DNA from: Minisyncoccota bacterium
GTDB lineage: Bacteria; Patescibacteriota; Minisyncoccia; Phycocordibacterales; GWA1-40-21
DNA: 64,000 nt
Assembly (NCBI GenBank): GCA_041656855.1
Contig: JBBACS010000003.1
Location: 4,902-68,901, forward strand
Direction: 5' to 3'
The notes beneath the pieces were generated by a model. The model was not told where the DNA came from. It ran no database searches and saw nothing but the letters and a program-made list of their open reading frames with translations. Numbering within the stretch: the first letter of the stretch is position 1; every line of letters begins with the position of its first letter. Of this stretch, positions 1-64,000 are shown in pieces. The translations under genes were made by a program, and so were the position numbers.

Positions 1-1068
1 TTTTGGGTTGATAAGTATCATTAGGAAACCGGCAAAAACGAGAGCTCTTCCAGCTTGATAATTTCTACGAGTAATCTGCGCTAAAATAACAATAAGCGCC
101 ATTACGCCCGCTCTTACTGCAGTAGAAGATGCTCCAGACATAATTATAAATAAAATAATTCCTATAATGCCACCGATAAATCCAAAGTTTTTTGGCAAAA
201 AAGAAAATACTTTCATTATGGCGTCTGCTACAACTGTAATATTGTATCCTGATAATGCGACTATATGTGAAAGCCCTGCTTTGCGAAATATCTCAGTAGT
301 ATTTTCATCCATAGAACTTTTTGTTCCAAGCAATATTCCAGAAAGAAGTGAGGATTCGGGTGAACTTATAGTTTTATTTATATTATTTAGAAATGCATTC
401 TTAATTTTGAATAATATACTTTTTATTATATTTCCATGGCTCCCGGATATAAATTCAGTCTTTGCAAAATCAATTTGATAATAAATATCATCTTTTGAAA
501 GATAAGATACGTAGTCAAATTCACTTGTGGTACTGCCATTACTTGGTGGAAAATTTTCTGGTTTCTCAAGCTTGCCTGTGATTTTTATCAAATCACCATA
601 TTTGAGCTCTGGATACAAATCTGTACTTACTATTCCCTTTCCTAAAATCAAAACATTTGAACTTGATACAATAATATTTTTAAAATCAACCACCAAAACT
701 GCTTGCTTATCTTTTCTAGTTGGCTCATCCGAAATTACTCCCTCAATAATAATTTTGTTTCCAATATTATTTTCCAAATTAATATCTAGAGATTTTGAAT
801 CTTTAAGTTCATATCTGAATATTCCTAAAGAAAATGATAATAGAAAAATTACTAAATATAATATTTCTTTAGCCCCGTCAGATTGGCTTTTTATCTGACT
901 GGGGTTTCTCTTTAAATCAATTATGATCAATTTCCTATAAATTAATAAAATTATTGAAAGAAATATTAAAAATATTGAAAAAGTGACACCAATTTTTATA
1001 AATGAACATAAAAAAATTGCCGATATGAAGCCAGCAATTGAAATTGTTAGAATAGAATTATTTTTCAT
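1..1068 (-). CDS. comEC: ComEC/Rec2 DNA internalization channel, N-terminal part (3' end runs off the window)
   Basis: Not in the ORF track because there is no stop in the window. My translation from the ATG at 1068 reads MKNNSILTISIAGF..., then LSGILLGTKSSMDENTTEIFRKAGLSHIVALSGYNITVV and GASSTAVRAGVMA, which are ComEC competence-domain signatures. The + strand ORFs 167..478, 527..898 and 983..1171 are antisense shadows. Confidence 0.8.
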   Translation of the reverse strand, partial: MKNNSILTISIAGFISAIFLCSFIKIGVTFSIFLIFLSIILLIYRKLIIIDLKRNPSQIKSQSDGAKEILYLVIFLLSFSLGIFRYELKDSKSLDINLENNIGNKIIIEGVISDEPTRKDKQAVLVVDFKNIIVSSSNVLILGKGIVSTDLYPELKYGDLIKITGKLEKPENFPPSNGSTTSEFDYVSYLSKDDIYYQIDFAKTEFISGSHGNIIKSILFKIKNAFLNNINKTISSPESSLLSGILLGTKSSMDENTTEIFRKAGLSHIVALSGYNITVVADAIMKVFSFLPKNFGFIGGIIGIILFIIMSGASSTAVRAGVMALIVILAQITRRNYQAGRALVFAGFLMILINPK

Positions 1069-1070
1069 TT

Positions 1071-1251
1071 ACCCGAGAAACTTTTTGCTAATAAAAATTA
1101 TTTGTTTTGACACAACATATAATACTATTACGTTGCTTACATCTAAAATCATGATTTTGTTTATTTATTAAATTTTTAATTTCATCGCGCTTATATGACG
1201 GTTGCGCGACGTGATTTCGCTAAATCAATGTTAGCAAAAACTTTAACGGGC
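1071..1251 (+). repeat. TIR-bounded intergenic element, copy A (181 bp)
   Basis: Ends ACCCGAGAAACTTTTTGCTAA (1071-1091) and TTAGCAAAAACTTTAACGGGC (1231-1251) are 17/21 inverted repeats. The same termini occur at 31006-31140 and 55127-55260. It abuts the comEC ATG (1068). Confidence 0.7.
1185..1230 (+). repeat. 46-nt repeat (copy 1), nested inside TIR element A
   Basis: tcgcgcttatatgacggttgcgcgacgtgatttcgctaaatcaatg is about 40/46 identical to the reverse complement of 3069-3116. A partial third copy lies at 63020-63044. Confidence 0.65.
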
Positions 1252-1267
1252 GAGAATATTCTATCAT

Positions 1268-1300
1268 AAAAAAACCGTTGGGATGACCCAACGGTTTTTA
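1268..1300 (-). terminator. intrinsic terminator hairpin downstream of 1312..1866
   Basis: aaccgttggg-atga-cccaacggtt, flanked by an A-run and a T-run. Confidence 0.7.
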
Positions 1301-1311
1301 TTTGCGAAAAA

Positions 1312-1866
1312 CTATTTCTTTTTTCTTACGCCCCAGAAGATTGAGCCGGCAGGAAAAATTGTTCCCTCATCTATTGGGTTTGCATCCTTGATCTGATGCC
1401 CCTGTAACTGGCAGTTCTTTGAGCAAAGGATTGCAAATTCCCTACCGAATTTGTCCGGCAATTTATCCATAAAGAAAAATGATTCTTCTTTTAGGAAATC
1501 AATTGCCGAAATCACAGTAAAAATGGCGTAAACCAGTGGAATTTTTTCTATCTCAAATTCCACCGCCTCCAACTCTACTGCTTCGAGAGTACAATCCTTT
1601 GTCAACACGAATGAAATGGGCTCGAGTTCATGCTGCATTCTCGGGAGCTCTTCTGTCAGCAACAACTCTTCATTTTTTTCAATGATTTCCTCAGCCCACG
1701 ATCCAACCTGTCCAGCAGAAAAAAATACAACTTTCTTTGCAATTCCTTTTTCCAAACTTCCTCCTTTTTTTGGTCTCTGACCGAATTTTGAAAATAGAAT
1801 TAGTTCTTCATATTTAGAAAGAACATTTACTCTTATAATTAAAGCAACTTGATCAATTTTTGTCAA
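1312..1866 (-). CDS. hypothetical protein (no family recognised)
   Basis: 184-aa ORF. The track start is a TTG, so the true start is uncertain. It looks noticeably more G+C-rich than its neighbours and is bracketed by hairpins and repeats. Confidence 0.5.
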   Translation of the reverse strand: MTKIDQVALIIRVNVLSKYEELILFSKFGQRPKKGGSLEKGIAKKVVFFSAGQVGSWAEEIIEKNEELLLTEELPRMQHELEPISFVLTKDCTLEAVELEAVEFEIEKIPLVYAIFTVISAIDFLKEESFFFMDKLPDKFGREFAILCSKNCQLQGHQIKDANPIDEGTIFPAGSIFWGVRKKK

Positions 1867-1910
1867 TTTAAAAGGTCGTACCCTTTGACACGACCTTTTA
1901 AATTATTTTA

Positions 1911-1974
1911 TTTTCTCTAAAACATTTTTATTAAAAATGTTCGGGCGGACAATCTACCTTAAAGTAGATTGTTT
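1911..1974 (-). repeat. 3'-end module (copy 1) containing the rnhA stop codon
   Basis: On the minus strand: aaacaatctactttaaggTAGattgtccgcccgaacatttttaataaaaatgttttagagaaaa. The same module follows the + strand gene ending at 4836. Confidence 0.7.
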
Positions 1975-2667
1975 TAGCCATTCTTTTAAAATTTCTTTCT
2001 CTTCAGAAGGACTTGTTGCCTTTTTAAATTTTACATCACCTTTTACTCCCTTTACTCTCTTTTCACATTCCACCCAAGTCTTATCTATATGAAGAACTCC
2101 ATGTACTAAGCTCAAATATGAATAAGCTATACCTTTATTACCAGATTTTTTTGTTACTTTAACACTACAACCTTTTGTATCATTCAAATCAAATTCATAA
2201 TCTGAAAGTATTCCTTTGAATAATTTAACATCTTCATTGTCAGCAAAAGAAGTCGCGATTGTATCGCATCTTTCATTACAAGACACACCTATATGACCAC
2301 CGACATAATTCCATTTAATATTTTTACCTTTTGAAACTTTAATAAGTTCTTCCCATAAATCACGATTTGAAACATCATCCTTTGTAGAATTTTTCCAGCC
2401 ATTTTTCTGCCATCCATAAACCCATTTTGTTATTCCATTTATTACATAGGCAGAATCTGTATTCAAAACTATCGCCTCTTTTGTTTTTTTAATTAATGAC
2501 AAAGCTTTTATCGCACCCATAAGCTCCATTCTATTATTTGTTGTGTGATTTTCTCTTCCACCTAATTCTGTAATTTTATTTTTGTCAGCAACAATTGCAC
2601 CCCAACCACCAGGACCAGGGTTTCCTCTTGAAGAGCCGTCACTAAAAATTAATATTTTTTCTTTCAT
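1954..2667 (-). CDS. rnhA: ribonuclease HI with C-terminal hybrid-binding-like extension
   Basis: ILIFSDGSSRGNPGPGGWGAIV, NRMELMGAIKAL, TDSAYVINGITKW and GGHIGVSCNERCDTIA form the RNase H fold and catalytic motif pattern. The C-terminal ~60 aa (AYSYLSLVHGVLHIDKTWVECEKRVKGVKGDVKFKKATSPSEEKE) resembles the RNase H1 hybrid-binding domain. Confidence 0.9.
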   Translation of the reverse strand: MKEKILIFSDGSSRGNPGPGGWGAIVADKNKITELGGRENHTTNNRMELMGAIKALSLIKKTKEAIVLNTDSAYVINGITKWVYGWQKNGWKNSTKDDVSNRDLWEELIKVSKGKNIKWNYVGGHIGVSCNERCDTIATSFADNEDVKLFKGILSDYEFDLNDTKGCSVKVTKKSGNKGIAYSYLSLVHGVLHIDKTWVECEKRVKGVKGDVKFKKATSPSEEKEILKEWLKQSTLR

Positions 2668-2669
2668 TT

Positions 2670-3071
2670 TTATGCTATATAAACATCACTTCCATCAGTC
2701 TCGGCAATTTCTGCATCAGCTTTTGTTTTATGAATTACTCCATCTTTATGGTGCGGTGGCATATATATTGTATAAAGTTTTAAAGATTTTTTGTTTGAAG
2801 TGTTAATCACATTGTGCATTGAGCCAGCAGGAACAACCACAGCGAAGCCATCAGAGATAAGTGCTTCTTCTCCATCAATTATTACCTTTCCTTCTCCACT
2901 ATCAATTCTGAAAAACTGATCATTATCTGGGTGAACTTCCATTCCTATTTCTTCACTCGGTAATAAACTCATTACAACAACTTGTCCATTCTTTGAAGTA
3001 TAAAGTACTTTTCTAAAATTATTATTGTTTATTGCATCCTGTTCAATATTTGAAACAAATCCTTTTTTCAT
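2670..3071 (-). CDS. cupin domain protein
   Basis: MEVHPDNDQFFRIDSGEGKVIIDGEE...VVVPAGSMHNVINTS is a cupin_2-type beta-barrel motif. The track start 3119 is a TTG inside a repeat, so I use the ATG at 3071 (MKKGFVSNIEQD). Confidence 0.8.
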   Translation of the reverse strand: MKKGFVSNIEQDAINNNNFRKVLYTSKNGQVVVMSLLPSEEIGMEVHPDNDQFFRIDSGEGKVIIDGEEALISDGFAVVVPAGSMHNVINTSNKKSLKLYTIYMPPHHKDGVIHKTKADAEIAETDGSDVYIA

Positions 3072-3116
3072 TGATTTTGCGAAATCACGTCGCGCAACCG
3101 TCCGATAAGCGCGACG
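3069..3116 (-). repeat. 46-nt repeat (copy 2), 5' leader of the cupin gene
   Basis: Reverse complement matches 1185-1230. It ends exactly at the cupin ATG. Confidence 0.65.
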
Positions 3117-3175
3117 CAATTTTTTAATTAATTGATAATATCTATATTATATCAAACCCATGATATAATACACGA

Positions 3176-3379
3176 ATGGAAAATAACGACAAAAAACTTA
3201 TTGAATTAGAAGAAAAAGTTAATAAAATCTATATTTCTGTAGAAAAAACAAGAAAATATTTCTTGTGGACGATGATTATCACAATAGTTTTATTTGTCTT
3301 ACCCCTTATAGGAATAATATTATTAGCTCCATCTTTCTTACAAACATATCTTGGTGATTTTAATAGTTTGAGTCTTTAA
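3176..3379 (+). CDS. small membrane protein, hypothetical
   Basis: 67-aa ORF with a coiled N-terminus and one hydrophobic helix (WTMIITIVLFVLPLIGIILLAP). Confidence 0.45.
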   Translation: MENNDKKLIELEEKVNKIYISVEKTRKYFLWTMIITIVLFVLPLIGIILLAPSFLQTYLGDFNSLSL

Positions 3380-3457
3380 AGCTAGGTTGTAGGAATTAGC
3401 TTCTTAGCTTTTTAGGAATTTCCTAATAAGCTACTACTCTAAAAAGCTACAAGCTGT

Positions 3458-3901
3458 TCAAGCATGGTGATACGGTTCTTTTTTTATTACAGAAATCGCT
3501 CTATATATAGATTCAGCCAAAATTAGCCGTACGAGTTGATGTGGAAAAGTTAATTTTGAAAGCGACCACTTAAGATTTGCTCTTTTATATACCTCTTCAG
3601 TGAAACCATAGGCTCCGCCGATTACAAATACAATTTTCTTGTCGGAAGCTGACATTCTTTTTTCAATAAAACCAGCAAGTTCTTCTGTTGTCATTTCTTT
3701 CCCTTTGTCATCTAGTACAACAACAAAATCTCCGCTATCAATATTTTTCAAAATTCCCTCGGCTTCTTTTTCTTTCAGAGATGTAGGAATAAGTTTCCAT
3801 TCAACTGGGAAATATCTACTAATTCTCTTTGTATAATCAGCTACCGCGACTTCTATATCTGAATCATTCTTCTTTCCTACTGAAATAAATGTGAATTTCA
3901 T
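3458..3901 (-). CDS. rlmH: 23S rRNA (pseudouridine1915-N3)-methyltransferase RlmH (SPOUT)
   Basis: MKFTFISVGKK..., VVVLDDKGKEMTTEE, VFVIGGAYGF and SLSKLTFPHQLVRLILAESIYRA. The ATG at 3901 is used because the track start is a TTG. Confidence 0.9.
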   Translation of the reverse strand: MKFTFISVGKKNDSDIEVAVADYTKRISRYFPVEWKLIPTSLKEKEAEGILKNIDSGDFVVVLDDKGKEMTTEELAGFIEKRMSASDKKIVFVIGGAYGFTEEVYKRANLKWSLSKLTFPHQLVRLILAESIYRAISVIKKEPYHHA

Positions 3902-4083
3902 CCGGTAGTGAAATTTCAAATTGTTTTTATATTGCTATATATACAATCTAAAACTTTATTTAATTATTAAAACTATTTTCGACTTTTTAACAAACTGTTT
4001 GTAAAAACAAAAGCAATGATTTGAAATTCTACTACGGGATTCATGATAAGGAAAGTATAGCAGATTTGTGCTAGAATCTCCTT

Positions 4084-4836
4084 ATGTTCACAAAAAACCA
4101 AGCAAAACTTATAAAATCCTTAGATGAAAAGAAAAACAGAGTTGAACTCGGACTATTTTTGGTTGAAGGAGAAAAAAGTGTTTCTGAACTACTTGATTCA
4201 GATTTTGAAATTGATTTACTACTTACTACTACAGAATTTTTTGATAAATACGGAGAAAAAATTAGAGAAAAATCAAAATCTTATGAAATTGTAAATCAAT
4301 TTGATTTAGAAAAAGTTGGGACCTTTGCAACAAACGACTCTGCTATTGCGGTGGTGAAACAAAAGATAAACAAACAAACTGAAATTAAAAAAAATGAGAT
4401 TTTAATAGCTTTAGATGAAATCAAAGATCCGGGAAACCTCGGAACAATCATTCGTATAGCTGACTGGTATGGAATAAAAAACATTATTGCTTCAAAAAAT
4501 ACAGTAGATTTCTATAATCCAAAAGTAATCACTGCAACTAAAGGTTCTTTCACTAGAGTAAGTATGTTTTACACTGATTTAAATGATTTTCTCTCAAAAA
4601 CAAAACTCCCTATTCTTGGTGCATTTCTAAATGGTGAAAATATTCATGAAACAAAATTCCCTGCAAGCGGAATACTTGTGATGGGTAATGAATCAAATGG
4701 TGTAAGCAAGGAAATAGAAAAACTTATTACAAAAAAAATAACTATTCCTGCATATGGAAAAGCAGAATCATTAAATGTTGCTATAGCGACTGCAATTATC
4801 TTGGATAATTGGCTAAGACAATCAAATTCAAAATAG
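4084..4836 (+). CDS. TrmH/SpoU-family RNA 2'-O-methyltransferase
   Basis: GNLGTIIRIADWYGI, VMGNESNGVS and IPAYGKAESLNVAIATAIIL are SpoU methylase motifs, with an N-terminal substrate-binding-like region. Confidence 0.85.
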   Translation: MFTKNQAKLIKSLDEKKNRVELGLFLVEGEKSVSELLDSDFEIDLLLTTTEFFDKYGEKIREKSKSYEIVNQFDLEKVGTFATNDSAIAVVKQKINKQTEIKKNEILIALDEIKDPGNLGTIIRIADWYGIKNIIASKNTVDFYNPKVITATKGSFTRVSMFYTDLNDFLSKTKLPILGAFLNGENIHETKFPASGILVMGNESNGVSKEIEKLITKKITIPAYGKAESLNVAIATAIILDNWLRQSNSK

Positions 4837-4936
4837 ATTGTCCGCCCGAACATTTTTTATTCGACATTATTTTCTTATGAACAAAGTGAATTATAAAATA
4901 AGAAGTGCCCTTGTGGTAAAAAATGTTTTAGAGAAA
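4816..4936 (+). repeat. 3'-end module (copy 2) containing the stop codon of 4084..4836
   Basis: agacaatcaaattcaaaaTAGattgtccgcccgaacattttt (4816-4857), then a 62-nt insert, then aaaatgttttagagaaaa (4919-4936). Same order as copy 1. Confidence 0.7.
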
Positions 4937-4943
4937 AGAAATA

Positions 4944-5438
4944 TTAAATAACATTATATTCTATCCACTTTCCTCCATTTTTTATTTTTTTCTCAGAAAT
5001 AAGTTTTAAATGTGGTTCATTTATAAAAGCTTTTATACCACTTCCAATTTTTACTGGTATAATATTTAAAATTACTTTATTAACGATTTTTTCTCTTAAA
5101 ATCACATCATTAAATTCAGATCCACTAGATATAAGTATATTTTTACCAAAAGTAACAATTTTTTTTATTGAATGAATGACATTATACGGAGGCTTAACAA
5201 TATAATCTTTATTTTTTGTAATAACTAATTTTTTAACCTTAAGATTGTCATACTCTTTTACTGCTTCAGTTGGATAATTTTGTATTGCTTCATAAGCTTT
5301 TCTACTATTAACTACTACATCATATTTCTTACACAAATTTAAGTATTCACTCCAAACTTCGTCTGGGATAAAATCTTCGCTACCATCTTCACGAGCAATA
5401 AACCCGTCTTGTGAAATTGAGTTATATAAAGTAATCAT
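4944..5438 (-). CDS. RibD C-terminal / dihydrofolate-reductase-like domain protein
   Basis: MITLYNSISQDGFIAREDGSEDF...VVVNSRKAYEAI...LVITKN fits the RibD_C pattern. The ATG at 5438 is used because the track ORF over-extends into the aldolase gene. Confidence 0.7.
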   Translation of the reverse strand: MITLYNSISQDGFIAREDGSEDFIPDEVWSEYLNLCKKYDVVVNSRKAYEAIQNYPTEAVKEYDNLKVKKLVITKNKDYIVKPPYNVIHSIKKIVTFGKNILISSGSEFNDVILREKIVNKVILNIIPVKIGSGIKAFINEPHLKLISEKKIKNGGKWIEYNVI

Positions 5439-5442
5439 TAGA

Positions 5443-6468
5443 TTAAAAACCAAACAAGCCCAGTAAGCCAGCTTTATATTTCCCAACACTAGCCAAACTA
5501 TTTCTTTTTGCAGCCTCTGCAAGCAATTTCTGAGCGCCAATAACATCTACAGGATTTTTTGCCCAACTCTTTAGCGCAGGATTTTGTATTGCTCTTCCAT
5601 AAGAAAAAGTTAGTGACCAAGGTAATTTTCCTTTTTTGTGCATTGCATTCAAGTTTAGTGTTGCTTGCTCATCTTCTTGTCCTCCAGAAAGAAATACTAT
5701 TCCTCCAATATCTACTGGTACATGTTCTTTCAAACATTTTAAAGTCATTTCTGCCACTTCCTCTGGTGTAGATTGCTTCTGTGAACTTTTCCCTGCAATC
5801 ACCATGCTGGTTTTTAAAATTATGCCAGGAATAAATATTCCGGCAGATTTTAGAATTGAAAAAACAATATCTAAATTCTTTGCTGTGACTTCATAACACT
5901 TTTCTATAGTATGATCTCCGTCTATTAAAACTTCTGGTTCCACTATTGGAACGATATCATATTCCTGACAGAGCAAAGCATATTTTGCAAAAGATTCAGT
6001 ATTAGCTTTCATGCAAGCTTCACTTGGTGTTGCTCCAGTAATATTAAAAATTGCTCTCCATTTCGCAAAAGTTGCACCCATTTTTTTATATTCATCTAGG
6101 CGGGCAGATAAATTATCTAAACCTTCAGTAATTTTATCCCCGACTACAGATCCAAAATCTTTAGTCCCAGTATCAACTTTTATCCCAACATCTATTCCTT
6201 TTGATTTTAATATTTCAGTAAATTTCTTGCCATCTTTTGTCGATTGTCTAACAGTCTCATCAAAACAAATATAACCTGAAATATATTTTTCAATATTTTT
6301 TGCTGTAACAAGTAATTCTCTATATTCTCTTCTTTTTTCTTCGGTAGTTGAAACTCCGAGTTTTTCAAAACGTTTATTACATGTGGATGTGCTCTCATCA
6401 ATTGCAAGAATCCCTTTAGGAGAAGCTGTTAATCTTTTAGCAGTTTTTATTAGGGTGTCTTTATTCAT
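5443..6468 (-). CDS. fba: fructose-bisphosphate aldolase, class I
   Basis: SPKGILAIDESTSTCNKRFEKLGV, GIKVDTG, FAKWRAI, EPEVLIDGDH, ILKTSMV, VFLSGGQ and LTFSYGRAIQ: class I (Schiff-base) aldolase signature along the whole length. Confidence 0.9.
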   Translation of the reverse strand: MNKDTLIKTAKRLTASPKGILAIDESTSTCNKRFEKLGVSTTEEKRREYRELLVTAKNIEKYISGYICFDETVRQSTKDGKKFTEILKSKGIDVGIKVDTGTKDFGSVVGDKITEGLDNLSARLDEYKKMGATFAKWRAIFNITGATPSEACMKANTESFAKYALLCQEYDIVPIVEPEVLIDGDHTIEKCYEVTAKNLDIVFSILKSAGIFIPGIILKTSMVIAGKSSQKQSTPEEVAEMTLKCLKEHVPVDIGGIVFLSGGQEDEQATLNLNAMHKKGKLPWSLTFSYGRAIQNPALKSWAKNPVDVIGAQKLLAEAAKRNSLASVGKYKAGLLGLFGF

Positions 6469-6526
6469 ATATCAAATTATAGCAAATTAAAAAAATTAAA
6501 TCTTTAGTAACATAACGACTTTATGA

Positions 6527-7159
6527 TTAAAACCGCTTTTTCAGCAAATAGATAAAAACCAACACAAAGACAATTATAATTATAGAGCTCAATAGCAAAT
6601 ATTTACCTATAATGCCATAAAAGATTCCATACCATGGTTCATTAAAGAAATTTGTTTTTATAGAATACAACTCCTGAATATAATGAATAAACTGTTTGGC
6701 TGGAAAACTTTCAGTTTCTCCTATAGCTAGCGTATATTTACCAATGTTATTTGATCGACTAACAATAATATTATATGTACCGGTTGAGACAATATTATTA
6801 AATGATGGTCCTTGCCAATACCAATCACCACCATATTCTTCATACCAACTTTGCCATCCATCAGTTGAAGTAGCCAGCCTAGCAATAATATTTTGTTTAT
6901 CATTCACTATCAATACAATAAAATCTTTATTAGAATCCTGAATCTTTGGGGATAAAATTTGTATATATAATTTTAATGATGAAGTTGCATATATTGTGTA
7001 TACAGCTTCTGCTCCAAAAAGCTCACCGTAATATGCTTTTGATATATTCGGGTCTGTGTCTATAACTTTCGTTTGTCTATTAATATAATTAGGTTGATGA
7101 GCAAATATAATAATTGGTATGACAAAAAAAACTAATACAAAAATTAAATATTTTTTCAT
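6527..7159 (-). CDS. hypothetical exported protein with C-terminal membrane anchor
   Basis: 210-aa ORF with an N-terminal signal-like helix and a C-terminal TM (LLLSSIIIIVFVLVFIYLL). Confidence 0.6.
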   Translation of the reverse strand: MKKYLIFVLVFFVIPIIIFAHQPNYINRQTKVIDTDPNISKAYYGELFGAEAVYTIYATSSLKLYIQILSPKIQDSNKDFIVLIVNDKQNIIARLATSTDGWQSWYEEYGGDWYWQGPSFNNIVSTGTYNIIVSRSNNIGKYTLAIGETESFPAKQFIHYIQELYSIKTNFFNEPWYGIFYGIIGKYLLLSSIIIIVFVLVFIYLLKKRF

Positions 7160-7226
7160 ACATAAATTATACTTGGGTAAAACAAGAAAATCAAAGAAAA
7201 AAGGATCCGAGATAAAAACTTATACT

Positions 7227-7443
7227 TGGGTGGCTATCGGGGAGTTTCAGCTTACAGCCGCAGTACACCAAGAATCAGAGGGGGTTGGTCACAGCTTTTT
7301 TCTTCGCCGTCGCTCAGAAAAAGTTGCGAAGCTCTGCACTTGATTTTCTAATTCACTTCGTTCATAACAAAATCTACGCCCGACTCAGCTGATTTTTCTA
7401 CTGAAAAATCAGCTTCCATCTTTCAACCCTCGATAGCCATACC
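7227..7443 (-). ncRNA. tRNA-cognate minihelix-mimic element, His-type copy B (type II + TGTAA modules)
   Basis: On the minus strand, the 5' part tggctatcgagggttgaa is antisense to the tRNA-His 3' end (ttcaacccccgatagcca). The 3' end ctccccgatagccaccca is a verbatim sense copy. It also contains the 14-nt-loop hairpin and the GTAC/TGTAA hairpin. Confidence 0.65.
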
Positions 7444-7452
7444 AAAAATATG

Positions 7453-7577
7453 TATCGGGGAGTTTTTCCTTACAGGAACTGTACACCTTTCGTATCGTAC
7501 TCACTACGTTTCGTGCGATATACTCAAGGTCTTCAACCCCCGAACGTAAGTGCCTACTAGCACTTACTTAGCCGCCC
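7453..7577 (-). ncRNA. tRNA-cognate minihelix-mimic element, His-type copy A (type I)
   Basis: On the minus strand: gggcggcta, hairpin gtaagtgc..gcacttac, tcgggggttgaa (antisense of the tRNA-His T-arm), accttGAgta..tacGAaaggt, gtacag-ttccTGTAAggaa-aaa, then ctccccgata. Confidence 0.65.
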
Positions 7578-7903
7578 AAATGAAAAAGACGGCTTAACGC
7601 CGCTTTTTCATTTGGGTGCATAGGGGGTCTAGAACAATCTACTACCAACAACCACAAAGGTATTTGAGCTATTTTCAGCGTATCAAAAATAGGCGTGTCG
7701 GTCACTATATAAAAAGATCAGAAGTGTTCATTAGTACACTACCCGTCTTATGCTTCCTTTTTTTCAAAAACAGAAGCATTCCATCAATCACCGTAAGAAT
7801 GGTTCAGAGAATTTTGAGTGTTTTTATAAATAAGTTCCAGAATAAATCATGGTCAAACGACGGTCTAGAACTAAAAACACAAATGGCTATAGATCTTTCT
7901 CAA

Positions 7904-8371
7904 CTAGGGATTTATAGCCTGTCTAATTGCGGTCTCAAAATCTCCGGGAACATCCGTTCCTATGCGATAGATTCTTCCGTTTTTCATAATTATTTCAACC
8001 GCATCAAAACCAGAAACATTATATATCCACATCTTGGGCCATAGCCACAACCTTATTCCCCAGCCATAATACCAATGATTCTTCACTTGCTTTACTGATA
8101 CTATTTCACTAAGTAAGAATTTTTTCTTGAAAATTCCATAGCCAAATTTTATCTGAAGACAATTTTTATCAATTGACGTTGTTAGTGTGGTAAACGATGC
8201 AAGAGTAAACGATATTAAAACCATTATGGTGGTAATGAGAAAATTTGTACCAGAATAGTATGAGGGTGTTTCAGTCCTGGCTATAATTTGAGCCCATGCA
8301 AATAACGCCAGCACAATCAGTGTGATAATAATCATCAGATATCCAATTTGAGTGTGTTTATATGAGGTCAT
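7904..8371 (-). CDS. hypothetical membrane protein
   Basis: 155-aa ORF with two N-terminal TM helices followed by a small soluble domain. Confidence 0.6.
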   Translation of the reverse strand: MTSYKHTQIGYLMIIITLIVLALFAWAQIIARTETPSYYSGTNFLITTIMVLISFTLASFTTLTTSIDKNCLQIKFGYGIFKKKFLLSEIVSVKQVKNHWYYGWGIRLWLWPKMWIYNVSGFDAVEIIMKNGRIYRIGTDVPGDFETAIRQAINP

Positions 8372-8452
8372 AATTTATTTGAGAATTTTCTTATTTAATT
8401 GTTCGAACTATTCCAACAACAACAAGACTGGCGTCAGATATTTTTTTGCCTA

Positions 8453-9229
8453 TTATTCGGTAGCAAGCCGAATATGGCCGCATTGGCCATTCAAACTTTC
8501 AACCACCTTCATTACATCATCAATCTGAGGTTCATAAGCGGTAATTTTATCGCCATTTTTAAGTTTAAGAGTTACCAGTTTACTGTGAGTTTGAAATACG
8601 CTTTCCACCTCACAATTATTAATAGCTGTTAAAACTATATTCCAGTTACTATTGGCTTCATCAGTAAAGTTTCGACCGTCGGGAGTAGCACATTGTGACG
8701 GGTTGGATTTCATTATAGAAAAGCCAGCAGTAACACAATCATCAAAATTTCTGATCGTGGCCAATAGTTCGTTGCATCTTTCATGGCTCACCATATCACT
8801 TTTAGGTAGACATTCTTTTAATTTGTCGGTTAATGTAGTGTCTTTCGTGACTAGATTTTCAGCAATACTCCACAAAGAATAATACCGGCTATAGTATCTA
8901 TGGACAGCAACAGCGCTCGTTTTGTCATCTGATTTAAAAAAATAACCTGACCCAATTTGTTCTGTAAAATCATAACCCTTTTCTTTCATGAAAGATTTGA
9001 TTATCTCTAGTTTATCACTTTTTGTAATATACTTATTTTCTCCTATATCTAATTTTACAATGTCTTTATTACCAAAATTTAATTGGGCTATTCCTTTTAT
9101 TTGCGGCCAAGGATTACCTTCCTGAAAGATAGCTGGGAAGTAAAAAAGTATAAAAACACCTAGCAGTAAAATAATAATGGAGGTAATAAGTAGAACATTT
9201 TTATTTTTTAATGAGTGTTCAAAAATCAT
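8453..9229 (-). CDS. hypothetical membrane-anchored/secreted protein
   Basis: 258-aa ORF with a single N-terminal TM (VLLITSIIILLLGVFILFYF). Several Cys residues in the C-terminal half. Confidence 0.6.
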   Translation of the reverse strand: MIFEHSLKNKNVLLITSIIILLLGVFILFYFPAIFQEGNPWPQIKGIAQLNFGNKDIVKLDIGENKYITKSDKLEIIKSFMKEKGYDFTEQIGSGYFFKSDDKTSAVAVHRYYSRYYSLWSIAENLVTKDTTLTDKLKECLPKSDMVSHERCNELLATIRNFDDCVTAGFSIMKSNPSQCATPDGRNFTDEANSNWNIVLTAINNCEVESVFQTHSKLVTLKLKNGDKITAYEPQIDDVMKVVESLNGQCGHIRLATE

Positions 9230-9420
9230 AGTGGATTATTATTTTTCTTCTTGCTCCTGATCACAACGACTATAATGACAATAATGAGTATGAGACCTAT
9301 CCCTTGCAATCCTGGACTATCATCAAATTCACCGAATACAATAAAAAATGTTCCCAACAATATTGCTAGAATTTTCGGGGTCCAGTATAAGATTTTATTT
9401 TTTATATCAGAATAGTTCAT
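9226..9420 (-). CDS. small membrane protein
   Basis: 64-aa ORF with two TM helices. Its stop overlaps the next ATG (ATGA, 9226-9229), suggesting translational coupling. Confidence 0.55.
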   Translation of the reverse strand: MNYSDIKNKILYWTPKILAILLGTFFIVFGEFDDSPGLQGIGLILIIVIIVVVIRSKKKNNNPL

Positions 9421-9508
9421 TTGTTTGTATTATATCTTAAAAATTCACTTTATTAAAAGACTGATTTTTATAATAAAACAAAAAAGCGACCAAAAGTCGT
9501 TATTTTTG

Positions 9509-9656
9509 TTTACAATTCTTTCGGCATTAGAATCACAGCTTTGTAGCTCTCCCTCGATTCTACGCGATAAAAATGTCCTAGCGGAATAAGTGAGTCTGGG
9601 ACCAAAATTTTATAAAACTAAAGCGAACCGGTCGCAAAACCAGTCGCTCACTCTTG
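9509..9656 (-). ncRNA. rearranged fragment of the mimic-element family directly downstream of tRNA-His
   Basis: On the minus strand it shares tgagcgac...ctttag, ggtcccagac, agcggaataagtga (inverted), gaatcgagggagag and cacagct with type II copies. No closing tRNA-like stem is present. Confidence 0.4.
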
Positions 9657-9728
9657 GGTGGCTATCGGGGGTTGAACCCGAACAAAGAGTTCCACAAACT
9701 CTTGTGCTACCGCTACACCATAGCCACC
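9657..9728 (-). tRNA. tRNA-His (GUG)
   Basis: Cloverleaf read by eye: G-1 plus gtggcta / tagccac acceptor, anticodon arm agagt-ttGTGga-actct, T-arm tcggg-ttcaacc-cccga, discriminator C. No complete encoded CCA. Confidence 0.9.
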
Positions 9729-9778
9729 ATTAGCGAACTCGCTATTTATAACAGATTTTTACAATAAAATCTAGGATT

Positions 9779-10303
9779 TTAATATTTCGGAGCAATCTCT
9801 TCTCCACTTTCCTTTGCACTCTGCCTTGCAAGTGCATACAAAAGACTTGATAAACGGTTTAAGTATACAAGGGTTTCAGTATCAATTTTTGTGATTCCTT
9901 CATCACTCACAGCAACGACCCTTCTCTCAGCGCGTCTTGCAAGAGTTCTAGCAAAATCAAAATCTGCAGAAATTTCATTTGCACCAGAAATAAGAAAGGA
10001 TTTTATTGGAGAAAGCTCCTTCTCTATATTATTGATAATTTTCTCAAGATTTTTTACTTCTCTTTCATTGATTTTTTTATCTGCACCTGCAACTTCTGCC
10101 TGAATAATAAAAAGGTTATTTTGAATCGCGTGAATTAATTCTTTATTTTCTTTATCATTTATTTTAGCCTTTATTACCCCCAAATATGAATTGATTTCAT
10201 CTAAACAGCCAAGTGCTTCAGCTATAGCTGAACTTTTTGAAAGTCTCTGATCACAACCGAATATATTCGTCTTTCCATCATCTCCTTTTTTTGTGTATAA
10301 CAT
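9779..10303 (-). CDS. PduO-type ATP:cob(I)alamin adenosyltransferase family protein
   Basis: MLYTKKGDDGKTNIFGCDQRLSKSSAIAEALGCLDEINSYLG is the family N-terminal signature. Confidence 0.8.
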   Translation of the reverse strand: MLYTKKGDDGKTNIFGCDQRLSKSSAIAEALGCLDEINSYLGVIKAKINDKENKELIHAIQNNLFIIQAEVAGADKKINEREVKNLEKIINNIEKELSPIKSFLISGANEISADFDFARTLARRAERRVVAVSDEGITKIDTETLVYLNRLSSLLYALARQSAKESGEEIAPKY

Positions 10304-10316
10304 TTTATGTTCGTTA

Positions 10317-10988
10317 TTATATCAAACCCGCAATATATTGTGCGCCTCCAAGCCAAAATATCATTGCCAAAACTACGTAAAAACCAAAATGTATCATATA
10401 GCTATAGATAAAGCCCTTCTTGGATTTAGTAATACAATAAGAAAATATAAGACCCGCAAAAAATGAAACACCAAAAAGTATCTTTCCCATAGATGAATCA
10501 ACAAAAAGTATCGGAAAATGTATAAACATTGCATATAAACCAAACAAAATCATATCTATCTTTTTTGAAACATTATTATTAAAAAGATAATAAATGCTTA
10601 TCATAAAAAATGTCTGCTGAAACATTATTTCAAAAGCTTTTGTTACTAAAAATTTATCATCCAGCTGAAGAATCGGTGGCAAACTGTTTTTTATTGCATA
10701 AAGTGAGTTTCCTTCTATTAAAAGACTTACAAAATAATAAATTGAGGTAACAGCTACAGAAAAAATTACCATAATCAATAAGTCTTTGGCAGAAAAATTA
10801 TCTACATAGTTTCCAATCTCTTTTTTAAATATAGAAGTCAAAGCAACTATTATAAGCAAAAAGTAAACCGACGTTAGAATATACCTATTTTCATAATCTA
10901 TTCCTTGTGGTTGTAAATAAAGAATAAAAACAGCCCATACAGAGAACCAAACAAATGATAAACCAAATATTTTAAAAAATGTTTTCAT
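10317..10988 (-). CDS. polytopic membrane protein (weak CPBP/Abi-like resemblance only)
   Basis: 223 aa with about 7 hydrophobic helices. The IHF/MIHF histidines are reminiscent of CPBP proteases, but the motifs are incomplete. Confidence 0.55.
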   Translation of the reverse strand: MKTFFKIFGLSFVWFSVWAVFILYLQPQGIDYENRYILTSVYFLLIIVALTSIFKKEIGNYVDNFSAKDLLIMVIFSVAVTSIYYFVSLLIEGNSLYAIKNSLPPILQLDDKFLVTKAFEIMFQQTFFMISIYYLFNNNVSKKIDMILFGLYAMFIHFPILFVDSSMGKILFGVSFFAGLIFSYCITKSKKGFIYSYMIHFGFYVVLAMIFWLGGAQYIAGLI

Positions 10989-10996
10989 AATTTTTG

Positions 10997-11080
10997 TGCT
11001 CGGGAGAAGACTCGAACTTCCAAGCCCTTGCGGGCGCTACCACCTCAAGGTAGTGCGTCTACCAATTTCGCCACCCGAGC
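10997..11080 (-). tRNA. tRNA-Leu (GAG)
   Basis: gctcggg acceptor, anticodon arm ctacc-ttGAGgt-ggtag, long variable arm, T-arm ggaag-ttcgagt-cttct(c). No mimic element follows it. Confidence 0.85.
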
Positions 11081-11123
11081 ATCTGAAAAGCAATAATATA
11101 CCAAACCTATGCTTTTTCCAAGT

Positions 11124-11150
11124 AAAAAACCCGCTCTCGCGGGGTTTTTT
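11124..11150 (-). terminator. intrinsic terminator after rplS
   Basis: On the minus strand: aaaaaaccccgcgagagcgggtttttt. Confidence 0.75.
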
Positions 11151-11158
11151 ACTTATGA

Positions 11159-11575
11159 TTATTTTGCCTCTTTTTTATCAGCCTTCTTAGTATCTGTATT
11201 GCTTTCTTTTCTTGCTCCTAGAAGTTCGCTCTTTAAATGTCTCTTTAGCTCTTTGGTAGCTTTTTCTCTGATGTAATAAAGTTTTGCTCTTCTTACTTGT
11301 GCTCTCTTCAAAATTTCTATTGAATCAATAACAGGTGAATATAATGGAAAAATTCTTTCAACACCTACTTCATCTATAACCTTTCTTACTGTAAAAGTGC
11401 CGCCATTTTCTTTTCCATGTTTAATAGCCAAAATCATTCCTTCAAAAGCCTGAAGTCTTATCTTATCTCCCTCCTTAATTTTCTGCCAAACACGAACGGT
11501 ATCACCAGATCTCATATCAATCTTCTTTCTTGCATCCATATCTATTGGTGAAATTTTAATATTCTTTAATTCCAT
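11159..11575 (-). CDS. rplS: 50S ribosomal protein L19
   Basis: GDTVRVWQKIKEGDKIRLQAFEGMILAIKHGKENGGTFTVRKV..GVERIFPLYSPVIDSIEILK, with a basic C-terminal tail. Confidence 0.95.
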   Translation of the reverse strand: MELKNIKISPIDMDARKKIDMRSGDTVRVWQKIKEGDKIRLQAFEGMILAIKHGKENGGTFTVRKVIDEVGVERIFPLYSPVIDSIEILKRAQVRRAKLYYIREKATKELKRHLKSELLGARKESNTDTKKADKKEAK

Positions 11576-11622
11576 AAGTGGTTAGTAATTTAGCACATTA
11601 AATTAATTATTACAACATTAAA

Positions 11623-12351
11623 CTATCTCTTTATCTTTTTAATAGCTTCTTCAAAATCTTCTGGATATGGGGCTGTAATTTTCAATAATTTTTTTGACGG
11701 CAACGTTATTTCTAATTCCCTTGCGTGAAGAGCCGTTCTTTTGAAACCTAATTGTTGTTTTTTCTTTAAATAAAACTCTGTGGCATAAAGCTTATCTTGG
11801 ACCAAAGGATGATTTATAGAGGTAAGATGAACTCTTATCTGATGGGTTCTCCCTGTTTTTGGTATAGCTTCAATAAAAGTAATATCATCTTTTTTACCCA
11901 AAACTTTAAAATATGTTACCGCTTCGCGCATCTCTCCACGTGCGCCTCTTGTTGCAGTCCATTTGCGAAAATCTGTTGAGCTTCTTCCTATCGGCCTATC
12001 TATCATTCCTCTTTCATCTTTCAAATCTCCATAAACAAAAGCTTGATAAACTTTGTGAACTTTCCTGTTTTTAAATTGTCCTTTTAAAAATTCAAAAGCT
12101 TCTTTATTTTTTGCAATTATAAGAGCTCCTGAAGTGTCCCTGTCTATCCTGTGAACGATTCCCGGTCTCAATATCTTTGTTCCGTCATCTAAAAGTATTG
12201 GTTCTCCAATATTTTTTATCTTTGGATATTTTTTCAAAATCCAATCAACCAAAGTTTTTACTTTAATTTTTCCATCAGGATGAACGACAAGCCCAGCTGG
12301 CTTGTTTATGACGACAACATCTTTATCTTCGTAGAGAATGGGGATTTTCAT
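11623..12351 (-). CDS. RluA-family pseudouridine synthase
   Basis: DKDVVVINKPAGLVVHP, HRIDRDTSGALIIAK and TGRTHQIRVHL. Confidence 0.9.
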   Translation of the reverse strand: MKIPILYEDKDVVVINKPAGLVVHPDGKIKVKTLVDWILKKYPKIKNIGEPILLDDGTKILRPGIVHRIDRDTSGALIIAKNKEAFEFLKGQFKNRKVHKVYQAFVYGDLKDERGMIDRPIGRSSTDFRKWTATRGARGEMREAVTYFKVLGKKDDITFIEAIPKTGRTHQIRVHLTSINHPLVQDKLYATEFYLKKKQQLGFKRTALHARELEITLPSKKLLKITAPYPEDFEEAIKKIKR

Positions 12352-12408
12352 AAATTTATTTTAATAATTTAGCATAGATTTGAGGGAAGTGCTATTTGGA
12401 TAAATGCA

Positions 12409-12523
12409 TGGGATTCTGTCACAGCTCTTTTCTTCGCCGTCGCTCAGAAAAAGTTGCGACCCCGACTCAGCTGATTTTTCTACTGAAAAATCAGCTTCCG
12501 TCTTTCGAATCCCTTAGCACCCA
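12409..12523 (-). ncRNA. tRNA-cognate minihelix-mimic element, Val-type (type II, 3' end truncated)
   Basis: The minus strand begins gggtgctaagggattcgaa, which is antisense to the tRNA-Val 3' end. Then an 11-bp hairpin agctgattttt..aaaaatcagct and the hairpin ctttttc-TGAGCGACGGCGAA-gaaaag. It ends gaatccca. Confidence 0.6.
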
Positions 12524-12577
12524 ATAAAAAATGGCCAAATGCTCCATGTATTCGCATTTGACCTATTTTTTAATCAG

Positions 12578-12651
12578 TGGGCGCTAAGGGATTCGAACCC
12601 CTGACCCCCTCAGTGTAAATGAGGTGCTCTAACCAACTGAGCTAAGCGCCC
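12578..12651 (-). tRNA. tRNA-Val (UAC)
   Basis: gggcgct acceptor, anticodon arm cctca-ttTACac-tgagg, T-arm agggg-ttcgaat-ccctt. Confidence 0.9.
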
Positions 12652-12707
12652 TAATAACTAACGACATTTATATTACATGAAAAATAAGAAAAAACAAATA
12701 AATATCA

Positions 12708-13733
12708 CTAAACACTCTTGAATTTGTTCAAATCTAAATAAACCAATTTTGCTCTACCTTCAGATTCAATAATAGGAAATATTATCTTTTTACCAACAAC
12801 TTTTTTGTCATGAATAATCATTCCCAAATCAACTTTCATACTTTGATCTATTTTAATCCCTAGAGTTTTTAATAAGTTTAACAAATTTTCTCTAACTCGA
12901 GGTTTAGTTAGCCAAAGTGATTCGGTGAAAGCCAACTCTTTAATCATTCCAATGAGCACTGCTCTTCCATGACTAATCTTATATTTTAATTCAATAGCAT
13001 GTCCAAACGTGTGCCCAACATTAAGTGCCTGCCTGATATTATTATCTTTAAAATCATTTTTAACAAAATATTCTTTCACTTTAATAGACTTATTTATAAT
13101 TATTGGCAAATCATGACTTTTGACTAAAGTTCTAATAGAATATTTTTTAAGAAAAGATAATATTGAAGTATCTTTTATCAAACCAGCTTTAATTATTTCA
13201 CCGAGCCCATCAATGACTTGTTCATTAGATAATGATTTCATAAAGCGAGTATCAATAATTGTAGACACAGGCAAATAAAAACTACCAATTAGATTTTTAT
13301 ATTCTAAAAAATCAACAGCAGTTTTTCCACCATGAGAACTATCTACTTGTGCCAATAATGTTGTTGGCACTTGAATATATTTTATTCCACGGAGATATAT
13401 AGACGAAGCAAAGCCAACAATGTCCCCAACTGTGCCACCTCCAAAAGCAATAACAATACTTTTTCTATCGAGATTAAGATTTAAAAATTTCTCGAGTAAT
13501 TTTTCTAATTCATTCCAGCTTTTTGCTTTTTCACCATCAGGAATTATAATAATGTTTGATTTTTTGATACCAATTTCTTTAATAGCCCAATTTAATTTTT
13601 TAGATAATTTTAAAGAGGTAACGAGACAAACTTTTGATGGTTTTTGAACTTTTAATATTTTGTGGATTGATTTTAAAGAGTGTGTAAGGGACATGGAAAT
13701 ATTATAACATGACAAACATAATACAAATTTCAT
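12708..13733 (-). CDS. aroB: 3-dehydroquinate synthase-like sugar phosphate cyclase
   Basis: IAFGGGTVGDIVGFASSIYLRGIKYIQVPTTLLAQVDSSHGGKTAVD and NVGHTFGHAIE. The track start 13766 is a TTG; ATG candidates are 13733 and 13694. Confidence 0.8.
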   Translation of the reverse strand: MKFVLCLSCYNISMSLTHSLKSIHKILKVQKPSKVCLVTSLKLSKKLNWAIKEIGIKKSNIIIIPDGEKAKSWNELEKLLEKFLNLNLDRKSIVIAFGGGTVGDIVGFASSIYLRGIKYIQVPTTLLAQVDSSHGGKTAVDFLEYKNLIGSFYLPVSTIIDTRFMKSLSNEQVIDGLGEIIKAGLIKDTSILSFLKKYSIRTLVKSHDLPIIINKSIKVKEYFVKNDFKDNNIRQALNVGHTFGHAIELKYKISHGRAVLIGMIKELAFTESLWLTKPRVRENLLNLLKTLGIKIDQSMKVDLGMIIHDKKVVGKKIIFPIIESEGRAKLVYLDLNKFKSV

Positions 13734-13768
13734 ACGCTTTTCCTTTGGGGCCCAACCCAAACTCAAAG

Positions 13769-13901
13769 CCCCCTTGGCAGGAAGTTCGACCGTTACACGG
13801 TCAGTACCCCCATTGGAGATTTTGTTTCGCTACACTCACAAAATCTGCTCAATGGGGCTTCGATTCCTGACGTGAGCAAAGACTTTTGCTCACTCCAAGG
13901 C
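13769..13901 (-). ncRNA. tRNA-cognate minihelix-mimic element, Arg(UCU)-type (type I)
   Basis: On the minus strand: gccttgg, hairpin gtgagcaaa..tttgctcac, tcaggaatcgaa (antisense of the T-arm), ccccattg..caatgggg helix, gtactg-gaccgTGTAAcggtc-gaa, then cttcctgccaaggg. Confidence 0.65.
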
Positions 13902-13945
13902 ACAAAATTAAAATCACCCATTTACTATGGGTGATTTTAATTTTG

Positions 13946-14017
13946 TGCCCTTGGCAGGAATCGAACCTACATCAAAGCCTTAGAAGAGCTCTGTTCTATC
14001 CATTGAACTACAAGGGC
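13946..14017 (-). tRNA. tRNA-Arg (UCU)
   Basis: gcccttg acceptor, D-arm gttc-aatggata-gaac, anticodon loop ctTCTaa, T-arm gtagg-ttcgatt-cctgc. Confidence 0.85.
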
Positions 14018-14055
14018 ATGGATATTTTCTGTTAAGCCCAAACAATATAACAGTT

Positions 14056-14382
14056 TTATATAGAAGGGTCAACCAAATTCTGTATTTTTAAAGTTGTTAT
14101 CCTTGCTTTTTGAGCTTCAAAATTATCGAGAATTTTTTGTAATTCAGTAGTTTTCAAATCTTCAATAACAAGTTCTTCTCTCTTTACACTCACATACATA
14201 TCTCCACTCACTATTTGTTGATACATATAAGCATCAAATCCTATGGAAGCTATTATTAAAATAACAAATAAAATTATTAAAATATTCCAATCTCTTTTAG
14301 GATTTACTATTTTACCAGACAAAGAAATTTCTTCTAAAAAGGATTTATTTGTTTTTATTTTTGTTTTAGAAATATTATTCAT
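14056..14382 (-). CDS. small single-pass membrane protein in the pilus cluster
   Basis: 108-aa ORF, 4 nt after pilO, with one TM (WNILIILFVILIIASIGF). Confidence 0.55.
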   Translation of the reverse strand: MNNISKTKIKTNKSFLEEISLSGKIVNPKRDWNILIILFVILIIASIGFDAYMYQQIVSGDMYVSVKREELVIEDLKTTELQKILDNFEAQKARITTLKIQNLVDPSI

Positions 14383-14386
14383 AATG

Positions 14387-14947
14387 TTATTTTACATCTT
14401 TTATTTTTACTGCTGTAAATTCGAAATTCCCAGACCATGCCGGAATTTTTCTGCCCTGTATTATGTAATCAGAAAACTTATTAAGAGATATCTTTTTTAT
14501 CTCTATTTTTAAAGGGAAATTTTCCAAAGACTTCAAGAAAAACTGAACATTTTTCCACTCTCCTATAACATTTATACTTATATGCAATAGTTCAAATCCA
14601 ATTGCATCACCTTTAGCATAGGGTTCATTCGTTACGGTTTGTATGTCATATTTTAAACCAGTATTGGATACTAATTGTTCAAGCGTTTTTATAAATTCCA
14701 CAGTACCTCCACTTGGTATAATATAAGCAGATAATTTGTCCTGATAGATTTTCCCTTGTATCAAATCGTTTTTCATTAATACTATGGCATCTTCTTTCTT
14801 CAATTCTGTTTTTATATCATTTTCTCTATTTACAGATTCTGTAATTTGATTTTTTGTAAAATTAAATAAGAATATAAAAACGCCTATTGATAGTATATCT
14901 ATCAACAAAAGAATAATTACCAATATTTTTGTTTCTTTTTTAGGCAT
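14387..14947 (-). CDS. pilO: type IV pilus assembly protein PilO-like
   Basis: N-terminal TM plus a coiled region and a ferredoxin-like C-terminus. It sits immediately after pilM and pilN. Confidence 0.65.
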   Translation of the reverse strand: MPKKETKILVIILLLIDILSIGVFIFLFNFTKNQITESVNRENDIKTELKKEDAIVLMKNDLIQGKIYQDKLSAYIIPSGGTVEFIKTLEQLVSNTGLKYDIQTVTNEPYAKGDAIGFELLHISINVIGEWKNVQFFLKSLENFPLKIEIKKISLNKFSDYIIQGRKIPAWSGNFEFTAVKIKDVK

Positions 14948-14948
14948 A

Positions 14949-15494
14949 TTATTTATTTTTATATATTAAGGTAGCAGAAAATTCAGAATTAGTACTCTTT
15001 ATAAAATTTGATACTGGGAATATTACACTTTCAAAGAACCCGTCAACTCTAATCTCTTTATCAAATAAAGTTAAGCTGTCTCTGGTTTTTGCAATACCAT
15101 TTATTAAGATCTTTTTACTATTCGTGTTAGCTTCTTCAGAAATGTTAATAGATGAAATCTTAATATCTTTATCTTTTAAAGATACGACCTTATTTATAAT
15201 ATCGCTATAAGCCATATTGGAAACATTATTATTAGAAAGAGCCACAACCAACCTATTCACATTTTTTATAAATATAGTAGGGTCTCCATCTTTATTTATA
15301 TTTTTTTGTTTAGTTAATTCTAATTGACTATTAACAGTATCATTCTTGTATTTAGCAAAGAAAAATGATGGGACAAATAAAGAAATCAATACGAAACTAG
15401 ATAAAAAAACAAATAATAACAAAAAAACTGTCACTCTGAGCAAATACTCAAAAATAATTTTATTTTTATTTTTTTGTGGTAAAAAATTAAGCAT
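14949..15494 (-). CDS. pilN: type IV pilus assembly protein PilN-like
   Basis: The N-terminus MLNFLPQK resembles the PilN INLLP motif, followed by one TM. The start overlaps the pilM stop by 8 nt. Confidence 0.7.
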   Translation of the reverse strand: MLNFLPQKNKNKIIFEYLLRVTVFLLLFVFLSSFVLISLFVPSFFFAKYKNDTVNSQLELTKQKNINKDGDPTIFIKNVNRLVVALSNNNVSNMAYSDIINKVVSLKDKDIKISSINISEEANTNSKKILINGIAKTRDSLTLFDKEIRVDGFFESVIFPVSNFIKSTNSEFSATLIYKNK

Positions 15495-16590
15495 TTGTTT
15501 GTTTATAAGATGAAACCACCAAACCTATAGGTGTTACAAAATCTAAAGAATCATTAAATTTCATATTGGCGACAAATTCTTTGGTATCAAAAACATTTGA
15601 CCAGGCATTGGCCAATACCACTTCAGTTTTTATATTTTGATTTATGTGTTTAGCCAAGCCAGGTAACGTAGAACTTCTACCGCATAATATTATTTTATAT
15701 ACCTTTTTCGCAGATGGTGACTTTGGATCAGAGAATTTGTCTTCAATGTATCCATTGAATCTCTCTGCTTCATCTTTTAAGACAGAAAAAATATTCACTA
15801 ATGATTCATAAGATTCTTTTGTATATGTAGTTTCAAAAGAAAAATCACTTGCAAAAAAATTACCACTTATAAGCTCATCCGAAAACAAACCTGTTTTTAA
15901 AAGTCTTTCTCTTATCATATTTTCTCCTATTGCCACAGTTGAAGTAAATCTTACTACCCCCTTTATAACAGCAATGAATACGGTGGAATCATCTTTTATT
16001 TTTATTATTATAAAATTTCTCATATCATCTTTTGGAATTACAGAATTAGCAATCATTTTTGATCCTAGCTCAAAAGAAAGAGGGTAAAGATTTGCTTGAT
16101 TAAGCACCTCTGTGTAATCAGAAATTACCATTTTGGGGATAACAGACACATTTACAATCAAATCCTTCATTGTTTTAGGACTATGATTTACAACTTCATA
16201 TTCAAAATACACTTCTTCTAATTTGAGCGGAACATTTTCTTCTATTTTAAATTCTAAGGCCTCTCTAATATCTGTTTTTGCTTCCTTGGGTATTTGAGTA
16301 TCAAAAATATAAGTTTTTTCTTCCGGTATAGAAACTTTTACAAAATCGGAAGAAATATTATTTTTAACTTCTATAAGCGCTTTTGCCAGAGCATCTCTGT
16401 TCAAAACGTCGCCATCTTTTACAACGTTGGGAGCAATAGAAACTTCTCCAAAATTTTTAATAGAAAATACACCTTTTTTATTAAAAAATTCAATATACTT
16501 TATAGATTTATTGCATATTTCCACACCAGCAACAGGTAAGGACAGATAGTCTGGTATATAAAATAATTTTTTAAAAAAATTGGCCTTCAT
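15487..16590 (-). CDS. pilM: type IV pilus assembly ATPase-fold protein PilM
   Basis: 367-aa actin/HSP70-like fold pattern (GVEICNKSIKYIEF..., IIKIKDDSTVFIAV, ILCGRSSTLPGLAKHI) upstream of pilN and pilO. Confidence 0.8.
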   Translation of the reverse strand: MKANFFKKLFYIPDYLSLPVAGVEICNKSIKYIEFFNKKGVFSIKNFGEVSIAPNVVKDGDVLNRDALAKALIEVKNNISSDFVKVSIPEEKTYIFDTQIPKEAKTDIREALEFKIEENVPLKLEEVYFEYEVVNHSPKTMKDLIVNVSVIPKMVISDYTEVLNQANLYPLSFELGSKMIANSVIPKDDMRNFIIIKIKDDSTVFIAVIKGVVRFTSTVAIGENMIRERLLKTGLFSDELISGNFFASDFSFETTYTKESYESLVNIFSVLKDEAERFNGYIEDKFSDPKSPSAKKVYKIILCGRSSTLPGLAKHINQNIKTEVVLANAWSNVFDTKEFVANMKFNDSLDFVTPIGLVVSSYKQTNA

Positions 16591-16659
16591 AAACTAATAT
16601 GAATTATACCAAAAAACTAATCTTTCGGGAATGACTGTAAAAAAATAATACTTGATAAA

Positions 16660-17277
16660 TTACTTGGCACTTCTAGATTTTAACGCCTCAAGAACTACAG
16701 GTAATATAGATAAAATGATGATACCAAAAATTATAATCGTGAGATATTTATCTGCCTCTGGAATAATTTGTCCTAAAAAATATCCAGCAGAAACTATACC
16801 AAAAGACCAAACAAAACCACCTATAATATTGTAAGTAATAAAATTTTTGTATTTCATTTGGCCTACTCCGGCAACTATAGGAGCAAAGGTTCTAACGATA
16901 GGAACAAACCTAGCTAAAAATATAGTTTTATTGCCATATTTATTATAAAAATTTTGAGCTTCCACTATATGCTTTTTATGAAAGAAAAATGAATCTTCTT
17001 TATTAAAAATTTTTGGACCAATCTTTCTACCAAACCAATATCCTACGCTGTCTCCGAGAACAGCACAAAAAAATGCTCCCCAAATTAGAATGTTTATATC
17101 TAGAAAATTTTGTGAAGCCAAAAAACCGGCTGTGAAAAGAAGGGAATCACCTGGCAAAAAGAAACCAAAAAATAATCCAGACTCAGCAAAAATAATAAAA
17201 AGTACACCGATAAGACCGAGTGCTTTTATGATTACCATTGGATCCAAATAATATAAAAAATTATTTATTATTTCCAT
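16660..17277 (-). CDS. DedA family membrane protein
   Basis: ESGLFFGFFLPGDSLLFTAGFLA and RFVPIVRTFAPIVAGV. Confidence 0.85.
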   Translation of the reverse strand: MEIINNFLYYLDPMVIIKALGLIGVLFIIFAESGLFFGFFLPGDSLLFTAGFLASQNFLDINILIWGAFFCAVLGDSVGYWFGRKIGPKIFNKEDSFFFHKKHIVEAQNFYNKYGNKTIFLARFVPIVRTFAPIVAGVGQMKYKNFITYNIIGGFVWSFGIVSAGYFLGQIIPEADKYLTIIIFGIIILSILPVVLEALKSRSAK

Positions 17278-17289
17278 ATTTAATATTTA

Positions 17290-18063
17290 TTAACCTAAAA
17301 TTGTTCCTTCTTTTATAAATTCAGGCACTTCCATAAGCGCTAATTTGTCTTCTGATTTGACAGCAAGTATCATACCGTTACTTAGAAGACCCATGAGAGG
17401 TCTTGGCTCTAAATTTGTGACAAAAGCAACTTTTTTACCAACTAAAATTTTATTTTCCGGAAAAAATTTAGCTATTCCGGAGACAATCTGCCTTGGCTCG
17501 CTCTCAGCAAAATCTACAGAAAGTTTATAAAGTTTATCAGAACCAATAACTGCATCCGCAGAAAGTATTTTACCAACTTTCATTTCAATTTTTTTAAAAT
17601 CATCATAATTAATCTTTGAACTCTCCCTTGAAGCACTCTCACCACGAGATGGTATTACATTTTTCGTGGCTTTTTCTTGCCTATTTTTTTCTTTATCCAT
17701 AAAAGTTTGTAATATTATAGCTGCGGCAGAAGCATCAATCATATCTGTCTTGCCAAAAGTTTTCTCTACTTGCATTGATGACATAAACTCTGGTTCAAGT
17801 GAAATAGGGAGTTTTATAGCTGTAGATAAATCTCTTTTAAAAGAAACTATCTTGGGACTAATCTTATTGTCTTCACCCTTATAATCTTTTGATTCACCGA
17901 TGACAATAGCATTTACTTCAAATTCTTTAATCAAATCTGATATCTTGTTTATTAATTCAGCATTATTTTCCAATACTATTTTAGGAAAAGCCACTTTTCC
18001 TTCTACGTCAGAAATGGCGATTCCTACTCTTTTTTCTCCATAATCTATACCTAAATATTTCAT
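17290..18063 (-). CDS. ruvX: RuvX/YqgF putative pre-16S rRNA nuclease fused to a C-terminal tRNA-binding (Trbp111/CsaA-like) domain
   Basis: The N-terminus MKYLGIDYGEKRVGIAISD...VIGESKDYKGE...DASAAAIILQ is the YqgF fold. The C-terminus FKKIEMKVGKILSADAVIGSDKLYKLSVDF..QIVSGIAKFF..LVGKKVAFVTNLEPRPLMG..SNGMILA is the OB-fold tRNA_bind signature. ATG at 18063. Confidence 0.8.
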   Translation of the reverse strand: MKYLGIDYGEKRVGIAISDVEGKVAFPKIVLENNAELINKISDLIKEFEVNAIVIGESKDYKGEDNKISPKIVSFKRDLSTAIKLPISLEPEFMSSMQVEKTFGKTDMIDASAAAIILQTFMDKEKNRQEKATKNVIPSRGESASRESSKINYDDFKKIEMKVGKILSADAVIGSDKLYKLSVDFAESEPRQIVSGIAKFFPENKILVGKKVAFVTNLEPRPLMGLLSNGMILAVKSEDKLALMEVPEFIKEGTILG

Positions 18064-18147
18064 GTTTATTATCTTACTATGTAAATGCGAAATATAAAAG
18101 CCGTTTTTGCTATACAAAAACGGCTTTTATTATAAGTTTGATATGGT

Positions 18148-21100
18148 TTAAACTACAAAATTCATATTTATAACTCCACTCTTTATATCTATAGCTTCTG
18201 TTTTGAATACTTCGGTATAAGTGCCATCATCTTTCTTCTTCTCTACTTTGATGGAATATTTTCCTTTAGGTACAAGAGCATAATAGTCTCCAAATTTGTC
18301 AGCGATTTTCTTTGTAAGCGGAGTATCTTCACCTTCTCTAAAGATTTTTACTATAGCAAAAGATAGAGGAATTTTAGTGTTCTTTTCTATAAGGGTACCT
18401 GATTTCTTTGATTTCAATACTACATAATTGAGTATGTAAGCAAGAAAGTAGAAACCAACTATTATATAGTTATAGGGTTCAGGTGTCACTATTACAGCAA
18501 TTACTGATATAAGTGCACCAATAATAAAAACAAATTTTGATATCTTTGCCCAAGTAATATCTTTTTGTTTAGTGAATTTATTTACATCCATCTTTGTTTT
18601 AGCAAATTCATTCCAATCGAATGATAGAGAGTCCATAGGGATATTCTTTGTAATCATTTCTCCTTCAGAAACTATAAGTTCTTCACCGAAATATAAATCA
18701 TTGTAAACTTCATCAAATGATTTACCTGCCATTTTCTTTGATGGTTGTATGTAGTTTGTTTTTGTAGCAACTATTTTGTATTTACCTGGTAGTACAAGGA
18801 ATCCATATCTTCCATCTATGTCTGTAATAGCTCCGGCTACTTCTTTGTTAGTCTCTGTGCTTACAAGAGATACATATACTGGATCAAGTGGTCTCTTTGT
18901 GACTGAATCATATACTGTACCCCATTGTCTTTGCTTTCTTCTGATACCTAGAGCTCCTGCAAGTAGTCCAAACATTCTTGTAGGAATGAGCCAGACTTCT
19001 GAAAATGATATTGGTGTAGCAAAAGCGACAGTTGATATTGAAGCAGCTACTCCAAAAACTAATGCTGTAGTAGTTACAACTTTTGCAGTAATAGATATTG
19101 TGGAATCATTAAATATATTTTTGATTTTTAGAATAGCTTCTTGTACAAGGAAAGATACTTGTCCATAGCTTTCTTTTATAGTATCTATTGCTCCAAGTAT
19201 AAGCTGTTGATCAAAAATATCATTAATATCAAATGATGGTTTTTCTGCTGTTGGTTTTGTTACTTCAGGTTTGGTATCAGGTTTTGTTTGAGTAACTTCT
19301 GGAATAGTTGTATTTGTATCTGGAGTAATTATTTCTGGGATTATTTGTTCAACTGTAGTTGTAGATATTTCTTCAGTAGTTGTTGCTACTTTTTCGGTTG
19401 TTGTAGCTTTGGTTTCGAAGATGGTGATACAATTATTATCTAATAGATTGTTGACATATTCTCTCGTTAGATTTCCAAAGTTTCCTGTACCTGTAGTAAG
19501 TCCTATTGGTGCTAAAATTTTATCAAAATTTGCTTCTTGTAATCTTTTTACAGCATTTGTTGTCTTAGTACCATAGAAATATGTTTCGTTTTCATATGAA
19601 CCTGGACCTGATGTGCTTACAGTAAAGTTGTTTTCATTAAGAAAGGTTTGAAGTTTCAAAACATCTAATGGATTGTTGTCCGCTGGTGCTGGAAATAGAT
19701 TTGAAGTAAAACAGAATCCTTCTTTTATACGAGATCCGGGTAATTTAGTATCGATATCTTTATCTTCTTCAACTATTATGATAGTGTCAGGAGTTGATGA
19801 TTTTGTAACTATTATTGTTGTCGTTGTTGAAATATTACCAAATATTAAACCAGTGATAGTTGTTGTACCTTCTCCTTGTGCATGAAATACTCCAGAGTCA
19901 TCTATTCTTCCAACAGATGAATCTGATGTGGACCAATATACTTTTGTATTTATTGAATTACCATATTGATCTAATATTTCTGCAGTAAATTGTTTTGTTG
20001 TGTCTAGATTAATAGAAGAATTTTCTGGAATAATTCTAAATGTTGTAAGGACTGAAGGTTCTTGAGTTTCTGTTATAACTCTTCTACTGCTTCTTCTTGA
20101 TGGAAATATCCAGTTTGTATTTCCTCCTCCGTCAACACAACCTACTAGACAATAGAAAGGTTCTGAGCTCAAGTTGTGGGAGCCAGAGATATTGAGGTAT
20201 GAGAACGAGGGAGTTTCAGAGCCAGTATATAATATATTTGTGTATGGTAAATTTGATGCTAAAGAAATCTTTTGAATTTTATTCTGACTTCCTCCATCTG
20301 CGACAAAAATATTTCCTGATGAATCAATATCTAGACCATAGGGACTACTGAATTCTCCATTGCCAGTTCCAGCATAACCAAAGGCATAGATTAAATTGAA
20401 ATAAGAATTATAAATTCGGAAACGATAACTACTAGGCTCGGCAACAATAATATTGTTATTACTATCTATACGTACAGTGGTAGGATATATGAGGCCATCT
20501 TTTTCACTACTTGGAGGTCCACCAATTTGAGAAACATAATTACCTGATGAATCGAATTTTTGGATTCTGTGATTTGCTGAGTCAGCAACATAAATGTTTC
20601 CAAAAGAATCTAGTGCAATGCCATTTGGTTGATTAAATTGTCCATTTCCATCACCCGCAGTTCCAAACTGAGAAAGATAGTTTCCGGAAGAATCAAATTT
20701 TTGAACACGATAATTATTTTGATCAACCACATAAATATTTCCTGTAGGATCAATTGCTACACCTCTTGGATAATTCAATTGTCCATCTCCACTTCCCGCA
20801 GTTCCTATAGTCTGGAGTAAATTACCAGATAAATCTGTTTTTAATATTCTATTACAGTGGTCAGATATAAAAAGATGACCTTGAAAATCTCCGGTTATAT
20901 TAAAAGGTCCACAAAAACCACCCATTCCACCAAAAGTGATGTTTTGATCAAAATAAGAAAGAACATTAAAATCATTATCAAATTTTATTACTCTACCACC
21001 AGATTCGACTTCATAAAAATTATCTTCTTCATCAACAAATATATTGTATGGTGATATAAAACCTCCCAAAGTACCATTTATATAAGATCCAATTGATGAA

Positions 21101-23550
21101 TAAAACGAATACCTTGATGGAATAAATTTATACATTTTATTGTTTGAAGAACCTGTCACAAATACATCACCTGAAGAATTTACAGAAACATGTGTTGGAC
21201 TTGTGAGCTGATTTGTACCATCAACGTCTCCACTGATTGTAGCAAAAACAGCTCCTTCTGAATTAAAAATTTGAATTCTATGATTATTGGTATCAGCTAC
21301 ATAAAGATAACCGGAGGAATCTAAATAAATACCTGTCGGACTATCAAATTGTCCCAATCCACTACCATAAGAACCAATTGAAGGCAAAAAATTTCCCGAG
21401 GAATCGAATTTTTGAATGCGATTATTCCCAGTATCAGATACATATATATTTCCCAAAGAATCTATTTTTATATCATTAGGCCCACTAAACTGTCCTTCTC
21501 CAGAACCACTTGAACCAAATTGAGAAACATAATTACCGGATGAATCAAATCTTTGAATTCTATTATTTCCTTGATCCACTACATACAAATTTCCCCCACT
21601 ATCAAAATCCATCCCCCTTGGATTATTAAACTCACCATTACCATTTCCAGGGGCTGGAGATGTTGATCCTATAGTCTGAAGTAGTGTACCATTCTGATCA
21701 AATTTTAATACACGACTACACTGGTCTGAGAAATAGATATTTCCAGATGTATCTCTTACTATATCAGACGGACCACAATGATTATTATAAGAAAATTCAG
21801 ATAAAAGATTCATATATTTATCCATAGTCTTAACACGTCCACCTTGTTCAATTGAATATATATTTTCAGATGAATCAATATCCATGCCAGCTATAGTCCA
21901 GAAAAAATCATTTACAGATCCGTCAATAAAATATAAATATGAATAATCAATTGAAGATCCAGAAGCTAAACCAATGGATAACAAATTATCAATACTTCCA
22001 TTTAAGGCTAATGTACCTGTTATTGTGGTTGTGTCTCCGGCAGGAGATAGTAATGACGATGTAGAGCTTGATTGTTTTGTAAGATTTTCAAATGTATTAT
22101 CACCAGAAATAGTTTGCGAAACGCCCACAAAATTTACTGTTCCACCGTTAGCAATAAATGTCCCTCCAATCTTTGACCAATTTCCATAGACATTGAGAGT
22201 GTAACCATTCAGGTCGAGAGTACCACCAAACAAAATTGTTAAATTATTGATACTCTCATCTTTAGTAAGTGTAACGGTGCCTACAGAAATATTTGCATTA
22301 CTGTTAATATCTGTACTACTTGTAGAAATAAAATTTATTGTTCCACCATTTTCTATAAGAGAACCGGAAATTATTGCAAAATTCCACCAACTAGATACAT
22401 TTAGCGTATATCCGGCCAAATCTAAAGATGCACCATTAAAAATTACCACTCTATCCGCACTTTGATCATGTGTAAGCGTTACAGTACCAGTACCTATATC
22501 GACTTCATCATTAATTCCAGGATAAGTTGAACCTTCTATCGGCACAGCAGGAATCTTGGAAGAATTATTTATGGCTGTTTTTGGCGTACCATCTGGATTA
22601 AAAACAACAACTCTATTATGAAACATGTCACTAGCATAAATATCCCCGGAAGTAGCAACATTTACATCAGCCATATAATCTATACTATCTATAAAATTAT
22701 ACTGTTCAATCAAAGTAAAATCTAAATTATACAATCCAACAGCACTATTACCGGGGCTCTGAACAAGACCGACGTATAATTGACCATTTGATGGAATTTT
22801 CAATCCCCAAAAACCATAACTAGATGGCGGTAAAAATTCTGACGATGAGGCTGTTCCATCTGGATTTAATATCCTCGCATAGTTATGAGGAGAAACTAAA
22901 TAAATTTCACCCGTTGTTGGAGAGATTGTTATACCAAACGGTTCTGATGCAGCTATAGTTGTAGAAGCATTACCTTCTAAATCCATAACCACAATTCTAT
23001 TGTTATTAGTATCTGTTATATAAATATATCCATTATGTATGGCAATATCTGATGGGTGATCTAATGCGAGTCCATCATAAAGAGTTGAGCTAGCAAAAGT
23101 ACTATAGAGAGTTCCGTCAGGATTGGCGATTGTAATATAACCACCAGATTGATTTACAATGTAAACTCTGTCAGATGTGGGATCAACTTCTGCTCCCATA
23201 GGCCCATTTAAACCTAGATTTGTTATCTGTGCGATTGGTACATTATTTGAATCAGCTATTATCAGGTAACTATTACCGCAAGAAGTAATGTACAAATTTC
23301 CAGTATTAGGAGAAATTGCTATATCTCTTGGTTGGTTAAGAATTATATTCGTACCAGTATTACCCCATGTTGTCGGACTATTCCAATCGCCTGAAGTATT
23401 TGTGGAAAAAGCCGTTGCAAAACTATTTATATTAAATATCTTTTTCCAATTTTCTTTAGGAACAGCAAAAGTAGCAGTAAGAACAATAACAAAAAGAACA
23501 AGGGTGGTGATAAATAAAGGGGATTTGATTGTGATATTAGACGAATTCAT
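18148..23550 (-). CDS. giant (~1800 aa) cell-surface protein: NHL-repeat beta-propellers, Ig-like (Big_2), PG-binding-like, TM segments and CarboxypepD_reg-like domains
   Basis: More than 15 NHL repeats (NNRIQKFDSSGNY.., GQFNQPNGIALDS..). Big_2-like FTAEILDQYGNSINTKVYWSTSDSSVGRIDDSGVFHAQGEGTTTITG. PG_binding-like LKLQTFLNEN...AVKRLQEANF. DIDGRYGFLVLPGKYKIVATK. N-terminal anchor. The track start is a GTG; ATG at 23550. Confidence 0.85.
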   Translation of the reverse strand: MNSSNITIKSPLFITTLVLFVIVLTATFAVPKENWKKIFNINSFATAFSTNTSGDWNSPTTWGNTGTNIILNQPRDIAISPNTGNLYITSCGNSYLIIADSNNVPIAQITNLGLNGPMGAEVDPTSDRVYIVNQSGGYITIANPDGTLYSTFASSTLYDGLALDHPSDIAIHNGYIYITDTNNNRIVVMDLEGNASTTIAASEPFGITISPTTGEIYLVSPHNYARILNPDGTASSSEFLPPSSYGFWGLKIPSNGQLYVGLVQSPGNSAVGLYNLDFTLIEQYNFIDSIDYMADVNVATSGDIYASDMFHNRVVVFNPDGTPKTAINNSSKIPAVPIEGSTYPGINDEVDIGTGTVTLTHDQSADRVVIFNGASLDLAGYTLNVSSWWNFAIISGSLIENGGTINFISTSSTDINSNANISVGTVTLTKDESINNLTILFGGTLDLNGYTLNVYGNWSKIGGTFIANGGTVNFVGVSQTISGDNTFENLTKQSSSTSSLLSPAGDTTTITGTLALNGSIDNLLSIGLASGSSIDYSYLYFIDGSVNDFFWTIAGMDIDSSENIYSIEQGGRVKTMDKYMNLLSEFSYNNHCGPSDIVRDTSGNIYFSDQCSRVLKFDQNGTLLQTIGSTSPAPGNGNGEFNNPRGMDFDSGGNLYVVDQGNNRIQRFDSSGNYVSQFGSSGSGEGQFSGPNDIKIDSLGNIYVSDTGNNRIQKFDSSGNFLPSIGSYGSGLGQFDSPTGIYLDSSGYLYVADTNNHRIQIFNSEGAVFATISGDVDGTNQLTSPTHVSVNSSGDVFVTGSSNNKMYKFIPSRYSFYSSIGSYINGTLGGFISPYNIFVDEEDNFYEVESGGRVIKFDNDFNVLSYFDQNITFGGMGGFCGPFNITGDFQGHLFISDHCNRILKTDLSGNLLQTIGTAGSGDGQLNYPRGVAIDPTGNIYVVDQNNYRVQKFDSSGNYLSQFGTAGDGNGQFNQPNGIALDSFGNIYVADSANHRIQKFDSSGNYVSQIGGPPSSEKDGLIYPTTVRIDSNNNIIVAEPSSYRFRIYNSYFNLIYAFGYAGTGNGEFSSPYGLDIDSSGNIFVADGGSQNKIQKISLASNLPYTNILYTGSETPSFSYLNISGSHNLSSEPFYCLVGCVDGGGNTNWIFPSRRSSRRVITETQEPSVLTTFRIIPENSSINLDTTKQFTAEILDQYGNSINTKVYWSTSDSSVGRIDDSGVFHAQGEGTTTITGLIFGNISTTTTIIVTKSSTPDTIIIVEEDKDIDTKLPGSRIKEGFCFTSNLFPAPADNNPLDVLKLQTFLNENNFTVSTSGPGSYENETYFYGTKTTNAVKRLQEANFDKILAPIGLTTGTGNFGNLTREYVNNLLDNNCITIFETKATTTEKVATTTEEISTTTVEQIIPEIITPDTNTTIPEVTQTKPDTKPEVTKPTAEKPSFDINDIFDQQLILGAIDTIKESYGQVSFLVQEAILKIKNIFNDSTISITAKVVTTTALVFGVAASISTVAFATPISFSEVWLIPTRMFGLLAGALGIRRKQRQWGTVYDSVTKRPLDPVYVSLVSTETNKEVAGAITDIDGRYGFLVLPGKYKIVATKTNYIQPSKKMAGKSFDEVYNDLYFGEELIVSEGEMITKNIPMDSLSFDWNEFAKTKMDVNKFTKQKDITWAKISKFVFIIGALISVIAVIVTPEPYNYIIVGFYFLAYILNYVVLKSKKSGTLIEKNTKIPLSFAIVKIFREGEDTPLTKKIADKFGDYYALVPKGKYSIKVEKKKDDGTYTEVFKTEAIDIKSGVINMNFVV

Positions 23551-23611
23551 TGTTAAATAATACACTAAAAAATATATTTGAAAATGATGTCTTTCGTGAT
23601 ATTATATTCTT

Positions 23612-23845
23612 ATGGATAATCAAATACTAAACGACGCTGTAATATCTTACATAACAACAAATCCTTGGCTAATACCATTATTAATTTGGTCAGCGGTTTG
23701 GAAACTTATAGCATTATGGAAAGCGGCAAAACATAATCATCTAACTATTTTTATAGTATTGTCTGTTTTAAATACCATGGGAATAGCAGAAATAATCTAC
23801 ATAGGTTATCTTTATTTCAAAGAAAAAAGAGAAGTTAAAAAATAA
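23612..23845 (+). CDS. small membrane protein (DUF5652-like)
   Basis: LLIWSAVWKLIALWKAAKHNHLTIFIVLSVLNTMGIAEIIYIGYLYF. Confidence 0.65.
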   Translation: MDNQILNDAVISYITTNPWLIPLLIWSAVWKLIALWKAAKHNHLTIFIVLSVLNTMGIAEIIYIGYLYFKEKREVKK

Positions 23846-23904
23846 ACAAAAAATCGTTTCTAAAAAGAAGCGATTTTTTTATTAAATAAATTTTAAACTA
23901 AATA

Positions 23905-24138
23905 TTATTTTTTCATCAATGCCATAAAAACACCTGCGGAAATAACTAATGAAACAAGATTAAGCCAAGTTATTGATGATACTCCTAACATAAATCCATC
24001 TATTACGAGCAAAAGAACACCAACAGAATAAATTCCTGCAAATTTACTGTTGATTGTTTTATCTTTTTTGCTGATTATTAAATAAAATTCATAAAGCCAT
24101 GCGATACTAATAATAGTTAAACCAATTGTAGTTAACAT
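23905..24138 (-). CDS. small membrane protein
   Basis: 77 aa with three hydrophobic helices. Confidence 0.5.
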   Translation of the reverse strand: MLTTIGLTIISIAWLYEFYLIISKKDKTINSKFAGIYSVGVLLLVIDGFMLGVSSITWLNLVSLVISAGVFMALMKK

Positions 24139-24150
24139 ATTTTTTTTAAA

Positions 24151-24393
24151 TTAATTACGTTTATAAATACCGCAAACAGATACTAAAGCGGCTAGTGTCG
24201 CTAAAAGAAATAATATCGGCATAATACTGTCTATCATTCCAAAATAAAATATTTTTGAAAGATCATAAAAAACATAAACAAAAAAAGTAAACGCCAAACC
24301 AAACATATACCCTCGTCCTTTAAATGCAATAATTGTTGCTATAACACCGATTATGAATTCAAGACCAATAGAAATAAATTGAAGATTTTCCAT
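24151..24393 (-). CDS. small membrane protein
   Basis: 80 aa with three hydrophobic helices, in tandem with 23905..24138. Confidence 0.5.
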   Translation of the reverse strand: MENLQFISIGLEFIIGVIATIIAFKGRGYMFGLAFTFFVYVFYDLSKIFYFGMIDSIMPILFLLATLAALVSVCGIYKRN

Positions 24394-24465
24394 TTGTTAT
24401 TAAATTAACTAATAAATATATTATAAATAATATCACAAAAAATTAAAAAACTTACTTCTTTTATA

Positions 24466-24655
24466 AAAGGGGCGAGATTCGGCTATTACTTAGCCAGGTA
24501 CTTTTCCGCTTCATATTATTAAGAGAGGGCGAGAATTTCGAAACTTACAGTTTCAGTACACCTTTTCTATTTTATATTCGTGATTACACTCTATAAAATT
24601 ATCAAAGGTCTTCGAATCTCGCACGAAAGCTCTCCCAGAGCTTTCTCCTCTGCGC
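24466..24655 (-). ncRNA. tRNA-cognate minihelix-mimic element, Ser-type (type I, with a second partial 3' module)
   Basis: On the minus strand: gcagagg, hairpin gaaagctc-tggg-gagctttc, gcgagattcgaa (antisense of the T-arm), accttt-GA..GA-aaaggt, gtactg-gaaacTGTAAgtttc-gaaa, then ttctcgccctctc. A second gtacctggctaagtaa..gaatctcgcccc module follows. ORFs 24580..25263 and 24591..24773 are spurious. Confidence 0.65.
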
Positions 24656-24692
24656 ATAAAAAATCACGCTGTTTCCAGCGGACTTTTTTATG

Positions 24693-24779
24693 CGGAGAGG
24701 GCGAGATTCGAACTCGCGAGACCCTTGCGAGCCTTTCAGTTTTCAAGACTGACGCTTTCAACCACTCAGCCACCTCTCC
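24693..24779 (-). tRNA. tRNA-Ser (UGA)
   Basis: ggagagg acceptor, anticodon arm tcagt-ctTGAaa-actga, long variable arm, T-arm gcgag-ttcgaat-ctcgc. Confidence 0.9.
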
Positions 24780-24842
24780 ATTTGTGGTCGAACAAACACT
24801 AATTTACCCTAAATTTTACGTCTTCGCAAGTAAAATGGTTAT

Positions 24843-26609
24843 TTATTCTATATCAACAATTCTCAACCTTATCTCTTCCCTACCGAGAAAGAAACTCTTT
24901 TCTATATTCGCAAATAAATTTATTCTTTCTCCTTTCTCAATTTTTACAGAAAAATCTCCTGGTTTTTTGAAAAATGCGATAGCGGAAACAATTCTCCTTT
25001 TCTCCGACGCTTTGGTCGGAGCCCCGACTGAAACGTCGGGGTTATTTACAAAATCAATTTTTAGGTGGTCATTTTTCTTCCCAAAAATTTTAATTTCATG
25101 TATTTCAATATTTTTCAGCAAGAAAATTGGTTTTGGATTCCCCATCCCAAAAGGCGCAAGTAAACTTATTTCTTTTTCTAAATTTTTATTTACATCATCA
25201 ATGGTAATGACTGCATCAGCGATTAATTCTTCTTTATCAGAACCGCTAATACTAACTTTTTGATATGAAGCTTCAAGCCCATCGGCGAGTAAATCTACAT
25301 TTTCTAGGGAAACTGAAAAACCTCCTGATGCAGCATGACCTCCATATTCGTCAAATAGATGTGCGGACTCTCTCATCATCACTACTATATCTACACAACC
25401 ATCTGAACGACAAGAACCTTTCAATGTTTTTCCCTCCTCTCTACCCCAAAGAAAAACTGGACCGTTATGTTCATCCATAAGTGAATTTGCGACGAGTCCA
25501 AGAAGTGAAGGCTTCCAATCCGGGTTTCCGGCAACTAAAACCTTCCTTTTTTTTTCAGGGTCAAACTCGTTCCAATGTTTACGAATTTCTTTTACCATCA
25601 CTGCAACGATTCCTTTTCTCTCATCATTTATTTTATTTAAATGTGTTGCGTATTTAAATGCTTCGTCATCATTTTTTGTAACAAGCAAATTAAAAGCATC
25701 TTCCGGAATTCCCATTCTTGAAGCGGCGTTAATACGAGGTGAAATCATAAATCCTATGTCATCTTCAGTGATATTTTTTTGGTCTACTTTTATTATTGAA
25801 AGAAGCTTTTGAAGCCCGGGACGTGGTGACTTTCTCAAAACTTTTAAACCAAAATATGCTAGTAACCTATTTTCACCAACGAGCGGAACCATATCTGAAA
25901 TTGTTGCAATCGATACCATATCAAGAAGCCACTTTTCCCAACCATCTTTAATATCCCATTTTTTTCTATACTTTTTAATAAGGGCTTGAACAAGTTTGAA
26001 CACAACTCCAGCTCCACAAAGATTTTTATCAGGATATTCAGACTTTTTTTGTTTGTTATCAAGAATTGCAATCGCTTCTGGTAGTTCTTCCCTTGCTTTT
26101 GCATCAATTCTCGGTTCATGATGGTCCGTGATTATCAAATCTATCTTATGCTTTTTTATTTTATCAGCTTCTTCAACATCAGCGATTCCACAATCCACCG
26201 TGATTATCAAATCAACTTTCTTTTTTGCAAATTCATCTATAGCCTCATCATTCAAACCAAAGCCTTCAAGAACTCTGTGCGGAATATAGTTTTCAAAATT
26301 ATCATGGCCGATTTTTTGTAAAAAATCATGTAGAACGACAGCTCCAGGGATACCATCAGCATCATAATCGCTATAAATAACTATTTTTTCTTTCTTTTCA
26401 ATGGCTTTAAAAATTCTTTCCACAGCTATATCCATTCCATATATTTTGAATGGGTCATTATTGTCTTCAAAAATAGGATTTATAAAACTTTCGGCATCTT
26501 TTTCCGTCTTGATTCCCCTATAATATAAAAGCTTTCGCAAAATTTCTGGGAATTTTCCCAATTCTTTTGCAACTTTTTCTGGTATCTCTTCGCGGACTAA
26601 CATACACAT
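24843..26609 (-). CDS. recJ: single-stranded-DNA-specific exonuclease RecJ
   Basis: IVIYSDYDADGIPGAVV, IITVDCGI, LIITDHH, GAGVVFKL and ISPRINAASRMG are the DHH/DHHA1 motifs. Confidence 0.9.
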   Translation of the reverse strand: MCMLVREEIPEKVAKELGKFPEILRKLLYYRGIKTEKDAESFINPIFEDNNDPFKIYGMDIAVERIFKAIEKKEKIVIYSDYDADGIPGAVVLHDFLQKIGHDNFENYIPHRVLEGFGLNDEAIDEFAKKKVDLIITVDCGIADVEEADKIKKHKIDLIITDHHEPRIDAKAREELPEAIAILDNKQKKSEYPDKNLCGAGVVFKLVQALIKKYRKKWDIKDGWEKWLLDMVSIATISDMVPLVGENRLLAYFGLKVLRKSPRPGLQKLLSIIKVDQKNITEDDIGFMISPRINAASRMGIPEDAFNLLVTKNDDEAFKYATHLNKINDERKGIVAVMVKEIRKHWNEFDPEKKRKVLVAGNPDWKPSLLGLVANSLMDEHNGPVFLWGREEGKTLKGSCRSDGCVDIVVMMRESAHLFDEYGGHAASGGFSVSLENVDLLADGLEASYQKVSISGSDKEELIADAVITIDDVNKNLEKEISLLAPFGMGNPKPIFLLKNIEIHEIKIFGKKNDHLKIDFVNNPDVSVGAPTKASEKRRIVSAIAFFKKPGDFSVKIEKGERINLFANIEKSFFLGREEIRLRIVDIE

Positions 26610-26674
26610 ATTGTATCAAACTAATTTTAATTACATTAATTACTTTTTTGAAATTATGTAGTACAATATAAAAC

Positions 26675-27046
26675 ATGAGAGACCCAAATTGTATATTTTG
26701 TAAAATTATAAATAAAGAAATTGCTGCTGAAATAGTGTATGAGGATGATAAATTCTTAGCTTTCATGGATAATTTTCCACGTACTGCAGGACACACTCAA
26801 GTAATACCTAAAGACCACTATAGATGGGTTTGGGATGTTCCAAACGCAGGAGAATATTTTGAAGTAGTCAAAAAAATTGCTTTGGCTCAAAAGAAAGCTT
26901 TCGGACAAGATATTATAGAAGGAAAAATTGAAGGTATGGATGTACATCACGCACATTTCTGGGTATTTCCTCACGAAACTCCAAAAGATTGTGATATAAA
27001 AGATTTAAAATGTAACGCGGAAAAAATAAGAAAGGAATTAAAATAA
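26675..27046 (+). CDS. HIT-family (histidine triad) protein
   Basis: CIFCKIINKEI, GHTQVIPKDHY and DVHHAHFWVFP. Confidence 0.85.
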   Translation: MRDPNCIFCKIINKEIAAEIVYEDDKFLAFMDNFPRTAGHTQVIPKDHYRWVWDVPNAGEYFEVVKKIALAQKKAFGQDIIEGKIEGMDVHHAHFWVFPHETPKDCDIKDLKCNAEKIRKELK

Positions 27047-27051
27047 AAAAT

Positions 27052-27087
27052 AAGGGCGGGCTGTTTACGGCCCGCCCTTATTTTTTA
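27052..27087 (+). terminator. intrinsic terminator after the HIT gene
   Basis: agggcggg-ctgtttacgg-cccgccct followed by a T-run. Confidence 0.85.
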
Positions 27088-27190
27088 TTTTATCCCTTGT
27101 ATCAATTCCACAAAATTTTCTACCCCAGTCAAATAAAAATTCAATTTGACGGGGCAAGCCTTCAAACAATTTTATACTATTTATTTTAAA

Positions 27191-27949
27191 TTAAAGCCCC
27201 TTTATTAATTCTATAAAGTTATCCGTCTTGAGACTTTCTCTTCCTATAAGAAGCCCGTCAACATTTCCTTCTTCAATTATTCTTTTGGAATTATTTTTTG
27301 TAACAGAACCACCATAAAGTATTTTTACTTTTTCCATTTCTTTTGCCCCTATGATATCACTCAGTAATCTTTTTATATAAATAGTTATTTCATGAAGTTG
27401 ATCTGGCTTTATGGCTTCATTTTCTGGTCTGCCTACTGCCCAAACAGGTTCATAAGCAATTATCAGATTGCTGACAAACTTTTTAGGTAATTTTATAAGG
27501 GCATCTTCAATTTGTTTTTTAATTACATGATAATGATCCCCATGTTCGTTTCTTTCTTTTTCTCCAACACATAATATTACTTTTAGTCCTTCCCTGAGTG
27601 ATCCAATCATTTTTTCTTTTACAATTTCATCGCTATCAAAAGTTGCCCTGCGTTCTGAATGCCCTACCAAAACATATTTTACTCCAGCCTTTTTTAGTTG
27701 TTGTATACTTACTTCACCTGTATGAGACACCCCCTGCCCGATAAATACATCTTGAGCACCTAAAATTATTTTTTTAGATGACGAAATTACTCCAGCCACT
27801 TCATTTAAAAAAATAAAAGGTGGACATACTATTATACGAATATCTCCAAAACTTTTAGACTTTTTATTTATTTCAGTTATTATCTCTTTTGCTTTTTCAG
27901 ATGATGCAGGATTCATTTTCCAATTGGCTACAATCAATTTTGTATTCAT
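27191..27949 (-). CDS. tpiA: triosephosphate isomerase
   Basis: IVANWKMN, VLVGHSERR, AYEPVWAVG and LYGGSV. Confidence 0.95.
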   Translation of the reverse strand: MNTKLIVANWKMNPASSEKAKEIITEINKKSKSFGDIRIIVCPPFIFLNEVAGVISSSKKIILGAQDVFIGQGVSHTGEVSIQQLKKAGVKYVLVGHSERRATFDSDEIVKEKMIGSLREGLKVILCVGEKERNEHGDHYHVIKKQIEDALIKLPKKFVSNLIIAYEPVWAVGRPENEAIKPDQLHEITIYIKRLLSDIIGAKEMEKVKILYGGSVTKNNSKRIIEEGNVDGLLIGRESLKTDNFIELIKGL

Positions 27950-27996
27950 ACGAAGATTATATCATCACGAGCCATAAAATAAAATCATTTTTAAAA

Positions 27997-28063
27997 ATAT
28001 CCCACAAGGGGATACAAGAAAATATAGTCGCCTCACTCCTTATTTTCCAATAAAAAACCCCGC
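27997..28063 (+). repeat. 67-nt repeat (copy 1) with palindrome TATCCCACAAGGGGATA
   Basis: About 58/67 identical to 47921-47990, in the same orientation. Confidence 0.7.
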
Positions 28064-28067
28064 TAAC

Positions 28068-28214
28068 TTAAGCAGGGTGGAGTTTTTTCTTAAAAACCCC
28101 TTTTACAAACTTATAAAATCTTTTTACAAGCTTAAAAAGCTCTATGAAAATTAAAAATACCACAAAGATAGGGGTCAGAAACAAAGACGCAATATTATCA
28201 ACGTTTCCTCTCAT
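28068..28214 (-). CDS. possible 48-aa membrane peptide (below the ORF-track cutoff)
   Basis: SD tgaGGAGGttgtatATG. MRGNVDNIASLFLTPIFVVFLIFIELFKLVKRFYKFVKGVFKKKLHPA. The stop lies in the loop of a terminator-like hairpin (ccctgc-ttaagtta-gcgggg plus T-run). Confidence 0.4.
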   Translation of the reverse strand: MRGNVDNIASLFLTPIFVVFLIFIELFKLVKRFYKFVKGVFKKKLHPA

Positions 28215-28318
28215 ATACAACCTCCTCATAGTTTAGACTCACCCAAACACAATATACACCTACAAAATATTTTTACAAATAGATTGGAACATATAAGCCT
28301 AAGTGATATAATATTCAC

Positions 28319-28780
28319 ATGGAAAACAAGATCTCATGGCAAGCACTTGAATATAAAAGAAAAGACAAAACCGCAGACTGGTATTGGGCTGTCGGACTTA
28401 TTGCTCTATCAATAGTAATAATATCCTTTATCACACACAATGTATTCTTTGCTGTATTGGTAATTATATCCACAGCAATCTTACTATCTTTTTCTATAAC
28501 AGCACCGAGAATGCTAAATATAAGCATAAATCAAAAAGGCCTTGCTGTGGAAAAAGATTTATACCCATTTGCAACACTAGAATCTTTTTGGGTGGAAGGA
28601 AAAGACGAAGACAACCAGAAAATACTATTCAAATCTAAAAAAATATTAATGCCTCTTATAATGGTTCCGCTTGAAGAACACCACCATTTAGACGTAAGAG
28701 AATTCCTATTGCAATATCTTCCAGAAGTAGAAATGCATGAGTCAACATCAAAAAAAATAATGGAAAAACTCGGATTTTAA
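28319..28780 (+). CDS. hypothetical membrane protein
   Basis: 153 aa with two TM helices near the N-terminus and a soluble C-terminus. Confidence 0.6.
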   Translation: MENKISWQALEYKRKDKTADWYWAVGLIALSIVIISFITHNVFFAVLVIISTAILLSFSITAPRMLNISINQKGLAVEKDLYPFATLESFWVEGKDEDNQKILFKSKKILMPLIMVPLEEHHHLDVREFLLQYLPEVEMHESTSKKIMEKLGF

Positions 28781-28875
28781 TCCATTTTCTCCGACGTTTC
28801 AGTCGGAGCCCCGACCAAATGCGTCGGGGTTGTTTTACTTTTTTGCCCCTTTGGCTTAAACTGCTAATCATCCAT

Positions 28876-28947
28876 CCTCTCATCGTTCAATGGATAGGAT
28901 AAACCCTTGCGAAGGGTTTGATGTTGGTTCGATTCCAACTGAGAGGA
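28876..28947 (+). tRNA. tRNA-Arg (GCG)
   Basis: cctctca acceptor, D-arm gttc-aatggata-ggat (with G-U pairs), anticodon arm aaccc-ttGCGaa-gggtt, T-arm gttgg-ttcgatt-ccaac, then tgagagg plus A. Confidence 0.8.
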
Positions 28948-28981
28948 CAAAATGAAATACCCGAAAGGGTTTTTTCGTTTT

Positions 28982-29145
28982 GTCCTCTCAAGCAAGCAAA
29001 CTGCTTTGCTTGCGGGTTTGAATCGAACAGCGGAATGATATTTTTTCAGCAGAAAAATGAATGAGCTGGTGCCCAGACAAATCCGAGTGACGACGAGGAT
29101 TTAGTCGCGGGAGATAAATGTAATCATGTTCCAACTGAGAGGACA
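28982..29145 (+). ncRNA. tRNA-cognate minihelix-mimic element, Arg(GCG)-type (type II)
   Basis: gtcctctca, hairpin gcaagcaaa-ctgc-tttgcttgc, gggtttgaatcgaac, agcggaat, hairpin tttttc-agca-gaaaaa, gaatgagctggtgcccagac, hairpin aaatcc-GAGTGACGACGA-ggattt, agtcgcgggaga, then ttccaactgagaggaca (verbatim tRNA 3' end). Confidence 0.7.
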
Positions 29146-29147
29146 AC

Positions 29148-29173
29148 AAAAAATCCCCTTTCGGGGATTTTTT
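29148..29173. terminator. bidirectional intrinsic terminator (mimic element / rpsT)
   Basis: aaaaaatcccc-tttc-ggggatttttt. Confidence 0.85.
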
Positions 29174-29444
29174 ATTTCTTTGCTTTCGCTTTATTCAAGA
29201 ATAATGTGATTCTTGATTTATATCTTGCAGCTGCATTCTTTTTTATGAATTTAACTTTTGCTGCTTTGTCTATTGCTGTATAAACTTCTGGTAGCATTTT
29301 TTCTGCTTCCTTTATTTTATTTGCTTTTACGAGTTTTTGGATACCTTTTATGGCTTTTTCCATAGCATTGCTTCTGCGTGTATTAAATACCGCTTTCTTT
29401 TTTGCTACTCTTAAGGCTTTCTTTGCTGATGCTATTATAGGCAT
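29172..29444 (-). CDS. rpsT: 30S ribosomal protein S20
   Basis: MPIIASAKKALRVAKKKAVFNTRRSNAMEKAIK... Confidence 0.9.
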   Translation of the reverse strand: MPIIASAKKALRVAKKKAVFNTRRSNAMEKAIKGIQKLVKANKIKEAEKMLPEVYTAIDKAAKVKFIKKNAAARYKSRITLFLNKAKAKK

Positions 29445-29602
29445 TTGTTTAATTGATTAATCAAATAATATCGAGACACGATTTATTGATAGGTTTATAC
29501 ATTAACACCTTCACAATAAGAAATCAATATGTGTTTGACATAATACTTTATATTCTATAATCTTATTTTAGAAGTAAAAAATCTCATTATTGGAGGGATA
29601 AA

Positions 29603-29938
29603 ATGAATAATAAAAATGAAGGGGACAAGAAAATCGAGCGACTTTTAAAAAGCGTTCTAACTTGGCCAGAAGAATTAAAAACGGATGTTCCTTATAGGAG
29701 GAAACATGATGATAACGAAGGTAAGAATGAATATTTACAAGTTTCATTCACCTGCGATGGAGATGCATGGATAAAAATCAATAAACCATCGCCATCAATA
29801 GCACATGGATCTTCGCTGCGTTTCCGAATGGTTCCTTGTGGTGGTGGTGCGAGCCCCAGAGTTAAAAACGCGCTCATGATACTTGCCTACGCAATCCACT
29901 TGGATAATAAAGATTATCCCGAGATGGAAGGAAAATGA
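29603..29938 (+). CDS. hypothetical protein (orphan, strong SD)
   Basis: 111 aa. SD attGGAGGgataaaATG. Own terminator at 29949-29981. Looks more G+C-rich than its surroundings. Confidence 0.6.
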   Translation: MNNKNEGDKKIERLLKSVLTWPEELKTDVPYRRKHDDNEGKNEYLQVSFTCDGDAWIKINKPSPSIAHGSSLRFRMVPCGGGASPRVKNALMILAYAIHLDNKDYPEMEGK

Positions 29939-29998
29939 TAAAAAATATAACCTCATGGATTAATTCCATGAGGTTATTTTTATGATATAATTTTAGAC

Positions 29999-30568
29999 AT
30001 GATAGCAAAAATAGAAGGCATAGTTTGGGACACAAATATTAAATTTCTTACTGTCGGAGTCGGTGGTATTGGTTTTAAAGTTTTCACAACTGCCGAAACA
30101 AAAGAAATTTCTGTAAAAGGAAATAAAATTCCTTTATTTACACATTTGGTAGTCAGAGAAGATGCACTGGATCTTTATGGTTTCCTCACAGAAGAAGAAC
30201 TTCAGTTTTTTGAAATGATAATTTCCATTTCCGGCATCGGACCAAAAACGGCAATAAATGTTCTGAACATCAGTTCAGTTCCTGCACTCAAGCGTGCGAT
30301 CTCAACCGGCGACACTTCCCATCTTACAAAAGTTTCTGGCATTGGAAAAAAGATTGCAGATAAGATGGTTTTAGAACTCAAAGATAAAGTTGGAGTTTCA
30401 AATGATGAAAATGACATAACTTTGCGTGATGAAATAGATGCAATTGAAGCACTCAAAGCTCTTGGTTACAATCCAAAAGACGCACGTGATGCATTGCGAG
30501 ATGTAGATAAAAAAATTACTAAGACTGGAGACAGAATAAAAGCTGCATTAAAGATCTTGGGTAAATAA
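29999..30568 (+). CDS. ruvA: Holliday junction DNA helicase subunit RuvA
   Basis: MIAKIEGIV..., REDALDLYGF, FEMIISISGIGPKTAINVL, LTKVSGIGKKIADKMVLELK and ALKALGY. Confidence 0.9.
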   Translation: MIAKIEGIVWDTNIKFLTVGVGGIGFKVFTTAETKEISVKGNKIPLFTHLVVREDALDLYGFLTEEELQFFEMIISISGIGPKTAINVLNISSVPALKRAISTGDTSHLTKVSGIGKKIADKMVLELKDKVGVSNDENDITLRDEIDAIEALKALGYNPKDARDALRDVDKKITKTGDRIKAALKILGK

Positions 30569-30756
30569 GAAAAATTTTAAAAGCAGTTGAAGAACTGCTT
30601 TTAAAATACCAGGTTTTCTTTTCGTTATAAGTGTCCGCCACCGCGGACTTCTAAACACAACTCGCTTCACTCAGCTGATTACAGCTTCGCGAATCGATCT
30701 ACGATAATTTAAAAAATAAATAAGAAGGGGGCTCGCTTCGCGAGCCCCCTTCTTAT

Positions 30757-30990
30757 TTATTGTCTCACATAATATACAGTTGCTGGACCTCCATAATTAT
30801 TATTTACATAAACTCTGCGATAAGTAGGCTGTTGATTTACAACTTGAACCTTTGATGGTTTATACTCTGCGACAGCACTTATATTATTTCTTTTTGCCAT
30901 ATCTGCCTTAAAACCACTCCAAAACATAGAGATAAATGCAAATAATAACAAATAACCAAAAAATTTATCAAACTCTTCATTCCAGCCCAT
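30757..30990 (-). CDS. small membrane protein, hypothetical
   Basis: ATG at 30990 (MGWNEEFDKFFGYLLLFAFISMFW...). The track start 31026 is a TTG inside the TIR element. Terminator at 30722-30754. Confidence 0.5.
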   Translation of the reverse strand: MGWNEEFDKFFGYLLLFAFISMFWSGFKADMAKRNNISAVAEYKPSKVQVVNQQPTYRRVYVNNNYGGPATVYYVRQ

Positions 30991-31005
30991 TGTAATAATA
31001 TATTT

Positions 31006-31140
31006 ACCCGAGAAAATTTTTGCCAATAAAAATTGTTTGTTTCGACTTTGCCACTGTCAATGTTGTGTTGTTTTCGTCTATTATCATAATTTAGTGTATT
31101 TGATTAATTTTTAAAAACTTTGGCAAAAACTTTAACGGGT
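31006..31140 (+). repeat. TIR-bounded intergenic element, copy B (135 bp)
   Basis: ACCCGAGAAAATTTTTGCCAA (31006-31026) ... TTGGCAAAAACTTTAACGGGT (31120-31140). It fills the gap between the mutM stop and the ATG at 30990. Confidence 0.7.
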
Positions 31141-32075
31141 TAATTTAATTTTTGGTGAACGTCACAATAGTGTGCGCTTCTTCCACCAACTTTTATTCTT
31201 CTAATAATTCCCCCGTCATTCTTTTTACATTTTTCTCCTGTTCTTCTGTAAACTTTATGAATATTTTGATAACCGCCTTTTTTACCAAGCGGGTTCCTAT
31301 AGTCAGACATAGAATCTCCCCCGACTTTTATAGATTCATTGAGAACTTTTATAACATTTTTGAAAAGCAATTTCAATCTCATATCACTAATATCTTTTAC
31401 TTTTTGCATTGGATGAATATAAGACATCCACAAAACTTCATCTGAATAAATATTACCTATTCCAGAAATTATTTCTTGGTCCATGAGCACTGTTTTAATC
31501 TTTCCGTTTGGTTTTTTAAGCAATCTTTCTTTAAAAATTTTATATGTAAAAATCCTGCTCAGTGGTTCAGGTCCAAGCTTCTTAAGGTCAGGTATCTCGG
31601 ACATTTTGTCCGTGTCGTATACAAAAACTTTAGCAAATTTTCTTGTGTCCGAAAGTACTAAAGTGTTTTTATCTGACAAACTAAACGCAAGATGGATGAA
31701 ACGATTGTACGGATCGGAAAGCATACTACCAGCTGGGGGGAACCACTTTTTGTTTTCAAATTTATATTTTCCATATAAAAGATGCCCGGTCATTTTCATG
31801 TGAACTAGAATAGTTTTGCGTGCAACGAGGCCATCAGGCTTTTCGTTGTTTCCTGAAACATTGATTAACACATTTTTCGCTCTTCTTTCTACACCCAAAA
31901 TTTTTTTATTCAAAATTTGTTTCTTAAATAAAGGAAAATAATTCCTGTCCTTTATATTATTTTTACCTTTATGAAATGAGGAATCATAGTCAGTCCACAC
32001 GTCTAAAATAGTGAGTCCTTTAACTCGTCTGTTTAAGATATTTACTGTTGTTTGTACCTCTGGCAGTTCTGGCAT
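31140..32075 (-). CDS. mutM: formamidopyrimidine-DNA glycosylase (Fpg/MutM)
   Basis: MPELPEVQTT N-terminal catalytic Pro-Glu, MKMTGHL, an H2TH region, and a C-terminal zinc finger C..C...C..H-type (EKCKKNDGGIIRRIKVGGRSAHYCDVHQ). Confidence 0.9.
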   Translation of the reverse strand: MPELPEVQTTVNILNRRVKGLTILDVWTDYDSSFHKGKNNIKDRNYFPLFKKQILNKKILGVERRAKNVLINVSGNNEKPDGLVARKTILVHMKMTGHLLYGKYKFENKKWFPPAGSMLSDPYNRFIHLAFSLSDKNTLVLSDTRKFAKVFVYDTDKMSEIPDLKKLGPEPLSRIFTYKIFKERLLKKPNGKIKTVLMDQEIISGIGNIYSDEVLWMSYIHPMQKVKDISDMRLKLLFKNVIKVLNESIKVGGDSMSDYRNPLGKKGGYQNIHKVYRRTGEKCKKNDGGIIRRIKVGGRSAHYCDVHQKLN

Positions 32076-32273
32076 GATTGATTTTTAAGGAGCAAAGCGA
32101 CTATAAAAATCATCACCCCGTGAAATACAAATCGTAGATTCGTAATCCGCTAATGCGGATATTTCACTGGGGTTAGTCTAAACTTCACTCTGCTCATTTT
32201 CAATACTAAATCAAAACTAAAAAAAGTAAACAAAGGGTTGTACTTATCAAATAAATAACATAAGATAAAAGAG

Positions 32274-33149
32274 ATGAAAAAAAATATTCTAGCAAAAATC
32301 ATAGTATCACTATCAGTTGTAGCTGTTGGTGTTTCAGCATATATATTTACTCCACAATTTTCTGAATTAGCCAGTTTGTCCAATAAAAAAGATATGATAA
32401 AAGTATTAATAGTCCCGGGCCATGAACCAAATGCTGGTGGTGCTGATGAATTTAAAAAAATAAAAGAAAGAGACTTAAATCTTCAACTTTCAAAACTTAT
32501 TGTCAGCAAATTTGCCTCCAGTTCTAATATAGAAATAATCCTTGCTCGCGATACAAATGGTTGGAACAGTGATTTGAAAAATTACGTTGAAACAAGCTCA
32601 TCAACAATCTTGAAATGGGTTGCTGATATGAAAACAGAAATGCTGGCAAAGATTAATTCTGGACAAATGAAATTGATAAACCCTGGAATGAAACACAATG
32701 TCGCTGCATCAAATGCTGTCCTATACTTATATAGTACGAATAAATGGATTGCAGAAAAAAATATTGATTTAGTATTACACGTTCACTTTAACAATAACCC
32801 AAAAATAAACGGCAGGCCAAATTATCGTGGCTATTGTATGTATGTACCTGATGGACAATATAATAATGCTTCAAGCAGTTTAATTTTAGCAAAATATTTA
32901 GATGTAGAAATTTCCAAAATAGAAAAGAAAAGTAATATGCCTCAAGAATCAAAAATTATTATTCCGGATCAACAACTTATAGCAACTGGAAATTTTGATA
33001 CTCTAAAAATTCCTTCAGTTGTAATTGAGTATGCATACATATATGAACCTATGATGTTGAGCTCTAGCACAAGAAATAATTTTATAGAAAAGGCAGCATC
33101 TTCTACAGCAGTCGCAATTAAAAATTATATTGCAAATACTTTTAGATAA
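32274..33149 (+). CDS. N-acetylmuramoyl-L-alanine amidase-like (Amidase_3-type) exported protein
   Basis: Signal/anchor, then LIVPGHEPNAGGA and LVLHVHFNNNP, resembling the Zn-ligand motifs of Amidase_3. Confidence 0.55.
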   Translation: MKKNILAKIIVSLSVVAVGVSAYIFTPQFSELASLSNKKDMIKVLIVPGHEPNAGGADEFKKIKERDLNLQLSKLIVSKFASSSNIEIILARDTNGWNSDLKNYVETSSSTILKWVADMKTEMLAKINSGQMKLINPGMKHNVAASNAVLYLYSTNKWIAEKNIDLVLHVHFNNNPKINGRPNYRGYCMYVPDGQYNNASSSLILAKYLDVEISKIEKKSNMPQESKIIIPDQQLIATGNFDTLKIPSVVIEYAYIYEPMMLSSSTRNNFIEKAASSTAVAIKNYIANTFR

Positions 33150-33621
33150 AAAGTTTGTATCCGACTATTCCAAAAGAAACAGAAACATTTAATGACTCTT
33201 TATTTCCGGTCATTGGTATTTCTGCAATAATATCGCAAAGAGCTAAAGTTTTTTTATCAATTCCTCCAACTTCATTCCCCATTACTATTGCAACCTGATT
33301 TTTTACTTTTATTTTGTCATACCCGACAGATTTTTTATCTTGTTCAACAGCAATTATTTGAAAGCCATCTTTTTTTAGTTTTTTAATTATTTTTTTTGTG
33401 TCGTTACAGTATTCCCAAGCAATATCTTTTTCAGCTCCGAGGGCAACTTTCGCCAAATCATTTCGTGCCCGCCCAAATCTATCTGTTGGTGTTGGAGTAC
33501 ATCCGCATAAATATATTTTATCTATCCCAAGTGCATCACTTGTACGGAAAATAGAGCCGACATTATAGACGCTCCTGATATTATCCAAAATTACTACTCT
33601 TTGTTTTTTTCTATTATTCAT
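33142..33621 (-). CDS. SpoU/TrmH-family RNA methyltransferase (small, TrmL-like)
   Basis: VVILDNIRSVYNVGSIFRTSDALGI, VMGNEVGGI and IPMTGNKESLNVSVSFGIV. ATG at 33621. Confidence 0.85.
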   Translation of the reverse strand: MNNRKKQRVVILDNIRSVYNVGSIFRTSDALGIDKIYLCGCTPTPTDRFGRARNDLAKVALGAEKDIAWEYCNDTKKIIKKLKKDGFQIIAVEQDKKSVGYDKIKVKNQVAIVMGNEVGGIDKKTLALCDIIAEIPMTGNKESLNVSVSFGIVGYKLFI

Positions 33622-33678
33622 TACTTTTGCAATATACACCTTTTTGATATTTAATTCTATTATAGTATAATCCTAAAT

Positions 33679-34086
33679 ATGATATTAAACACATTTCCAG
33701 ACCTATTAACGTTCAGTCAAATGTCACCTCTAATTTTGAGGGTTGTTTTGGGACTTATAATTATAAACTTGGGATTTCTAAAACTCGGCAAAGAAAAAAT
33801 TGCTTGGCGAGAACTTTTTGAAACAATAAATCTCCTTCCTGCCAGAATATTAGTAAAAGTATTAGCCGTCATAGAAATAATAGGCGGTCTTATATTAATA
33901 ATTGGAGCTTATACCCAGCTTACCTCAATAATATTCGCTATATTATTCTTCTGTGAAGCAATCTTAGAATATAGAGAATCAAATCTAGAAAAAAGAAATC
34001 TTACTTTTTATATATTGATGTTTACTATTTCTCTATCACTAGTTTTCCTAGGAGCAGGAGCATTCGCCCTTGATTTGCCTCTATAA
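33679..34086 (+). CDS. DoxX-family membrane protein
   Basis: LILRVVLGLIIINLGFLKL and IEIIGGLILIIGAYTQL. Four TM helices. Confidence 0.7.
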   Translation: MILNTFPDLLTFSQMSPLILRVVLGLIIINLGFLKLGKEKIAWRELFETINLLPARILVKVLAVIEIIGGLILIIGAYTQLTSIIFAILFFCEAILEYRESNLEKRNLTFYILMFTISLSLVFLGAGAFALDLPL

Positions 34087-34213
34087 TTATAGGTTGACAA
34101 AATGCTATTTTTCGTATATACTATAAGGTAAATGTAAGTTCTTTTTAATATAGTCGTCATCTGAAAAGGATGATGTTTGAATAAACTACGCTTAGTGCGT
34201 AAAGGAGGGAAAA

Positions 34214-34753
34214 ATGGAAAACCCAAATGTTCCAGAAGAAAAAACTTCAACAAATCTTCGCGAGAAAGTACGAGCGGTGCATTCAAGTAATCAGCGCATA
34301 ATAATTACCGTTTCGATCGATCCAAAAGATCTTAAGGAAAAGAAAGAGGTGCTCATTGAACAGTGCCATTTCAATTCCGTATCAAGCAAGATATCTAATG
34401 GATTCGAGGATACGGAGGAAATCGAAGCAAAAGTTGCAAGGATTTTCTATTTTGGAGCAAACACCCTTTCTGAAGCAGAGGTCATCGCGGTAATGAAAGC
34501 TGCTGGATGCATTCCAGGAACGCTAAAGCATTTGCTTGCAGCGATAAAAGCTGGGCTCAAATGCAAGTACATCGTGGTTGCCCTGGGCTCAAGGTATATG
34601 AACGAATATAACCTTAACCCAGCGCTCATTCCTGTAGCCACTGAGGATGCAGGTATCCAGAAAGATCTCCGGCTAGTAACTGAGGAAATGTTTGATGGGC
34701 ATTACGCGCTCATCGGAATAGAGCCAGAAACAAAAAAGGGATTGTGTGATTAA
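34214..34753 (+). CDS. hypothetical protein (orphan, strong SD, G+C-richer)
   Basis: 179 aa. SD aaaGGAGGgaaaaATG. Terminator at 34786-34814. Confidence 0.6.
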   Translation: MENPNVPEEKTSTNLREKVRAVHSSNQRIIITVSIDPKDLKEKKEVLIEQCHFNSVSSKISNGFEDTEEIEAKVARIFYFGANTLSEAEVIAVMKAAGCIPGTLKHLLAAIKAGLKCKYIVVALGSRYMNEYNLNPALIPVATEDAGIQKDLRLVTEEMFDGHYALIGIEPETKKGLCD

Positions 34754-34814
34754 AATCATACAATCCCTTTTATTTTTAAAAACTAAAGGCGAGCTTGTGA
34801 GCTCGCCTGTTTTA

Positions 34815-35084
34815 TTAATTAAATCCTGAGGATTTACTTGATCCCGATTTTTTAAGAGCGACAAATACTATCGCTTTCTTCGCTTCATCCTCATTGGAGA
34901 AAACAAATCTTATATAACCATGTGCGACCAGATCAGCTTTACCAGGTTTGGATTTGATTCCTTCCTCCCTTTCAAGATCTTTCATGTATTCAACATACTG
35001 TTTCCAGTTTTTCCCTGTCATGTCGCCACTAATGACAATTGCATTTTTTTCACCAAGAGTGACATCCGCAGTATTTCCAAGCAT
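34815..35084 (-). CDS. hypothetical small protein (orphan, strong SD)
   Basis: 89 aa. SD aAGGAGGttatcATG. Confidence 0.55.
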   Translation of the reverse strand: MLGNTADVTLGEKNAIVISGDMTGKNWKQYVEYMKDLEREEGIKSKPGKADLVAHGYIRFVFSNEDEAKKAIVFVALKKSGSSKSSGFN

Positions 35085-35250
35085 GATAACCTCCTTATAA
35101 GGTACAGTTTTAAAATCTCTGAAAATATACTACCATAATATTTTAATATTGTAAAATATTCACAAGAAATATAATAAAAAGGAGGGCTCATTTCTGAGCC
35201 CTCCTGTGTTACCCCATTATTGCCTCATCGGTATGGTGTTGTTGTCTGGC

Positions 35251-35520
35251 TTAGGGAGGCCTGAGGTCAATATTGCAATTGACCGCAGATTTTTTAAAAC
35301 TCTTACCAGCAAAAACTTCGGCAAGATATACAAAATCGTTGAAAATTCCTAGAGATAAATTGATTAAGTATTTTTCGTTATCAACTAATACAGTAAACTT
35401 AATATCATCTGTATTATTGATAATTACTTCTTTTGCATCGAAAACACCATATTGGCTGTTTTTTGATACAAAACAAAAACTTGAAAGAACTAGAACAGCC
35501 AGAAATATGAGTGTTCTCAT
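35251..35520 (-). CDS. small secreted protein, hypothetical
   Basis: 89 aa. Signal peptide MRTLIFLAVLVLSSFCF. SD aAGGAGGgtaaATG. Terminator ggagggctca-tttc-tgagccctcc at 35181-35204. Confidence 0.6.
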   Translation of the reverse strand: MRTLIFLAVLVLSSFCFVSKNSQYGVFDAKEVIINNTDDIKFTVLVDNEKYLINLSLGIFNDFVYLAEVFAGKSFKKSAVNCNIDLRPP

Positions 35521-35607
35521 TTACCCTCCTTATAATAGGTTGGTTTTATCTGATACGTAATATAACTTATTTATGGAAAAAGTCAATAAAAAAGCGCTTG
35601 ATAGATA

Positions 35608-35904
35608 TCATCCATCAGGCGCTTTTTTCGCTAACTCAAATCTTTCCATTTCATCCTTATTGGTTCCAATTCTTTCGAGGGGGAAATCTTCGTCCTGAAT
35701 CATTTTTTTGAGTGATTCAAGAGAAAATCTGTAATCATAATCATGATCGCCAATAGGACCTCTTCGCAAATTTCCCAAACATTTTTGGGCAAAAATTACC
35801 GCTCGCGATTTCTCCTTTTCTTTTAATTCAGGGTCGTCAAAAGCAAACACAACAACCAAAACAATAGAGATTATAGCCACGGTCAAAAGAATTATACTAA
35901 GCAT
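35608..35904 (-). CDS. small membrane-anchored protein, hypothetical
   Basis: 98 aa. N-terminal TM. SD ttGGAGGtttagtATG. Confidence 0.55.
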   Translation of the reverse strand: MLSIILLTVAIISIVLVVVFAFDDPELKEKEKSRAVIFAQKCLGNLRRGPIGDHDYDYRFSLESLKKMIQDEDFPLERIGTNKDEMERFELAKKAPDG

Positions 35905-35988
35905 ACTAAACCTCCAAGGTTTAAATTTTTTATTTGAGTGAACAAGCTATTATAACGTTACATCAATATATAATGCCTGTCAAACTAA

Positions 35989-36150
35989 TGTGCGCTTAGT
36001 TGGACACGCTTCGCATTCTCCCTCGACTAAAGCTTCGTCGTCACTCAGCTTTGTCTGGGCACCAGCTCATTCGTCCCGCAAGCTTGCGGGACATTATTCC
36101 GCTGTTCGATTCCAACACACAAGCAAAGCAGTTTGCTTGTTTAAGCCACA
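35989..36150 (-). ncRNA. tRNA-cognate minihelix-mimic element, Lys-type (type II)
   Basis: On the minus strand: tgtggcttaa, hairpin caagcaaa-ctgc-tttgcttg, gttggaatcgaac, agcggaat, hairpin gtcccgca-agc-ttgcgggac, gaatgagctggtgcccagac, hairpin aaagc-TGAGTGACGACGAA-gcttt, agtcgagggaga, then tccaactaagcgcaca (verbatim tRNA-Lys 3' end). ORFs 35990..36178, 36000..36251 and 36153..36365 are spurious. Confidence 0.7.
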
Positions 36151-36169
36151 AATTATTTATAAAAATTTG

Positions 36170-36242
36170 TGCGCTTAGTTGGAATCGAACCAACGACCGT
36201 CTCCTTAAAAGGGAGCTGCTCTACCGACTGAGCTATAAGCGC
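36170..36242 (-). tRNA. tRNA-Lys (UUU)
   Basis: gcgctta acceptor, D-arm gctc-agtcggta-gagc, anticodon loop ctTTTaa, T-arm gttgg-ttcgatt-ccaac. Confidence 0.9.
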
Positions 36243-36288
36243 ATCAATTAACCGAGAAAATATAACAAGTTTTTTGCAAAATGTCCAA

Positions 36289-37032
36289 TTATAATTCCAA
36301 AATAAATTTCTCCAGTGCAATGAAAAAATCAATATTCCCTCTATGTGCCTCATGATACATCTCAATAAGCTCTGAAGACATTTTTTCTAGCTCACCATCT
36401 TTATAATTTCTTGAATATCCTCTAGATTTTTCAAATGGAAATGGCTTCATGTTTGCTTCACTTGGTGTCTTACATTTTTTAGCAAGCAACATACTTTTTA
36501 CCTGCCAGAAAAATATTCCGTGAACTTCTTCGGCTGGCACCTGTTCAGCGAGAGCGTCTTGATACAGTACCCACAATCCCCTTTTATCTCTTCTACCGAG
36601 AGCATCCGCAAACTCAAAAAAATCTATTTTTTCTCCTATTAAAGCTAATTTTTCTTTTTTATTTAAAGCTTTTGCTGGTTTCTCAAAATCTTGAACTTTT
36701 TCTGCATGCTTTTCTACTTTTGTAAGAGCTGTTTTGTCCATTTTCCCTTCTGCAAAAATAAAAATATTATCAGAACTAGCTAGCTCTTTGAGGTTTTTTA
36801 AAATTAATTCTTTATTTTCTTTGTTATCAAAAGTTTTGTATAAAAATACGATATATTTACTGGAAAAAAGAGCCTGCCCACTTGAAAGTTCTAATATTTT
36901 ATCCAAAGTTAAATCTTCGTCTCCTATTTTGATAAGGGTCGCATCCGGTTTTTTTGAAAGCAAAGAGTCAACGGTAATTTTCGCCTTTTTTCTTGCAGAT
37001 TCTGTATCTGTTCCATAATAAAAATAAATCAT
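36289..37032 (-). CDS. holA: DNA polymerase III delta subunit (HolA)-like
   Basis: MIYFYYGTDTESARKKAKITVDSL...LFSSKYIVFLYK...NIFIFAEGKMDK fits the clamp-loader delta N-terminal pattern. It is shorter than typical HolA. Confidence 0.55.
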   Translation of the reverse strand: MIYFYYGTDTESARKKAKITVDSLLSKKPDATLIKIGDEDLTLDKILELSSGQALFSSKYIVFLYKTFDNKENKELILKNLKELASSDNIFIFAEGKMDKTALTKVEKHAEKVQDFEKPAKALNKKEKLALIGEKIDFFEFADALGRRDKRGLWVLYQDALAEQVPAEEVHGIFFWQVKSMLLAKKCKTPSEANMKPFPFEKSRGYSRNYKDGELEKMSSELIEMYHEAHRGNIDFFIALEKFILEL

Positions 37033-37106
37033 TATTTAAATGATATAGTTTAAACACTCAAAAGTCCAACTATGCAATTATAAGCAAAATTGCTAATATT
37101 AAATAT

Positions 37107-37493
37107 ATGAACAAAGATAATTTTTTAGATCCAGCAGAAAATCCAAAAGATCCACAAGATATAATGACAGATAAGATTATCAAAGCACACTTAGGAAAGG
37201 ATGATGAGGCTTTAACTATAAATATAAACGACTATATAGCTATGCTGACAATAGCAGCTGCAAATGAAAAAGACAGTAAGAAAATAGATACCGAAAATCT
37301 AATAAAAATATTGGGTTATTTAAGGGATAAATATAAAGCAGAAACAGCATATAAAGCACTACAGATTATTAAAGAAAAGAAAGTACCCATAAATATTATT
37401 GGATTGTGGATTGAAGAGCACATGATTTCTGAGGGAGATATGCTTGATGCTATAAAAGAGGGGTATCCAGAATTGGTATCATCCAAAAAATAA
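37107..37493 (+). CDS. hypothetical protein
   Basis: 128-aa ORF, acidic/helical. It ends 1 nt before the convergent rsmE stop. Confidence 0.5.
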   Translation: MNKDNFLDPAENPKDPQDIMTDKIIKAHLGKDDEALTININDYIAMLTIAAANEKDSKKIDTENLIKILGYLRDKYKAETAYKALQIIKEKKVPINIIGLWIEEHMISEGDMLDAIKEGYPELVSSKK

Positions 37494-38180
37494 TTATTTC
37501 AAAAGTATTAGAGCACTCACCACAATTGCTGCGGTTTCAGCTCTTAAAATTTGAGGCCCAAGAGAAATATTTTTTATTTCTTTATCATCAAACAAATCTC
37601 TTTCATTTTCTGTCCAACCACCTTCAGGACCGATCAAAATCCCGATTTTATCGCCGAATTTTTCTTCGGAAAAATTCGGCGCATCAAAATCAAGAACAAA
37701 AAGTTTTCCGTCAAAGTCAGAAATGACTTTTTCTAAAGATTCTGGACTAAAAATTTCAGGCGGTCTTGTTTTTCCCGATTGTTCGGCCGCTTCTTTTGCA
37801 ATTTTATTTAATCTTTCAATATTCAAATCTTTTTTCTCGCTTCGCGCAGTTATTATCGGATGAAATGCAGATACTCCTATTTCAGTTCCCTTTTCAACTA
37901 TAAGTTCAAAATTATCTTTTTTTATTATTGACTGAAAAATATGAAGTTCAATATTTGTTGGTTTTTTTACTTTTCTTTCCTTATCTATCGTAAGTACTGC
38001 TTCATTTTTTGAAAGAATTTTAAAATATCCTTCATATTCAGAATCGCCTCCATTAAAAACAATCACCCTGTCGCTAGCTCCAAGTCTAAAAACCTTTAGC
38101 CATTGATGTAGTAGCTCTTTGTCTTCTATTCGGACTTCCTTGCCTATCTGCCCAGGTATATAAAATCTATGTAATCGCAT
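37494..38180 (-). CDS. rsmE: 16S rRNA (uracil1498-N3)-methyltransferase RsmE
   Basis: [39 protein letters not shown] and [11 protein letters not shown]. Confidence 0.9.
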
Positions 38181-38263
38181 GGAATGAGTATATAATATTT
38201 AGTATAAAGTATATAGTATTAAAAAGTTGCTTAACCTACGATTTTATTATATCTTTACTACAT

Positions 38264-38836
38264 ATGAATTTAATACCAACAGTTATAGAAAAATCACAGT
38301 TTGGTGAAAGAGCATACGACATATATTCACGACTTTTAAAAGAAAGAATAATTTTTATGAGTGGCGAGATTGATGATGACACAACGAATATAGTCATTGC
38401 TCAATTACTATTTTTACAATCTGAAGATCCTAAAAAAGAAATAAAAATATATATTAATTCACCAGGAGGACTCGTTACGGGAACTTTGGCAATAATTGAT
38501 ACGATGAATCATATTAAATGTGATGTTTCTACAGTTTGTATTGGACTTGCGGCTTCAGGCGCAGCATGGCTTCTATCTGCCGGGACAAAAGGTAAAAGAT
38601 ATATACTTCCAAATGCAGAAGTTATGATTCACCAACCACTTGGAGGTGCTCAGGGACAAGTTTCAGATATTGAAATAAGAACAAAACATTTATTAAGAAT
38701 GAGAGATACATTATCAAAGATGATGGCAAAAAATACTAGTCAACCACTCTCAAAAATAGAAAAAGATATTGACCGTGATTTCTATATGTCTGCTGAAGAA
38801 GCTAAAAAGTACGGAATTGTAGACAAAATCCTATAA
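38264..38836 (+). CDS. clpP: ATP-dependent Clp protease proteolytic subunit ClpP
   Basis: [31 protein letters not shown] and MIHQPLGG. Confidence 0.95.
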
Positions 38837-38888
38837 AATAAAAAAAGATGGGTTCGCAAAGCGAACCCGTCTTTTTTTTAATTATATT

Positions 38889-39389
38889 TTAGTTTGCAAT
38901 ATCTACTGCACGAGCAACATGGATATTTTCTGTCTTTGGTCTAAGTCCTTCAGAACCAGTAGCAAAATCTAGTGTCTGTGCGTCATTATCTAAACCTTCA
39001 GAGCTTGACCAGTAAGATTTACCATCAAAACCCTCAACCTTATTAGAATAAGCATATCTTAATTCTTCTATAGTAGGCAATCTTCCACCTTTTTCTTTAC
39101 ACCATCTTTGGGCTTCATTAAAAGACATCTCTTTTGAAGTTTCTGGAGAAAACATTACTTCTATTGCTTCTTGAGATTTTCCTTCTTTCATACGTTCTAT
39201 AATAGAAGCTTCATCTTCTCTTGGTAATCTTATAAAAGAACCTTCTCCTGGCTCTCCTCTTATTTCAGTTTCGGATGCGCTCTTCACAGCCTTTGCCATA
39301 TTAGAAAGTTGAGCATTCTTTTTTGCCTCTTCAGCATTTAGCTGTTCTACTGCTTCATCTAATGATGGAAATCCTTCTGGTGAGTTCAT
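38889..39389 (-). CDS. hypothetical protein with C-terminal DUF1566 (Lcl C-terminal)-like domain
   Basis: MSFNEAQRWCKEKGGRLPTIEELRYAY....YWSSSE. Confidence 0.5.
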   Translation of the reverse strand: MNSPEGFPSLDEAVEQLNAEEAKKNAQLSNMAKAVKSASETEIRGEPGEGSFIRLPREDEASIIERMKEGKSQEAIEVMFSPETSKEMSFNEAQRWCKEKGGRLPTIEELRYAYSNKVEGFDGKSYWSSSEGLDNDAQTLDFATGSEGLRPKTENIHVARAVDIAN

Positions 39390-39700
39390 ATATTTATTTA
39401 ATTAGTTTATTAATTTAAGTTATTTTTACCTCTATATTCTACTCTTTTTTAAAAAATTTGTCAATACCCAAGGTTTTAGAGCTAAAAATGACCTTATTTG
39501 TACATTATAAAAGTAATAGACAAAAAGAGCAAATTACTATACTATAAGAATGTTAATAATTTAATTTTAAAGGGATTCAGTTTTTAAAGATTTTCACATA
39601 AAGCAATATGTTATTCCAAACAATTAGTGTTCTAAACAGTCAGCAAACTGCATAAAGCTAGAAAAAAGTCGAGAAAAGACGGAGTCTTTTTCACAATAAT

Positions 39701-41230
39701 ATGTCATTAAAAATAGTCGTTCTGATCGCAAGCATTGCCGGTCTTGTTGGTATTGCGCTCGGATATTTTCTAAGACTCATTATTTCTCTCGGACAAAAAG
39801 GTTCTTTGGAACTTCAAGTCAGACAGATGATGTTGAGCGCTGAGGAAAAAGCGAAAAAAGTCATTATTGAAGCAGAGACAAAATCTGTAGAAATATTGAA
39901 TGAAACCAAAAAAGATGCAAAAGAAAAAGAAGAAAAGTTTAAAGTTACTGAAGACAGATTGGTTAAAAAAGAAGGACTTCTAGACCAAAGACAGCTTGGT
40001 CTTGATAAAGAAGAAAATAATATCAAACAAAAGCTTGTTGAAGTTAAAGAAGCAAAAGAAAAAGTAGAAAAAATTGAGGAGCAAAAAAATGCTGAACTTT
40101 TAACTATTGCAAAAATGTCTGAGGAAGATGCAAAGAATAGTCTCATGTCATCCATGGAAAAAAAATATGAGGATGATATTTTAGGAAGAATGACAAAATT
40201 AGAAAATGAGGGAGAAGAAAGACTAGAACACAGAGCAAAAGAAATACTTGCCACTTCTATACAAAGACTTTCTACTTCAGTTGCCCCAGATATTATGTCC
40301 ACAATATTGAGCATTCCTTCAGATGAAATGAAAGGGAAAATTATCGGAAAAGAAGGAAAAAATATTAAAGCTTTTGAGAGAGTTACCGGTGTTGAAGTGA
40401 TTGTAGATGATTCTCCAGGAATTATTACGATTTCTTCTTTTGATCCTATTAGAAGACAAGTTGCGAGAGTTGCTCTTGAAAATTTGCTTCTTGATGGAAG
40501 AATTCAACCAGCAAAAATAGAAAAAATAGTAGAAAAAGCTCAGCTAGATATAAATAAAATCATAAAAGATAAAGGTGAACAAGCTGCATATGAATGCGGG
40601 GTTATTGGTCTTGACCCTAGAGTTATCGCTATTCTTGGAAGATTACATTTCAGAACAAGTTATGGACAAAATGTTCTTCAACACTCTATCGAAATGTCAT
40701 TACTTGCAGGAATGATTGCTGAGGAGCTCGGTGCAAACGTACAGATAGCAAAGACAGCTGCCCTAGTTCACGATATTGGAAAAGCACTTGACCATGAAGT
40801 TTCAGGAACCCACGTAGAAATAGGTAAAAGAATCCTACAAAAATTTGGAGTAAATGAAGCGGTGATAAAAGCTATGCAATCCCACCATGAGGAATATCCT
40901 TATGAGAGCGTTGAGGCTATTATCGTTCAAGTTGCCGACACAATCTCAGGCGGAAGACCAGGTGCAAGAAGTGATAGCATAGAAAACTACATAAAAAGAT
41001 TGCAAGAACTTGAAGCTACAGCAAATTCATTTTCAGGCGTTGAAAAATCATATGCTTTGCAAGCAGGAAGAGAGATTAGAGTATTCGTTACTCCAGATCA
41101 GATTTCAGACCTAGATGCTAAAAAAATGGCTAGAGATATAGCTGATAAAATAGAATCAGACCTTAAATATCCTGGTGAAATAAAGGTTACTTTGATTAGA
41201 GAAAATAGAATTATTGAATACGCAAGGTAA
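39701..41230 (+). CDS. rny: ribonuclease Y
   Basis: N-terminal TM, long coiled coil, KH domain (MKGKIIGKEGKNIKAFE) and HD domain (LHDIGKALDHE...HH). Confidence 0.95.
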   Translation: MSLKIVVLIASIAGLVGIALGYFLRLIISLGQKGSLELQVRQMMLSAEEKAKKVIIEAETKSVEILNETKKDAKEKEEKFKVTEDRLVKKEGLLDQRQLGLDKEENNIKQKLVEVKEAKEKVEKIEEQKNAELLTIAKMSEEDAKNSLMSSMEKKYEDDILGRMTKLENEGEERLEHRAKEILATSIQRLSTSVAPDIMSTILSIPSDEMKGKIIGKEGKNIKAFERVTGVEVIVDDSPGIITISSFDPIRRQVARVALENLLLDGRIQPAKIEKIVEKAQLDINKIIKDKGEQAAYECGVIGLDPRVIAILGRLHFRTSYGQNVLQHSIEMSLLAGMIAEELGANVQIAKTAALVHDIGKALDHEVSGTHVEIGKRILQKFGVNEAVIKAMQSHHEEYPYESVEAIIVQVADTISGGRPGARSDSIENYIKRLQELEATANSFSGVEKSYALQAGREIRVFVTPDQISDLDAKKMARDIADKIESDLKYPGEIKVTLIRENRIIEYAR

Positions 41231-41475
41231 ACAGAAGATAGTAGTTAGAATATAGGATACAGTATAAAAAATACGGCAAAATGCCGTATTTTTTATTTAA
41301 TACTACATACTATATTCTAAATTCTGTATACTATTTAGCCCTGTTGCGCTAAAAAAACGTTGTATTATAATACTATCCAGGTCATCAAACCTTCCTGTTG
41401 TGTAAAGAAAGCACACGGAAGTTTTAAAAGCTTCGCGCATCCAGACCTGATACGCGAAATAATTTGCAAATTATT

Positions 41476-41748
41476 ATGAATAAAGCAGGTATTGTAGACG
41501 CTGTACAAGGAGTTCTAGGAGGAACAAAGGTACAAGCAGAGCAGGTCGTTGATATGGTTTTTGATTCTATTGTAAACAGCTTGAAGAAAGGAGAAGAGGT
41601 ATCAATAGCAGGAATTGGTATATTCTCAGTTAAACAAAGAGCTGCTAGACAAGCTAGAAACCCAAGAACTGGAGAAACTATCCAAGTCAAGGCTATGAAG
41701 GTTCCAAAATTCAGAGCAGCAAAAGCTTTGAAAGATGCAGTTAAGTAA
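41476..41748 (+). CDS. hup: HU-family DNA-binding protein
   Basis: MNKAGIVDAV...ISIAGIGIFSVKQRAARQARNPRTGETIQVKAMKVPKFRAAKALKDAV. ATG at 41476 because the track start is a TTG. Confidence 0.95.
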   Translation: MNKAGIVDAVQGVLGGTKVQAEQVVDMVFDSIVNSLKKGEEVSIAGIGIFSVKQRAARQARNPRTGETIQVKAMKVPKFRAAKALKDAVK

Positions 41749-41838
41749 TTTTGAATAAAAATTCTTAAGAATTAAAAAATCGCCCTCTAGGCGATTTTTT
41801 AATAAACAAAAAAAGGATTCTAAATTAATAGAATCCTT

Positions 41839-42048
41839 TTATGACGTGCTTATGCAAAAGATGTTATTGCCTGGTATCTCAAAAAACATCATTTTGCCCT
41901 GTTTCTTCTTGAACTCATCTGAATCCATGCGGACTATTTTCAGTCCATTAGAATCAGGTATTTCCATTTCGTTTGTTCCCGGGGTCATATCTTTCAAAAG
42001 TTTTTCCGCTTTTAAAAGAAGACTCTGCGTAATTGTTTCTTTTACCAT
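41839..42048 (-). CDS. hypothetical small protein downstream of the kinase
   Basis: 69 aa from the ATG at 42048. SD aaaGAGGTGaataacATG. Terminator hairpin at 41811-41840. Confidence 0.5.
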   Translation of the reverse strand: MVKETITQSLLLKAEKLLKDMTPGTNEMEIPDSNGLKIVRMDSDEFKKKQGKMMFFEIPGNNIFCISTS

Positions 42049-42098
42049 GTTATTCACCTCTTTTTTTATTATTGTACAACTAATAAGACAATACCAAA

Positions 42099-42800
42099 TT
42101 ATTTATGACTTGTCAATATGTGCTTTCTTATCATATTACATACGTCTATTAAATTCTCATTATCATTTGTAAGCAATGTCGGTTTTTTTGATCCTCTTTC
42201 TTGTATATAAGGATTCTCATCGCCAAAACTTTGAGTAGATGCACCAAAATCAATAACATAGGGATCACCTGTAGTTTTATGTATCATGATGTTGGCTTGA
42301 CTAAGATCTCTATGATATATATTTTTCTTGTGCATTTTTTCAAGAAAAACAGAAACTTTCTTCCTAAATGTATCAATACTGAAACCTGGAGGGAAACTCC
42401 CTATTCCTTCTAAAATATCTCTTATACTATAGCCGTCAATGCGCTCCATTAGTATAAATTTTGTTCCGTCTTTGTCTTCTTCATTTTTATAATATTCAGC
42501 TGAAATATATGGCTTTGGTGTTCGAACGCTATCATCCAAATTATCCAAGTCGTTCATTATATCTACCTCCCTTTCAACATAATTATGAAAATCCGCAGTA
42601 ATATCCTTTTCTTGTTTCAAAATTTTTAAACAAATTTCTTCATTTGAACCTAGAAAATACACAATAGCGGTGGACCCTTCTCCTATTTTATTTTTCGTTT
42701 CTTCTAAAAGCTTCTCAATAATTTCTTTGTTATTTTCATAGAAACTTTTAATTTTTTCATTTTTTTCAAATGCCGCTGTTGGTATTTCGTTTTTAAACAT
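42099..42800 (-). CDS. eukaryotic-like protein kinase domain protein (soluble, stand-alone)
   Basis: GEGSTAIVYF (G-loop), CLKILK (VAIK-like Lys), IYHRDLSQANIMI (HRD catalytic loop) and VIDFGAS (DFG). Confidence 0.8.
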   Translation of the reverse strand: MFKNEIPTAAFEKNEKIKSFYENNKEIIEKLLEETKNKIGEGSTAIVYFLGSNEEICLKILKQEKDITADFHNYVEREVDIMNDLDNLDDSVRTPKPYISAEYYKNEEDKDGTKFILMERIDGYSIRDILEGIGSFPPGFSIDTFRKKVSVFLEKMHKKNIYHRDLSQANIMIHKTTGDPYVIDFGASTQSFGDENPYIQERGSKKPTLLTNDNENLIDVCNMIRKHILTSHK

Positions 42801-42892
42801 ATTTAAATCTTAACACAAAAAATATAGATTGAAACCCAAAAGGTTGATTCCACCTAATATTTCTGCTAATATTACAACGTTCCTTTATAAAT

Positions 42893-42963
42893 GCGGGCAT
42901 AGTTTAGTGGTAAAACAACAGTTTTCCAAACTGTGGTTGGGTGTTCGATTCACCCTGCCCGCA
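42893..42963 (+). tRNA. tRNA-Gly (UCC)
   Basis: gcgggca acceptor, D-arm gttt-agtggta-aaac, anticodon arm acagt-ttTCCaa-actgt, T-arm gggtg-ttcgatt-caccc. No mimic element follows it. Confidence 0.9.
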
Positions 42964-42966
42964 CAA

Positions 42967-43281
42967 TTATTTCGCCAATTTTTTTGTCACGGCAACCGCA
43001 GCATCAAAATTATCATTTTTCTCCAAACTTTGTCTTTTTTGAAATCCACATTTCACACATTTGTGATTTATTATGTATTTATTTTTTTCAAAATCTATTT
43101 TTACTGGCTCCATCATCCCCCCACAGTTCGCCGCTCTATCTCCAGGATTTATATCTACGTGTTTGCTCCATAAGCATTTGCAACAATGATTTGTAAAACC
43201 AGTACCAATATTTTTGGCTCCGCATTTTTCACAATCAAAATCTTCAATTCTTCTTGTAAATTTTTTAGGTTGGTTAACCAT
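42967..43281 (-). CDS. RNHCP domain zinc-ribbon protein
   Basis: FDCEKCGAKNIGTGFTNHCCKCLWSKHVD...HKCVKCGF. Confidence 0.75.
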   Translation of the reverse strand: MVNQPKKFTRRIEDFDCEKCGAKNIGTGFTNHCCKCLWSKHVDINPGDRAANCGGMMEPVKIDFEKNKYIINHKCVKCGFQKRQSLEKNDNFDAAVAVTKKLAK

Positions 43282-43958
43282 TATAATAATCTGATTATTT
43301 TTGCAACATCTCTTGATTTCTTAATTTCAATTTCATCTCCGTCATTTAGCGGAATCTCAACTTCATCATTGTCAGCATAAGCTACCGCAGGTCCACGAAC
43401 TATTTTTATTTTAATCTCTGAATCTTCTTTCAAGACCATATGATCAAATTGTTCAGTACTGTTATTGAAAGCTAAACCTATTCCAACTTCAAATATACCA
43501 TCTGTAATTGAACGATAATACCCTGTTGAGCCGTAAGGGGTAGAAATAACCACTCCATCTCCTATTATCTCGCTATCAATCTTTTTATCGTTCACATATA
43601 CCTCGTAACGTATAGCGCGTCTTGGATCAGAATTATGAACGATAATTTCATTCAGACCAACGATTCTTTTACCTTTATAAACAGACTCAATTTTAATTTC
43701 CTCTTCAATTCTATATTCCCCAGAAAAAACTTTTCTTAAAGTTTCTTCTACTGAAAAATCGTGTCCTTTTTTAGAAGTTTTAGTTTTTTTAAGAATAAAT
43801 TTTGGAATTCCTGGAAAATTTTTTTCGGATTTCATAAATGTCCCATCTCCACCAACGCTCGCAAGTATGTCTGGTAATTTTTCTACAATATCAAAACCGG
43901 CTTTTTCAGCTAATTTAATTATATCCTCTGTTTTATGACCGTAGATAAGAAGTTTCAT
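43281..43958 (-). CDS. nadK: NAD+ kinase
   Basis: ILASVGGDGTFM, NEIIVHN and DGVVISTPYGSTGYYRS. Its stop overlaps the next ATG (TAATG). Confidence 0.85.
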   Translation of the reverse strand: MKLLIYGHKTEDIIKLAEKAGFDIVEKLPDILASVGGDGTFMKSEKNFPGIPKFILKKTKTSKKGHDFSVEETLRKVFSGEYRIEEEIKIESVYKGKRIVGLNEIIVHNSDPRRAIRYEVYVNDKKIDSEIIGDGVVISTPYGSTGYYRSITDGIFEVGIGLAFNNSTEQFDHMVLKEDSEIKIKIVRGPAVAYADNDEVEIPLNDGDEIEIKKSRDVAKIIRLL

Positions 43959-44045
43959 AATTTTATAATAGTTTATTTATAACCAAGTAGCAACTGATTT
44001 TTCTCGCTTATTTTATTTTTTTGTGATAATATCTTTTTGTTATAA

Positions 44046-44116
44046 CGGAGTGTAGTGTAACGGTAGCATTCGTGCTTTGGGAGCATGCGATCCGGGTTCG
44101 AATCCCGGCACTCCGA
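44046..44116 (+). tRNA. tRNA-Pro (UGG)
   Basis: cggagtg acceptor, anticodon arm cgtgc-ttTGGga-gcatg, T-arm ccggg-ttcgaat-cccgg. Confidence 0.9.
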
Positions 44117-44157
44117 CAAAAGAAAATAAGTGGCTTAGGCTGCTTATTTTCTTTTGT

Positions 44158-44290
44158 CGGAGTGAGTAAGCAAACCACTTTGCTTACGTTCGGGATTCGA
44201 AAAGGTTCTCCCATATTTTTGAGCAATTAATATTGCGAGAAAATGGGAAACCTGTACTGCTCCTGTAAGGAGAGAAATTCCCGGCACTCG
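44158..44290 (+). ncRNA. tRNA-cognate minihelix-mimic element, Pro-type (type I)
   Basis: cggagtg, hairpin gtaagcaaa-ccac-tttgcttac, ttcgggattcgaa, aggttctcccat..atgggaaacct helix, ttttt-GA-gcaat..attgc-GA-gaaaa, gtactg-ctccTGTAAggag-agaaa, then ttcccggcactc. ORF 44008..44226 is spurious. Confidence 0.7.
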
Positions 44291-44295
44291 TTCGT

Positions 44296-44329
44296 TTCCA
44301 TAATTTGGGGTGGGACCCAAATTATGGAA
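44296..44329. terminator. bidirectional hairpin terminator (mimic element / cca)
   Basis: ttccataatttggg-gtggga-cccaaattatggaa. Confidence 0.7.
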
Positions 44330-44341
44330 TCTTTCTCTCTA

Positions 44342-45874
44342 TTAAACCTTATGACTCTTTCTAATCTCCTTTAATTCTTCCTCATTTTCTTCCTCTTTCC
44401 TTTCTTTTCCTTCCTCCCCCATTTCTCTCAATTTTTTTTCTGGAAGCTTTATAAGTTCAATAGCTTTTTTATTTAAATATTCTTCTGTATTTCTTTTTGG
44501 ATCATCCAGAACTTCTTCAAGAAGTGCATGTAAAACGAAACCAATTTTGGGTCCAGGAATTTCGCCTGTTACATCCATAATTTTTTTACCATCAATGTTA
44601 AGCATTCCAACAGAAATCGGGTCTCTCATAGCTTCATCAAGCATTGCATGATACTTTCTCAGTCTATATGGATCTTCTTTTGGCCTGCCCATTCCTATTC
44701 TATCGCAAGCTCGCAAATCCATAAGATCCCAGACATTATCTTTTCCAACTCTAGCTACAATTCTTCTAACAGCTGATAAACTGATGAGTTCTGTATCAGC
44801 AAAAAACATATGTACTCTAACGAATTTAGTAACTTTTTCTATAACTTTTGCAGGAAATCTCAAATCTTGTAAAATCTTTTCTGTCATTCTCGCACCAATT
44901 ACTTCATGCCCATAAAAAGTTGGCTTTTTCTCCCCCTCTCTTTTAGATTTAGGCTTCCCTATATCATGCAATAGGGCCGCAAGTCGAACTTCTAATGAAA
45001 GTTTTTTATCAGCAGCGTGTTGCAAAGATTTCAGTGAATGTTCCCATACATCATGTATATGTGCACCGCCTTGTTCTATTCCGATAGTTTTTTCTAATTC
45101 CGGAATAATATATTTTAATAAGCCGAATTTCAGACAAGATTTTAGCCCATGTGCCGGCTCACTAGACATAATTATTTTTGTAAATTCATCACGAATTCTT
45201 TCTTTTGCAATGTTTGAAAGTAAATTTGATTCTTCTGCTAATGCTTTTTCAGTTGCGCTATCAATTTCAAAACCGACATAGTTTCCTATTCTTACAGCAC
45301 GCAATATTCTAAGTCCATCTTCTTGAAATCTTTCATGCGGATTTCCTACAGTTTTTAGAACTTTATTTTTTAAATCTTCCTGACCGGAAAATAGGTCAAC
45401 GATTTGTCCTTTATAAAAATCTTTCTTACTTACCACTAGGTCAGCAGACTTTTCGTGACTTCCCTCATCTTCAATACTCAAAGCAATAGCATTTATCGTG
45501 AAATCTCTCCTCTTTAAATCATCTTCAAGCTTATTACTGAAAGTAACCTTGTCTGGCCTTCTATTGTCAGAATATTCAGATTCAAGCCTATATGGGGTCA
45601 CCTCAATCACTTTGAGTGTTTCATCGGAAACCGTTTCGTTTACTACACCTACAGTTCCATAATTGTTTTCATAAAAAGTATCAGGAAATATCTTTATAAT
45701 TTCTTCTGGTTTAGCATTTGTCGTAAGATCCCAATCTTTAGGTTTCACACCAATCAAAATATCACGAACACAACCCCCTATTAAATAGGCCTCAAATCCA
45801 ACACCTTTAAGTTTTTGTGAAACTTCTAGGACTTCCTTTGGAATTGGACCGTATTCTGTGATAGTTTTTTTCAT
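44342..45874 (-). CDS. cca: CCA tRNA nucleotidyltransferase with HD domain
   Basis: YLIGGCVRDILIG, DWDLTT, RRDFTINA, LRILRAVR and LLHDIGKP. Confidence 0.9.
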   Translation of the reverse strand: MKKTITEYGPIPKEVLEVSQKLKGVGFEAYLIGGCVRDILIGVKPKDWDLTTNAKPEEIIKIFPDTFYENNYGTVGVVNETVSDETLKVIEVTPYRLESEYSDNRRPDKVTFSNKLEDDLKRRDFTINAIALSIEDEGSHEKSADLVVSKKDFYKGQIVDLFSGQEDLKNKVLKTVGNPHERFQEDGLRILRAVRIGNYVGFEIDSATEKALAEESNLLSNIAKERIRDEFTKIIMSSEPAHGLKSCLKFGLLKYIIPELEKTIGIEQGGAHIHDVWEHSLKSLQHAADKKLSLEVRLAALLHDIGKPKSKREGEKKPTFYGHEVIGARMTEKILQDLRFPAKVIEKVTKFVRVHMFFADTELISLSAVRRIVARVGKDNVWDLMDLRACDRIGMGRPKEDPYRLRKYHAMLDEAMRDPISVGMLNIDGKKIMDVTGEIPGPKIGFVLHALLEEVLDDPKRNTEEYLNKKAIELIKLPEKKLREMGEEGKERKEEENEEELKEIRKSHKV

Positions 45875-45939
45875 TGAAACAATTTTATTATATTTTTTGA
45901 TTTTTAGCTAGTTTAAAGGTATTATTCAAAAGTACAAAT

Positions 45940-46011
45940 GTGCCTGTGGTGAAATGGATATCACAACAGTCTTCGGAACTGTTGTTGCGGGTTCGATTCC
46001 TGCCAGGCACA
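45940..46011 (+). tRNA. tRNA-Arg (UCG)
   Basis: gtgcctg acceptor, D-arm gtga-aatggata-tcac, anticodon arm acagt-ctTCGga-actgt, T-arm gcggg-ttcgatt-cctgc. No mimic element follows it. Confidence 0.85.
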
Positions 46012-46052
46012 CATTGGAAGCAATTAAAAATATGGCTTAATTTTAGTTTTTC

Positions 46053-46081
46053 TTGACTTTTTATATATAATATGATAATAT
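46053..46081 (+). promoter_or_regulatory. candidate sigma70-type promoter for 46128..46400
   Basis: TTGACT, 17 nt, TAATAT. The AAAATATGGCTTAA motif lies just upstream (46027-46040). Confidence 0.4.
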
Positions 46082-46127
46082 ATTTACAGGTTAAACGCAG
46101 TAAAATATCATATTGGAGGGATAAAAA

Positions 46128-46400
46128 ATGGGTTTTCTTATTTCAGTCGCTATCCTTATTGTGAGTTCTCTGATTAGCGGTTTTGCTTTGAAATTGCTTT
46201 GGGGCTGGTTTTTAGTCCCCAATCTCGGACTTCCAGTAATTTCACTCGTACAATCCACAGGAATTGTTCTTATTGTTGAGCTCTTAACTCACAATTACAT
46301 TCCTATGGGAAAAGAGGAGAGGTTGCGGGGAATCATCCACAAAATTGCCGATCCTATAATTATAGTGGCAATTGCATGGGTTCTTCAATTTTTGATGTAA
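46128..46400 (+). CDS. small membrane protein (orphan, strong SD)
   Basis: 90 aa with three TM helices. SD attGGAGGgataaaaaATG, a 15-nt context identical to the gene at 29603. Terminator at 46421-46456. Confidence 0.6.
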   Translation: MGFLISVAILIVSSLISGFALKLLWGWFLVPNLGLPVISLVQSTGIVLIVELLTHNYIPMGKEERLRGIIHKIADPIIIVAIAWVLQFLM

Positions 46401-46510
46401 ACCGTTTTCCAATCATTACAGTCCCGTACAGAATTAAATTCTGTACGGGGCTTTTACTTTATAAAATATTTTCTTTTTTCAATTTTTGTGTATAATACTT
46501 TTAGTTATTT

Positions 46511-46581
46511 GCGAGCGTGGTTTAATGGTAGAACTAGTCCTTGCCAAGGATTGGGTCCGGGTTCGATTCCCGGCGCTCGCA
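46511..46581 (+). tRNA. tRNA-Gly (GCC)
   Basis: gcgagcg acceptor, anticodon arm agtcc-ttGCCaa-ggatt, T-arm ccggg-ttcgatt-cccgg. Confidence 0.9.
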
Positions 46582-46622
46582 CAAATGAAAAATACTCAGG
46601 ATTCTGAGTATTTTTCATTTGT

Positions 46623-46841
46623 GCGAGCGAGTAAGCAAATCTACTTTGCTTACGTCCGGGAATCGAAAACCTTGAGTATATTTTTGAACTTTTACTAAAG
46701 TGAAAAAATACGAAAGGTGTACCGTCCATGTAATGGAAGATAAGCGAAGCGGTCCCGGCGCATTTACCGTAGTAGATTATATTCGGGATAGGGCCTGAAT
46801 ATAATTTTGTAGAAAGTGTACTCACGGTTCCCGTCGCTAGC
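46623..46841 (+). ncRNA. tRNA-cognate minihelix-mimic element, Gly(GCC)-type (type I, with a second partial 3' module)
   Basis: gcgagcg, hairpin gtaagcaaa-tctac-tttgcttac, tccgggaatcgaa, acctt-GA-gta..tac-GA-aaggt, gtaccg-tccaTGTAAtgga, then ggtcccggcgc. A second gtgtactcacggttcccgtcgc module follows. ORFs 46486..46698 and 46505..46843 are spurious. Confidence 0.7.
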
Positions 46842-47186
46842 ATTTTTTAAAACCGTTTCCATAGGTTTTAAAAAATTTTTGAAATATTTTTTCAAAGACA
46901 CTCCCCTTTTTATTATCAGACACACAACAACATAATTTAGTAAAAAAGGAATAATATCTCAAAAACTAGGCCTTTAAATAAGCTCTTTTTTAGGCAAAAC
47001 TGTGGATAACTATGTTCATATGTTAATTAAAGACAGCTTTTTAAGGTCTGATAGAATTACGACTTTTATAGTCCTATATGCAATAAATGGCTATAAATAT
47101 AGCTAATTATAGAAATACGTCCTTAAAACCCTAAATGTCTAATATAAAGTGTTTCTTAGTAACACTTTATATCAGTTTCATGCCTG

Positions 47187-47298
47187 CCCCGTGTGAAATC
47201 CAACACATGACTTTTATATAACTTGGAAAAAATATGTTACACATGAAATCAAATACTAAAATATGGCTTAAATGTTAGGATTTCTTTACGGGGTGAAA
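47187..47298 (+). repeat. 112-nt direct repeat, copy 1 (upstream of yraN)
   Basis: ccccgtgtgaaatcca...gttacacatgaaatcaaatactaaaatatggcttaa...gatttctttacggggtgaaa. Confidence 0.75.
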
Positions 47299-47365
47299 AG
47301 TACAAATTCATGACTTATAAAGATTACACATGAAACACAAAACTATGATAATATGTTAGAAATAC

Positions 47366-47776
47366 ATGAAAAATATAACAGAAAAGCGAAAAACTGGTAA
47401 TCTAGGAGAAGATATTGCATGCAGGTTTCTCATGAAACAAGGCTTTAATGTTATAGAGAGAAACTATTTAAAGAAGTGCGGGGAAATAGATATAGTAGCT
47501 AAAAATAAGAACAAACTACATTTCATTGAGGTGAAATCTGTTTCATACGAAACAGTATCAAGTGTTTCGGGTGAAACATCTAAAGATGGGGAATTCAGAC
47601 CGGAAGACAATGTCCATCCATGGAAGCTACAACGCCTAGCAAAGACAGTACAAATTTATCTAACAGAGAAAGATGTTCCACATGAAACAAATTGGCAGTT
47701 TGACGTAATTACAGTATACATTGATAAAAAACGACTCGTTTCAAAGGTTTCTATACTAGAAAATGTAGTTTTGTAG
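47366..47776 (+). CDS. yraN: YraN-family (UPF0102) endonuclease-like protein
   Basis: GNLGEDIACRFLMKQGFNVIERNYLKKCGEIDIVAKNKNKLHFIEVKS, with an extra segment (VSYETVSSVSGETSKDGEFRPED) before the C-terminal helix. Confidence 0.8.
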   Translation: MKNITEKRKTGNLGEDIACRFLMKQGFNVIERNYLKKCGEIDIVAKNKNKLHFIEVKSVSYETVSSVSGETSKDGEFRPEDNVHPWKLQRLAKTVQIYLTEKDVPHETNWQFDVITVYIDKKRLVSKVSILENVVL

Positions 47777-47800
47777 CCATATTTTTATGTTTCACATTTA

Positions 47801-47907
47801 CCCCGTGTGAAATCCAGTTTAAGCTATACAAGCACTAATATATTGTGTTACACATGAAACCAGATGCTAAAATATGGCTAACAATAAGATTTCTTTACGG
47901 GGCGAAA
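47801..47907 (+). repeat. 107-nt direct repeat, copy 2 (downstream of yraN)
   Basis: ccccgtgtgaaatcca...gttacacatgaaaccagatgctaaaatatggctaa...gatttctttacggggcgaaa. Confidence 0.75.
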
Positions 47908-47920
47908 CATCTAGATTTTC

Positions 47921-47990
47921 AATATCCCACAAGGGGATACAGAAAAAATATAGTCGCTTTGCTCCTTATTTTTCAATAATAAAACCGCTC
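47921..47990 (+). repeat. 67-nt repeat (copy 2) with palindrome TATCCCACAAGGGGATA
   Basis: Matches 27997-28063. Confidence 0.7.
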
Positions 47991-48392
47991 CAAAACATTC
48001 TGAGCGAATAGTTTGGAACGGTTGCGAAAGAGATAATCTCGTAGTCCATTATTATCCCTATTTTACCTTTTTATCTTAAAATATAAAAATGTGATAATTT
48101 TGGGAAAGAAAGTAATAATGAATAACCAAATTAACCTTTCATTGTGAAGATTAGCTAGATCTTCTTAAAGAACAAATATATTGAAGTGTAAGGAGGATAA
48201 ATAAAGCGAGTTGCATCACTATATTTATCTAACACAACAAAATATAACCTAACAATATTATATGTCCTATAGAAATTATGTAAAGGACATCAACTGTTGA
48301 TAACTTGACAATGATATTTAATTCTAAAAGACATTAAAAATATGGCTAATAATAAAGATAGAATGGATATTTGACTAAGATTGAATTGGTGA

Positions 48393-49157
48393 TTATTTCA
48401 ATTCAAGCAAAATAGGGCAGTGGTCACTTCCAAAAATATTATCCAAAATTTCTGCCTTTTTAATTTTTTCTTTCAAATTTTCTGAAACAAAAAAGTAATC
48501 AATTCTCCAGCCAATATTTCTATCTCTTGCAAAAGTTTTCATGTCCCACCAACTGTATTGTATTTTTCCAGGATGCAAACTGCGAAATGTATCAATATAT
48601 CCATGAGAAATTACTTTATCTATCCATCCTCTTTCTATGGACAAGAAACCCGTATTTTTTTCATTTTCTTTTGGCCGAGAAAGGTCGATCTCCATATGAG
48701 CAGTGTTTACATCACCGCAAAAAACAACATCTTTGCCATTCTTTTTTAATTTATCAACAAATTTTAAAAATTCATCGTAATATTCCATCTTAAAATCAAG
48801 TCTTTCTTGTCCGCCACCGCCATTTGGAAAATAAACATTCAAAAGCACGAAGTCCTTATAATAAGCCACCAAAGTGCGTCCTTCATTATCAAATTTTAGT
48901 ATCCCAATGCCATATTCTACCTTTTCAGGCTTAACTTTTGAGAAAATAGCCACTCCGCTATAACCTTTCTTAAGTTTTGAGTGATCAAAATAAGAATGAT
49001 AACCGAGAGGGGAGCGGACTTCTTCAGGAAGTTGTTCAGGGTGAGCTTTTGTTTCTTGCAAACAAATAATATCAGGGTCAGCTTCAAAAATAGTACCAAA
49101 AGCACCTTTTTTATGAATAGCCCTTAATCCATTTACGTTCCAAGACAATATCCTCAT
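48393..49157 (-). CDS. xth: exodeoxyribonuclease III (AP endonuclease)
   Basis: MRILSWNVNGLRA, DIICLQETK, NVYFPNGG, GDVNTAH, WWDMK and GSDHCPI. Confidence 0.95.
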   Translation of the reverse strand: MRILSWNVNGLRAIHKKGAFGTIFEADPDIICLQETKAHPEQLPEEVRSPLGYHSYFDHSKLKKGYSGVAIFSKVKPEKVEYGIGILKFDNEGRTLVAYYKDFVLLNVYFPNGGGGQERLDFKMEYYDEFLKFVDKLKKNGKDVVFCGDVNTAHMEIDLSRPKENEKNTGFLSIERGWIDKVISHGYIDTFRSLHPGKIQYSWWDMKTFARDRNIGWRIDYFFVSENLKEKIKKAEILDNIFGSDHCPILLELK

Positions 49158-49309
49158 ATACGCAATTATATCATAATAGGGAATATGTTATAATATGTGT
49201 ATACTTGTCCCGTGCAAAATTCAATCTACACAAAAAACACACTATAAACGGGGAAGTATATTAAAAGTTTAGATAGTCGATTTTATCAATAATTAAATTT
49301 TTTTACGGG

Positions 49310-49660
49310 ATGAAAAAATTAATAACAATTTTGTCAGCATTTTTATTACCAGCTGTGTCTTTGGCACAAAATTATAGTTTTAGAATGATGAATGATGGAT
49401 TCAGTTCTGGCAATTCAATATTAAGTATATTTTTAATATTGTTAATTCCTTTGATATGGATTTGTTTTGTTGTTTTTGTTTTTGCATTTTGGATAGTAAT
49501 GCTTATAGATGCCATTAAAAATTCTCCGGAAAAAGAGAAGATTGTTTGGGTTCTTGTAATTATTTTTACACATATTATAGGTGCACTTGTGTATTATTTT
49601 GTAGAAAAAAGACCTAAAACAAAGGTCCATCATGCTGAACATAAGGAAGAAAATAAATAG
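49310..49660 (+). CDS. PLD-nuclease N-terminal (PLDc_N) domain membrane protein
   Basis: Signal-like N-terminus, then FWIVMLIDAIKNSPEKEKIVWVLVIIFTHIIGALVYYFVEKRP. Confidence 0.7.
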   Translation: MKKLITILSAFLLPAVSLAQNYSFRMMNDGFSSGNSILSIFLILLIPLIWICFVVFVFAFWIVMLIDAIKNSPEKEKIVWVLVIIFTHIIGALVYYFVEKRPKTKVHHAEHKEENK

Positions 49661-49682
49661 TTAGAAATCAACAACTAATTTT

Positions 49683-49874
49683 ATGGTTGCAAGAACTTGG
49701 AACTATATAAAAAGAAATCATTTAGAAATTTCGCTTTCGCTGTTGTGTTTATTTCTATTATTATGGAATCTGGATAGATATTTTCATATCTGTCCATACG
49801 GAGTAATACCAGGAATAATTGCAGTAATTTTTGAAATATATATTCACATAGAACATAAATTAAAGCATAAATAA
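49683..49874 (+). CDS. possible small membrane protein
   Basis: 63-aa ORF, 23 nt after the previous gene and followed by hairpin 49877-49904. An overlapping minus-strand ORF (49681..49890) is an equally weak alternative. Confidence 0.3.
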   Translation: MVARTWNYIKRNHLEISLSLLCLFLLLWNLDRYFHICPYGVIPGIIAVIFEIYIHIEHKLKHK

Positions 49875-49902
49875 TTAAAAATGGAGTCATCTGACTCCAT
49901 TT

Positions 49903-50856
49903 TTAGTTCTTGTTTTTGTTATGAAAATTCTTGTGGATATCTCGTAAATGTTTATCCGTAACATGAGTATATATCTGGGTTGTAGCTATACTTGAATGGC
50001 CTAACATGGCTTGAACACTACGTATATCAGCACCATTTGAAAGCAAATCCGTTGCAAAACAGTGACGAATAACGTGTGGTGTAACTTTTTTGGAAATTCC
50101 TGACATTATTGCATATCTTTTTACTATTCTTTCTATTGACCTGCGAGTGAGTCCTTCATCTTTTGTTTTGTCTTCTTTACCTTTAAGTAAACTTTTTGGA
50201 ATACCCTCATCACTAACTTTTACAAAAAGTGCATCCGACATATCTTTTCTTAAAGCCAAATATGTTTTTATTGCATCCTTAGCTTCCTGCGAAAGAAAAA
50301 CCACGCGAACTTTTCCCCCTTTTCCTCGAATGGAAAATTCATCTTGTTTGATATCCAAATCATTTGTTAGAGAGCAAAGTTCAGAAACACGAAGACCGGT
50401 AGAAAACAAGAGTTCCAAAATAGCGTGTCCACGAGCCACTTTTTCAGGATTTTCCTCCAGATCTGGGGCTTTTAAAAGCCTGTTCAATTCATCTTGTGAA
50501 ATGACATCAATTGATCTTTCACCAACTTTTGCAAGTTCTATTTCATCTGCATGCAGGGAAGTAATGCCACGCTTTGTAAGAAATTTTAAAAAACTTCGCA
50601 GTGCAATCAAATAATAATTTTGTGTTTTCTTTTTCATCGTGTCTTGAGTCGCACGATTATTGCCAGCGACTTGACGATTGAGCCAAATGCGAAAATCCCT
50701 GACTTTTTCATAAGTAATATCTTTTGGGTCAGTAATTTTTGTTTGCTCCAAAAAAACAGTTAAATAGTGATTATAGTTTTCTACAGTACGAAGAGCACGA
50801 CCTCTTTCTATTTCCATATATTCAAGAAATTGTCTTTTTAGATCTTGCAAATTCAT
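49903..50856 (-). CDS. xerC: tyrosine recombinase XerC/XerD family
   Basis: ERGRALRTVENY, GLRVSELCSL, VTPHVIRHCFATDLLSNGADIRSVQAMLGHSSIATTQIYTHV (R..HxxR..Y). Confidence 0.9.
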   Translation of the reverse strand: MNLQDLKRQFLEYMEIERGRALRTVENYNHYLTVFLEQTKITDPKDITYEKVRDFRIWLNRQVAGNNRATQDTMKKKTQNYYLIALRSFLKFLTKRGITSLHADEIELAKVGERSIDVISQDELNRLLKAPDLEENPEKVARGHAILELLFSTGLRVSELCSLTNDLDIKQDEFSIRGKGGKVRVVFLSQEAKDAIKTYLALRKDMSDALFVKVSDEGIPKSLLKGKEDKTKDEGLTRRSIERIVKRYAIMSGISKKVTPHVIRHCFATDLLSNGADIRSVQAMLGHSSIATTQIYTHVTDKHLRDIHKNFHNKNKN

Positions 50857-51009
50857 ATCTATATTTTAGCATGTCGCCAAATATTTTGCTAAAATAAGCT
50901 ATTTTAAGCCATATTTAACAATATAAAGGTAATTGACATATGGTTAATATAATGCTATAATTGAAAGAGATAAACAAATCGCCTATATTTATAGGCACAA
51001 GGAGGAAAT

Positions 51010-51306
51010 ATGAAAAAAATATTTTTTCTAGCGCTCATTGTAGTAGCATTTAGCAATATGGCTTTCGCAGGCGAGATATCTGCATCAAAGGATCTGAGCT
51101 TCAAACCCACAGAAATTTTCTGCCCAATGGTTTTAAATGAAAAACTGACAAAAGGGTGGGTAGATGAACATTTATTTCAGGCAGACAGTATAAAAATAGA
51201 GCCTCCTGAAATGATCTACGAAGTGATTCTCAATGTTTATAATATGGCAAAAAATGCAAATTCAGAAAAAAATGTGCCGAAAATAGTTTGGTACATTTTG
51301 TTTTAA
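51010..51306 (+). CDS. small secreted protein, hypothetical (strong SD)
   Basis: 98 aa. Signal MKKIFFLALIVVAFSNMAFA. SD cAAGGAGGaaatATG. Terminator at 51308-51350. Confidence 0.6.
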   Translation: MKKIFFLALIVVAFSNMAFAGEISASKDLSFKPTEIFCPMVLNEKLTKGWVDEHLFQADSIKIEPPEMIYEVILNVYNMAKNANSEKNVPKIVWYILF

Positions 51307-51409
51307 TAACGGGCGGGATTGTTTAAATACAATCTCGCCTGTTTTGTTTTTATACAATAATATTCAGTATTTATTTGCATTTTCACAATAAATATGCTAA
51401 TTTATACAC

Positions 51410-51673
51410 ATGTTAACAAAGACGAAAAAAGCAAAAGTAATAAAGGAAGTTGCAACACATGGCACAGATACTGGTTCTCCAGAGGTTCAAATTGCTATAC
51501 TTTCAAAAAGAATTGAGGAATTAACTAAACATTTAAAGAAAAATGCTAAAGATAATCACTCAAGAAGAGGATTACTCGGAATGGTTGCTGATAGAAGAAA
51601 ACACCTAAAATACTTACAAAAAACTTCACCAAAAAGATACGAAGCTATAATGAAGAAGGTAGAACTTAAATAA
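51410..51673 (+). CDS. rpsO: 30S ribosomal protein S15
   Basis: GTDTGSPEVQIAILSKRIEELTKHLKKNAKDNHSRRGLLGMVADRRKHLKYL. Confidence 0.95.
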   Translation: MLTKTKKAKVIKEVATHGTDTGSPEVQIAILSKRIEELTKHLKKNAKDNHSRRGLLGMVADRRKHLKYLQKTSPKRYEAIMKKVELK

Positions 51674-51719
51674 ACAAAAAATCCCCTTTAGGGGATTTTT
51701 TGTTTATTTAAGTTCTACC
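51658..51719 (+). terminator. 62-nt perfect hairpin (29-bp stem) overlapping the last 5 codons and stop of rpsO
   Basis: ggtagaacttaaataaacaaaaaatcccc-ttta-ggggattttttgtttatttaagttctacc. Confidence 0.85.
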
Positions 51720-51893
51720 CCGTAGGCAAACCACTATTCTCAACATAATACTATCTAAACCTACAAGACCTATGACTTTAAATAACAACAAAACTCTATA
51801 TATTTGGTTTGTTGTACTGGGGGAGAATTCAATTCATGATATAATTCACTTAGGTCGATGATTAACAATATTTAAATAATTTTTATACACAAA

Positions 51894-52418
51894 ATGAGCG
51901 TAATTAAACATAAAGGACAGAGAGTAGGAATTTTTATAGATACACAAAATATTTATCACTCCGCAAAAAATTTGTATGGAGCAAAAGTAAATTTTGGACA
52001 AGTAGTAAAAGATGCACTTGATGGAAGAGTTTTAATAAGAGCAACAGCATACGTTATCACAACAGAATCAGGAGATGAGAAAAATTTCTTTGAAGCATTA
52101 AGTAAAGTGGGTATAACAACCAAAACGAAGAACTTGCAGATTTTTGCAGGTGGCTCAAAAAAAGGGGATTGGGATGTAGCTATGGCCATTGATGCAATTT
52201 CACTTTCACCCAAGCTAGATGCGGTTATTTTGGTAACAGGAGATGGAGATTTCATACCATTAGTTGAATATTTGAAAATAACCCAAGGATGTCAGGTAGA
52301 ATTGGTCTCATTTGGTAAATCAACATCAGGAAAACTAGTAGAAACTGTGGATGATTTTATGGATTTGGACAAAGAACCATATAAATACCTTATTAGGCAA
52401 GGAAATAGAAGGCAATAA
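51894..52418 (+). CDS. NYN-domain (LabA/DUF88-like) putative ribonuclease
   Basis: RVGIFIDTQNIYHSAKN, KGDWDVAMAIDA and VILVTGDGDFIPLVEYL. Confidence 0.8.
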   Translation: MSVIKHKGQRVGIFIDTQNIYHSAKNLYGAKVNFGQVVKDALDGRVLIRATAYVITTESGDEKNFFEALSKVGITTKTKNLQIFAGGSKKGDWDVAMAIDAISLSPKLDAVILVTGDGDFIPLVEYLKITQGCQVELVSFGKSTSGKLVETVDDFMDLDKEPYKYLIRQGNRRQ

Positions 52419-52451
52419 AAAAATGGTGGACTATATTTAGTCCACCATTTT

Positions 52452-52709
52452 TTACTTAATTAAAAGCTTTGTTATTTCCTTCAATTTTCCCTCAGAAACG
52501 GCTAACTCTGAGGTCACCGTGCGCAAATCACTTTCAGCGGTTGTTAATTGTTCATCCAGACTGTCTCTTTGTTTCTCAATATCCAAAAATTCCTCAATCT
52601 TTTCTGGCAGACGATCCTTGCAGATCTGATCACCGCAAGTCACACCATCAATGGACTTGTGCATAACTCCCGAGCCACAAACAACACAAACTGAAAGCCT
52701 GTCTGACAT
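52452..52709 (-). CDS. small zinc-ribbon plus coiled-coil protein, hypothetical
   Basis: 85 aa. CVVCGSG...CGDQIC. SD atAGGAGGtctttaaaATG. It shares a bidirectional terminator (52418-52454) with the NYN gene. Confidence 0.55.
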   Translation of the reverse strand: MSDRLSVCVVCGSGVMHKSIDGVTCGDQICKDRLPEKIEEFLDIEKQRDSLDEQLTTAESDLRTVTSELAVSEGKLKEITKLLIK

Positions 52710-52922
52710 TTTAAAGACCTCCTATTTAGTTTTTACTTCTAAAGAAATGGTCGCACAGGGCATACTTATTGTCAATTTATCTAACTTTTAAAAAAAAGTT
52801 TTTGTGCTACTATAAATCCAACCTTTTATAAGGGATTTATTAGTTGCTAATTTATTTGCCAGCAAATAAACAGTTTAGAACATTTTCGTTCTGATCTGAA
52901 ATTTGTTGGTAAATCTAAAGAA

Positions 52923-55076
52923 ATGAAAACACAACAATTTTCAATGGAACTTGGTGGTAAAACACTTAGTGCTGAGTTCAATGATTTGGTAGAAAATGCG
53001 AACGGTTCAGTTATTTTAAGATATGGTGCGACAGCAGTTCTCGCAACCGCTGTTATGTCAAAACACCAAAAGGAAGGTGCGGGATTTTTCCCATTAACAG
53101 TAGATTACGAGGAAAAGTTTTATGCTACAGGACAAATCCTTGGTAGCAGATACACAAGAAGAGAAGGAAAACCTTCTGATGACGCTATTCTTTCAGGAAG
53201 AATTACAGACAGAACAATCCGTCCACTTTTTGAACAATGGATTAGAAATGAAATACAAGTAGTCCTTACTGTACTTTCTCTAGACCAAGATGATCCAGAT
53301 ACACTCGGCGTTATCGCGGCTTCACTTGCAATTGGAGTATCAAATATCCCTTTCAATGGGCCAGTTAGCTCAATAAGAATTGCAAAACATAAAACTGATG
53401 GTTTTCAAATAAACCCAACATATGTTGAAAGAGATAATGAAACTTATGATCTTGATCTTCTTGCTTGTGGAAAAGATGGAAATATAAACATGATAGAGCT
53501 TGGTGGAGATGAAACTCAAGAATCTTCTGCTGTTGAGGCACTCAAACTTGCATCTACAGAAATTGAAAAAATAAATAAATGGCAATCTGAAATAATTGCA
53601 AAAATTGGAGTAAAAAAATTGGTATTAGTTGCTCCTGTAATGCCAGAATCTGTAAAAAAACTTTTTGCAGATAAAATAGAAGGTAAATTTGCTACAACGG
53701 TGATGAGTGGAATTCCTGGTCATGAAAAAATAAACGAAATAACAGAAGAATGGATGAAAATGGCAGAAAAAACTCTTACTGAAGAAGAATTTGAATTCGC
53801 AGAAAGATATATGGAAGAAAAGCTTGATAACCTGATACACGAACAAGTTCTAAAGTTTGATAAAAGAGCTGACGGAAGAGGGTTGGATCAACTTAGACCT
53901 TTATTTGCACAAGCTGGTGGAGTTTCACCGATGCTTCATGGTTCAGGAATATTTTATAGAGGGGGAACTCACGTCCTTTCTGTACTTACTCTTGGCGGAC
54001 CAAAAGACGCTCAAACAATAGAAGGTATTGAAAACAAAGATCTAACAAAGAAATTCATGCACCATTATAATTTCCCTCCATTTTCAACAGGGGAAACAGG
54101 AAGAATGGGTGGAACAAATAGAAGAATGATTGGTCATGGTAACCTTGCTGAAAAAGCATTGCTTCCAATGATTCCGAGTAATAAAGATTTCCCTTATACA
54201 ATAAGACTTGTTTCAGAAGCGCTTTCTTCAAATGGTTCAACTTCAATGGGATCTGTTTGCGGATCTACAATTGCACTTATGGATGGAGGAGTTCCAATAA
54301 AAAGACCAGTAGCTGGTATAGCGAGCGGACTTATGTCAGATGGAAAAGGAACATTTAAAGTTCTTACAGATATTCAAGGACCAGAAGATCATTACGGAGA
54401 TATGGATTTTAAAGTTGCAGGAACAACACAAGGAGTCACAGCAATTCAAATGGATGTAAAAGTTGGAGGTATTCCAATAGATGTTCTAGCGATTGCATTT
54501 GAAAAAGCAAAAGCTGCAAGATTACAAATATTAAAAGTAATAGCTGGCGCTATCTCAGAAACAAGAAAAGACATTTCCAATAATGCTCCAAAAATATTAG
54601 TAATAAAAATTAAACCAGACCAAATCGGTGGAGTAATCGGCTCAGGAGGAAAAACTATTAAAGCGATTAAGGAAAAAACTGGTGCTGAAGTTGATATTGA
54701 TGACGACGGAACAGTCTATCTAACAGGGAAAAATGGCTCTGCAGAAAAAGCTAAAATGATTGTTGAAAGTATGACCCATGAGTACAAACCGGGAGAAAAA
54801 TTTGAAGGAACAGTGGTCAGAGTAGAAGCTTTCGGAGCATTCGTAAATATTGGATATGAAACAGATGGTCTTGTCCACGTTTCAGAAATTGCACCATTTA
54901 GAGTAGACAATGTTAGCGACTATCTAAAGATCGGAGACAAAGTTCCAGTAGTCGTAAAAGAAATAGATGAAAGAGAAAGAATTGCTTTGTCTATTAAAGC
55001 TACAGCTCCAGATTTTATAAAGAGAAAAACACCACCAACAGGAACTATTCCACCAGCTGGACCAGCAAAAATATAG
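52923..55076 (+). CDS. pnp: polyribonucleotide nucleotidyltransferase (PNPase)
   Basis: Two RNase PH domains (FPLTVDYEEKFYA, RADGR, MHHYNFPPFSTGE, SNGSTSM, GDMDFKVAGT), a KH domain (IGGVIGSGGKTIK) and an S1 domain (GAFVNIG..DGLVHVSE). Confidence 0.95.
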   Translation: MKTQQFSMELGGKTLSAEFNDLVENANGSVILRYGATAVLATAVMSKHQKEGAGFFPLTVDYEEKFYATGQILGSRYTRREGKPSDDAILSGRITDRTIRPLFEQWIRNEIQVVLTVLSLDQDDPDTLGVIAASLAIGVSNIPFNGPVSSIRIAKHKTDGFQINPTYVERDNETYDLDLLACGKDGNINMIELGGDETQESSAVEALKLASTEIEKINKWQSEIIAKIGVKKLVLVAPVMPESVKKLFADKIEGKFATTVMSGIPGHEKINEITEEWMKMAEKTLTEEEFEFAERYMEEKLDNLIHEQVLKFDKRADGRGLDQLRPLFAQAGGVSPMLHGSGIFYRGGTHVLSVLTLGGPKDAQTIEGIENKDLTKKFMHHYNFPPFSTGETGRMGGTNRRMIGHGNLAEKALLPMIPSNKDFPYTIRLVSEALSSNGSTSMGSVCGSTIALMDGGVPIKRPVAGIASGLMSDGKGTFKVLTDIQGPEDHYGDMDFKVAGTTQGVTAIQMDVKVGGIPIDVLAIAFEKAKAARLQILKVIAGAISETRKDISNNAPKILVIKIKPDQIGGVIGSGGKTIKAIKEKTGAEVDIDDDGTVYLTGKNGSAEKAKMIVESMTHEYKPGEKFEGTVVRVEAFGAFVNIGYETDGLVHVSEIAPFRVDNVSDYLKIGDKVPVVVKEIDERERIALSIKATAPDFIKRKTPPTGTIPPAGPAKI

Positions 55077-55126
55077 TTTTAAAATTATACTAAAAACATC
55101 GGGACAAAACCGGTGTTTTTTAGTTC

Positions 55127-55260
55127 ACCCGTTAAAGTTTTTGCCAATGTTATTGAAAATGAATATTTATGATATCATTCTAATTACAGAAAAAACCATT
55201 TTACTAAATGTTATTAAATGGACACAATAACATTTTCTTTGGCAAAAATTTTTCTCGGGT
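55127..55260 (-). repeat. TIR-bounded intergenic element, copy C (134 bp, inverted relative to A and B)
   Basis: ACCCGTTAAAGTTTTTGCCAA (55127-55147) ... TTGGCAAAAATTTTTCTCGGGT (55239-55260). It lies between the pnp terminator and the ATG at 55285. Confidence 0.7.
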
Positions 55261-55284
55261 AAATAATTATCTAAATAAATCACT

Positions 55285-56382
55285 ATGGACGAAGAACTTC
55301 CACCATTAGTACAAACGAATAATGTTGATCCAAAAATGAAAGCAGATGTTGTGAACCAACTAGATTCTTTTATTAATCCCGCAGCTAAACCAAAAACTAA
55401 CAATATCAATGCTGCATCATATTACTCAGGAGCTGGAAAAGAAGAACCATTAATAAAAATAACAAATATGCCAGCACAGGATACAGCTATTCCACAAAAA
55501 CAAAATAGACCTATAGTGAGAACATATAAAAGTGATGTTGAAGAAACTATCCAAACAAGCCACATATCTTCTATCAATATTGCAATGGCAGAAAATAGAA
55601 AAATGCTAGGCCAAGCAAAACAAACAGAAATAGAAACAAAAAAATCTGGACTAAATAAAAATATCTTAATCATAAGTCTAATATTAATTGTTGGAGGAGG
55701 TTTAACATTCCTAGTGCCACAATTTCTACTCCAGATGAAATATGGAGAAAAAAAGGTTCCAGTGGAAACAGTAGATTCTAAACCAATAATGACTGTTGAT
55801 ATAAGTGAGAAAATCAATCTTAAAGACATAGATTTAAGTAGAGTAAGCACTACCTTAAAAGAAAGAGTGCTCCAGTCAAAAACTAATCTCGGACAAATAA
55901 AAAACATATTTTTCACAGAAGGAGATGGGGTAGACGAAAAGTTAATCACGGCAAGTACTTTTTTGACATTAATAAAGTCAAATATACCATCAGAGATACA
56001 AAGAACACTTAAAGATCCTTACATGTTTGGTTTGCACAATTATAATGGCAATCAAAAATTTCTTATACTAAAAGTCGGCTCATATGATACAACATTCTCA
56101 GGAATGCTATATTGGGAAACAAACTTATGGCAAGATTTTAAAGAATTATTTGACTTAAAATCAGAAAACTCTACGCCAGAAAATTCATTTGCAATAGAAA
56201 TCAGAAAATTCCAGGATGCCACATTTGATAATAAAGACTGCAGAGTGATTAAAGATTCTGGAGGTAATATAATATTTTTGTATTCAATAATAGACGAAAA
56301 TACCATAGTCATTACAACAAGCACAGATACTCTGAAAGAAATCATAAACAGAGTAAGTAAAGCTAGAGTAGTTACTCAATAA
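55285..56382 (+). CDS. hypothetical membrane-anchored protein
   Basis: 365 aa. Low-complexity N-terminus, one TM (ILIISLILIVGGGLTFLV) and a C-terminal globular part. Confidence 0.6.
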   Translation: MDEELPPLVQTNNVDPKMKADVVNQLDSFINPAAKPKTNNINAASYYSGAGKEEPLIKITNMPAQDTAIPQKQNRPIVRTYKSDVEETIQTSHISSINIAMAENRKMLGQAKQTEIETKKSGLNKNILIISLILIVGGGLTFLVPQFLLQMKYGEKKVPVETVDSKPIMTVDISEKINLKDIDLSRVSTTLKERVLQSKTNLGQIKNIFFTEGDGVDEKLITASTFLTLIKSNIPSEIQRTLKDPYMFGLHNYNGNQKFLILKVGSYDTTFSGMLYWETNLWQDFKELFDLKSENSTPENSFAIEIRKFQDATFDNKDCRVIKDSGGNIIFLYSIIDENTIVITTSTDTLKEIINRVSKARVVTQ

Positions 56383-56385
56383 CTT

Positions 56386-56452
56386 GCCGGGTAGTAGATT
56401 TTGGCATTACGCATTTGCGTTTGAAAAACGATGCCAAAATTCACTACCCGGC
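56386..56452 (+). terminator. long hairpin (22-nt arms, 20/22 paired) between 55285..56382 and the dksA-like gene
   Basis: gccgggtagtagattttggcat, a 23-nt loop, then atgccaaaattcactacccggc. Confidence 0.6.
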
Positions 56453-56489
56453 TTGTTTAATCAATAAAGTTTGCTACAATTCACTCATT

Positions 56490-56846
56490 ATGAAAGACAC
56501 AAAAAAATTCAAAGTTAAATTAGAAAAAGAACTCAAATTGGTAGAAAAAGAAATGAGTGAAATAGCAAGAAAAAACCCAACAAATCCTAAAGATTGGGAA
56601 CCTGTTGAGACTGATATGAGTTCAGATCCCGCAGATGAGAATGATGTGGCAGACGAAATGGAAAGTTTCGGCGAAAATAATGCGGTATTGAACAGGCTTG
56701 AACCTCAATACAATGATATAAAAGACGCATTAGAAAGAATAAATAAGGGAACTTATGGAAAATGCGAGGTTGGAGGAGAAGAAATACCAGAAGAAAGGCT
56801 TGAAGCTAATCCATCAGCGAGAACTTGTATCAAACACTCAAAGTAA
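56490..56846 (+). CDS. DksA/TraR-family protein with a degenerate zinc finger
   Basis: Coiled coil plus LERINKGTYGKCEVGGEEIPEERLEANPSARTCIKH. Only 2 of the usual 4 Cys are present. ATG at 56490. Confidence 0.7.
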   Translation: MKDTKKFKVKLEKELKLVEKEMSEIARKNPTNPKDWEPVETDMSSDPADENDVADEMESFGENNAVLNRLEPQYNDIKDALERINKGTYGKCEVGGEEIPEERLEANPSARTCIKHSK

Positions 56847-57049
56847 AACTTCTAAATCTGGTGCATTTCTTCGTCATTTAGATTTTTTCTTTCCTGCGCA
56901 GTAGATTTACTACAGCTTAGTCAATAAAAAATCTAATTCCTCGAACTGCATCCATATTAAAAAGTTTTCAAAAATAAAAAATGGTTTCCGCTTTGCGGAA
57001 ATCATTTTTTATTTTGTTTTTATTTTTTTACATGTATAATGTTTCTTGA

Positions 57050-58618
57050 ATGAGCTTTGCAAAAACTTCCAGTGCACAGACTATCGGTCTTGGTGCAAAA
57101 ATAATTGATGTTGAAATAGATCTTTCAAAAGGTCTGCACTCTTTCACTATAGTCGGGCTTCCAGACAAAGGGGTGGAAGAATCTCGCGACAGAGTATCAG
57201 CTTCAATTAAAAATAGCGGTTTTACATCTCCTAAAAGTTTAAATCAAAAAGTTGTTGTCTCTCTTGCTCCTGCTGATATAAAGAAAGAAGGTCCTGCTTT
57301 TGATGTAGCAATTTCTCTTGCATATTTACTCGCTAGTGGTGAAATAGAATTTGATGCAAAGAAAATACTTTTTCTAGGTGAACTTTCTCTTGATGGAAAC
57401 TTAAGAAAAATAAACGGCGTGCTTCCCATAGTTGCTGAAGCAAAAGATCGTGGCTTTGAACAAGTTTTCTTACCAAAAGATAACGCGAAAGAAGCTGCGC
57501 TCGTTTCAGATATAAAAATATATGGAGCAAATACATTAAAAGAAATTATTGAGCATTTGAATACGAAACAAATAAATAAAAAGTCAGGGACTGCTATAGT
57601 ACAAACAAAAAAGATAGAACAGCAATCACAAACAGAAATAATAGTGGAGGATGATGAATTACTTATAGATTTTAGTGAAATAAAAGGACAGGAAACCGCA
57701 AAAAGAGGTTTAGAAATTGCAGCTGCAGGTGGACACAATATCGCTATGTATGGACCTCCAGGAACTGGTAAAACGATGCTGGCGAAGGCCTTTTCACATA
57801 TTCTACCTTCACTATCATTTGATGAGATACTAGAAATTACTTCAATTCACTCTGTTGCAGGAGTATTAAAAAAAGATATTATTACAAAATCACCAGTTCG
57901 AGCTCCTCATCACACAGCTTCATATGTTTCTATTGTTGGTGGAGGAACAATTCCAAAACCCGGAGAAATAACTCTCGCACACCGTGGAGTATTATTCTTA
58001 GATGAATTTCCAGAGTTTGATAGAAAAGTAATTGAAACACTTCGTGAACCACTTGAAGAAAGTGAGATAAGTATTTCTCGTTCTCGTGGAACAGTAACTT
58101 TTCCGGCAAACTTTATACTTATTGCAGCTATGAATCCATGTCCATGCGGAAATTTCGGTTCAAAAACAAAAGAATGTATTTGCAAACCAACAGATTTGCT
58201 CAGGTATCAAAGAAAAATCTCAGGACCTATCATAGATAGAATAGACATGTGGGTTGAGGTCTCACAAATCAATTATGAAAAGCTTGGGGAGAAAGAATCT
58301 GATAAAAAAGAAACTACAGAAATAAAAAATAGAGTAATAAAAGCTAGAGAAATACAAAAAGAAAGATTTACCGAAGCCAAAAGGAAAATAAAGACAAATA
58401 GTGAGATGGAAGCTAAAGATATTAATAAAATCGCTCTGCTTGAAGATAGTGCAAAAGAAATATTAAATACTTCAGCCAAAAAATTGGATTTATCAGCACG
58501 TGCTTATCATAGAATAATAAAACTTGGCAGAACTATTGCAGATTTAGATGGAAGCAAAACAATTAAATCTTCTCACATACTTGAAGCGTTGCAATATAGA
58601 CCGAAGAGAAATATATAG
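57050..58618 (+). CDS. comM: YifB/ComM-family Mg-chelatase-like AAA+ ATPase
   Basis: IVGLPDKGVEESRDRV, MYGPPGTGKTMLA, GVLFLDEFPEF, LIAAMNPCPCG and DRIDM. Confidence 0.9.
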   Translation: MSFAKTSSAQTIGLGAKIIDVEIDLSKGLHSFTIVGLPDKGVEESRDRVSASIKNSGFTSPKSLNQKVVVSLAPADIKKEGPAFDVAISLAYLLASGEIEFDAKKILFLGELSLDGNLRKINGVLPIVAEAKDRGFEQVFLPKDNAKEAALVSDIKIYGANTLKEIIEHLNTKQINKKSGTAIVQTKKIEQQSQTEIIVEDDELLIDFSEIKGQETAKRGLEIAAAGGHNIAMYGPPGTGKTMLAKAFSHILPSLSFDEILEITSIHSVAGVLKKDIITKSPVRAPHHTASYVSIVGGGTIPKPGEITLAHRGVLFLDEFPEFDRKVIETLREPLEESEISISRSRGTVTFPANFILIAAMNPCPCGNFGSKTKECICKPTDLLRYQRKISGPIIDRIDMWVEVSQINYEKLGEKESDKKETTEIKNRVIKAREIQKERFTEAKRKIKTNSEMEAKDINKIALLEDSAKEILNTSAKKLDLSARAYHRIIKLGRTIADLDGSKTIKSSHILEALQYRPKRNI

Positions 58619-58701
58619 TATAAAGTATTCGGTATACAAAATTCAAAATATAAAAGGCGGGCTGTAATCAGCCCGCCTTTTAATTTATATTTTATTTAAA
58701 A

Positions 58702-59718
58702 TTACTTAGACAATGGGTTCAAAGCTCCACGAACCTCAAAGTGTAAGTGTGGTCCAGTTGAATGTCCTGTATTTCCTGTGCGTCCAATTATTTGCCCTTG
58801 GTAAACTAAATCTCCAGCATTTACATTTACTGCGCTCAAGTGACCATAAACAGTTTGTGTTCCGTTGTAATGAGAAATAATTATATATTTTCCATAACCT
58901 CCATTATATCCTGAGGCCTTTGCGAGAATTACTTGTCCTGCTGCAGCTGCATGCAAAGTTGAACCAGTTGGTATTCCAATATCCACAGCATTATATCCAT
59001 GTATATTTTGTGTTCTTACTCCACCAAGCACTGGTCTTATGTAATAATCTCCAAGGTCAGCGCCACTTCCACCCTTATATGGGTTTGCTTTAAATACAGT
59101 TTTTGTTGTTCCACTAATTTTTGTGGTTCCTTCACCGTCGGGAATAACAATTGTGTCTCCTACAGCAAGCACGGTATTAGAATCAAATTCATTAAATTGA
59201 GCTATTTCGCCTTCATCGGCTTTATACTTTTTGGCAATAGATTTTAATGTATCACCTTTAACCACCGTGTGAATTGTTCCTGAAACAGGCAAAATAATAA
59301 GATCTTGTCCTTCTTTTATCGTGGCTGAAGTGAGATCATTAGCCCAAACGATAGTATTTGTGGTAACTCCATACATTTTTGCAATAGATGCTAAATTATC
59401 TCCTTTTCTTACAGTGTATGTGCTAATTTGTCCTGTTGAAACAGTATCTAGAACATCCGCAAGAGTTCCTGATGGTCCACTTTCTGATACGAGTGCTTCG
59501 CCACCATCGGTAGTAGAGATATCACCGCCTCCAACAGCTGCATTCAAATCAAAATTAACTGCACTTGTAAGAAGTTGTACATTTTGTGAATTTACTTCAA
59601 CTATTTCATCTGTTCCTTGAGAATTACCCGAAAGCAAATCCGTCACGAAAGATATAAATCCAGCATTTGCGGTGATAGGAAAGATTGAAACCAAGTTGAA
59701 AGCAAGCAAAAGGACCAT
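58702..59718 (-). CDS. LysM-domain M23-family peptidase
   Basis: Two LysM domains (YTVRKGDNLASIAKMYGV and HTVVKGDTLKSIAKKYKA) plus M23 motifs (YGHLSAVNV, GNTGHSTGPHLHFEV). Confidence 0.9.
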   Translation of the reverse strand: MVLLLAFNLVSIFPITANAGFISFVTDLLSGNSQGTDEIVEVNSQNVQLLTSAVNFDLNAAVGGGDISTTDGGEALVSESGPSGTLADVLDTVSTGQISTYTVRKGDNLASIAKMYGVTTNTIVWANDLTSATIKEGQDLIILPVSGTIHTVVKGDTLKSIAKKYKADEGEIAQFNEFDSNTVLAVGDTIVIPDGEGTTKISGTTKTVFKANPYKGGSGADLGDYYIRPVLGGVRTQNIHGYNAVDIGIPTGSTLHAAAAGQVILAKASGYNGGYGKYIIISHYNGTQTVYGHLSAVNVNAGDLVYQGQIIGRTGNTGHSTGPHLHFEVRGALNPLSK

Positions 59719-60083
59719 AAACCATCTTGTATAAATGGCTAAAAATATAGGTCTTATGGATTGATTCTTAGTGATAACTTCACTTCTAGAATCAGTTTTA
59801 GTAGTTTTTCTTAAAATAAGCCGATTTTATTAAGGGAATTCTGTATTTTCTGAATGTTAATGGCTCTGTTGAGCCATATTTCAGTGGTTAAGCATCATTT
59901 ACGGTACAAGGACAATGATACCACCTGGACAATCTCGGTCAACCTACTTATCAACAGTACAACTGTTAATTATTAGTGGATATCTTTCTTGTTAAGGGCA
60001 TTCGAAAAACAAAAATACCTAGTTTTTATTTGATTTATTTAAAAACTAGTAGCTTATACCTAGTCCATGTTATATTAGTGCGG

Positions 60084-62027
60084 ATGACTCATCTTTTAGG
60101 ATTAAACCCACAACAAAAAGAGGCCGTTTTGCAAAAAGACGGACCGATTTTAATAATAGCCGGAGCAGGAGCTGGAAAAACAAAAACAATTGCTCATAGG
60201 ATTTTGCATTTAATAAAAGATGGAGTCCACCCTGAAAATATATTGGCCATCACTTTTACAAACAAAGCTGCAAAAGAAATGCGGGAAAGAGTAGAAAAAA
60301 TTATTTCTTCTGATAAAAACTTAAATATTCCATTAAGTTATCATTACAAACCATTTATAAGTACTTTTCACTCACTTGGAGTCCATATAATAAAAGAAAA
60401 TAGTCATCTCATTGGTCTTACAAAAAACTTCACCATCATGGACAGGGGTGACTCAACCAAGCTTGTGAAAGAATGTTTAAAAAGTTTAGATGTAGATCCA
60501 AAACAGTTTGAACCAAGCAAAATATTAAAAATTATTTCTCGTGAAAAAGGGGATTTGAATACTGCGGAAAGTTATTCAAAAGATGCAGAAGATGGATACA
60601 CTTTAAAATCTGTCACAGCTAGAATTTGGCCGATGTATGAACAAAAACTTGCAAAAGAAAAAGCTTTGGACTTCGATGACCTACTTTTAAAAACATACAA
60701 CATATTAAAAAATCACAAGGATGTTTTAGAAAAATATCAAAATCTTTGGAAATATATTCACATAGATGAATATCAAGATACAAACAAGGTTCAGTATATG
60801 ACAGCAAAACTTTTGGCAGAAAAAAACAGAAACATTTGCGTAGTGGGAGATATAGACCAAAGTATTTATAGCTGGCGTGGAGCAGACATTCAAAATATTT
60901 TAAGTTTTGAAGAGGACTATAGAGAAGCAAAAGTTATTTTACTCGAGGAAAATTATCGTTCAACACAAACAATTCTTGCAGTGGCAAATGAAGTCATACA
61001 AAAAAATAAATTGAGAAAAGATAAAAATTTGTTTACAAAGAATGATGTCGGTGAAAAAGTTTCATTTTTGAAAGCTTTGAACGAAAGGGAAGAAGCTAGA
61101 TTCATCGCAAGAAAATCACAAGAACTAATATCAAAAGGGGTCAGTGCTCGGGAAATAGCCGTGCTTTATAGGGCTAATTTCCAATCTCGTGTGCTTGAAG
61201 AGGCATTTCTGACTGAGAGCATTCCGTACCAAGTTTTAGGTACAAAATTCTTTGAAAGAAAAGAGGTAAAAGATGTTCTTTCATATTTACGAGCAAGTAT
61301 GAATCCAGAAAGTTTAAGTGATTTGAAAAGAATTATAAATATTCCTGCGAGAGGAATAGGAAAAGTTACTATGTTAAAAATATTCGAGGGAGGAAAAGAT
61401 AAATTTCCAGAAGGAGTAAAAGAAAAAATAAATAGTTTTTTCAATTTACTCACAAAAATCAAAAATGAAACTGAAAAATTAAAACCATCGGAGGTAATTA
61501 AATATATTATAAAAGAATCAGGACTTGAACTTGAACTCCAAAGGGGAACAGATGAAGACAAAGAACGTTTGGAAAATATGCGCGAGCTTGCAACTCTGGC
61601 AATAAAATATGATCATCTAGAAAAACCGCAAGGTATAGAAAAACTTTTAGAAGAATCTGCTCTTGCCTCAGACCAAGATACTTTAGAAAAAAATGAAAAC
61701 GCTGTAAAGCTTATGACAGTGCACGCGTCAAAAGGTTTAGAGTTTGATTATATTTTTATCACTGGGCTTGAGCAAGATTTATTTCCACATCAAGGAATGG
61801 GTACGGAGGCAAAAACACCAGAAGAAATGGAAGAGGAGAGAAGATTGTTTTACGTGGCTTTGACTCGTGCAAGAAAAAAGCTATTCTTATCATATGCAGA
61901 GATGCGAACAATTTATGGTTCAGAGCAAATGAATCTGCCATCAATTTTCCTTGGAGAATTTGATAATGATTATTTAGAAGAAGAAAATTTTGAATATAGA
62001 GAAAAAATTGTCTACTTAGAGTGGTAA
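60084..62027 (+). CDS. pcrA: ATP-dependent DNA helicase PcrA/UvrD family
   Basis: LNPQQKEAV, IIAGAGAGKTKTI, ITFTNKAA, HIDEYQDTN, VGDIDQSIYSWRGA, LEENYRS, VHASKGLEF and YVALTRA. ATG at 60084. Confidence 0.95.
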   Translation: MTHLLGLNPQQKEAVLQKDGPILIIAGAGAGKTKTIAHRILHLIKDGVHPENILAITFTNKAAKEMRERVEKIISSDKNLNIPLSYHYKPFISTFHSLGVHIIKENSHLIGLTKNFTIMDRGDSTKLVKECLKSLDVDPKQFEPSKILKIISREKGDLNTAESYSKDAEDGYTLKSVTARIWPMYEQKLAKEKALDFDDLLLKTYNILKNHKDVLEKYQNLWKYIHIDEYQDTNKVQYMTAKLLAEKNRNICVVGDIDQSIYSWRGADIQNILSFEEDYREAKVILLEENYRSTQTILAVANEVIQKNKLRKDKNLFTKNDVGEKVSFLKALNEREEARFIARKSQELISKGVSAREIAVLYRANFQSRVLEEAFLTESIPYQVLGTKFFERKEVKDVLSYLRASMNPESLSDLKRIINIPARGIGKVTMLKIFEGGKDKFPEGVKEKINSFFNLLTKIKNETEKLKPSEVIKYIIKESGLELELQRGTDEDKERLENMRELATLAIKYDHLEKPQGIEKLLEESALASDQDTLEKNENAVKLMTVHASKGLEFDYIFITGLEQDLFPHQGMGTEAKTPEEMEEERRLFYVALTRARKKLFLSYAEMRTIYGSEQMNLPSIFLGEFDNDYLEEENFEYREKIVYLEW

Positions 62028-62107
62028 AGTTTTTGATTCATCAAAAACTTTACCCCGTCAAATTGGCTTTTCATTTGACCGGGGTAGAAAATAATAAAAC
62101 AACCAAA

Positions 62108-62905
62108 ATGCAAAACATAATAGCAAAAAAATCTTTAGGACAAAACTTTTTGAAATCAAAGTTGGCTCTTTTGGCTATGATAAAAGCAGGAGAGATTACA
62201 AACAAAGACACTGTCCTTGAAATAGGCCCGGGGCAGGGAGCTCTTACAGAAAAACTTTTAGAAACTGGTGGAAAAGTTATCGCCGTAGAAAAAGATGACA
62301 GATTGATTGAATTTCTAAATGAAAAATTTGCAAACGAAAAAAAGAAAGGGCAATTTAAACTTATTCATGACGATATTTTAGAATTAGATTTGGATACAAT
62401 AGGGTTAAAAAACGGTAATTTTAAACTAATCGCGAACATTCCATACTATATTACAGGTCTTATCTTCCGAAAATTCCTAGAAGGCAATATTCAGCCGTCA
62501 AAACTTGTAATAATGGTACAAAAGGAGATTGCAGATAGAATAATCGCCCGTGACGAGAAAGAAAGTCTGCTTTCGCTTAGTGTAAAGGCCTATGGAATGG
62601 CTAAAAAGATAATGAAAGTGGAAAAAGAAAACTTTAGTCCAGCTCCAAAAGTAGATTCTGCCATACTATTAGTAGACAACATTTCCAAGGTCTTTTTTGA
62701 AGAAATTGACGAAAAATCATTTTTTGAAGTAATAAAAACTGGCTTTGCTCACAAAAGAAAGATGTTAATAGCCAATTTAAAGGAAAAATTTGGTAAAAAT
62801 GACTTACAAAAGATATTTCAAGATCTAAAAATATCAGAAAAGACTCGTTCTGAAGACTTGAAACTTGAAAATTGGAAAGAATTGATTAAGAAATTCAATA
62901 TTTAA
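62108..62905 (+). CDS. rsmA: 16S rRNA (adenine1518/1519-N6)-dimethyltransferase RsmA/KsgA
   Basis: KKSLGQNFL, VLEIGPGQGALT and ANIPYYIT. ATG at 62108. Confidence 0.9.
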   Translation: MQNIIAKKSLGQNFLKSKLALLAMIKAGEITNKDTVLEIGPGQGALTEKLLETGGKVIAVEKDDRLIEFLNEKFANEKKKGQFKLIHDDILELDLDTIGLKNGNFKLIANIPYYITGLIFRKFLEGNIQPSKLVIMVQKEIADRIIARDEKESLLSLSVKAYGMAKKIMKVEKENFSPAPKVDSAILLVDNISKVFFEEIDEKSFFEVIKTGFAHKRKMLIANLKEKFGKNDLQKIFQDLKISEKTRSEDLKLENWKELIKKFNI

Positions 62906-63113
62906 ATACAAAAAGTTTTTTGCCTATAAAAACATTACGTCGCACCTATAGGACGATGGTGCGACTTTGTTTACTTATGAGCTGTACCCAGCGATTTAGT
63001 AAACAAGAAGTACTCCTGTGGTGCGACGCGATTTCGCAAAATCGTCTTTGTATTTTCTTGTTATTAATTATATAATTACCGCGAGTATATTGTTTATTAT
63101 TAATAATTTAAAT

Positions 63114-64000
63114 ATGAAAAAACTAACAACTCTTTTTTTAATTTTCATGACACTCGGGCTAGCATTCATAGCTAGTGCACAAGTTATTCTTGGTCCATCA
63201 ACTTCAGGAACAAATCCATCCACCACAGCGTCATCTGAATCTATATTCACAAGAAATTTGTCGGTTGGATCTTATGGCAAAGATGTCATGGCCCTCAAAA
63301 AAATACTTGGATTAGAACTTGGAACAACAGTAAACACATCGCCAACTTTTACATCAACGACAGCAAGTGATGTTAAAAAATTACAAGAAAAATATGCTGT
63401 GGAAATCCTTATACCAAATAGCTTATCAGCTGGAACTGGTTTTGTCGGTGTATCCACAAGAACAAAATTAAATCAATTAGCTATAAAATATTACATAAAT
63501 CTAAGTGATTTTACTTTGCCGGCGTCAGCTTCTACGGCTTCTACAGCGAGCGCTACAAAAGTTTTTTTTCTAACAACATTAAAACTAGGCTCTACTGGAG
63601 GTGAAGTAACATTATTAAAAATAATACTAAATTCAGATACAAGCACTGCGCTTATTCCAAAAAATTCAACAAACGTTTTTGACTTAGCAACGCAAGACGC
63701 GGTAAACAAATTCCAAGAGAAATACGCCAGTGAAATATTAGCTCCATCAGGACTAACACAGGGGGTTGGACAAGTAGGACCATCAACAAGAAAGAAGTTA
63801 AATTCAATAATAAATGCTATTTTGGCTTCCGCACAATCAGCGAATGCATCAACAACAAATGGTCTCTCAACAGAAATCTTAAGGACAATTTCCAACAATA
63901 CTGAATTTCAAACCTATAGTCCTTCAAATACAACAGGCATATCACCAACGGTTTCTAAATATAAACCTTATGGAACTTTAATATCCTCATCTGATTGTGA
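63114..64000 (+). CDS. exported protein with repeated peptidoglycan-binding (PG_binding_1-like) domains, 3' end beyond the window
   Basis: Not in the track because there is no stop in the window. MKKLTTLFLIFMTLGLAFIASA signal. Two repeats of the type G..V..LK.IL......F...T...V.KFQEKYA.EIL.P.GL..G.G.VG..TR.KLN. Confidence 0.7.
   Translation, partial: MKKLTTLFLIFMTLGLAFIASAQVILGPSTSGTNPSTTASSESIFTRNLSVGSYGKDVMALKKILGLELGTTVNTSPTFTSTTASDVKKLQEKYAVEILIPNSLSAGTGFVGVSTRTKLNQLAIKYYINLSDFTLPASASTASTASATKVFFLTTLKLGSTGGEVTLLKIILNSDTSTALIPKNSTNVFDLATQDAVNKFQEKYASEILAPSGLTQGVGQVGPSTRKKLNSIINAILASAQSANASTTNGLSTEILRTISNNTEFQTYSPSNTTGISPTVSKYKPYGTLISSSDC

Follow-up and report, generated by a model that had tools for sequence, protein, structure and literature searches.

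The question raised by this locus is what kind of unit the short repeat between mutM and a small membrane-protein gene represents, and why it recurs with the same end next to a start codon. We scanned the window (the whole 64-kb stretch of DNA analysed here) with the motif TTGGCAAAAAYTTTNNCGGG, allowing up to three mismatches, and found exactly six matches, which form three inward-facing pairs: 1072-1091(-) with 1231-1250(+), 31007-31026(-) with 31120-31139(+), and 55128-55147(-) with 55239-55258(+). In shuffled windows the chance expectation for this 20-nt motif is 0.32 matches, and none of 100 shuffles reached six; the scan thus confirms the positions of the three copies proposed in the first-pass annotation. 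Profile HMMs of both element halves detected no additional intact or decayed copy in the 64 kb. The copies, their parts and the genes that follow copies B and C are these:

1072 to 1250, minus strand: copy A, 179 nt, B subfamily; near arm 1072-1091, far arm 1231-1250
1161 to 1230, no strand given: foreign 70-nt GC-rich hairpin repeat (inverted repeat, 83%), lying inside copy A, with the X box on one side and the AAAAATT box on the other
1069 to 1152, minus strand: mini-ORF of copy A, MILDVSNVIVLYVVSKQIIFISKKFLG and stop; its TAA (1069-1071) immediately adjoins the comEC ATG (1066-1068)
31007 to 31139, minus strand: copy B, the focal copy, 133 nt, B subfamily; reads 5'-CCCGTTAAAG...TTTTCTCGGG-3' on the minus strand
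31120 to 31139, minus strand: far arm of copy B, 'AAC' type, CCCGTTAAAGTTTTTGCCAA; begins right after the mutM stop codon (TAA 31140-31142)
31007 to 31026, minus strand: near arm of copy B, 'CTC' type, TTGGCAAAAATTTTCTCGGG; followed by TAA (31004-31006) and, 13 nt on, by the ATG at 30988-30990
31004 to 31087, minus strand: mini-ORF of copy B, 27 codons, MIIDENNTTLTVAKSKQTIFIGKNFLG and stop; ATG at 31085-31087, the stop being the TAA beyond the near arm
30757 to 30990, minus strand: gene downstream of copy B, encoding a 77-aa predicted membrane protein; no Pfam match
55128 to 55259, plus strand: copy C, 132 nt, C subfamily; far arm 55128-55147, near arm 55239-55259 with one extra T
55148 to 55155, plus strand: Y box of copy C, TGTTATTG; pairs with CAATAACA at 55225-55232 and lengthens the terminal stem beyond a 6-nt bulge (predicted fold)
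55170 to 55178, plus strand: extended -10-like TGATATCAT of copy C, directed at the downstream gene
55285 to 56382, plus strand: gene downstream of copy C, 365 aa; no Pfam match

In all three copies it is the 'CTC' end that lies beside a start codon: this arm is followed by TAA and then by an ATG at a distance of 3 nt (comEC, with Pfam Competence and DUF4131 matches), 16 nt (the 77-aa membrane protein) or 25-26 nt (the 365-aa protein). The 'AAC' arm adjoins the mutM stop codon in copy B and lies downstream of the upstream gene's terminator hairpin in copies A and C. Both placements agree with the earlier description, according to which one end always faces a downstream ATG and the other touches an upstream stop codon or terminator; its view that the interiors of copies A and B are largely unrelated was wrong, as both belong to one subfamily with a common 27-codon ORF. 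Copy A is longer because the separate 70-nt hairpin repeat, which has a second copy at 3069-3138, is nested inside it, and its arms are TTAGC/GCTAA variants that compensate each other.

A wider search yielded 109 two-armed copies, of which 94 are unique, from more than 11 species-level MAGs of Patescibacteria as well as from metagenomes; as the copies share descent, these and all further counts over copies exaggerate the number of independent events. The common unit runs CCCG...CGGG-TAA, with imperfect terminal inverted repeats of about 25 nt and sub-terminal boxes. With a single exception (108/109), the two-armed copies combine one AAC arm with one CTC arm, and the CTC arm is on the gene side. 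An exact GGG-TAA-ATG junction is present in 55 of the 94 unique copies and an ATG lies within 30 nt in about 80; hence the bias towards start codons and the conserved ends both hold beyond the three copies of the window. On the far-arm side, 63 of the 94 have no divergent ORF within 120 nt. In fixed orientation, the element separates a gene either from its own promoter, which is short and often of leaderless type, or from the stop codon upstream.

Seventy-five of the unique copies measure 126-140 nt and have at most one ORF, of 14-27 codons, inside. The arm sequences are nearly invariant between species; one MAG has the variant CTAGGG in all but two of the copies seen from it (the others are CTTGGG and CTTGGA). 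In carrier loci not picked by the motif (the window, L117 and L190-L192), the density is about one copy per 17 kb, while L118 and L119, at 22 kb each from related species without the family, have none. The downstream genes include comEC, recO, holA, ddl, rsmI, rsmE, ruvA, trmD-like and pilB/pilC-like genes and genes for membrane proteins, with no common theme. One cassette lies immediately upstream of an RNase III gene. Single motif matches listed in Flavobacterium, Magnetococcales and other lineages have no inverted partner arm and look like chance or unrelated repeats. We consider it likely that the three repeats are members of a family of small, lineage-specific mobile elements in Paceibacteria (Patescibacteria/CPR), and this judgement takes in the non-autonomous derivation and the promoter and coupling roles proposed below.

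Aligned across the family, the two ends covary. Compensatory substitutions maintain the complementarity of the arms and of the sub-terminal boxes, even where these lie in coding sequence. In 59 sequences the terminal stem comprises 19 paired columns and a conserved 2x2 mismatch, and 97% of the cells are paired. All variants of the X box are complementary (GCCAA/TTGGC, GCTAA/TTAGC, GCTGA/TCAGC, ACTAA/TTAGT and ACCTA/TAGGT). In the Y helix, six of the seven pairs have changes on both sides, and its covariation, which is seen across subfamilies, is 0.107 as against 0.060 in shuffles (0/500 reaching it). In an alternative helix of the short copies, Z:Z', compensatory cells are fewer than in Y:Y'; with the box order X-Y-Z...Y'-Z'-X', only one of the two helices can form at a time. 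The minimum-free-energy fold of copy C has z = -5.7, and z = -4.4 was also obtained for stem folding. In the longer, nuclease-encoding version of the element described below, a hairpin covers the start codon of the nuclease gene, and compensatory synonymous changes occur within the GIY-YIG coding sequence. Wobble pairs are compatible with pairing as RNA or as DNA: one fixed G·T fits the sense strand, and the variable positions hold 19 GT/TG against 37 AC/CA.

Such a stem might also belong to a cis-regulatory leader or operator pair, that is, to sites at which one regulator loops about 113 bp of promoter DNA, or to a riboswitch-like closing stem, with the downstream genes as the regulon. The near-invariant arms, the 126-140-nt spacing, the fixed start-codon position and both z values would fit this reading; however, the downstream genes share no theme, the interiors vary between transposed subfamilies, and a nuclease gene can take the place of the interior. 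Nor is there an Rfam match: at gathering score the window returns tRNAs alone, and at a permissive E-value copy B returns nothing with an E-value below 1. A known structured RNA family was therefore dropped, Rfam having yielded tRNAs and noise only. The decisive observation is that the element is present or absent at orthologous genes of close relatives, and these empty sites largely refute the regulatory reading, which we regard as very improbable.

The empty sites begin with copy B itself: at the orthologous site in L190 (mutM 82% identical), only 16 nt separate the mutM TAA from the start codon of the same small membrane protein; the check for empty sites proposed in the first-pass annotation was thus answered at the focal copy. 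The window, in turn, supplies an empty site to be compared with filled ones elsewhere:

57008 to 57052, plus strand: empty comM site, TGTATAAT and GTTTCTTGA, followed by the ATG of a comM-like Mg-chelatase gene

This site is filled by a 134- or 158-nt copy in L117, L054, L077, L097, L138 and L140, and the native TGTATAAT is retained just outside the far arm. The ruvA site is likewise empty in the window and filled in L192. Further filled/empty pairs are L085 (GIY type) against L169 and L099, at 95% protein identity, L150 against L184, at 99% identity, and L146 against L168, with a flank that is 98% identical; the locus named first in each comparison holds the element. The site downstream of pnp, filled by copy C in the window, has orthologous copies in L054, L077, L097 and L138, and L117 has at the same site a decayed, arm-less remnant in which the promoter core is still kept (TGTGATATTAT). 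In L160, two copies in one contig precede different genes and have interiors that are 94-96% identical, and whole-unit subfamilies are common to different loci and species. With orthologous sites so often occupied in one species and vacant in a close relative, these comparisons indicate that the element is mobile and is not a conserved leader.

No target-site duplication is visible. No consistent direct repeat of 2 bp or more was found in seven filled/empty comparisons, the boundaries of which are uncertain by 1-4 nt, and duplications of TA, TNA or TTAA, each tried on the same seven pairs, did not fit consistently. Instead, the left flank resembles a TTNA target, and the TAA on the right looks as if brought in by the element: most copies have NTTNA as their left flank, 30 of 94 have ATTCA, the equivalents at empty sites are TTGA, ATTCC, TTAA and TAG, and TTCA precedes none of 62 ordinary start codons. 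Between the two readings first offered for the repeat, a MITE-like element and a modular 5' leader with paired arms, these data divide the evidence unevenly. Like MITEs, the family is small, has common terminal inverted repeats and occurs in multiple copies with insertion polymorphism, and its shared subfamilies and longer same-ended relative favour that reading further; a target-site duplication and a known transposase family are missing from it. The leader reading keeps the arm pairing, as attested by compensatory changes, and the fact that the element becomes the region upstream of the gene, but what arrives there is an insertion.

The longer relative belongs to a series of lengths with the same termini: 293, about 205, about 176, about 158 and about 134 nt. 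Between its arms, the 293-nt form has an intact gene for an 89-aa stand-alone GIY-YIG nuclease, which starts 8 nt past one arm and has its last codons and stop codon within the other. We found more than 160 homologs (54-100% identity, mostly 89 aa), most of which end ...SNFFISKNFLG or ...KNFNG, i.e. in the translated arm. The protein totals 84-89 aa, with the GIY-YIG domain at residues 2-71. In both proteins tested, PF01541 GIY-YIG (E = 4e-14) is the sole Pfam domain over its curated cut-off, except that P0071 is also over the cut-off for T5orf172 (a weak hit). The residues YVY...LYTG...R...HN...YYE...NRE are conserved in 120 homologs, and the catalytic motifs are intact. The closest solved structures, at low identity, are BH0048 (PDB 1ZG2, E = 5e-4) and EF2693 (PDB 1YWL, E = 0.06), each named 'hypothetical UPF0213 protein' by its depositors. 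The associated ORF matches PF01541 and, weakly, T5orf172 only, with no HUH (Y1) transposase or RAYT; the 84-89-aa protein consists of the catalytic domain, with no DNA-binding domain. The position of the nuclease gene is polymorphic and the gene is sometimes frameshifted; no GIY-YIG gene is present in the 64-kb window.

The 158-, 176- and 204-nt forms retain the start-codon hairpin and the Z box. As the intermediates keep this hairpin and the KKV-codon box, they fit a derivation of the short forms from the long one. Short interiors were also considered as decayed nuclease genes, and this was rejected, as tblastn finds just an arm tail of 11-16 residues. We know of no GIY-YIG nuclease that acts as a transposase; for this reason, and because the protein has no DNA-binding domain, a role for it in mobility is a matter of guilt by association. 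The longer same-ended relative encodes a nuclease outside the recognised transposase classes, and we treat it as the putative autonomous parent.

The derivation might have run the other way, with short elements, however first spread, as the primary units and a free-standing GIY-YIG gene invading them as homing landing pads; the nuclease would cut a short element, the break would be repaired from a GIY-bearing copy by way of the shared arms, and the arms would be recombination handles, not transposon ends. Before a pilC-like gene, one and the same insertion point is occupied in L085 by a GIY version of 293 nt and in L099 by a version of 136 nt, between flanks that are 90-93% identical, and the X box switches along with the interior. 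GIY-YIG is also a classical homing-endonuclease fold (the sole NCBIfam match, 'group I intron endonuclease', is well under its cut-off), the start-codon hairpin resembles the tight control usual for homing-endonuclease genes, and homing too would leave no target-site duplication. However, arrival of the short elements at new loci is left unexplained, the GIY-specific hairpin and codon box of the intermediates fit a change from long to short, the protein is without the DNA-binding domain of known homing enzymes, and arms of 20-45 nt are short for homologous repair. We therefore think this course of events unlikely.

The mobile-element reading has a further competitor, a host-owned system like REP/REPIN-RAYT, in which the arms would be structural or regulatory host palindromes (such as transcript-end, RNase III or insulator sites), dispersed and maintained by a domesticated nuclease that the repeat itself flanks. 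Two inverted repeat copies bracket the nuclease gene, as they do RAYT genes, and doublets are dispersed between genes; the nuclease is strongly conserved among its homologs, one cassette lies before the RNase III gene, and species-specific arm variants such as CTAGGG suggest co-evolution with a trans factor or gene conversion. Against this, the nuclease gene varies in position and is sometimes frameshifted, unlike single-copy, vertically inherited RAYTs, and GIY-YIG is not an HUH enzyme; moreover, the copies lie upstream of genes in fixed orientation and not mainly between convergent genes, and the family is absent from the related species of L118 and L119. These points leave the host-owned system with a low probability, below that of invasion by a homing gene and above that of the regulatory leader.

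Under the favoured reading, a mobile element that settles between a gene and its promoter would have to leave the gene expressed, and most short copies have either a gene-directed extended -10 or a mini-ORF whose stop codon is the TAA. Forty-three of 75 short copies have an extended -10 in the sense direction, as compared with 10 antisense, and its position peaks 54-57 nt from the near end. Subfamily B, including the focal copy, is without a strong -10. The -35-like TTGCCA noted in the far arm at first reading is a possibility for the A/B subfamily only, most other copies having the interior extended -10 instead. Read outward from the near arm, this hexamer may combine with flanking DNA into a hybrid promoter in copies B and C; in copy B the possible promoter is TTGGCA, 18 nt, TATATT, 6 nt and the ATG.

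An ATG-initiated ORF that ends in frame at the TAA was found in 44 of 79 copies, compared with 4 and 15 in the other two frames, and the remaining 35 of 79 are without an in-frame start codon. In the roughly 19 B-type copies this frame is always open, while the other two have stops in 19-23 of 24; we found no codon-position bias in the B-type mini-ORF, so that the openness of the frame alone is conserved and not the peptide. Presence of a mini-ORF is not significantly associated with adjacency to the ATG (odds ratio 1.76, P = 0.27). The near arm is without GGAGG, while other genes of these genomes have GGAGG or a leaderless layout.

From these comparisons we infer a mode of movement and a translational coupling. 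The 126-140-nt copies would be non-autonomous derivatives of the MITE kind, dependent on the GIY-YIG version, whose machinery would move them in trans, recognise the hairpin or cruciform of the paired arms and leave no target duplication. Insertions would persist only if the element re-establishes expression of the gene that it severs from its promoter, by way of its own gene-directed promoter, either the interior extended -10 or the -35-like TTGCCA/TTGGCA of the arm. Many copies would add a short ORF (the whole GIY-YIG gene, or a remnant of 14-27 codons) whose stop is the TAA touching the host ATG, and the host gene could then be translated by termination-reinitiation after that ORF; in transcripts begun upstream, the paired arms would sequester the region before the ATG. 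A bolder version would make the 89-aa GIY-YIG protein the mobilising enzyme of an unrecognised class of mobile element, structure-specific for the end stem and inserting before start codons without duplication, which would have spawned a MITE family; its own or remnant ORF would stand in obligatory TAA-ATG coupling with formerly leaderless essential genes, the stretch before their ATG being locked in the stem, and the element would thereby resist loss. We advance this version tentatively, as possible but on balance doubtful.

Mobile DNA is usually said to be scarce in CPR/Patescibacteria, whose genomes are tiny and densely packed. Here, in the carrier loci not picked by the motif, about one copy per 17 kb is found at control points of housekeeping genes (comEC, ruvA, recO, holA, ddl, comM-like, pilB/C-like), from which it follows that promoters and translation starts would have been rewired clade-wide by a selfish element. 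The repeat is bound to cause errors in the gene-start prediction, promoter inference and assembly of these MAGs; its conserved 20-nt arms are a ready clade marker, and the compensatory changes in coding sequence are a natural example of overlapping constraints from protein and nucleic-acid structure. Within the literature that could be searched, no other family of miniature elements would have a coding relative with a GIY-YIG nuclease as its sole gene, and this one would be the first, which raises the possibility of a new transposition or homing chemistry. We found no earlier description of the family or of a GIY-YIG parent for bacterial MITEs; as most subscription journals fall outside the coverage, this absence is weak evidence.

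Among known systems, the free-standing GIY-YIG homing endonuclease genes (phage T4 seg genes, I-TevI class) resemble the longer version in their catalytic domain, in being selfish genes wedged between intact host genes and in leaving no target duplication. The enzymes they encode have 200-270 aa and a DNA-binding domain, unlike the 84-89-aa protein found here, which is a catalytic domain only; known GIY-YIG homing genes are not known to carry terminal inverted repeats or to have a family of miniature derivatives. In its single-domain size the protein is closer to the stand-alone GIY-YIG proteins of UPF0213/COG2827, and we know of no report that links these to repeats or mobility. With IS200/IS605-PATE and REPIN-RAYT systems the family shares a very small enzyme gene between structured ends, non-autonomous hairpin derivatives and the lack of target duplication, and its conserved left flank (ATTCA or TTNA in most copies) would fit insertion 3' of a short target, as in IS200/IS605; a further likeness is the pairing, maintained here by covariation rather than by sequence identity. 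IS200/IS605 and REPIN-RAYT, however, have HUH (Y1) transposases and a sub-terminal hairpin per end, whereas the family described here has a GIY-YIG enzyme and one long stem that joins the ends.

The closest parallel among short repeats is with the Correia/NEMIS elements of Neisseria and other promoter-bearing bacterial MITEs; in Neisseria, the transcribed repeat stem is cut by RNase III (PMC10969869). Both families consist of units of 100-200 bp with terminal inverted repeats of about 25 nt, in many copies that lie mostly right upstream of genes (PMC10969869). Both also have sigma-70-like promoters able to drive the neighbouring gene, and paired repeats that form a long stem if transcribed (PMC10969869), features that are predicted in the present case. 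Correia elements differ in that their insertion duplicates a TA target, either orientation is found and no protein-coding parent is known, whereas the family described here shows no duplication, is essentially fixed in orientation, abuts the start codon exactly in 55 of 94 copies and has a version that encodes a GIY-YIG nuclease.

Matches to the 20-nt end consensus TTGGCAAAAAYTTTNNCGGG (three mismatches or fewer) number six in the 64-kb window, against a mean of 0.32 in shuffled sequences, none of 100 of which reached six. They fall exactly where the first-pass annotation had placed three copies of a short element bounded by inverted repeats:

1072-1091/1231-1250: copy A, inward-facing pair of motif matches
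31007-31026/31120-31139: copy B, inward-facing pair of motif matches
55128-55147/55239-55258: copy C, inward-facing pair of motif matches

Profile HMMs of each element half found no additional copies in the window, which has a G+C content of 32-33% and whose pnp and mutM encode proteins that a 'Candidatus Paceibacterota' MAG matches at 100% identity. Separate from this family is an inverted 70-nt repeat (1161-1230 and 3069-3138, 83% identical) that folds as a GC-rich hairpin, CGTCGCGC...GCGCGACG; one unit is nested in copy A, at the junction of the sub-terminal segments X and Z, where other versions have a hairpin, and the second unit is in the 5' leader of a minus-strand gene starting at 3071. 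Several families of small repeats seem to be present in this genome: two intergenic repeat pairs are 84-98% identical (28987-29114 with 36017-36145, beside tRNA genes at 28876-28947 and 36170-36242; 7288-7424 with 12418-12506), and terminator-like hairpins with common sequence (ACCCCGTCAAAT...ATTTGACGGGGT and GTTCGGGCGGACAATCTAC...) follow different genes at 872-905, 27115-27157 and 62050-62092, and at 1930-1980 and 4810-4860. A 1805-aa ORF at 18148-23565 contains five copies of a 141-nt tandem unit (61-100% identical) and thus encodes a large repeat protein.

Scanning species-representative genomes for the arm motif gave many loci with two inverted matches 106-119 nt apart, all of them in Patescibacteria MAGs (labelled Paceibacterota, Taylorbacteria, 'Patescibacteria group' or unclassified bins), and a near-arm scan of metagenomes added 67 loci. 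From this wider count our pairing pipeline recovered 109 two-armed elements, 94 of them unique; 108 of the 109 have one far, 'AAC' arm (CCCGTTAAAG...) and one near, 'CTC' arm (...TTTTCTCGGG). When copies are oriented from AAC to CTC, the first ORF begins precisely at GGG-TAA-ATG in 55 of the 94 unique copies (at metagenome loci the search pattern imposed 'TAAA' after GGG and left the subsequent 'TG' free) and lies within 30 nt of the CTC end in about 80, while 63 lack a divergent ORF within 120 nt of the AAC end. The bias of one end toward start codons, first noticed in three copies, is therefore real and strong. All three window copies point away from a putative replication origin at about 48000-52000, suggested by the minimum of cumulative GC skew and a switch there from mostly minus-strand to mostly plus-strand coding, so that gene direction and replication direction are inseparable for them. 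A Magnetococcales MAG (JACSDG01) has its own multi-copy repeat containing TTGGCAAAAATTTTTGCGGG (L007, L018, L030, L031, L056, L063, L073, L090, L094, L098, L105 and L114; L-numbers denote the genomic loci compared), of which the first 15 nt are common with the element arm; it is without the paired architecture, and its copies are in direct orientation at the five loci showing more than one.

By searching the downstream proteins against all collected loci, we found many orthologous genes with the element present in one genome and absent from another:

comM-like gene: empty in the window, TGTATAAT-GTTTCTTGA-ATG; filled in L077, L054, L097, L138, L140 and L117, TGTATAAT-GTTTTCTTCA-[CCCG...CGGGTAA]-ATG, with an insert of 134 or 158 nt
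pilB-like gene: 293-nt insert in L085; empty in L169 and L099 (95% protein identity)
L150 filled, L184 empty (99% protein identity)
L146 filled, L168 empty (right flank 98% identical)
copy B site: empty in L190 (mutM 82% identical), where 16 nt separate the mutM TAA from the start codon (ATG) of the small membrane protein also found beside copy B
ruvA: filled in L192, empty in the window

The element is thus an insertion as opposed to a conserved leader. Of the two readings offered by the first-pass annotation, a MITE-like element preferring promoter gaps is borne out by these site pairs and by interior subfamilies that recur across loci and species; of the other, a modular 5' leader with paired arms, the pairing stands (see below) and the conserved leader does not. 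That the copies form the common leader of a regulon is likewise largely refuted by the empty sites at orthologous genes. At L160 two copies with interiors 94-96% identical lie 1.3 kb apart before different genes. The copy C site in L117 retains only the far-arm CGCTAAA and the interior promoter, which marks it as a decayed copy, and more distant relatives, with pnp 74-79% identical, have zero copies in 22 kb each. At L004 (2518-2786) a pair of elements stands back to back across a common GGGTTAACCC junction, so copies are able to insert beside or into one another. At L116 (2975-3277) the upstream ybeY runs into the far arm and stops at the TAA within CTAAAG, so that the insertion reshaped that gene's 3' end.

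Target-site duplications were looked for and none was seen, no direct repeat of at least 2 bp flanking the copies. The best parse of the element is CCCG...CGGG-TAA(A), uncertain by 1-4 nt, under which the left-flank bases (ATTCA in 30 of 94 copies, NTTNA in most) would be target-derived. At empty sites the homologous bases read TTGA, ATTCC, TTAA and TAG, and of 62 ordinary start codons not one is preceded by TTCA, which suggests a target preference.

In elements of 293-294 nt the arms match those of the short copies and enclose an intact 89-codon ORF. This begins 8 nt past the far-arm X box, and the near arm with its TAA supplies the final eight codons (...FISKNFLG) and the stop, so that the next gene begins at TAA-ATG. 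Its product matches Pfam GIY-YIG (E = 4e-14); the sole other match is T5orf172, whose curated cut-off is passed by one such protein (P0071) and missed by another (P0001), and among solved structures 1ZG2 and 1YWL, both single-domain UPF0213 proteins, come nearest. More than 160 homologs (54-100% identity) came up in a database search, most of them of 89 aa and ending ...SNFFISKNFLG or ...KNFNG, the two arm types translated; an 84-aa form ending ...SNFFNR also has the arms. Genomic look-ups show a cassette that exactly fills the gap from the stop codon of one gene to the ATG of the next:

L115: between ftsK and a small gene
L116: between ybeY and ftsA
L120: between nusB-NUDIX and rnc

The L120 cassette (9975-10270) is a lineage-specific form with swapped arm types, GAAAAAA-type 5' and AAC-type 3', so that its protein ends ...KNFNG, as do several further homologs among those listed; it still runs into TAA-ATG, that of the RNase III gene. 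In elements of about 158, 176 and 204 nt the coding region has been lost and two GIY-specific parts, the start-codon hairpin and the AAAAAAGTT box, persist; by length the elements therefore make up a deletion series down to the 126-140-nt copies. That short interiors are decayed nuclease sequence was ruled out by tblastn, which also found no GIY-YIG gene in the window. Alternatively, a homing GIY-YIG gene could use the arms as handles of homology, a reading that fits a pilC-like site with the GIY version in one species and the short version in another; free-standing GIY-YIG homing genes have the same fold but are much larger and have neither inverted repeats nor miniature derivatives.

The arms had been described as imperfect inverted repeats, and compensatory changes bear out their pairing. 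X-box halves are almost always complementary within one copy (GCCAA/TTGGC, GCTAA/TTAGC in window copy A, GCTGA/TCAGC, ACTAA/TTAGT, ACCTA/TAGGT). Segment Y, the 7 nt that follow the far X box, recurs in reverse complement 7-8 nt ahead of the near one, with pairing kept across GTTTGTT, GTTATTG (copy C), GTGTTGA, GTTTATT, GCTTATT and GTTTTTG (mean 0.61 mismatches, versus 1.96 with near arms swapped between subtypes). Across a 59-sequence alignment, 92.7% of cells of the X+Y structure are paired and 10 pairs have changes on both sides; its covariation score is 0.107 versus 0.060 in shuffles (0/500 reached 0.107), and it outscores all slid controls. The box order X-Y-Z...Y'-Z'-X' makes Y:Y' and Z:Z' mutually exclusive, the latter having weaker support than the former in short copies. 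Within the GIY-YIG gene, KKV codons (AAAAAAGTTAC) pair with SNFF codons (GTAACTTTTTT), with compensated variants GTTGC/GCAAC, ATTAC/GTAAT and GTTAG/CTAAC, and the start-codon hairpin changes from CAATAT/ATATTG to CAGTAT/ATACTG by synonymous substitutions. Folded as the sense strand, copies B and C are much more stable than shuffles (z = -4.4 and -5.7, respectively). The pairing may act in RNA, or else in DNA as a single strand or cruciform.

Among the ordinary genes of related genomes, many carry an extended -10 (TGnTATAAT) 6-10 nt upstream of ATG and others a classical GGAGG, as do gene starts at 57008-57052 of the window and in L117-L119. A -10 so near the ATG implies mRNAs that would be leaderless, and an element landing between the two would put an end to leaderless translation of the gene. 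No GGAGG is present in the near arm; judged from sequence, three element features could compensate, namely an interior -10, a mini-ORF and the X-box hexamer. A sense extended -10 occurs in 43 of 75 short copies (antisense in 10), with a peak 54-57 nt before the near end:

55170-55178: extended -10 of copy C by sequence match, TGATATCAT

An in-frame ATG ORF ending at the TAA is present in 44 of 79 copies, compared with 4 and 15 copies for the remaining two frames. In the D-type subfamily it has 14-18 codons and starts about 10 nt past the -10; in the B type, which includes copies A and B, it has 27 codons and is open in all of about 19 copies, the other frames having stops in 19-23 of 24. As the B-type mini-ORF has no codon-position bias, the frame appears to matter and the peptide not; mini-ORF presence shows no significant correlation with ATG adjacency (p = 0.27). 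The X box is palindromic (TTGCCA read inward, TTGGCA read outward), and TTGGCA-18 nt-TATATT-6 nt-ATG in copy B is a plausible hybrid leaderless promoter, TTGGCA-17 nt-AATAAT in copy C being a weaker candidate. The element likely supplies a promoter, and we hypothesize that it also provides translational coupling. Copies would be kept only where they restore expression to a gene severed from its promoter.

The reading we consider best supported, and hold with reasonable though not full confidence, is that of a MITE-like family, specific to this lineage, which descends from a minimal element encoding a GIY-YIG protein and is probably mobilised by that element, with a hypothesized role for the nuclease in movement. 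No description of the family was found in the literature searched, and a 2024 review of prokaryotic MITEs mentions neither GIY-YIG nor Patescibacteria; that it represents a categorically new class, driven by GIY-YIG and with built-in translational coupling, seems to us rather doubtful. Closest among known systems are Correia/NEMIS and other promoter-bearing MITEs, which are alike in size, inverted repeats and upstream-of-gene bias, and in the case of Correia/NEMIS also in promoters and an RNase III-sensitive stem. Correia/NEMIS elements are set apart by their TA duplication, occurrence in both orientations and absence of a coding parent (PMC10969869). IS200/IS605-PATE and REPIN-RAYT are alike in logic, with a tiny enzyme, structured ends and no duplication, and a host-kept system of the REPIN/RAYT kind could also account for the family; their enzymes, however, are of the HUH type.

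Follow-up and report, generated by a model that had tools for sequence, protein, structure and literature searches.

A folded non-coding element with arms copied from a neighbouring tRNA gene in a Minisyncoccota bacterium, possibly a cassette that homes to tRNA 3' ends

Positions 35989-36150 of the window (the whole stretch of DNA analysed here, 64,000 nt) hold exactly one whole element, located on the minus strand behind tRNA-Lys(UUU). We tentatively regard this span as one complete copy of a non-coding, non-autonomous cassette, mobile or selfish, which homes to the 3' ends of tRNA and tmRNA genes and bears arms templated on its target; this is our best reading, at a probability of roughly 0.45. 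At least three conserved cores can replace one another in the cassette, and the type II module in the span is one of them; the family is apparently an undescribed folded non-coding element of CPR bacteria. When the 162-base span was folded alone, its MFE structure was equal to the covariation model, at -64.2 kcal/mol (z = -5.0 against shuffles). The parts of the element and its neighbours are as follows.

36169-36242, minus strand: tRNA-Lys(UUU), the neighbour whose 3' end is copied (ARAGORN and Rfam tRNA)
36148-36170, minus strand: cap hairpin ACAAATT-TTTATAAAT-AATTTGT, connecting the tRNA 3' end to the inverted copy
35989-36150, minus strand: the whole element, or 'shadow', of tRNA-Lys(UUU), with arms, hairpin H and type II core
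36142-36150, minus strand: 5' arm A, UGUGGCUUA, one base missing, paired with 35989-35998
36119-36140, minus strand: hairpin H, 9 bp with a CUGC loop, at the acceptor/T junction
36104-36116, minus strand: 5' arm B and J1, GUUGGA-AUCGAAC
36020-36104, minus strand: type II core, a three-way junction (RNAalifold and pair counts)
36101-36104 with 36063-36066, minus strand: Pa, enclosing GGAA, hairpin 1 and UGA
36072-36093, minus strand: hairpin 1, UGUCCCGCA-AGCU-UGCGGGACG (sequence and fold)
36020-36059, minus strand: Pb and hairpin 2, after the linker GGU, within the type II core
36035-36046, minus strand: tip of hairpin 2, the reported 'loop' GAGUGACGACGA
36005-36019, minus strand: tail AGAAUGCGAAGCGUG with a GCGAAGC mini-hairpin, an optional sub-module
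35989-36003, minus strand: 3' arm CCAACUAAGCGCACA, a direct 15-nt copy of the tRNA-Lys 3' end with 0 mismatches

In the original prediction, the host of the module was a tRNA-like sequence carrying an insert. This description was too simple: the arms copy the adjacent tRNA gene at its 3' end, one inverted and one direct, and the likely biology changes as a consequence. Positions 53-74 of the tRNA, with the T-loop, recur inverted in the 5' arm, where hairpin H breaks them, and positions 61-74 recur in direct orientation as the 3' arm; from the two copies, a single tRNA-sense strand folds into a Y with stems of 7-9 bp and 5-6 bp. At tRNA-Lys, 5' arm A corresponds to the inverted acceptor 3' strand with the discriminator and one further base, and 5' arm B with J1 is the reverse complement of the T-stem 3' strand, the T-loop and G53. 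In 85 of 97 pairs, the J1 7-mer matched the reverse complement of the cognate T-loop exactly (observed mean 6.72/7 versus 5.83/7 in permuted pairs), and its identity to the sense T-loop (TTCGAAT/TTCGATT) was 0.84/7.

The arms copy the 3' strand of the gene, not the fold of the tRNA. In the acceptor arm, 15 informative cases versus 1 had a 5' strand exactly reverse-complementary to the 3' strand, and in the T arm 19 versus 1 had T5' equal to the reverse complement of T3'. At these ratios (15:1 and 19:1), an inverted copy of the 3' strand is preferred, and the model of the shadow as a tRNA duplicate with a sense 5' strand is rejected. Retention of G3.U70 for AlaRS in the shadows of tRNA-Ala and tmRNA was also discarded, as the tmRNA shadows are without it; the pair was kept in one scored tRNA-Ala case (L006) and, by reading of the sequences, in a second (L037). 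Arm identity to the tRNA ranged from 0.81 to 0.91, and the acceptor arms carried 147 one-sided breaking changes versus 12 compensatory ones. What is conserved and passed on is hairpin H together with the core; the arms invariably derive from the local tRNA and degrade once a copy has formed. A MITE was rejected, since the inverted arms differ at each locus, equal the local tRNA 3' end and surround a conserved part that is internal.

The type II module is a three-way junction of ~85-100 nt standing where the T-loop would be. It had been predicted to be conserved, modular and RNA-like with covarying stems, and this characterisation held: 89.6% of the cells in the core helices were paired versus 69.3% in shuffled alignments (RNAalifold, pair counts), and double-change cells numbered 307 versus 91. 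The conserved 12-14-nt loop that had been proposed as a docking site fared otherwise. The GAGUGACGACGA tip is not an open loop but an extension of the helix, made of tandem G.A/A.G, a G-C pair, a U-A pair and a GACG tetraloop. Positions 4 and 9 of the tip covary as a Y-R pair (C-G 31, U-A 12, U-G 1, C-A 0), and the tandem G.A/A.G at positions 1-2/11-12 is swapped for U-A/U-A, G-C/U-A and similar combinations in other members. Among 97 cores chosen without use of the loop motif, 43 (44%) had the GAG...CGA tip and 54 a plain Watson-Crick stem, the cap being GACG in 64 and GGCG in 11. Because the loop motif is not general, conservation does not lie in a docking-site loop; it lies in the junction nucleotides, which are near-invariant in many CPR lineages, and in the tetraloop. 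The stem of hairpin 1 is free in sequence across the family, with a loop that is mostly AGCA, AGUA or AGCU; two G.U pairs are invariant in type IIb; and hairpin H showed compensatory changes in 6 of 6 pairs (GU 51 versus AC 9 in A3).

The tandem G.A/A.G beside a Watson-Crick stem, present at the hairpin 2 tip in 44% of the cores, resembles a kink-turn or K-loop. Nevertheless, the strands are symmetric (GAG[Y]...[R]CGA), the 3-nt bulge is absent and G.A is freely replaced by Watson-Crick pairs in 56% (54 of 97), and this identity was rejected. A hammerhead tip was likewise rejected, as CUGA...GAA occurs without the three-way core, and so were the small self-cleaving ribozymes in general (hammerhead, twister, pistol, hatchet, HDV-like), for which no Rfam match was obtained at E<=10.

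The motif GAGYGACRRCGA has four matches in the 64,000-nt window versus 0 in 100 shuffles: 7304-7315 (minus), 12434-12445 (minus), 29085-29096 (plus) and 36035-36046 (minus). Besides the Lys copy, the matches lie in the following elements.

28982-29145, plus strand: shadow of tRNA-Arg(GCG), type II (IIa) core, tip at 29085-29096
12410-12522, minus strand: shadow of tRNA-Val(UAC), type IIb core, tip at 12434-12445
7240-7460, minus strand: His-B composite, tip at 7304-7315

A covariance model built from 44 copies recovered these four type II copies and no others from the window, scoring 137.8 bits for Lys, 135.8 for Arg(GCG), 97.5 for Val and 37.3 for His-B; the next best score was 21 bits. The sequence strings on which the original prediction was based are all present where it placed them, and its comparisons were reproduced. 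Lys can be aligned with Arg over the full length, and the two copies share GAATGAGCTGGTGCCCAGAC exactly; at the same positions, hairpin 1 reads gtcccgca/tgcgggac in Lys versus tttttc/gaaaaa in Arg, and the stem of hairpin 2 aaagc/gcttt versus aaatcc/ggattt. The stems that bear GAGYGACRRCGA vary from copy to copy, and Val and His-B have an 11-bp hairpin, agctgattttt/aaaaatcagct, in common. In His-B, a type IIb core whose Pb holds an additional ~48-nt hairpin is followed by the GTACTG and TGTAA-loop hairpin of type I and finally by the tRNA-His 3' end copied in direct orientation; types I and II thus belong to one frame and can be combined, as expected of a modular family. The Val shadow is without hairpin H, and its 3' acceptor copy has decayed. 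In total, 8 of the 11 tRNAs in the window have shadows.

Rfam 15 (4227 models) matched only the tRNA itself within 35900-36300 at E<=10, and in searches of the whole window, at the gathering score and at E<=1, nothing overlapped any of the four type II copies. Related cores were found in at least 42 species-representative CPR genomes (Minisyncoccota/Paceibacterota) and in more than 119 metagenome contigs. The module is therefore neither a known Rfam family nor a private duplication, the two findings that had been named in advance as fatal to the prediction. An explanation by chance, by a recent private duplication or by an assembly artefact would fit the mere four copies in the window, and nothing else; with 0 matches expected, 42 independent assemblies besides the metagenome contigs, many studies and covariation, we regard this explanation as refuted. 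No description of the element was found in the searchable full-text literature. A phage origin was also rejected, since the IIa pattern had 0 matches in IMG/VR viral contigs and BLAST to phage and plasmid records gave no match.

The location of the cores is closely tied to tRNA genes. A same-strand tRNA or tmRNA gene lies within 600 nt upstream of 94 of the 122 distinct type II cores; 14 others are at locus edges, and 0 of the 122 have an opposite-strand tRNA only. The type II cores sit 3' of 18 tRNA types and of tmRNA. A structured element stands behind 140 of 258 sampled tRNA/tmRNA genes, and a 13-nt tail copy with at most one mismatch downstream of 95 (median distance 168 nt), in a sample whose loci were picked for holding at least one element. 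Among pairs of cores at least 93% identical, 24 stand behind different tRNA species and 11 share the same species; for instance, the Lys core of the window is 98.9% identical to a core behind a tRNA-Ala (L037), the arms being local in each. The near-identical cores could partly stem from gene conversion and DNA uptake, not transposition. Orthologous holA-tRNA-Lys loci (83-89% protein identity) held differing arrays, truncated remnants, chimeras and one inversion. Units make arrays, with fast turnover between related genomes; tandem identical units were seen at L047, and ~75-nt nested units with GTGCG on both flanks at L181, L183 and L025. Insertion of cores into pre-existing empty scaffolds was rejected, as 0 empty minihelix scaffolds were found among the 258 genes. 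No presence/absence pair with identical flanks was recovered, and thus no insertion boundary is demonstrated.

The element may instead be a host tRNA-mimic small RNA, co-transcribed with the tRNA or made by read-through, which acts as a decoy, scaffold or sponge. We consider this explanation somewhat unlikely; it is the main rival of our best reading. The mimic would fold into an acceptor/T minihelix, in which H replaces the D and anticodon arms and the core replaces the T-loop/D-loop elbow; it would be excised by RNase P and RNase Z, and a bound factor would recognise the core or the top halves of tRNAs. The structured strand is indeed the tRNA-sense strand (GU 96 versus AC 36; in the IIb helix, GU 14 versus AC 1), the 7+5-bp coaxial geometry is tRNA-like with H exactly at the acceptor/T junction, and J1 retains a T-loop-like UCGAA. 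The strong covariation and the near-invariant junction nucleotides in many CPR lineages, as well as the abundance of the elements in the window, also favour a mimic. The sole promoter-like site lies upstream of tRNA-Lys, at 36287-36259, the cap hairpin of tRNA-Lys consists of A/T only and is not terminator-like, and no terminator-like site was found in 35850-36350, leaving none before the shadow; the Arg shadow is followed by a strong terminator-like hairpin at 29148-29173. Nevertheless, the acceptor-like arms are broken at ~25% of positions without compensation, the arms are 3'-strand copies from which identity elements such as G3.U70 are lost, and the J1/T-loop match has no role in the self-fold. 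Most caps resemble intrinsic terminators ahead of the shadow, and content varies among close relatives. Nor is the element a tRNA cloverleaf: hairpin H alone takes the place of the D and anticodon arms, the T-loop is reverse-complemented and followed by the ~100-nt core, and ARAGORN and RF00005 called the 11 tRNAs of the window and no shadows. At other loci, many caps resemble bidirectional terminators and some are merely the GCGAAGC mini-hairpin, which doubles as the cap at L030, L031 and L012.

When tRNA-Lys and its shadow were co-folded, the MFE structure was a long hairpin through the cap (-104 kcal/mol). This result would suit a cis-acting device of alternative pairing, in which the inverted copy pairs with the 3' half of the tRNA or with the direct copy, thereby governing how the adjacent pre-tRNA folds, is processed at its 3' end, terminates or is turned over by RNase III. 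The complementarity extends over the unpaired T-loop and the encoded flank, CCA included when present, as would be needed for pairing to the gene or its primary transcript, and the arms match the local tRNA, as they must. We nonetheless judge such a device to be quite unlikely, because it leaves unexplained the need for a conserved core of ~100 nt in several types, the arrays of two or three units, the tRNA-less orphan arrays (His-B) and the tolerated decay of the arms, and because about half of the tRNAs, three in the window among them, lack it.

The direct repeat of a tRNA or tmRNA 3' end is the classic att signature, and the elements might be footprints (attL/attR) of classical integrases, with the intervening ~170 nt as the remains of a decayed island. 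The median spacing of 168 nt, the use of tmRNA genes, a 2-kb gene-bearing insertion between tRNA-His and the His-B array and a Xer-like tyrosine recombinase in the genome (one gene in the window, 49903-50856) are in keeping with this idea. We find it highly unlikely, as the interior is a conserved, covarying structure of constant size, not random debris, an attP x attB exchange leaves the inverted target copy unexplained, and no integrase gene is found in or beside the units. Autonomous forms, in which an ORF would lie between the arms, were also rejected: only two long-distance cases were seen, and the 2-kb one in the window holds two hypothetical ORFs without recombinase domains. An all-against-all comparison of ORFs beside 42 loci gave no recurrent family except spurious ORFs over the elements, and no transposase, integrase or reverse transcriptase was linked to the elements among the neighbouring ORFs; a protein encoded in cis was rejected, as coding capacity is lacking as well. 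A gene for a fusion of RuvX with a tRNA-binding domain (17290-18117) is conserved in shadow-bearing relatives and is a weak candidate for a partner. It was rejected as a dedicated one, since L049 has shadows and its 8-kb locus shows the RuvX part only.

Comparison with known systems shows partial likeness in several directions. tRNA-like domains (the tmRNA TLD, YrlA/Y RNA, viral 3' TLS, mascRNA and plant mitochondrial t-elements) share with the element an acceptor-like stem on a T-like stem, a T-loop-like UCGAA, the lack of anticodon function and possible processing by RNase P/RNase Z. Unlike them, the element has stems copied from the 3' strand of the adjacent tRNA instead of a fixed family sequence, a reverse-complemented T-loop and a 100-nt junction, and it occurs in dozens of copies per genome, arrayed, with no matching Rfam model. 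tRNA and tmRNA genes are reportedly integration sites (attributed to Williams, 2002); casposons leave duplications of ~14-15 bp at tRNA genes, and tycheposons form arrays. With such tRNA-targeting integrative elements and casposons, the family shares the tRNA/tmRNA 3' end as target, a direct repeat of 13-16 nt (exact over 15 nt at tRNA-Lys), tandem arrays and rapid turnover. It differs from them in its size of ~160-190 nt, with no integrase or recombinase gene of its own or any other gene, the extra inverted copy of the target and the folded core.

Folded single-stranded recombination sites are known from integrons (attC) and from CTX-phi, whose attP(+) hairpin is used by XerCD. As in these sites, two inverted segments of a folded strand rebuild a target-like duplex, stem structure is conserved over sequence, only one strand adopts the fold and units accumulate in arrays at a single site. 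The likeness seen is one of architecture only; the element has no integron integrase or attI context, its three-way junction has near-invariant bases and its target mimic changes tRNA by tRNA. Palindrome-associated elements derived from IS200/IS605 rely on guide-to-target pairing, and TnpB uses omega-RNA guides. The element is likewise small, strand-specific, hairpin-rich and non-autonomous, with an internal segment that is complementary to the neighbouring target (J1 to the T-loop in this case) and a 3' end that runs on into a copy of the target sequence. Nevertheless, TnpA and TnpB are absent nearby, the hairpins are far longer, the target is directly repeated and the arms are tRNA-specific.

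If the element is a cassette that homes to tRNA 3' ends, a trans-acting machinery may recognise the folded core, as RNA or single-stranded DNA, and the arms of each new copy would be templated on the 3' end of the target. Templating might proceed by, for example, fold-back or strand-switch copying at the cap hairpin, or alternatively by recombination of a folded, target-mimicking single strand. Selection would act on the propagating lineage while individual insertions decay, and we infer that the core covaries for this reason. We know of no transposition or integration mechanism whose product is local arms interleaved with a travelling hairpin H and core, and the proposed mechanism is therefore a conjecture. 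Weighing against a mobile cassette, too, are the absence of any linked transposase, integrase or reverse transcriptase and the presence of just one Xer-like recombinase in the window. Several features suit a functional RNA equally well: the single promoter, the Arg terminator, the position of H and the G.U pairs of type IIb. It is also conceivable, if unlikely, that the arms are guide segments, with H and the core as an RNA or ssDNA scaffold directing a trans enzyme to one tRNA/tmRNA gene or transcript. The cassette would thereby home, or the cognate tRNA would be cleaved, modified or repaired, and the element would represent a new class of guide systems, target-templated and tRNA-directed, that is peculiar to CPR bacteria.

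For the module itself, the outcome is a corrected, covariation-backed secondary structure and a covariance model, from which a new RNA family entry can start. If the family is as it appears, about half of the tRNA/tmRNA genes in a large branch of CPR carry an unannotated structured element behind them. Such elements make up a measurable share of very small genomes and confound the annotation of tRNAs and intergenic regions. The puzzle is that the core moves between loci and the arms are rewritten for each target 3' end, with no linked protein gene. Solving it could uncover a novel form of DNA or RNA mobility, or tRNA-directed RNAs of a new kind, and would turn the tRNA biology of these reduced, episymbiotic bacteria into a concrete, testable question.

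The window is a housekeeping region in a metagenome-assembled genome (MAG) of Candidatus Paceibacterota (= Minisyncoccota, CPR), with genes for PNPase, RNase Y, RecJ, UvrD, the CCA-adding enzyme, HolA and ribosomal proteins; its HolA protein has 100% identity to a Paceibacterota protein at NCBI. Behind eight of its 11 tRNA genes, on the same strand, lies a frame that we call a shadow, i.e., the whole folded unit 3' of a tRNA or tmRNA gene. This frame comprises a palindromic cap hairpin, a 7-9-nt complement of the acceptor 3' strand of its own tRNA that extends over the discriminator and one base beyond, a side hairpin H (frequently AAGCAAA-CUGC-UUUGCUU), a complement of the T-stem 3' strand with a T-loop-like 7-mer (J1), a core of ~100 nt, and a direct copy of the T-stem and acceptor 3' strands. 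Type I cores carry GUACUG and a UGUAA-loop hairpin, and type II is the core of 35989-36150 (-), which is exactly one element. The shadows of the window include:

7304-7315 (-): GAGYGACRRCGA in the type II copy His-B (subtype IIb)
12434-12445 (-): GAGYGACRRCGA in the type II copy of tRNA-Val(UAC) (IIb)
29085-29096 (+): GAGYGACRRCGA in the type II copy of tRNA-Arg(GCG) (subtype IIa)
36035-36046 (-): GAGYGACRRCGA in the type II copy of tRNA-Lys(UUU) (IIa)
7465-7565 (-): type I shadow in the His-B array
13727-13891 (-): type I shadow behind tRNA-Arg(TCT)
24513-24643 (-): type I shadow behind tRNA-Ser
44168-44273 (+): type I shadow behind tRNA-Pro
46633-46738 (+): type I shadow behind tRNA-Gly(GCC)

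The type I shadows share the cap, inverted arm, hairpin H and direct arm with type II, and their cores consist of GUAC(U/C)G, the UGUAA-loop hairpin and an inner hairpin tipped GAG...CGA. None of the 11 tRNA genes encodes CCA, and the discriminator is A in ten and G in one (tRNA-Ser), followed by C in each; the CCA-adding enzyme gene (44342-45874) adjoins tRNA-Pro. A protein of 1805 aa with NHL/beta-propeller repeats and a Big_2 domain (18148-23565, -) is probably a surface protein unrelated to the shadows.

All strings quoted in the original prediction were located where it had placed them, and GAGYGACRRCGA occurs four times in the window versus none in 100 shuffles. As predicted, the Lys and Arg(GCG) copies, which have GAATGAGCTGGTGCCCAGAC exactly in common, align end to end with different stems in both hairpins, and the Val and His-B copies share an 11-bp hairpin, His-B bearing a TGTAA-loop hairpin in addition. 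Folded alone, 35989-36150 reaches -64.2 kcal/mol (z = -5.0) in the same structure that was later backed by covariation; for the opposite strand, the fold is weaker (-56.4 kcal/mol). In an alignment of 44 copies (A2), some invariant columns of which were imposed by the search pattern, RNAalifold predicted 28 pairs with compensatory changes in 24, so that the proposed covarying stems are borne out. A hand model of 33 pairs had 89.6% of its cells paired versus 69.3% after shuffling (0 of 500 shuffles reached the observed value) and two-sided changes in 307 cells versus 91, controls that are not to be read as probabilities; slid controls were 38-48% paired. A further alignment (A3) was fitted to the model.

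The type II module is a three-way junction with a T-like closing stem. J1 reads (A/U)UCGAA(C), and the 4-bp helix Pa, in which AGC/GCU is replaced by GGC/GCC, GAC/GUC or AAC/GUU, encloses GGAR, hairpin 1 and UGA. There is a GGU linker, and the helix Pb, which bears hairpin 2, differs between the subtypes: in IIa it is CCC/GGG interrupted by a 1x2 internal loop, and in IIb it runs without a break and has two invariant G.U pairs. The structured strand is the tRNA-sense strand, because G.U pairs outnumber A.C pairs (96 versus 36 in a set of 117 sequences; 14 versus 1 in the IIb helix). A covariance model (R1) recovered exactly the four type II copies from the window, followed by the type I shadows at low scores (11-21 bits) via the common frame, and found 123 copies in 100 metagenome loci, with rough E-values.

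The conserved 12-14-nt loop of the original prediction is a real string, but neither an open loop nor general. Positions 4/9 of GAGYGACRRCGA covary (C-G 31, U-A 12, U-G 1, C-A 0, under a search pattern that permitted all four combinations), positions 3/10 are G-C, 1/12 are G.A and 2/11 are A.G. In cores found independently of the loop, the tip reads UUGC-GACG-GCAA, GUGC-GACG-GCAC, GCGC..GCGC or ACGC..GCGU, or else hairpin 2 continues as a Watson-Crick stem up to a GACG cap. The tandem G.A version is present in 43 of 97 parsed cores and absent in 54; 64 cores have GACG as their terminal loop and 11 have GGCG. Reading the sequences of related modules in two loci (L025 and L181), we found a tip helix two pairs longer (GAGCGC-GACG-GCGCGA). 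Given the 4/9 covariation, the Watson-Crick replacements and the count of 43/97, the 'loop' is a short tetraloop-capped helix extension and a subfamily trait. The parts conserved family-wide are the junction nucleotides and the tetraloop.

The type II core pattern matched 60 loci in a collection of species-representative genomes, which we divided by eye on spacing and frame. The diagnostic 46-48-nt spacing and the full frame were present in 42, and the other matches, almost all from high-GC genomes, were judged chance, except that one (L028) looks like a genuine IIb core. All but one of the 42 come from MAGs that are CPR or lack a classification, labelled Paceibacterota, Taylor-, Vogel-, Lloyd-, Nomura- and Zambryskii-bacteria, Minisyncoccia or just 'bacterium'; the remaining locus (L008) is a short contig binned as Draconibacterium orientale. 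A second, loop-free pattern matched more than 119 metagenome contigs, a lower bound, and none in IMG/VR. Rfam 15 gave no match, whether at the gathering score, locally at E<=10 or across the window at E<=1, and full-text literature searches retrieved no description of the element. As other genomes carry the module and Rfam 15 has no match, the two outcomes that would have spoken against the original prediction, a private duplication and a known Rfam family, both fall away.

We counted 122 distinct type II cores. A tRNA or tmRNA gene lies on the same strand within 600 nt upstream of 94 of them, another 14 are at locus edges, and none has an opposite-strand tRNA only. The preceding genes comprise 18 tRNA types and tmRNA. 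In 85 of 97 unique pairs, J1 matches the cognate T-loop exactly in reverse complement, and the mean identity is 6.72/7 versus 5.83 ± 0.05 for permuted partners and 0.84/7 to the sense loop. This match does not stem from selection for the element's own fold, since J1 is unpaired there. Where tRNA stems hold non-Watson-Crick pairs, the shadow 5' strand corresponds to the tRNA 3' strand in reverse complement and does not copy the 5' strand (19:1 in the T stem, 15:1 in the acceptor), and G3.U70 of tmRNA becomes A-U in the shadow. Thus, the 5' half copies gene positions 53-74 and some flank in inverted form, CCA included where encoded, and the 3' end copies positions 61-74 directly. In genomes with encoded CCA, the inverted arm copies CCA too. 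The arms behind tmRNA copy its T-arm and acceptor 3' end, in one locus in two type II units (L107, 5349-6150) and in another in a type I unit, a type II unit and the start of a third (L142, 5154-5950). When tRNA-Lys and its shadow are co-folded, the MFE structure is a long hairpin pairing the tRNA 3' half with the shadow 5' half; a cis regulator acting by alternative pairing is nevertheless a less complete explanation of the element, and an improbable one.

The main rival explanation is a host RNA that mimics tRNA and is excised by RNase P and RNase Z. In its favour, the geometry resembles that of a tRNA, the G.U bias lies on the sense strand, tRNA-Lys has a single promoter in front of it and no terminator between the gene and its shadow, and a strong terminator follows the Arg shadow. 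Nevertheless, we consider it doubtful, as arm decay is uncompensated, identity pairs are lost, caps are terminator-like in most loci and turnover is fast. Arm identity to the tRNA is only 81-91%, and one-sided pair-breaking changes outnumber compensatory ones in the acceptor arm (147 versus 12) and the T-stem arm (57 versus 3), counts that depend on best-match placement and ignore indels. Compensatory changes reside in the core helices, unlike the arms.

Among pairs of cores with at least 93% identity, 24 involve two tRNA species and 11 only one, with local arms in each case. For instance, the window Lys core and a core behind tRNA-Ala in another genome (L037) are 98.9% identical, and the tRNA-Lys core of that genome (L183) is, by reading, visibly further from the window Lys core. 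The region downstream of holA is a rearrangement hot spot: in seven relatives with holA 83-89% identical, its content differs every time:

Window: IIa alone
L183: IIa, a third core type and IIb
L181: third type and a 5'-truncated remnant of window-type IIa
L180: IIb attached directly, and type I
L182: IIb attached directly
L184: IIb with decayed arms
L186: tRNA-Lys and shadow inverted relative to holA as compared with the window; chimeric unit
L185: tRNA absent

The third core type (~75 nt; L181 ~3450-3530, L183 ~3730-3810 in locus coordinates, and L025) reads GUGCG-GG(Y)CGGAGCGCGACGGCGCGAG-CGGGGUCGC-hairpin-YGUGACCACA and looks like a permuted relative of IIb; its units have GTGCG on both sides, resembling a nested insertion with a 5-nt duplication. 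Another locus (L047) has two identical units in tandem. Among 258 tRNA/tmRNA genes, 140 carry an inverted T-arm copy with an insert and 118 carry nothing (a shadow frequency of 54%, biased upward because loci were selected for a type II core), and none has an empty scaffold of arms without a core. GCGAAGC, an unusually stable mini-hairpin in DNA, recurs at many loci (in the window at 36008-36014 and in the 46700s) as a cap, as a tail sub-module and inside inserts, perhaps hinting that a single-stranded DNA fold may matter.

Further sites in the window bear on these units:

7240-9727 (-): tRNA-His (9656-9727) and, ~2 kb away, the His-B array (7240-7615), its cap preceded by a mutated tRNA-His 3'-end remnant (~7620)
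8453-9229 and 7904-8371: hypothetical ORFs in this stretch, with no significant Pfam domain
9523-9655 (-): rearranged remnant directly behind tRNA-His, with ggtcccagactcacttattccgct, which in reverse complement is a type II 5' part lacking the hairpin (AGCGGAATAAGTGAGTCTGGGACC), and GAATCGAGGGAGAG, similar to the type II 3' part
17290-18117 (-): 275-aa RuvX/YqgF nuclease fused to a C-terminal Trbp111-type tRNA-binding domain
49903-50856 (-): 317-aa Xer-like tyrosine recombinase adjoining rpsO and an NYN-domain gene

The 2-kb stretch resembles an islet that entered at a tRNA already bearing shadows. The RuvX fusion is a possible partner of tRNA-like structures; both domains are kept in the best 120 matches listed, the named ones being Paceibacterota or 'bacterium', and a shadow-bearing locus (L049) has the RuvX part only. 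The recombinase, the only one seen in the window, is probably housekeeping, because L183 has the same gene neighbourhood. No enzyme linked to the elements and no ORF family recurring near them was found, nor was a clean pair of empty and filled sites among the compared loci.

It is established that the fold is conserved, covarying and strand-specific, that the units are strictly linked to tRNA/tmRNA gene 3' ends, that the arms are templated on the local gene's 3' strand, and that cores travel, with arrays, turnover and decay. The best fit to these points, to which we tentatively give a probability of about 0.45, is a non-autonomous selfish or mobile cassette. Its core would have to fold for the cassette to propagate, and the arms would be made from the target at each birth, possibly by copying that folds back or switches strands at the cap hairpin, or by recombination of a folded target-mimicking single strand, as with integron attC and CTX-phi attP. 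Neither route alone explains the interleaving of local and travelling segments.

The element resembles tRNA-targeting integrative elements and casposons as well as folded single-stranded att sites. It differs from mobile-element classes in having no shared terminal repeats and no recombinase gene, BLAST against phage and plasmid records gave no match, and classical att footprints, a less complete explanation, are very improbable. It works somewhat like tRNA-like domains (tmRNA, YrlA, TLS, t-elements), but matches no Rfam or tRNA model and has its T-loop in reverse complement. A kink-turn bulge is absent. We rate the element as categorically new, because the testable defining features of each compared system fail. 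If it is an RNA mimic after all, it would count as an unusual new addition to the tRNA-like RNAs, a broad class.

Follow-up and report, generated by a model that had tools for sequence, protein, structure and literature searches.

Inverted repeats that start inside tRNA genes

Downstream of the tRNA-Pro(UGG) gene (44046-44117, plus strand; 61.8 bits with the Rfam tRNA model) lies a perfect inverted repeat (44109-44164) whose ascending arm starts within the tRNA itself. What keeps such a repeat matched to the end of a gene, and does it switch, terminate, or move anything? The stretch of DNA analyzed here (the window; 64,000 nt, ∼32% G+C), part of the chromosome of an ultra-small bacterium of Candidatus Paceibacterota (Patescibacteria), holds 11 scattered tRNA genes, none with an encoded CCA (ARAGORN and Rfam tRNA model), beside housekeeping genes such as those for RecJ, PNPase, RNase Y, UvrD, and the CCA-adding enzyme. 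The last of these (44342-45874, minus strand), whose product is identical to a protein assigned to Candidatus Paceibacterota and has many relatives at 65 to 91% identity in Patescibacteria, converges on the tRNA-Pro element.

A repeat search reproduced the coordinates given in the preliminary description. At tRNA-Pro, 44109-44130 is complementary to 44143-44164 at 22 of 22 positions around a 12-nt loop (44131-44142); the first 9 nt are the acceptor 3′ strand, A73, and C74, the tRNA ending at 44117. On folding, ∼5 further inner pairs form, 2 of them G-U. The tRNA-Gly(GCC) repeat (46574-46599/46604-46629) pairs at 26 of 26 positions around a 4-nt loop. Here we found a second perfect segment of 12 nt (46562-46573/46656-46667), which matches the T loop and T stem 3′ strand with their complement, so that the true arms are 38 nt long and a 26-nt insert with a small hairpin breaks the descending side. 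The tRNA-Arg(UCU) repeat (13899-13921/13927-13949) is perfect over 23 of 23 positions and, once a 1-nt deletion is allowed for, reaches on into the acceptor strand (GTGCC-TTGG). The weaker repeats that had been listed were all present: Arg(GCG) (28940-28962/28968-28990, 87%), Ser (24647-24671/24676-24700, 84%), Val (20-nt arms surrounding an inner hairpin, 12504-12523/12578-12597, 95%), His-type copy A (7575-7588/7603-7616, 14 of 14), and Lys, where only ∼8 bp accompany a T-arm segment (36104-36116/36178-36190). Perfect hairpins occur far above chance, since the window contains 28 with a stem of at least 12 bp (8 of them with at least 16 bp), compared with 0 to 1 stems of at least 12 bp in 20 first-order Markov simulations.

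The descending arm had been thought to recreate the tRNA 5′ acceptor sequence. It is instead exactly complementary to the 3′ strand: where a tRNA stem has a G-U pair or a mismatch, the antisense segment agreed with the 3′ strand 70 times and with the 5′ strand 4 times. This tracking of the 3′ strand excludes tandem duplication of the tRNA gene as the origin of the "mimic" sequence.

A common layout of tRNA-plus-element units

On the tRNA strand, 7 of the 11 window tRNAs share a downstream layout, for which we call the tRNA's own positions 54 to 74 S1, the trailer hairpin H, the antisense segment AS, and the direct copy downstream S2. The order is S1; H, which begins 1 nt past tRNA position 74 and reads C-AAA..AAAAA-(GC stem-loop)-TTTTT..TTTG; AS(acc), the complement of positions 74 to 66; one A and a small hairpin (consensus GCAAGCAAACUGCUUUGCUUGC); GU and AS(T), the complement of positions 65 to 54; a structured core of 60 to 130 nt; and S2, a direct copy of positions ∼56 to 74 that often has another terminator after it. 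The inverted repeat corresponds to S1(acc)-H-AS(acc).

In the tRNA-Pro unit (plus strand), S1 (44097-44117) is followed by H (44118-44155), whose A-tract, stem-loop, and T-tract have the shape of an intrinsic terminator, as at protein-gene ends. AS(acc) (GTCGGAGTG, 44156-44164), the exact complement of positions 74 to 66, is both the outer descending arm and the opening segment of the downstream element. The small hairpin (GTAAGCAAA-CCAC-TTTGCTTAC, 44166-44187) marks the point in the antisense copy where acceptor and T stem meet, and AS(T) (TCGGGATTCGAA, 44190-44201) complements the T stem 3′ strand and T loop (positions 65 to 54). The core, of type A (44204-44274) and with covariation, consists of the long hairpin P2 (44204-44252, with a UGAG...CGAGA tandem-GA motif), GUAC, and the hairpin hp2 (44257-44274, with a UGUAA loop). 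S2 (AAATTCCCGGCACTCG, 44275-44290) copies the tRNA-Pro 3′ end but lacks 1 nt of the acceptor portion.

The tRNA-Gly(GCC) unit (46511-46876, plus strand) comprises the tRNA (46511-46582), H (46583-46620), AS(acc) (46621-46629), small hairpin (46631-46653), AS(T) (46656-46667), P2 (46669-46718), hp2 (46722-46739), S2a (46751-46761), a hairpin (46776-46805), S2b (46826-46842), and a terminator (46842-46876). In the tRNA-Arg(UCU) unit (13768-14017, minus strand), the tRNA (13945-14017) is followed by H (13904-13944), AS(acc) (13895-13903), small hairpin (13872-13893), AS(T) (13859-13870), and S2 (13771-13784). The imperfect repeat of tRNA-Ser(UGA) (unit 24463-24779, tRNA 24692-24779, minus strand) leads into a type-A element. 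Type-B1 elements with a perfect S2 follow tRNA-Arg(GCG) (unit 28876-29176, tRNA 28876-28948, terminator 29145-29176, plus strand) and, after the short repeat, tRNA-Lys (unit 35990-36242, tRNA 36169-36242, minus strand); their cores are 81% identical. The tRNA-Val unit (12380-12651, tRNA 12577-12651, minus strand) has a contiguous 20-nt antisense copy (12504-12523), a type-B2 core, and a truncated S2. Two His-type elements stand in tandem (type A, then B2; 7230-7620, minus strand), with a decayed tRNA-His 3′ fragment and hairpin (7575-7616) ahead of them. They lie 2 kb from tRNA-His (9656-9727), which itself has a degenerate element remnant on its 3′ side.

Spread and constraint of the element family

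A pattern built from the small hairpin matched at least 119 loci in a genome-collection scan; among the matches listed, the true elements were in Paceibacterota/Parcubacteria MAGs. Two betaproteobacterial contigs also carry elements: L007, which bears gltX and an RND pump, and L039, labeled Burkholderiales, where S2 includes the encoded CCA. Over the window and 123 loci, which together contain 155 tRNAs, a complement of the tRNA's own T loop and T stem was present within 1.2 kb downstream at 74 of 155 tRNAs, compared with 1 of 155 in the upstream control. Elements were seen for nearly all tRNA identities, and unusual T loops were mirrored in AS(T) (TTCAAAT by ATTTGAA, TTCAACC by GGTTGAA, and TCCGATT by AATCGGA).

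A covariance model trained on 12 short elements and run against 100 sources gave 90 hits. All element helices covary, with 91% of cells paired versus 65% in shuffles and 35 to 49% in slid controls, and in the 90 hits the small hairpin was 99.5% paired with covariation. Of 58 elements, 53 had a core that folded better on the tRNA strand (P = 2.6e-10), and the core helices contained G-U and A-C combinations in a ratio of 50:19. Together, this strand preference and G-U bias indicate that the core is under constraint in the polarity of the tRNA, be it as RNA or at minimum as a single strand.

The same asymmetries bear on the idea that the opposite strand encodes a tRNA-like RNA with the same acceptor 3′ sequence, which would share a two-way terminator with the tRNA and thereby give rise to the inverted repeat. 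The hairpin is indeed symmetric, and the opposite strand carries a true TTCGAAT/TTCGATT T-loop sequence beside a T-stem 3′ strand. Yet both core folding and the G-U to A-C ratio favor the tRNA strand, the tandem-GA and UGUAA motifs are readable on that strand only, and elements without a hairpin abut the tRNA directly. A convergent gene is thus a highly improbable source of the repeat, and we rejected an opposite-strand tRNA-like gene on folding asymmetry and G-U bias.

The elements turn over rapidly. At orthologous tRNAs of L001 to L004, four syntenic loci from relatives that were used for comparison, we found differing core types and differing numbers of elements (in places a tandem row of three or more) or none. 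Within the window, the Val and His-B cores are ∼97% identical (3 of ∼100 nt differ) and their arms are Val- and His-specific, which implies that arms are quickly re-templated on the tRNA next to them. Each element is probably a separate, turnover-prone unit, mobile or duplicative. Element neighbors were unrelated housekeeping or hypothetical genes, and no linked protein gene emerged among them. Rfam cmscan of the window and four loci, at gathering thresholds and at E of ≤1, returned only tRNAs and sub-threshold chance hits, the latter on palindromes (e.g., SpF41 and the L20 leader). As no Rfam family or description was found in the literature searched, the elements apparently form an undescribed family of tRNA-matched noncoding elements in Patescibacteria. 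Group I and II introns were rejected as candidates given the small size of the element and the lack of an Rfam hit, as were the hammerhead and other small ribozymes, for which inspection revealed no CUGANGA core and Rfam gave no hit.

Trailer hairpins resemble terminators, and protein genes have them too

All 22 of 22 tRNA-trailer hairpins have a GC stem between A5-7 and T5-7, which gives the stems the shape of the bidirectional terminators suggested earlier. Thirteen of the 22 are perfect across 16 to 24 bp, and G-T accounts for only 7 of 381 pairs. A scan with a simple terminator consensus did not call H, because its T-run lies inside the paired arm and is counted as paired. Like intrinsic bidirectional terminators, H is a GC-rich stem-loop between an A-tract and a T-tract, directly 3′ of a gene and thus at the end of a transcription unit, and hairpins of the same type close convergent protein genes in the window. 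The difference lies in the arms, which here are perfect over 22 to 38 bp and reach at least 9 nt into the tRNA or 16 nt into the rpsO coding sequence. To judge by its shape, H most likely acts as a terminator and insulator.

The 28 perfect stems of at least 12 bp lie mostly at gene 3′ ends, coding-sequence overlaps of 5 to 20 nt occur among them, and it is protein-gene ends, not tRNAs, that hold 5 of the 8 longest (stems of at least 16 bp). The longest in the window is the palindromic terminator of rpsO (51658-51719, plus strand; 29 bp, perfect), which served as our comparator and whose ascending arm starts 16 nt within the coding sequence (51410-51673). The rpsO tails of L003 (GTTGGATTAAAATAA) and L001 (GTGGAACTAAAATAA) differ, and in each the descending arm mirrors the local tail. 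Since equally perfect palindromes stand at protein genes, perfect arms cannot be taken as a sign of a switch peculiar to tRNAs; as the rpsO arm tracks coding changes, perfection is best explained by hairpin-templated copying.

The preliminary description had proposed sister genomes as a check for compensatory change, and this proved positive at the orthologous tRNA-Gly(GCC) locus of L001, which is 91% identical to the window across tRNA plus element. Compensated changes affect tRNA pair 6:67 together with the AS base opposite position 67, a single pair each in H and the small hairpin, and two pairs of P2; S2 is still decayed. Across loci, an intact AS(acc) goes with the presence of H (29 of 45 with H versus 5 of 25 without; P = 4.5e-4). 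At tRNA-Arg(UCG) of L003, S1-H-AS(acc) is perfect (21 bp), whereas AS(T) and S2 are decayed. Taken together, rpsO, the Gly(GCC) locus, the few G-T pairs, the tie between AS(acc) and H, and L003 tRNA-Arg(UCG) point to a process centered on the hairpin that keeps and extends arm identity.

We therefore favor, with a probability of roughly 0.55, a terminator or insulator hairpin with templated, outward-extended palindrome arms. Each inverted repeat would be the hairpin of a Rho-independent two-way terminator just after a separately transcribed tRNA gene, its arms having been extended outward without a break until the ascending arm took in tRNA positions 66 to 74 and the descending arm became their exact complement. 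Arm perfection would stem from hairpin-templated copying during DNA synthesis, that is, template switching at quasi-palindromes, which we infer from the pattern and which would both correct and extend arm identity; because the upstream arm belongs to a tRNA or protein end under selection and so stays fixed, only the downstream arm would be overwritten. Template switching of this kind creates and maintains hairpins (PMC7202029, PMC3820800, PMC8794818) and would explain why arm changes span several bases and are perfectly compensated, why arm identity extends outward, and why G-T pairs are so few, while leaving the small hairpin and S2 unaccounted for.

By the same proposal, H would end most tRNA transcripts in its T-tract, before AS is synthesized, and such early termination would shield the tRNA from an antisense segment able to outcompete its acceptor stem. 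Element RNA would be made through read-through or where the hairpin is absent, and element arms would be re-templated on whichever tRNA stands upstream. The observation that elements lacking H are mostly also without an intact AS(acc) fits this insulation.

Several points speak against templating as the whole account. The compensated changes could equally reflect selection at the RNA level, and RNA-level selection for long terminator stems could contribute to arm identity. AS(acc) always stops at the acceptor/T-stem junction and is then followed by the conserved small hairpin, an arrangement more suggestive of a designed, minihelix-like plan than of passive overwriting. The source of AS(T) and S2 at a newly placed core falls outside the explanation. 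We also found no element-free acceptor-invading palindrome at a tRNA, as all adjoin an element or a remnant of one. The mechanism of the repeats is mostly ordinary; the underlying family of tRNA-matched elements is not. As a very clean natural case of terminator hairpins that reproduce the last stretch of the gene before them, tRNA or protein, and track its evolution, the repeats are relevant to how long perfect RNA stems arise and remain perfect.

Alternative pairings and the question of an RNA switch

The mutually exclusive partners noted at the outset are real: S1 can pair with the tRNA's own 5′ strand or with AS, and AS with S1 or S2. In nearest-neighbor folding of whole read-through transcripts, which leaves out tRNA tertiary structure and modifications, S1:AS was favored over the acceptor stem by 11 to 21 kcal/mol. 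Enforcing the native acceptor stem likewise cost 11 to 21 kcal/mol for the full unit, and 0 to 9 kcal/mol when only AS(acc) was transcribed. For Arg(UCU), Arg(GCG), and Lys, the predicted read-through fold also has the 5′ acceptor strand of the tRNA paired to S2.

Accordingly, the transcript might toggle between a cloverleaf with AS:S2 and an S1:AS hairpin with the tRNA 5′ strand paired to S2, the core acting as a sensor for tRNA maturation or decay. Besides the pairing topology, whose second fold is the predicted ground state, the covarying core RNA on the tRNA strand and the S1:AS complementarity kept in the sister genome L001 agree with such a switch. The evidence from the second arm runs the other way. 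AS:S2 pairs in 77 to 91% of cells, but its closing helices show no wobble bias (G-U versus A-C, 62 versus 51, against the ratio given above for the core), so the second arm of the supposed switch resembles decaying DNA repeats and not a selected RNA helix. AS(acc) and S2(acc) drift independently of each other; mismatches to the tRNA amount to 8% in AS(T) (best match) versus 15% in S2, which is often decayed beside an intact tRNA; and a search among elements for compensatory AS:S2 evolution away from the tRNA found none. Furthermore, a terminator stands between the tRNA and AS, and elements that come and go at orthologous tRNAs of close relatives, or form tandem arrays, are a poor fit to a housekeeping regulator. 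Nor did we find a sensor domain or regulated expression platform: the same core types serve many different tRNAs, downstream genes are unrelated, Rfam gave no match, and there is no known ligand or protein partner. Thus, of the switch-like topology, the alternative pairings and the conserved S1:AS stand, whereas an unbiased AS:S2 and the lack of a sensor or regulated gene make a working switch doubtful.

Attenuators and T-box leaders offer the nearest likeness, with four segments, alternative 1:2, 2:3, and 3:4 pairings, and a tRNA 3′ region as one partner. They differ in that here there is no regulated downstream gene and no specifier or sensing module, and the partner is the tRNA in cis; the window gave no T-box hit in Rfam.

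A processing signal would be another use of the RNA duplex, which as an RNase III-type site could part the tRNA from the downstream RNA, with the closing helix recruiting RNase P, RNase Z, or the CCA-adding enzyme. RNase III substrates cover perfect RNA duplexes of 22 to 38 bp, the size found here, and AS(acc), hairpin, and AS(T) mirror the way acceptor and T stems stack, the hairpin lying where positions 7 and 49 meet. Cutting inside the S1:AS duplex would nevertheless destroy the tRNA, the closing helix runs through discriminator and T loop in a manner unlike RNase P or RNase Z substrates, and AS(acc) and S2(acc) decay freely, all of which makes this use improbable. The elements can also be compared with tRNA-like structures (the tmRNA domain, viral TLS, and mascRNA). 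These share a closing helix of acceptor and T stems and a hairpin where the D and anticodon arms leave, but here the sequence is matched to the neighboring tRNA and the helix continues through the discriminator. The elements are not tRNA minihelices, for at the T-loop position they hold the reverse complement of a T loop, which pairs with S2, and it is here that the core has been inserted. In the window, the 11 true tRNAs were the only calls made by ARAGORN and the Rfam tRNA model, neither of which recognized an element.

Is the palindrome a site for integration?

Integrative elements that target tRNA genes reportedly leave tRNA 3′-end direct repeats (attL/attR). The present elements resemble them in the direct repeat, from T loop to past the discriminator, that flanks the insert (S2 is present in most elements), in tandem insertions, and in a presence that varies between relatives. 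They differ in being 100 to 200 nt long with no open reading frame, and therefore no encoded integrase or recombinase, and in carrying, besides an RNA-like core with covariation, an additional copy of the target in inverted orientation.

The S1-H-AS palindrome, as a single-stranded DNA fold or cruciform, could accordingly be an attachment site for integration at tRNA 3′ ends, much as attC sites are in integrons or folded attP is in CTX phage. Beyond the tRNA 3′-end direct repeats on both sides of the element, L007 and L079 show a direct repeat that runs from C56 through position 74 and the whole hairpin (55 to 57 nt, at most 1 mismatch), with an imperfect AS(acc). Tandem arrays and fast turnover, perfect Watson-Crick arms with few G-T pairs, and cargo point the same way: in L060 and at the window His elements, ∼2 kb with hypothetical genes lie between the tRNA and AS-core-S2. 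Integron attC sites have extrahelical bases, which the hairpin bulging from one arm recalls. On the other hand, no recombinase is linked to the elements, and the sole nearby integrase gene (49903-50856) occupies a syntenic position in all relatives. Palindromes just as perfect are found at protein genes that lack an element, and the core is under RNA-type constraints. A search for far direct copies marking islands found only L060. Neither plasmids nor phages gave a blastn match to elements, and of 78 pattern hits in viral contigs, none of 76 (L124 to L199; L200 and L201 were left out) was confirmed by the covariance model, which led us to reject a phage or plasmid origin. We consider an attachment site unlikely.

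Two other classes of mobile DNA invite comparison. Retroviruses and LTR retroelements have a primer-binding site of 18 nt complementary to a tRNA 3′ end, and here, too, a segment of ∼18 to 20 nt forms an exact complement to one particular tRNA at its 3′ end. Yet the setting is bacterial, no reverse transcriptase, LTR, or polypurine tract accompanies the segment, and complementarity stops at C74, leaving no complement of CCA. As in MITEs, near-identical copies occur at several loci (the Val/His-B and Arg(GCG)/Lys pairs described above). Shared terminal inverted repeats are lacking, since AS and S2 have the sequence of the local tRNA and differ even between copies with ∼97%-identical cores.

A wider reading of the elements

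The terminator reading treats the inverted repeat apart from the element behind it. A joint reading, which we hold only tentatively and which may well be wrong, would make the repeat more than a mere terminator: the working joint of a new class of structured elements templated on tRNA 3′ ends, which would move by rewriting their arms and whose RNA would force a choice between S1 and S2. In many Patescibacteria this class would follow roughly half of all tRNA genes, and it would also occur in some Betaproteobacteria. The elements may spread by a copying process in which both arms are rewritten from the new target, for instance, through hairpin fold-back and template switching at the nearly palindromic, conserved T-loop sequence.

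Either way, the repeats expose a widespread family of structured elements with both arms rewritten to match each tRNA. If the elements are mobile, target-templated arms and T-loop junctions would constitute a new, harmless route by which selfish DNA or RNA homes to essential genes; if they are functional, they would add a layer to tRNA biogenesis in minimal-genome bacteria. On a practical level, tRNA-flanking palindromes and partial tRNA copies can mislead gene callers, island finders, and assemblers in Patescibacteria.

Between the tRNA-Pro element and the gene for the CCA-adding enzyme lies one further perfect hairpin of 14 bp (TTCCATAATTTGGG-GTGGGA-CCCAAATTATGGAA, 44296-44329, plus strand), and hairpins related to it were found after other elements.

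Elements and the T arms of their tRNAs

tRNAs with similar T arms seem to have related elements (the tRNA-matched structured non-coding units behind tRNA genes) behind them. In the window, tRNA-Arg(GCG) and tRNA-Lys share the T arm GGTTCGATTCCAAC (28927-28939 and 36178-36190), and the B1 cores behind them are related, with 81% identity. Likewise, tRNA-Pro and tRNA-Gly(GCC) have T stems in common and are followed by related type-A elements. The T loop itself is also matched in L040, a further collected locus (2402-2806, minus strand), where tRNA-Gly(UCC) carries the unusual T loop TCCGATT, with C at position 55, and both tandem elements behind this tRNA contain its exact complement, AATCGGA. 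In several type-A elements, the hairpin AATTTGGG-GTGGGA-CCCAAATT, with the loop variants ATAGGG, TTGGG, and TTAGG, recurs 3' of S2, the direct copy of tRNA positions ~56-74. We found it at 44296-44329, 46776-46805, and about 13735-13760 of the window and downstream of tRNA-Gly(GCC) in the syntenic relatives L001 and L002.

Tandem, displaced, and inverted units

In another collected locus, L080 (1702-2120, minus strand), tRNA-Ser(GCU) is followed by two identical tandem B1-type elements that lack a terminator hairpin; this pair appears to have arisen recently, by unequal crossing-over of S copies. The window carries two tandem His-type elements (7230-7620, minus strand) located 2 kb from tRNA-His, from which they are separated by two hypothetical ORFs (7904-8371 and 8453-9229), and a decayed tRNA-His 3' fragment lies upstream of the first of them. 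Directly 3' of tRNA-His itself, we observed a degenerate B1-like remnant (GGTCCCAGAC...TCGAGGGAGAGC) without a recognizable antisense copy, together with a terminator (9440-9655, minus strand). The arrangement of the two displaced His-type elements is found again at tRNA-Tyr in L060, where non-coding blocks of ~300 nt recur behind each cargo ORF.

The unit comprising promoter, tRNA-Pro, and element (43960-44340) is inverted in the window compared to the four syntenic relatives L001 to L004, in which tRNA-Pro and the CCA-adding-enzyme gene point the same way. The orientation of tRNA-Gly(UCC) likewise differs between the window and these relatives.

The same element family is present in high-GC contigs of betaproteobacterial metagenome-assembled genomes, next to tRNA-Glu in L007 (3286-3511) and as tandem elements whose S2 includes the encoded CCA in L039 (1-262). 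This occurrence reflects either horizontal spread or a distribution wider than Patescibacteria.

Palindromic terminators of protein genes

Long perfect palindromes (16 to 29 bp) also serve as terminators of protein genes in the window (18094-18130, 27039-27092, 30715-30761, 34734-34771, 51658-51719, and 52418-52453). Some start within the coding sequence, by 16 nt in rpsO (palindrome 51658-51719), 20 nt in ORF 34214-34753, and 8 nt in ORF 26675-27046, and the rpsO coding sequence and its palindrome covary in L001 and L003. Rfam gave sub-threshold matches to "L20 leader" and MicX at sites of palindromic terminators (26994-27089 and 38801-38942); the shape of the hairpins is the most likely cause of these artefactual matches.
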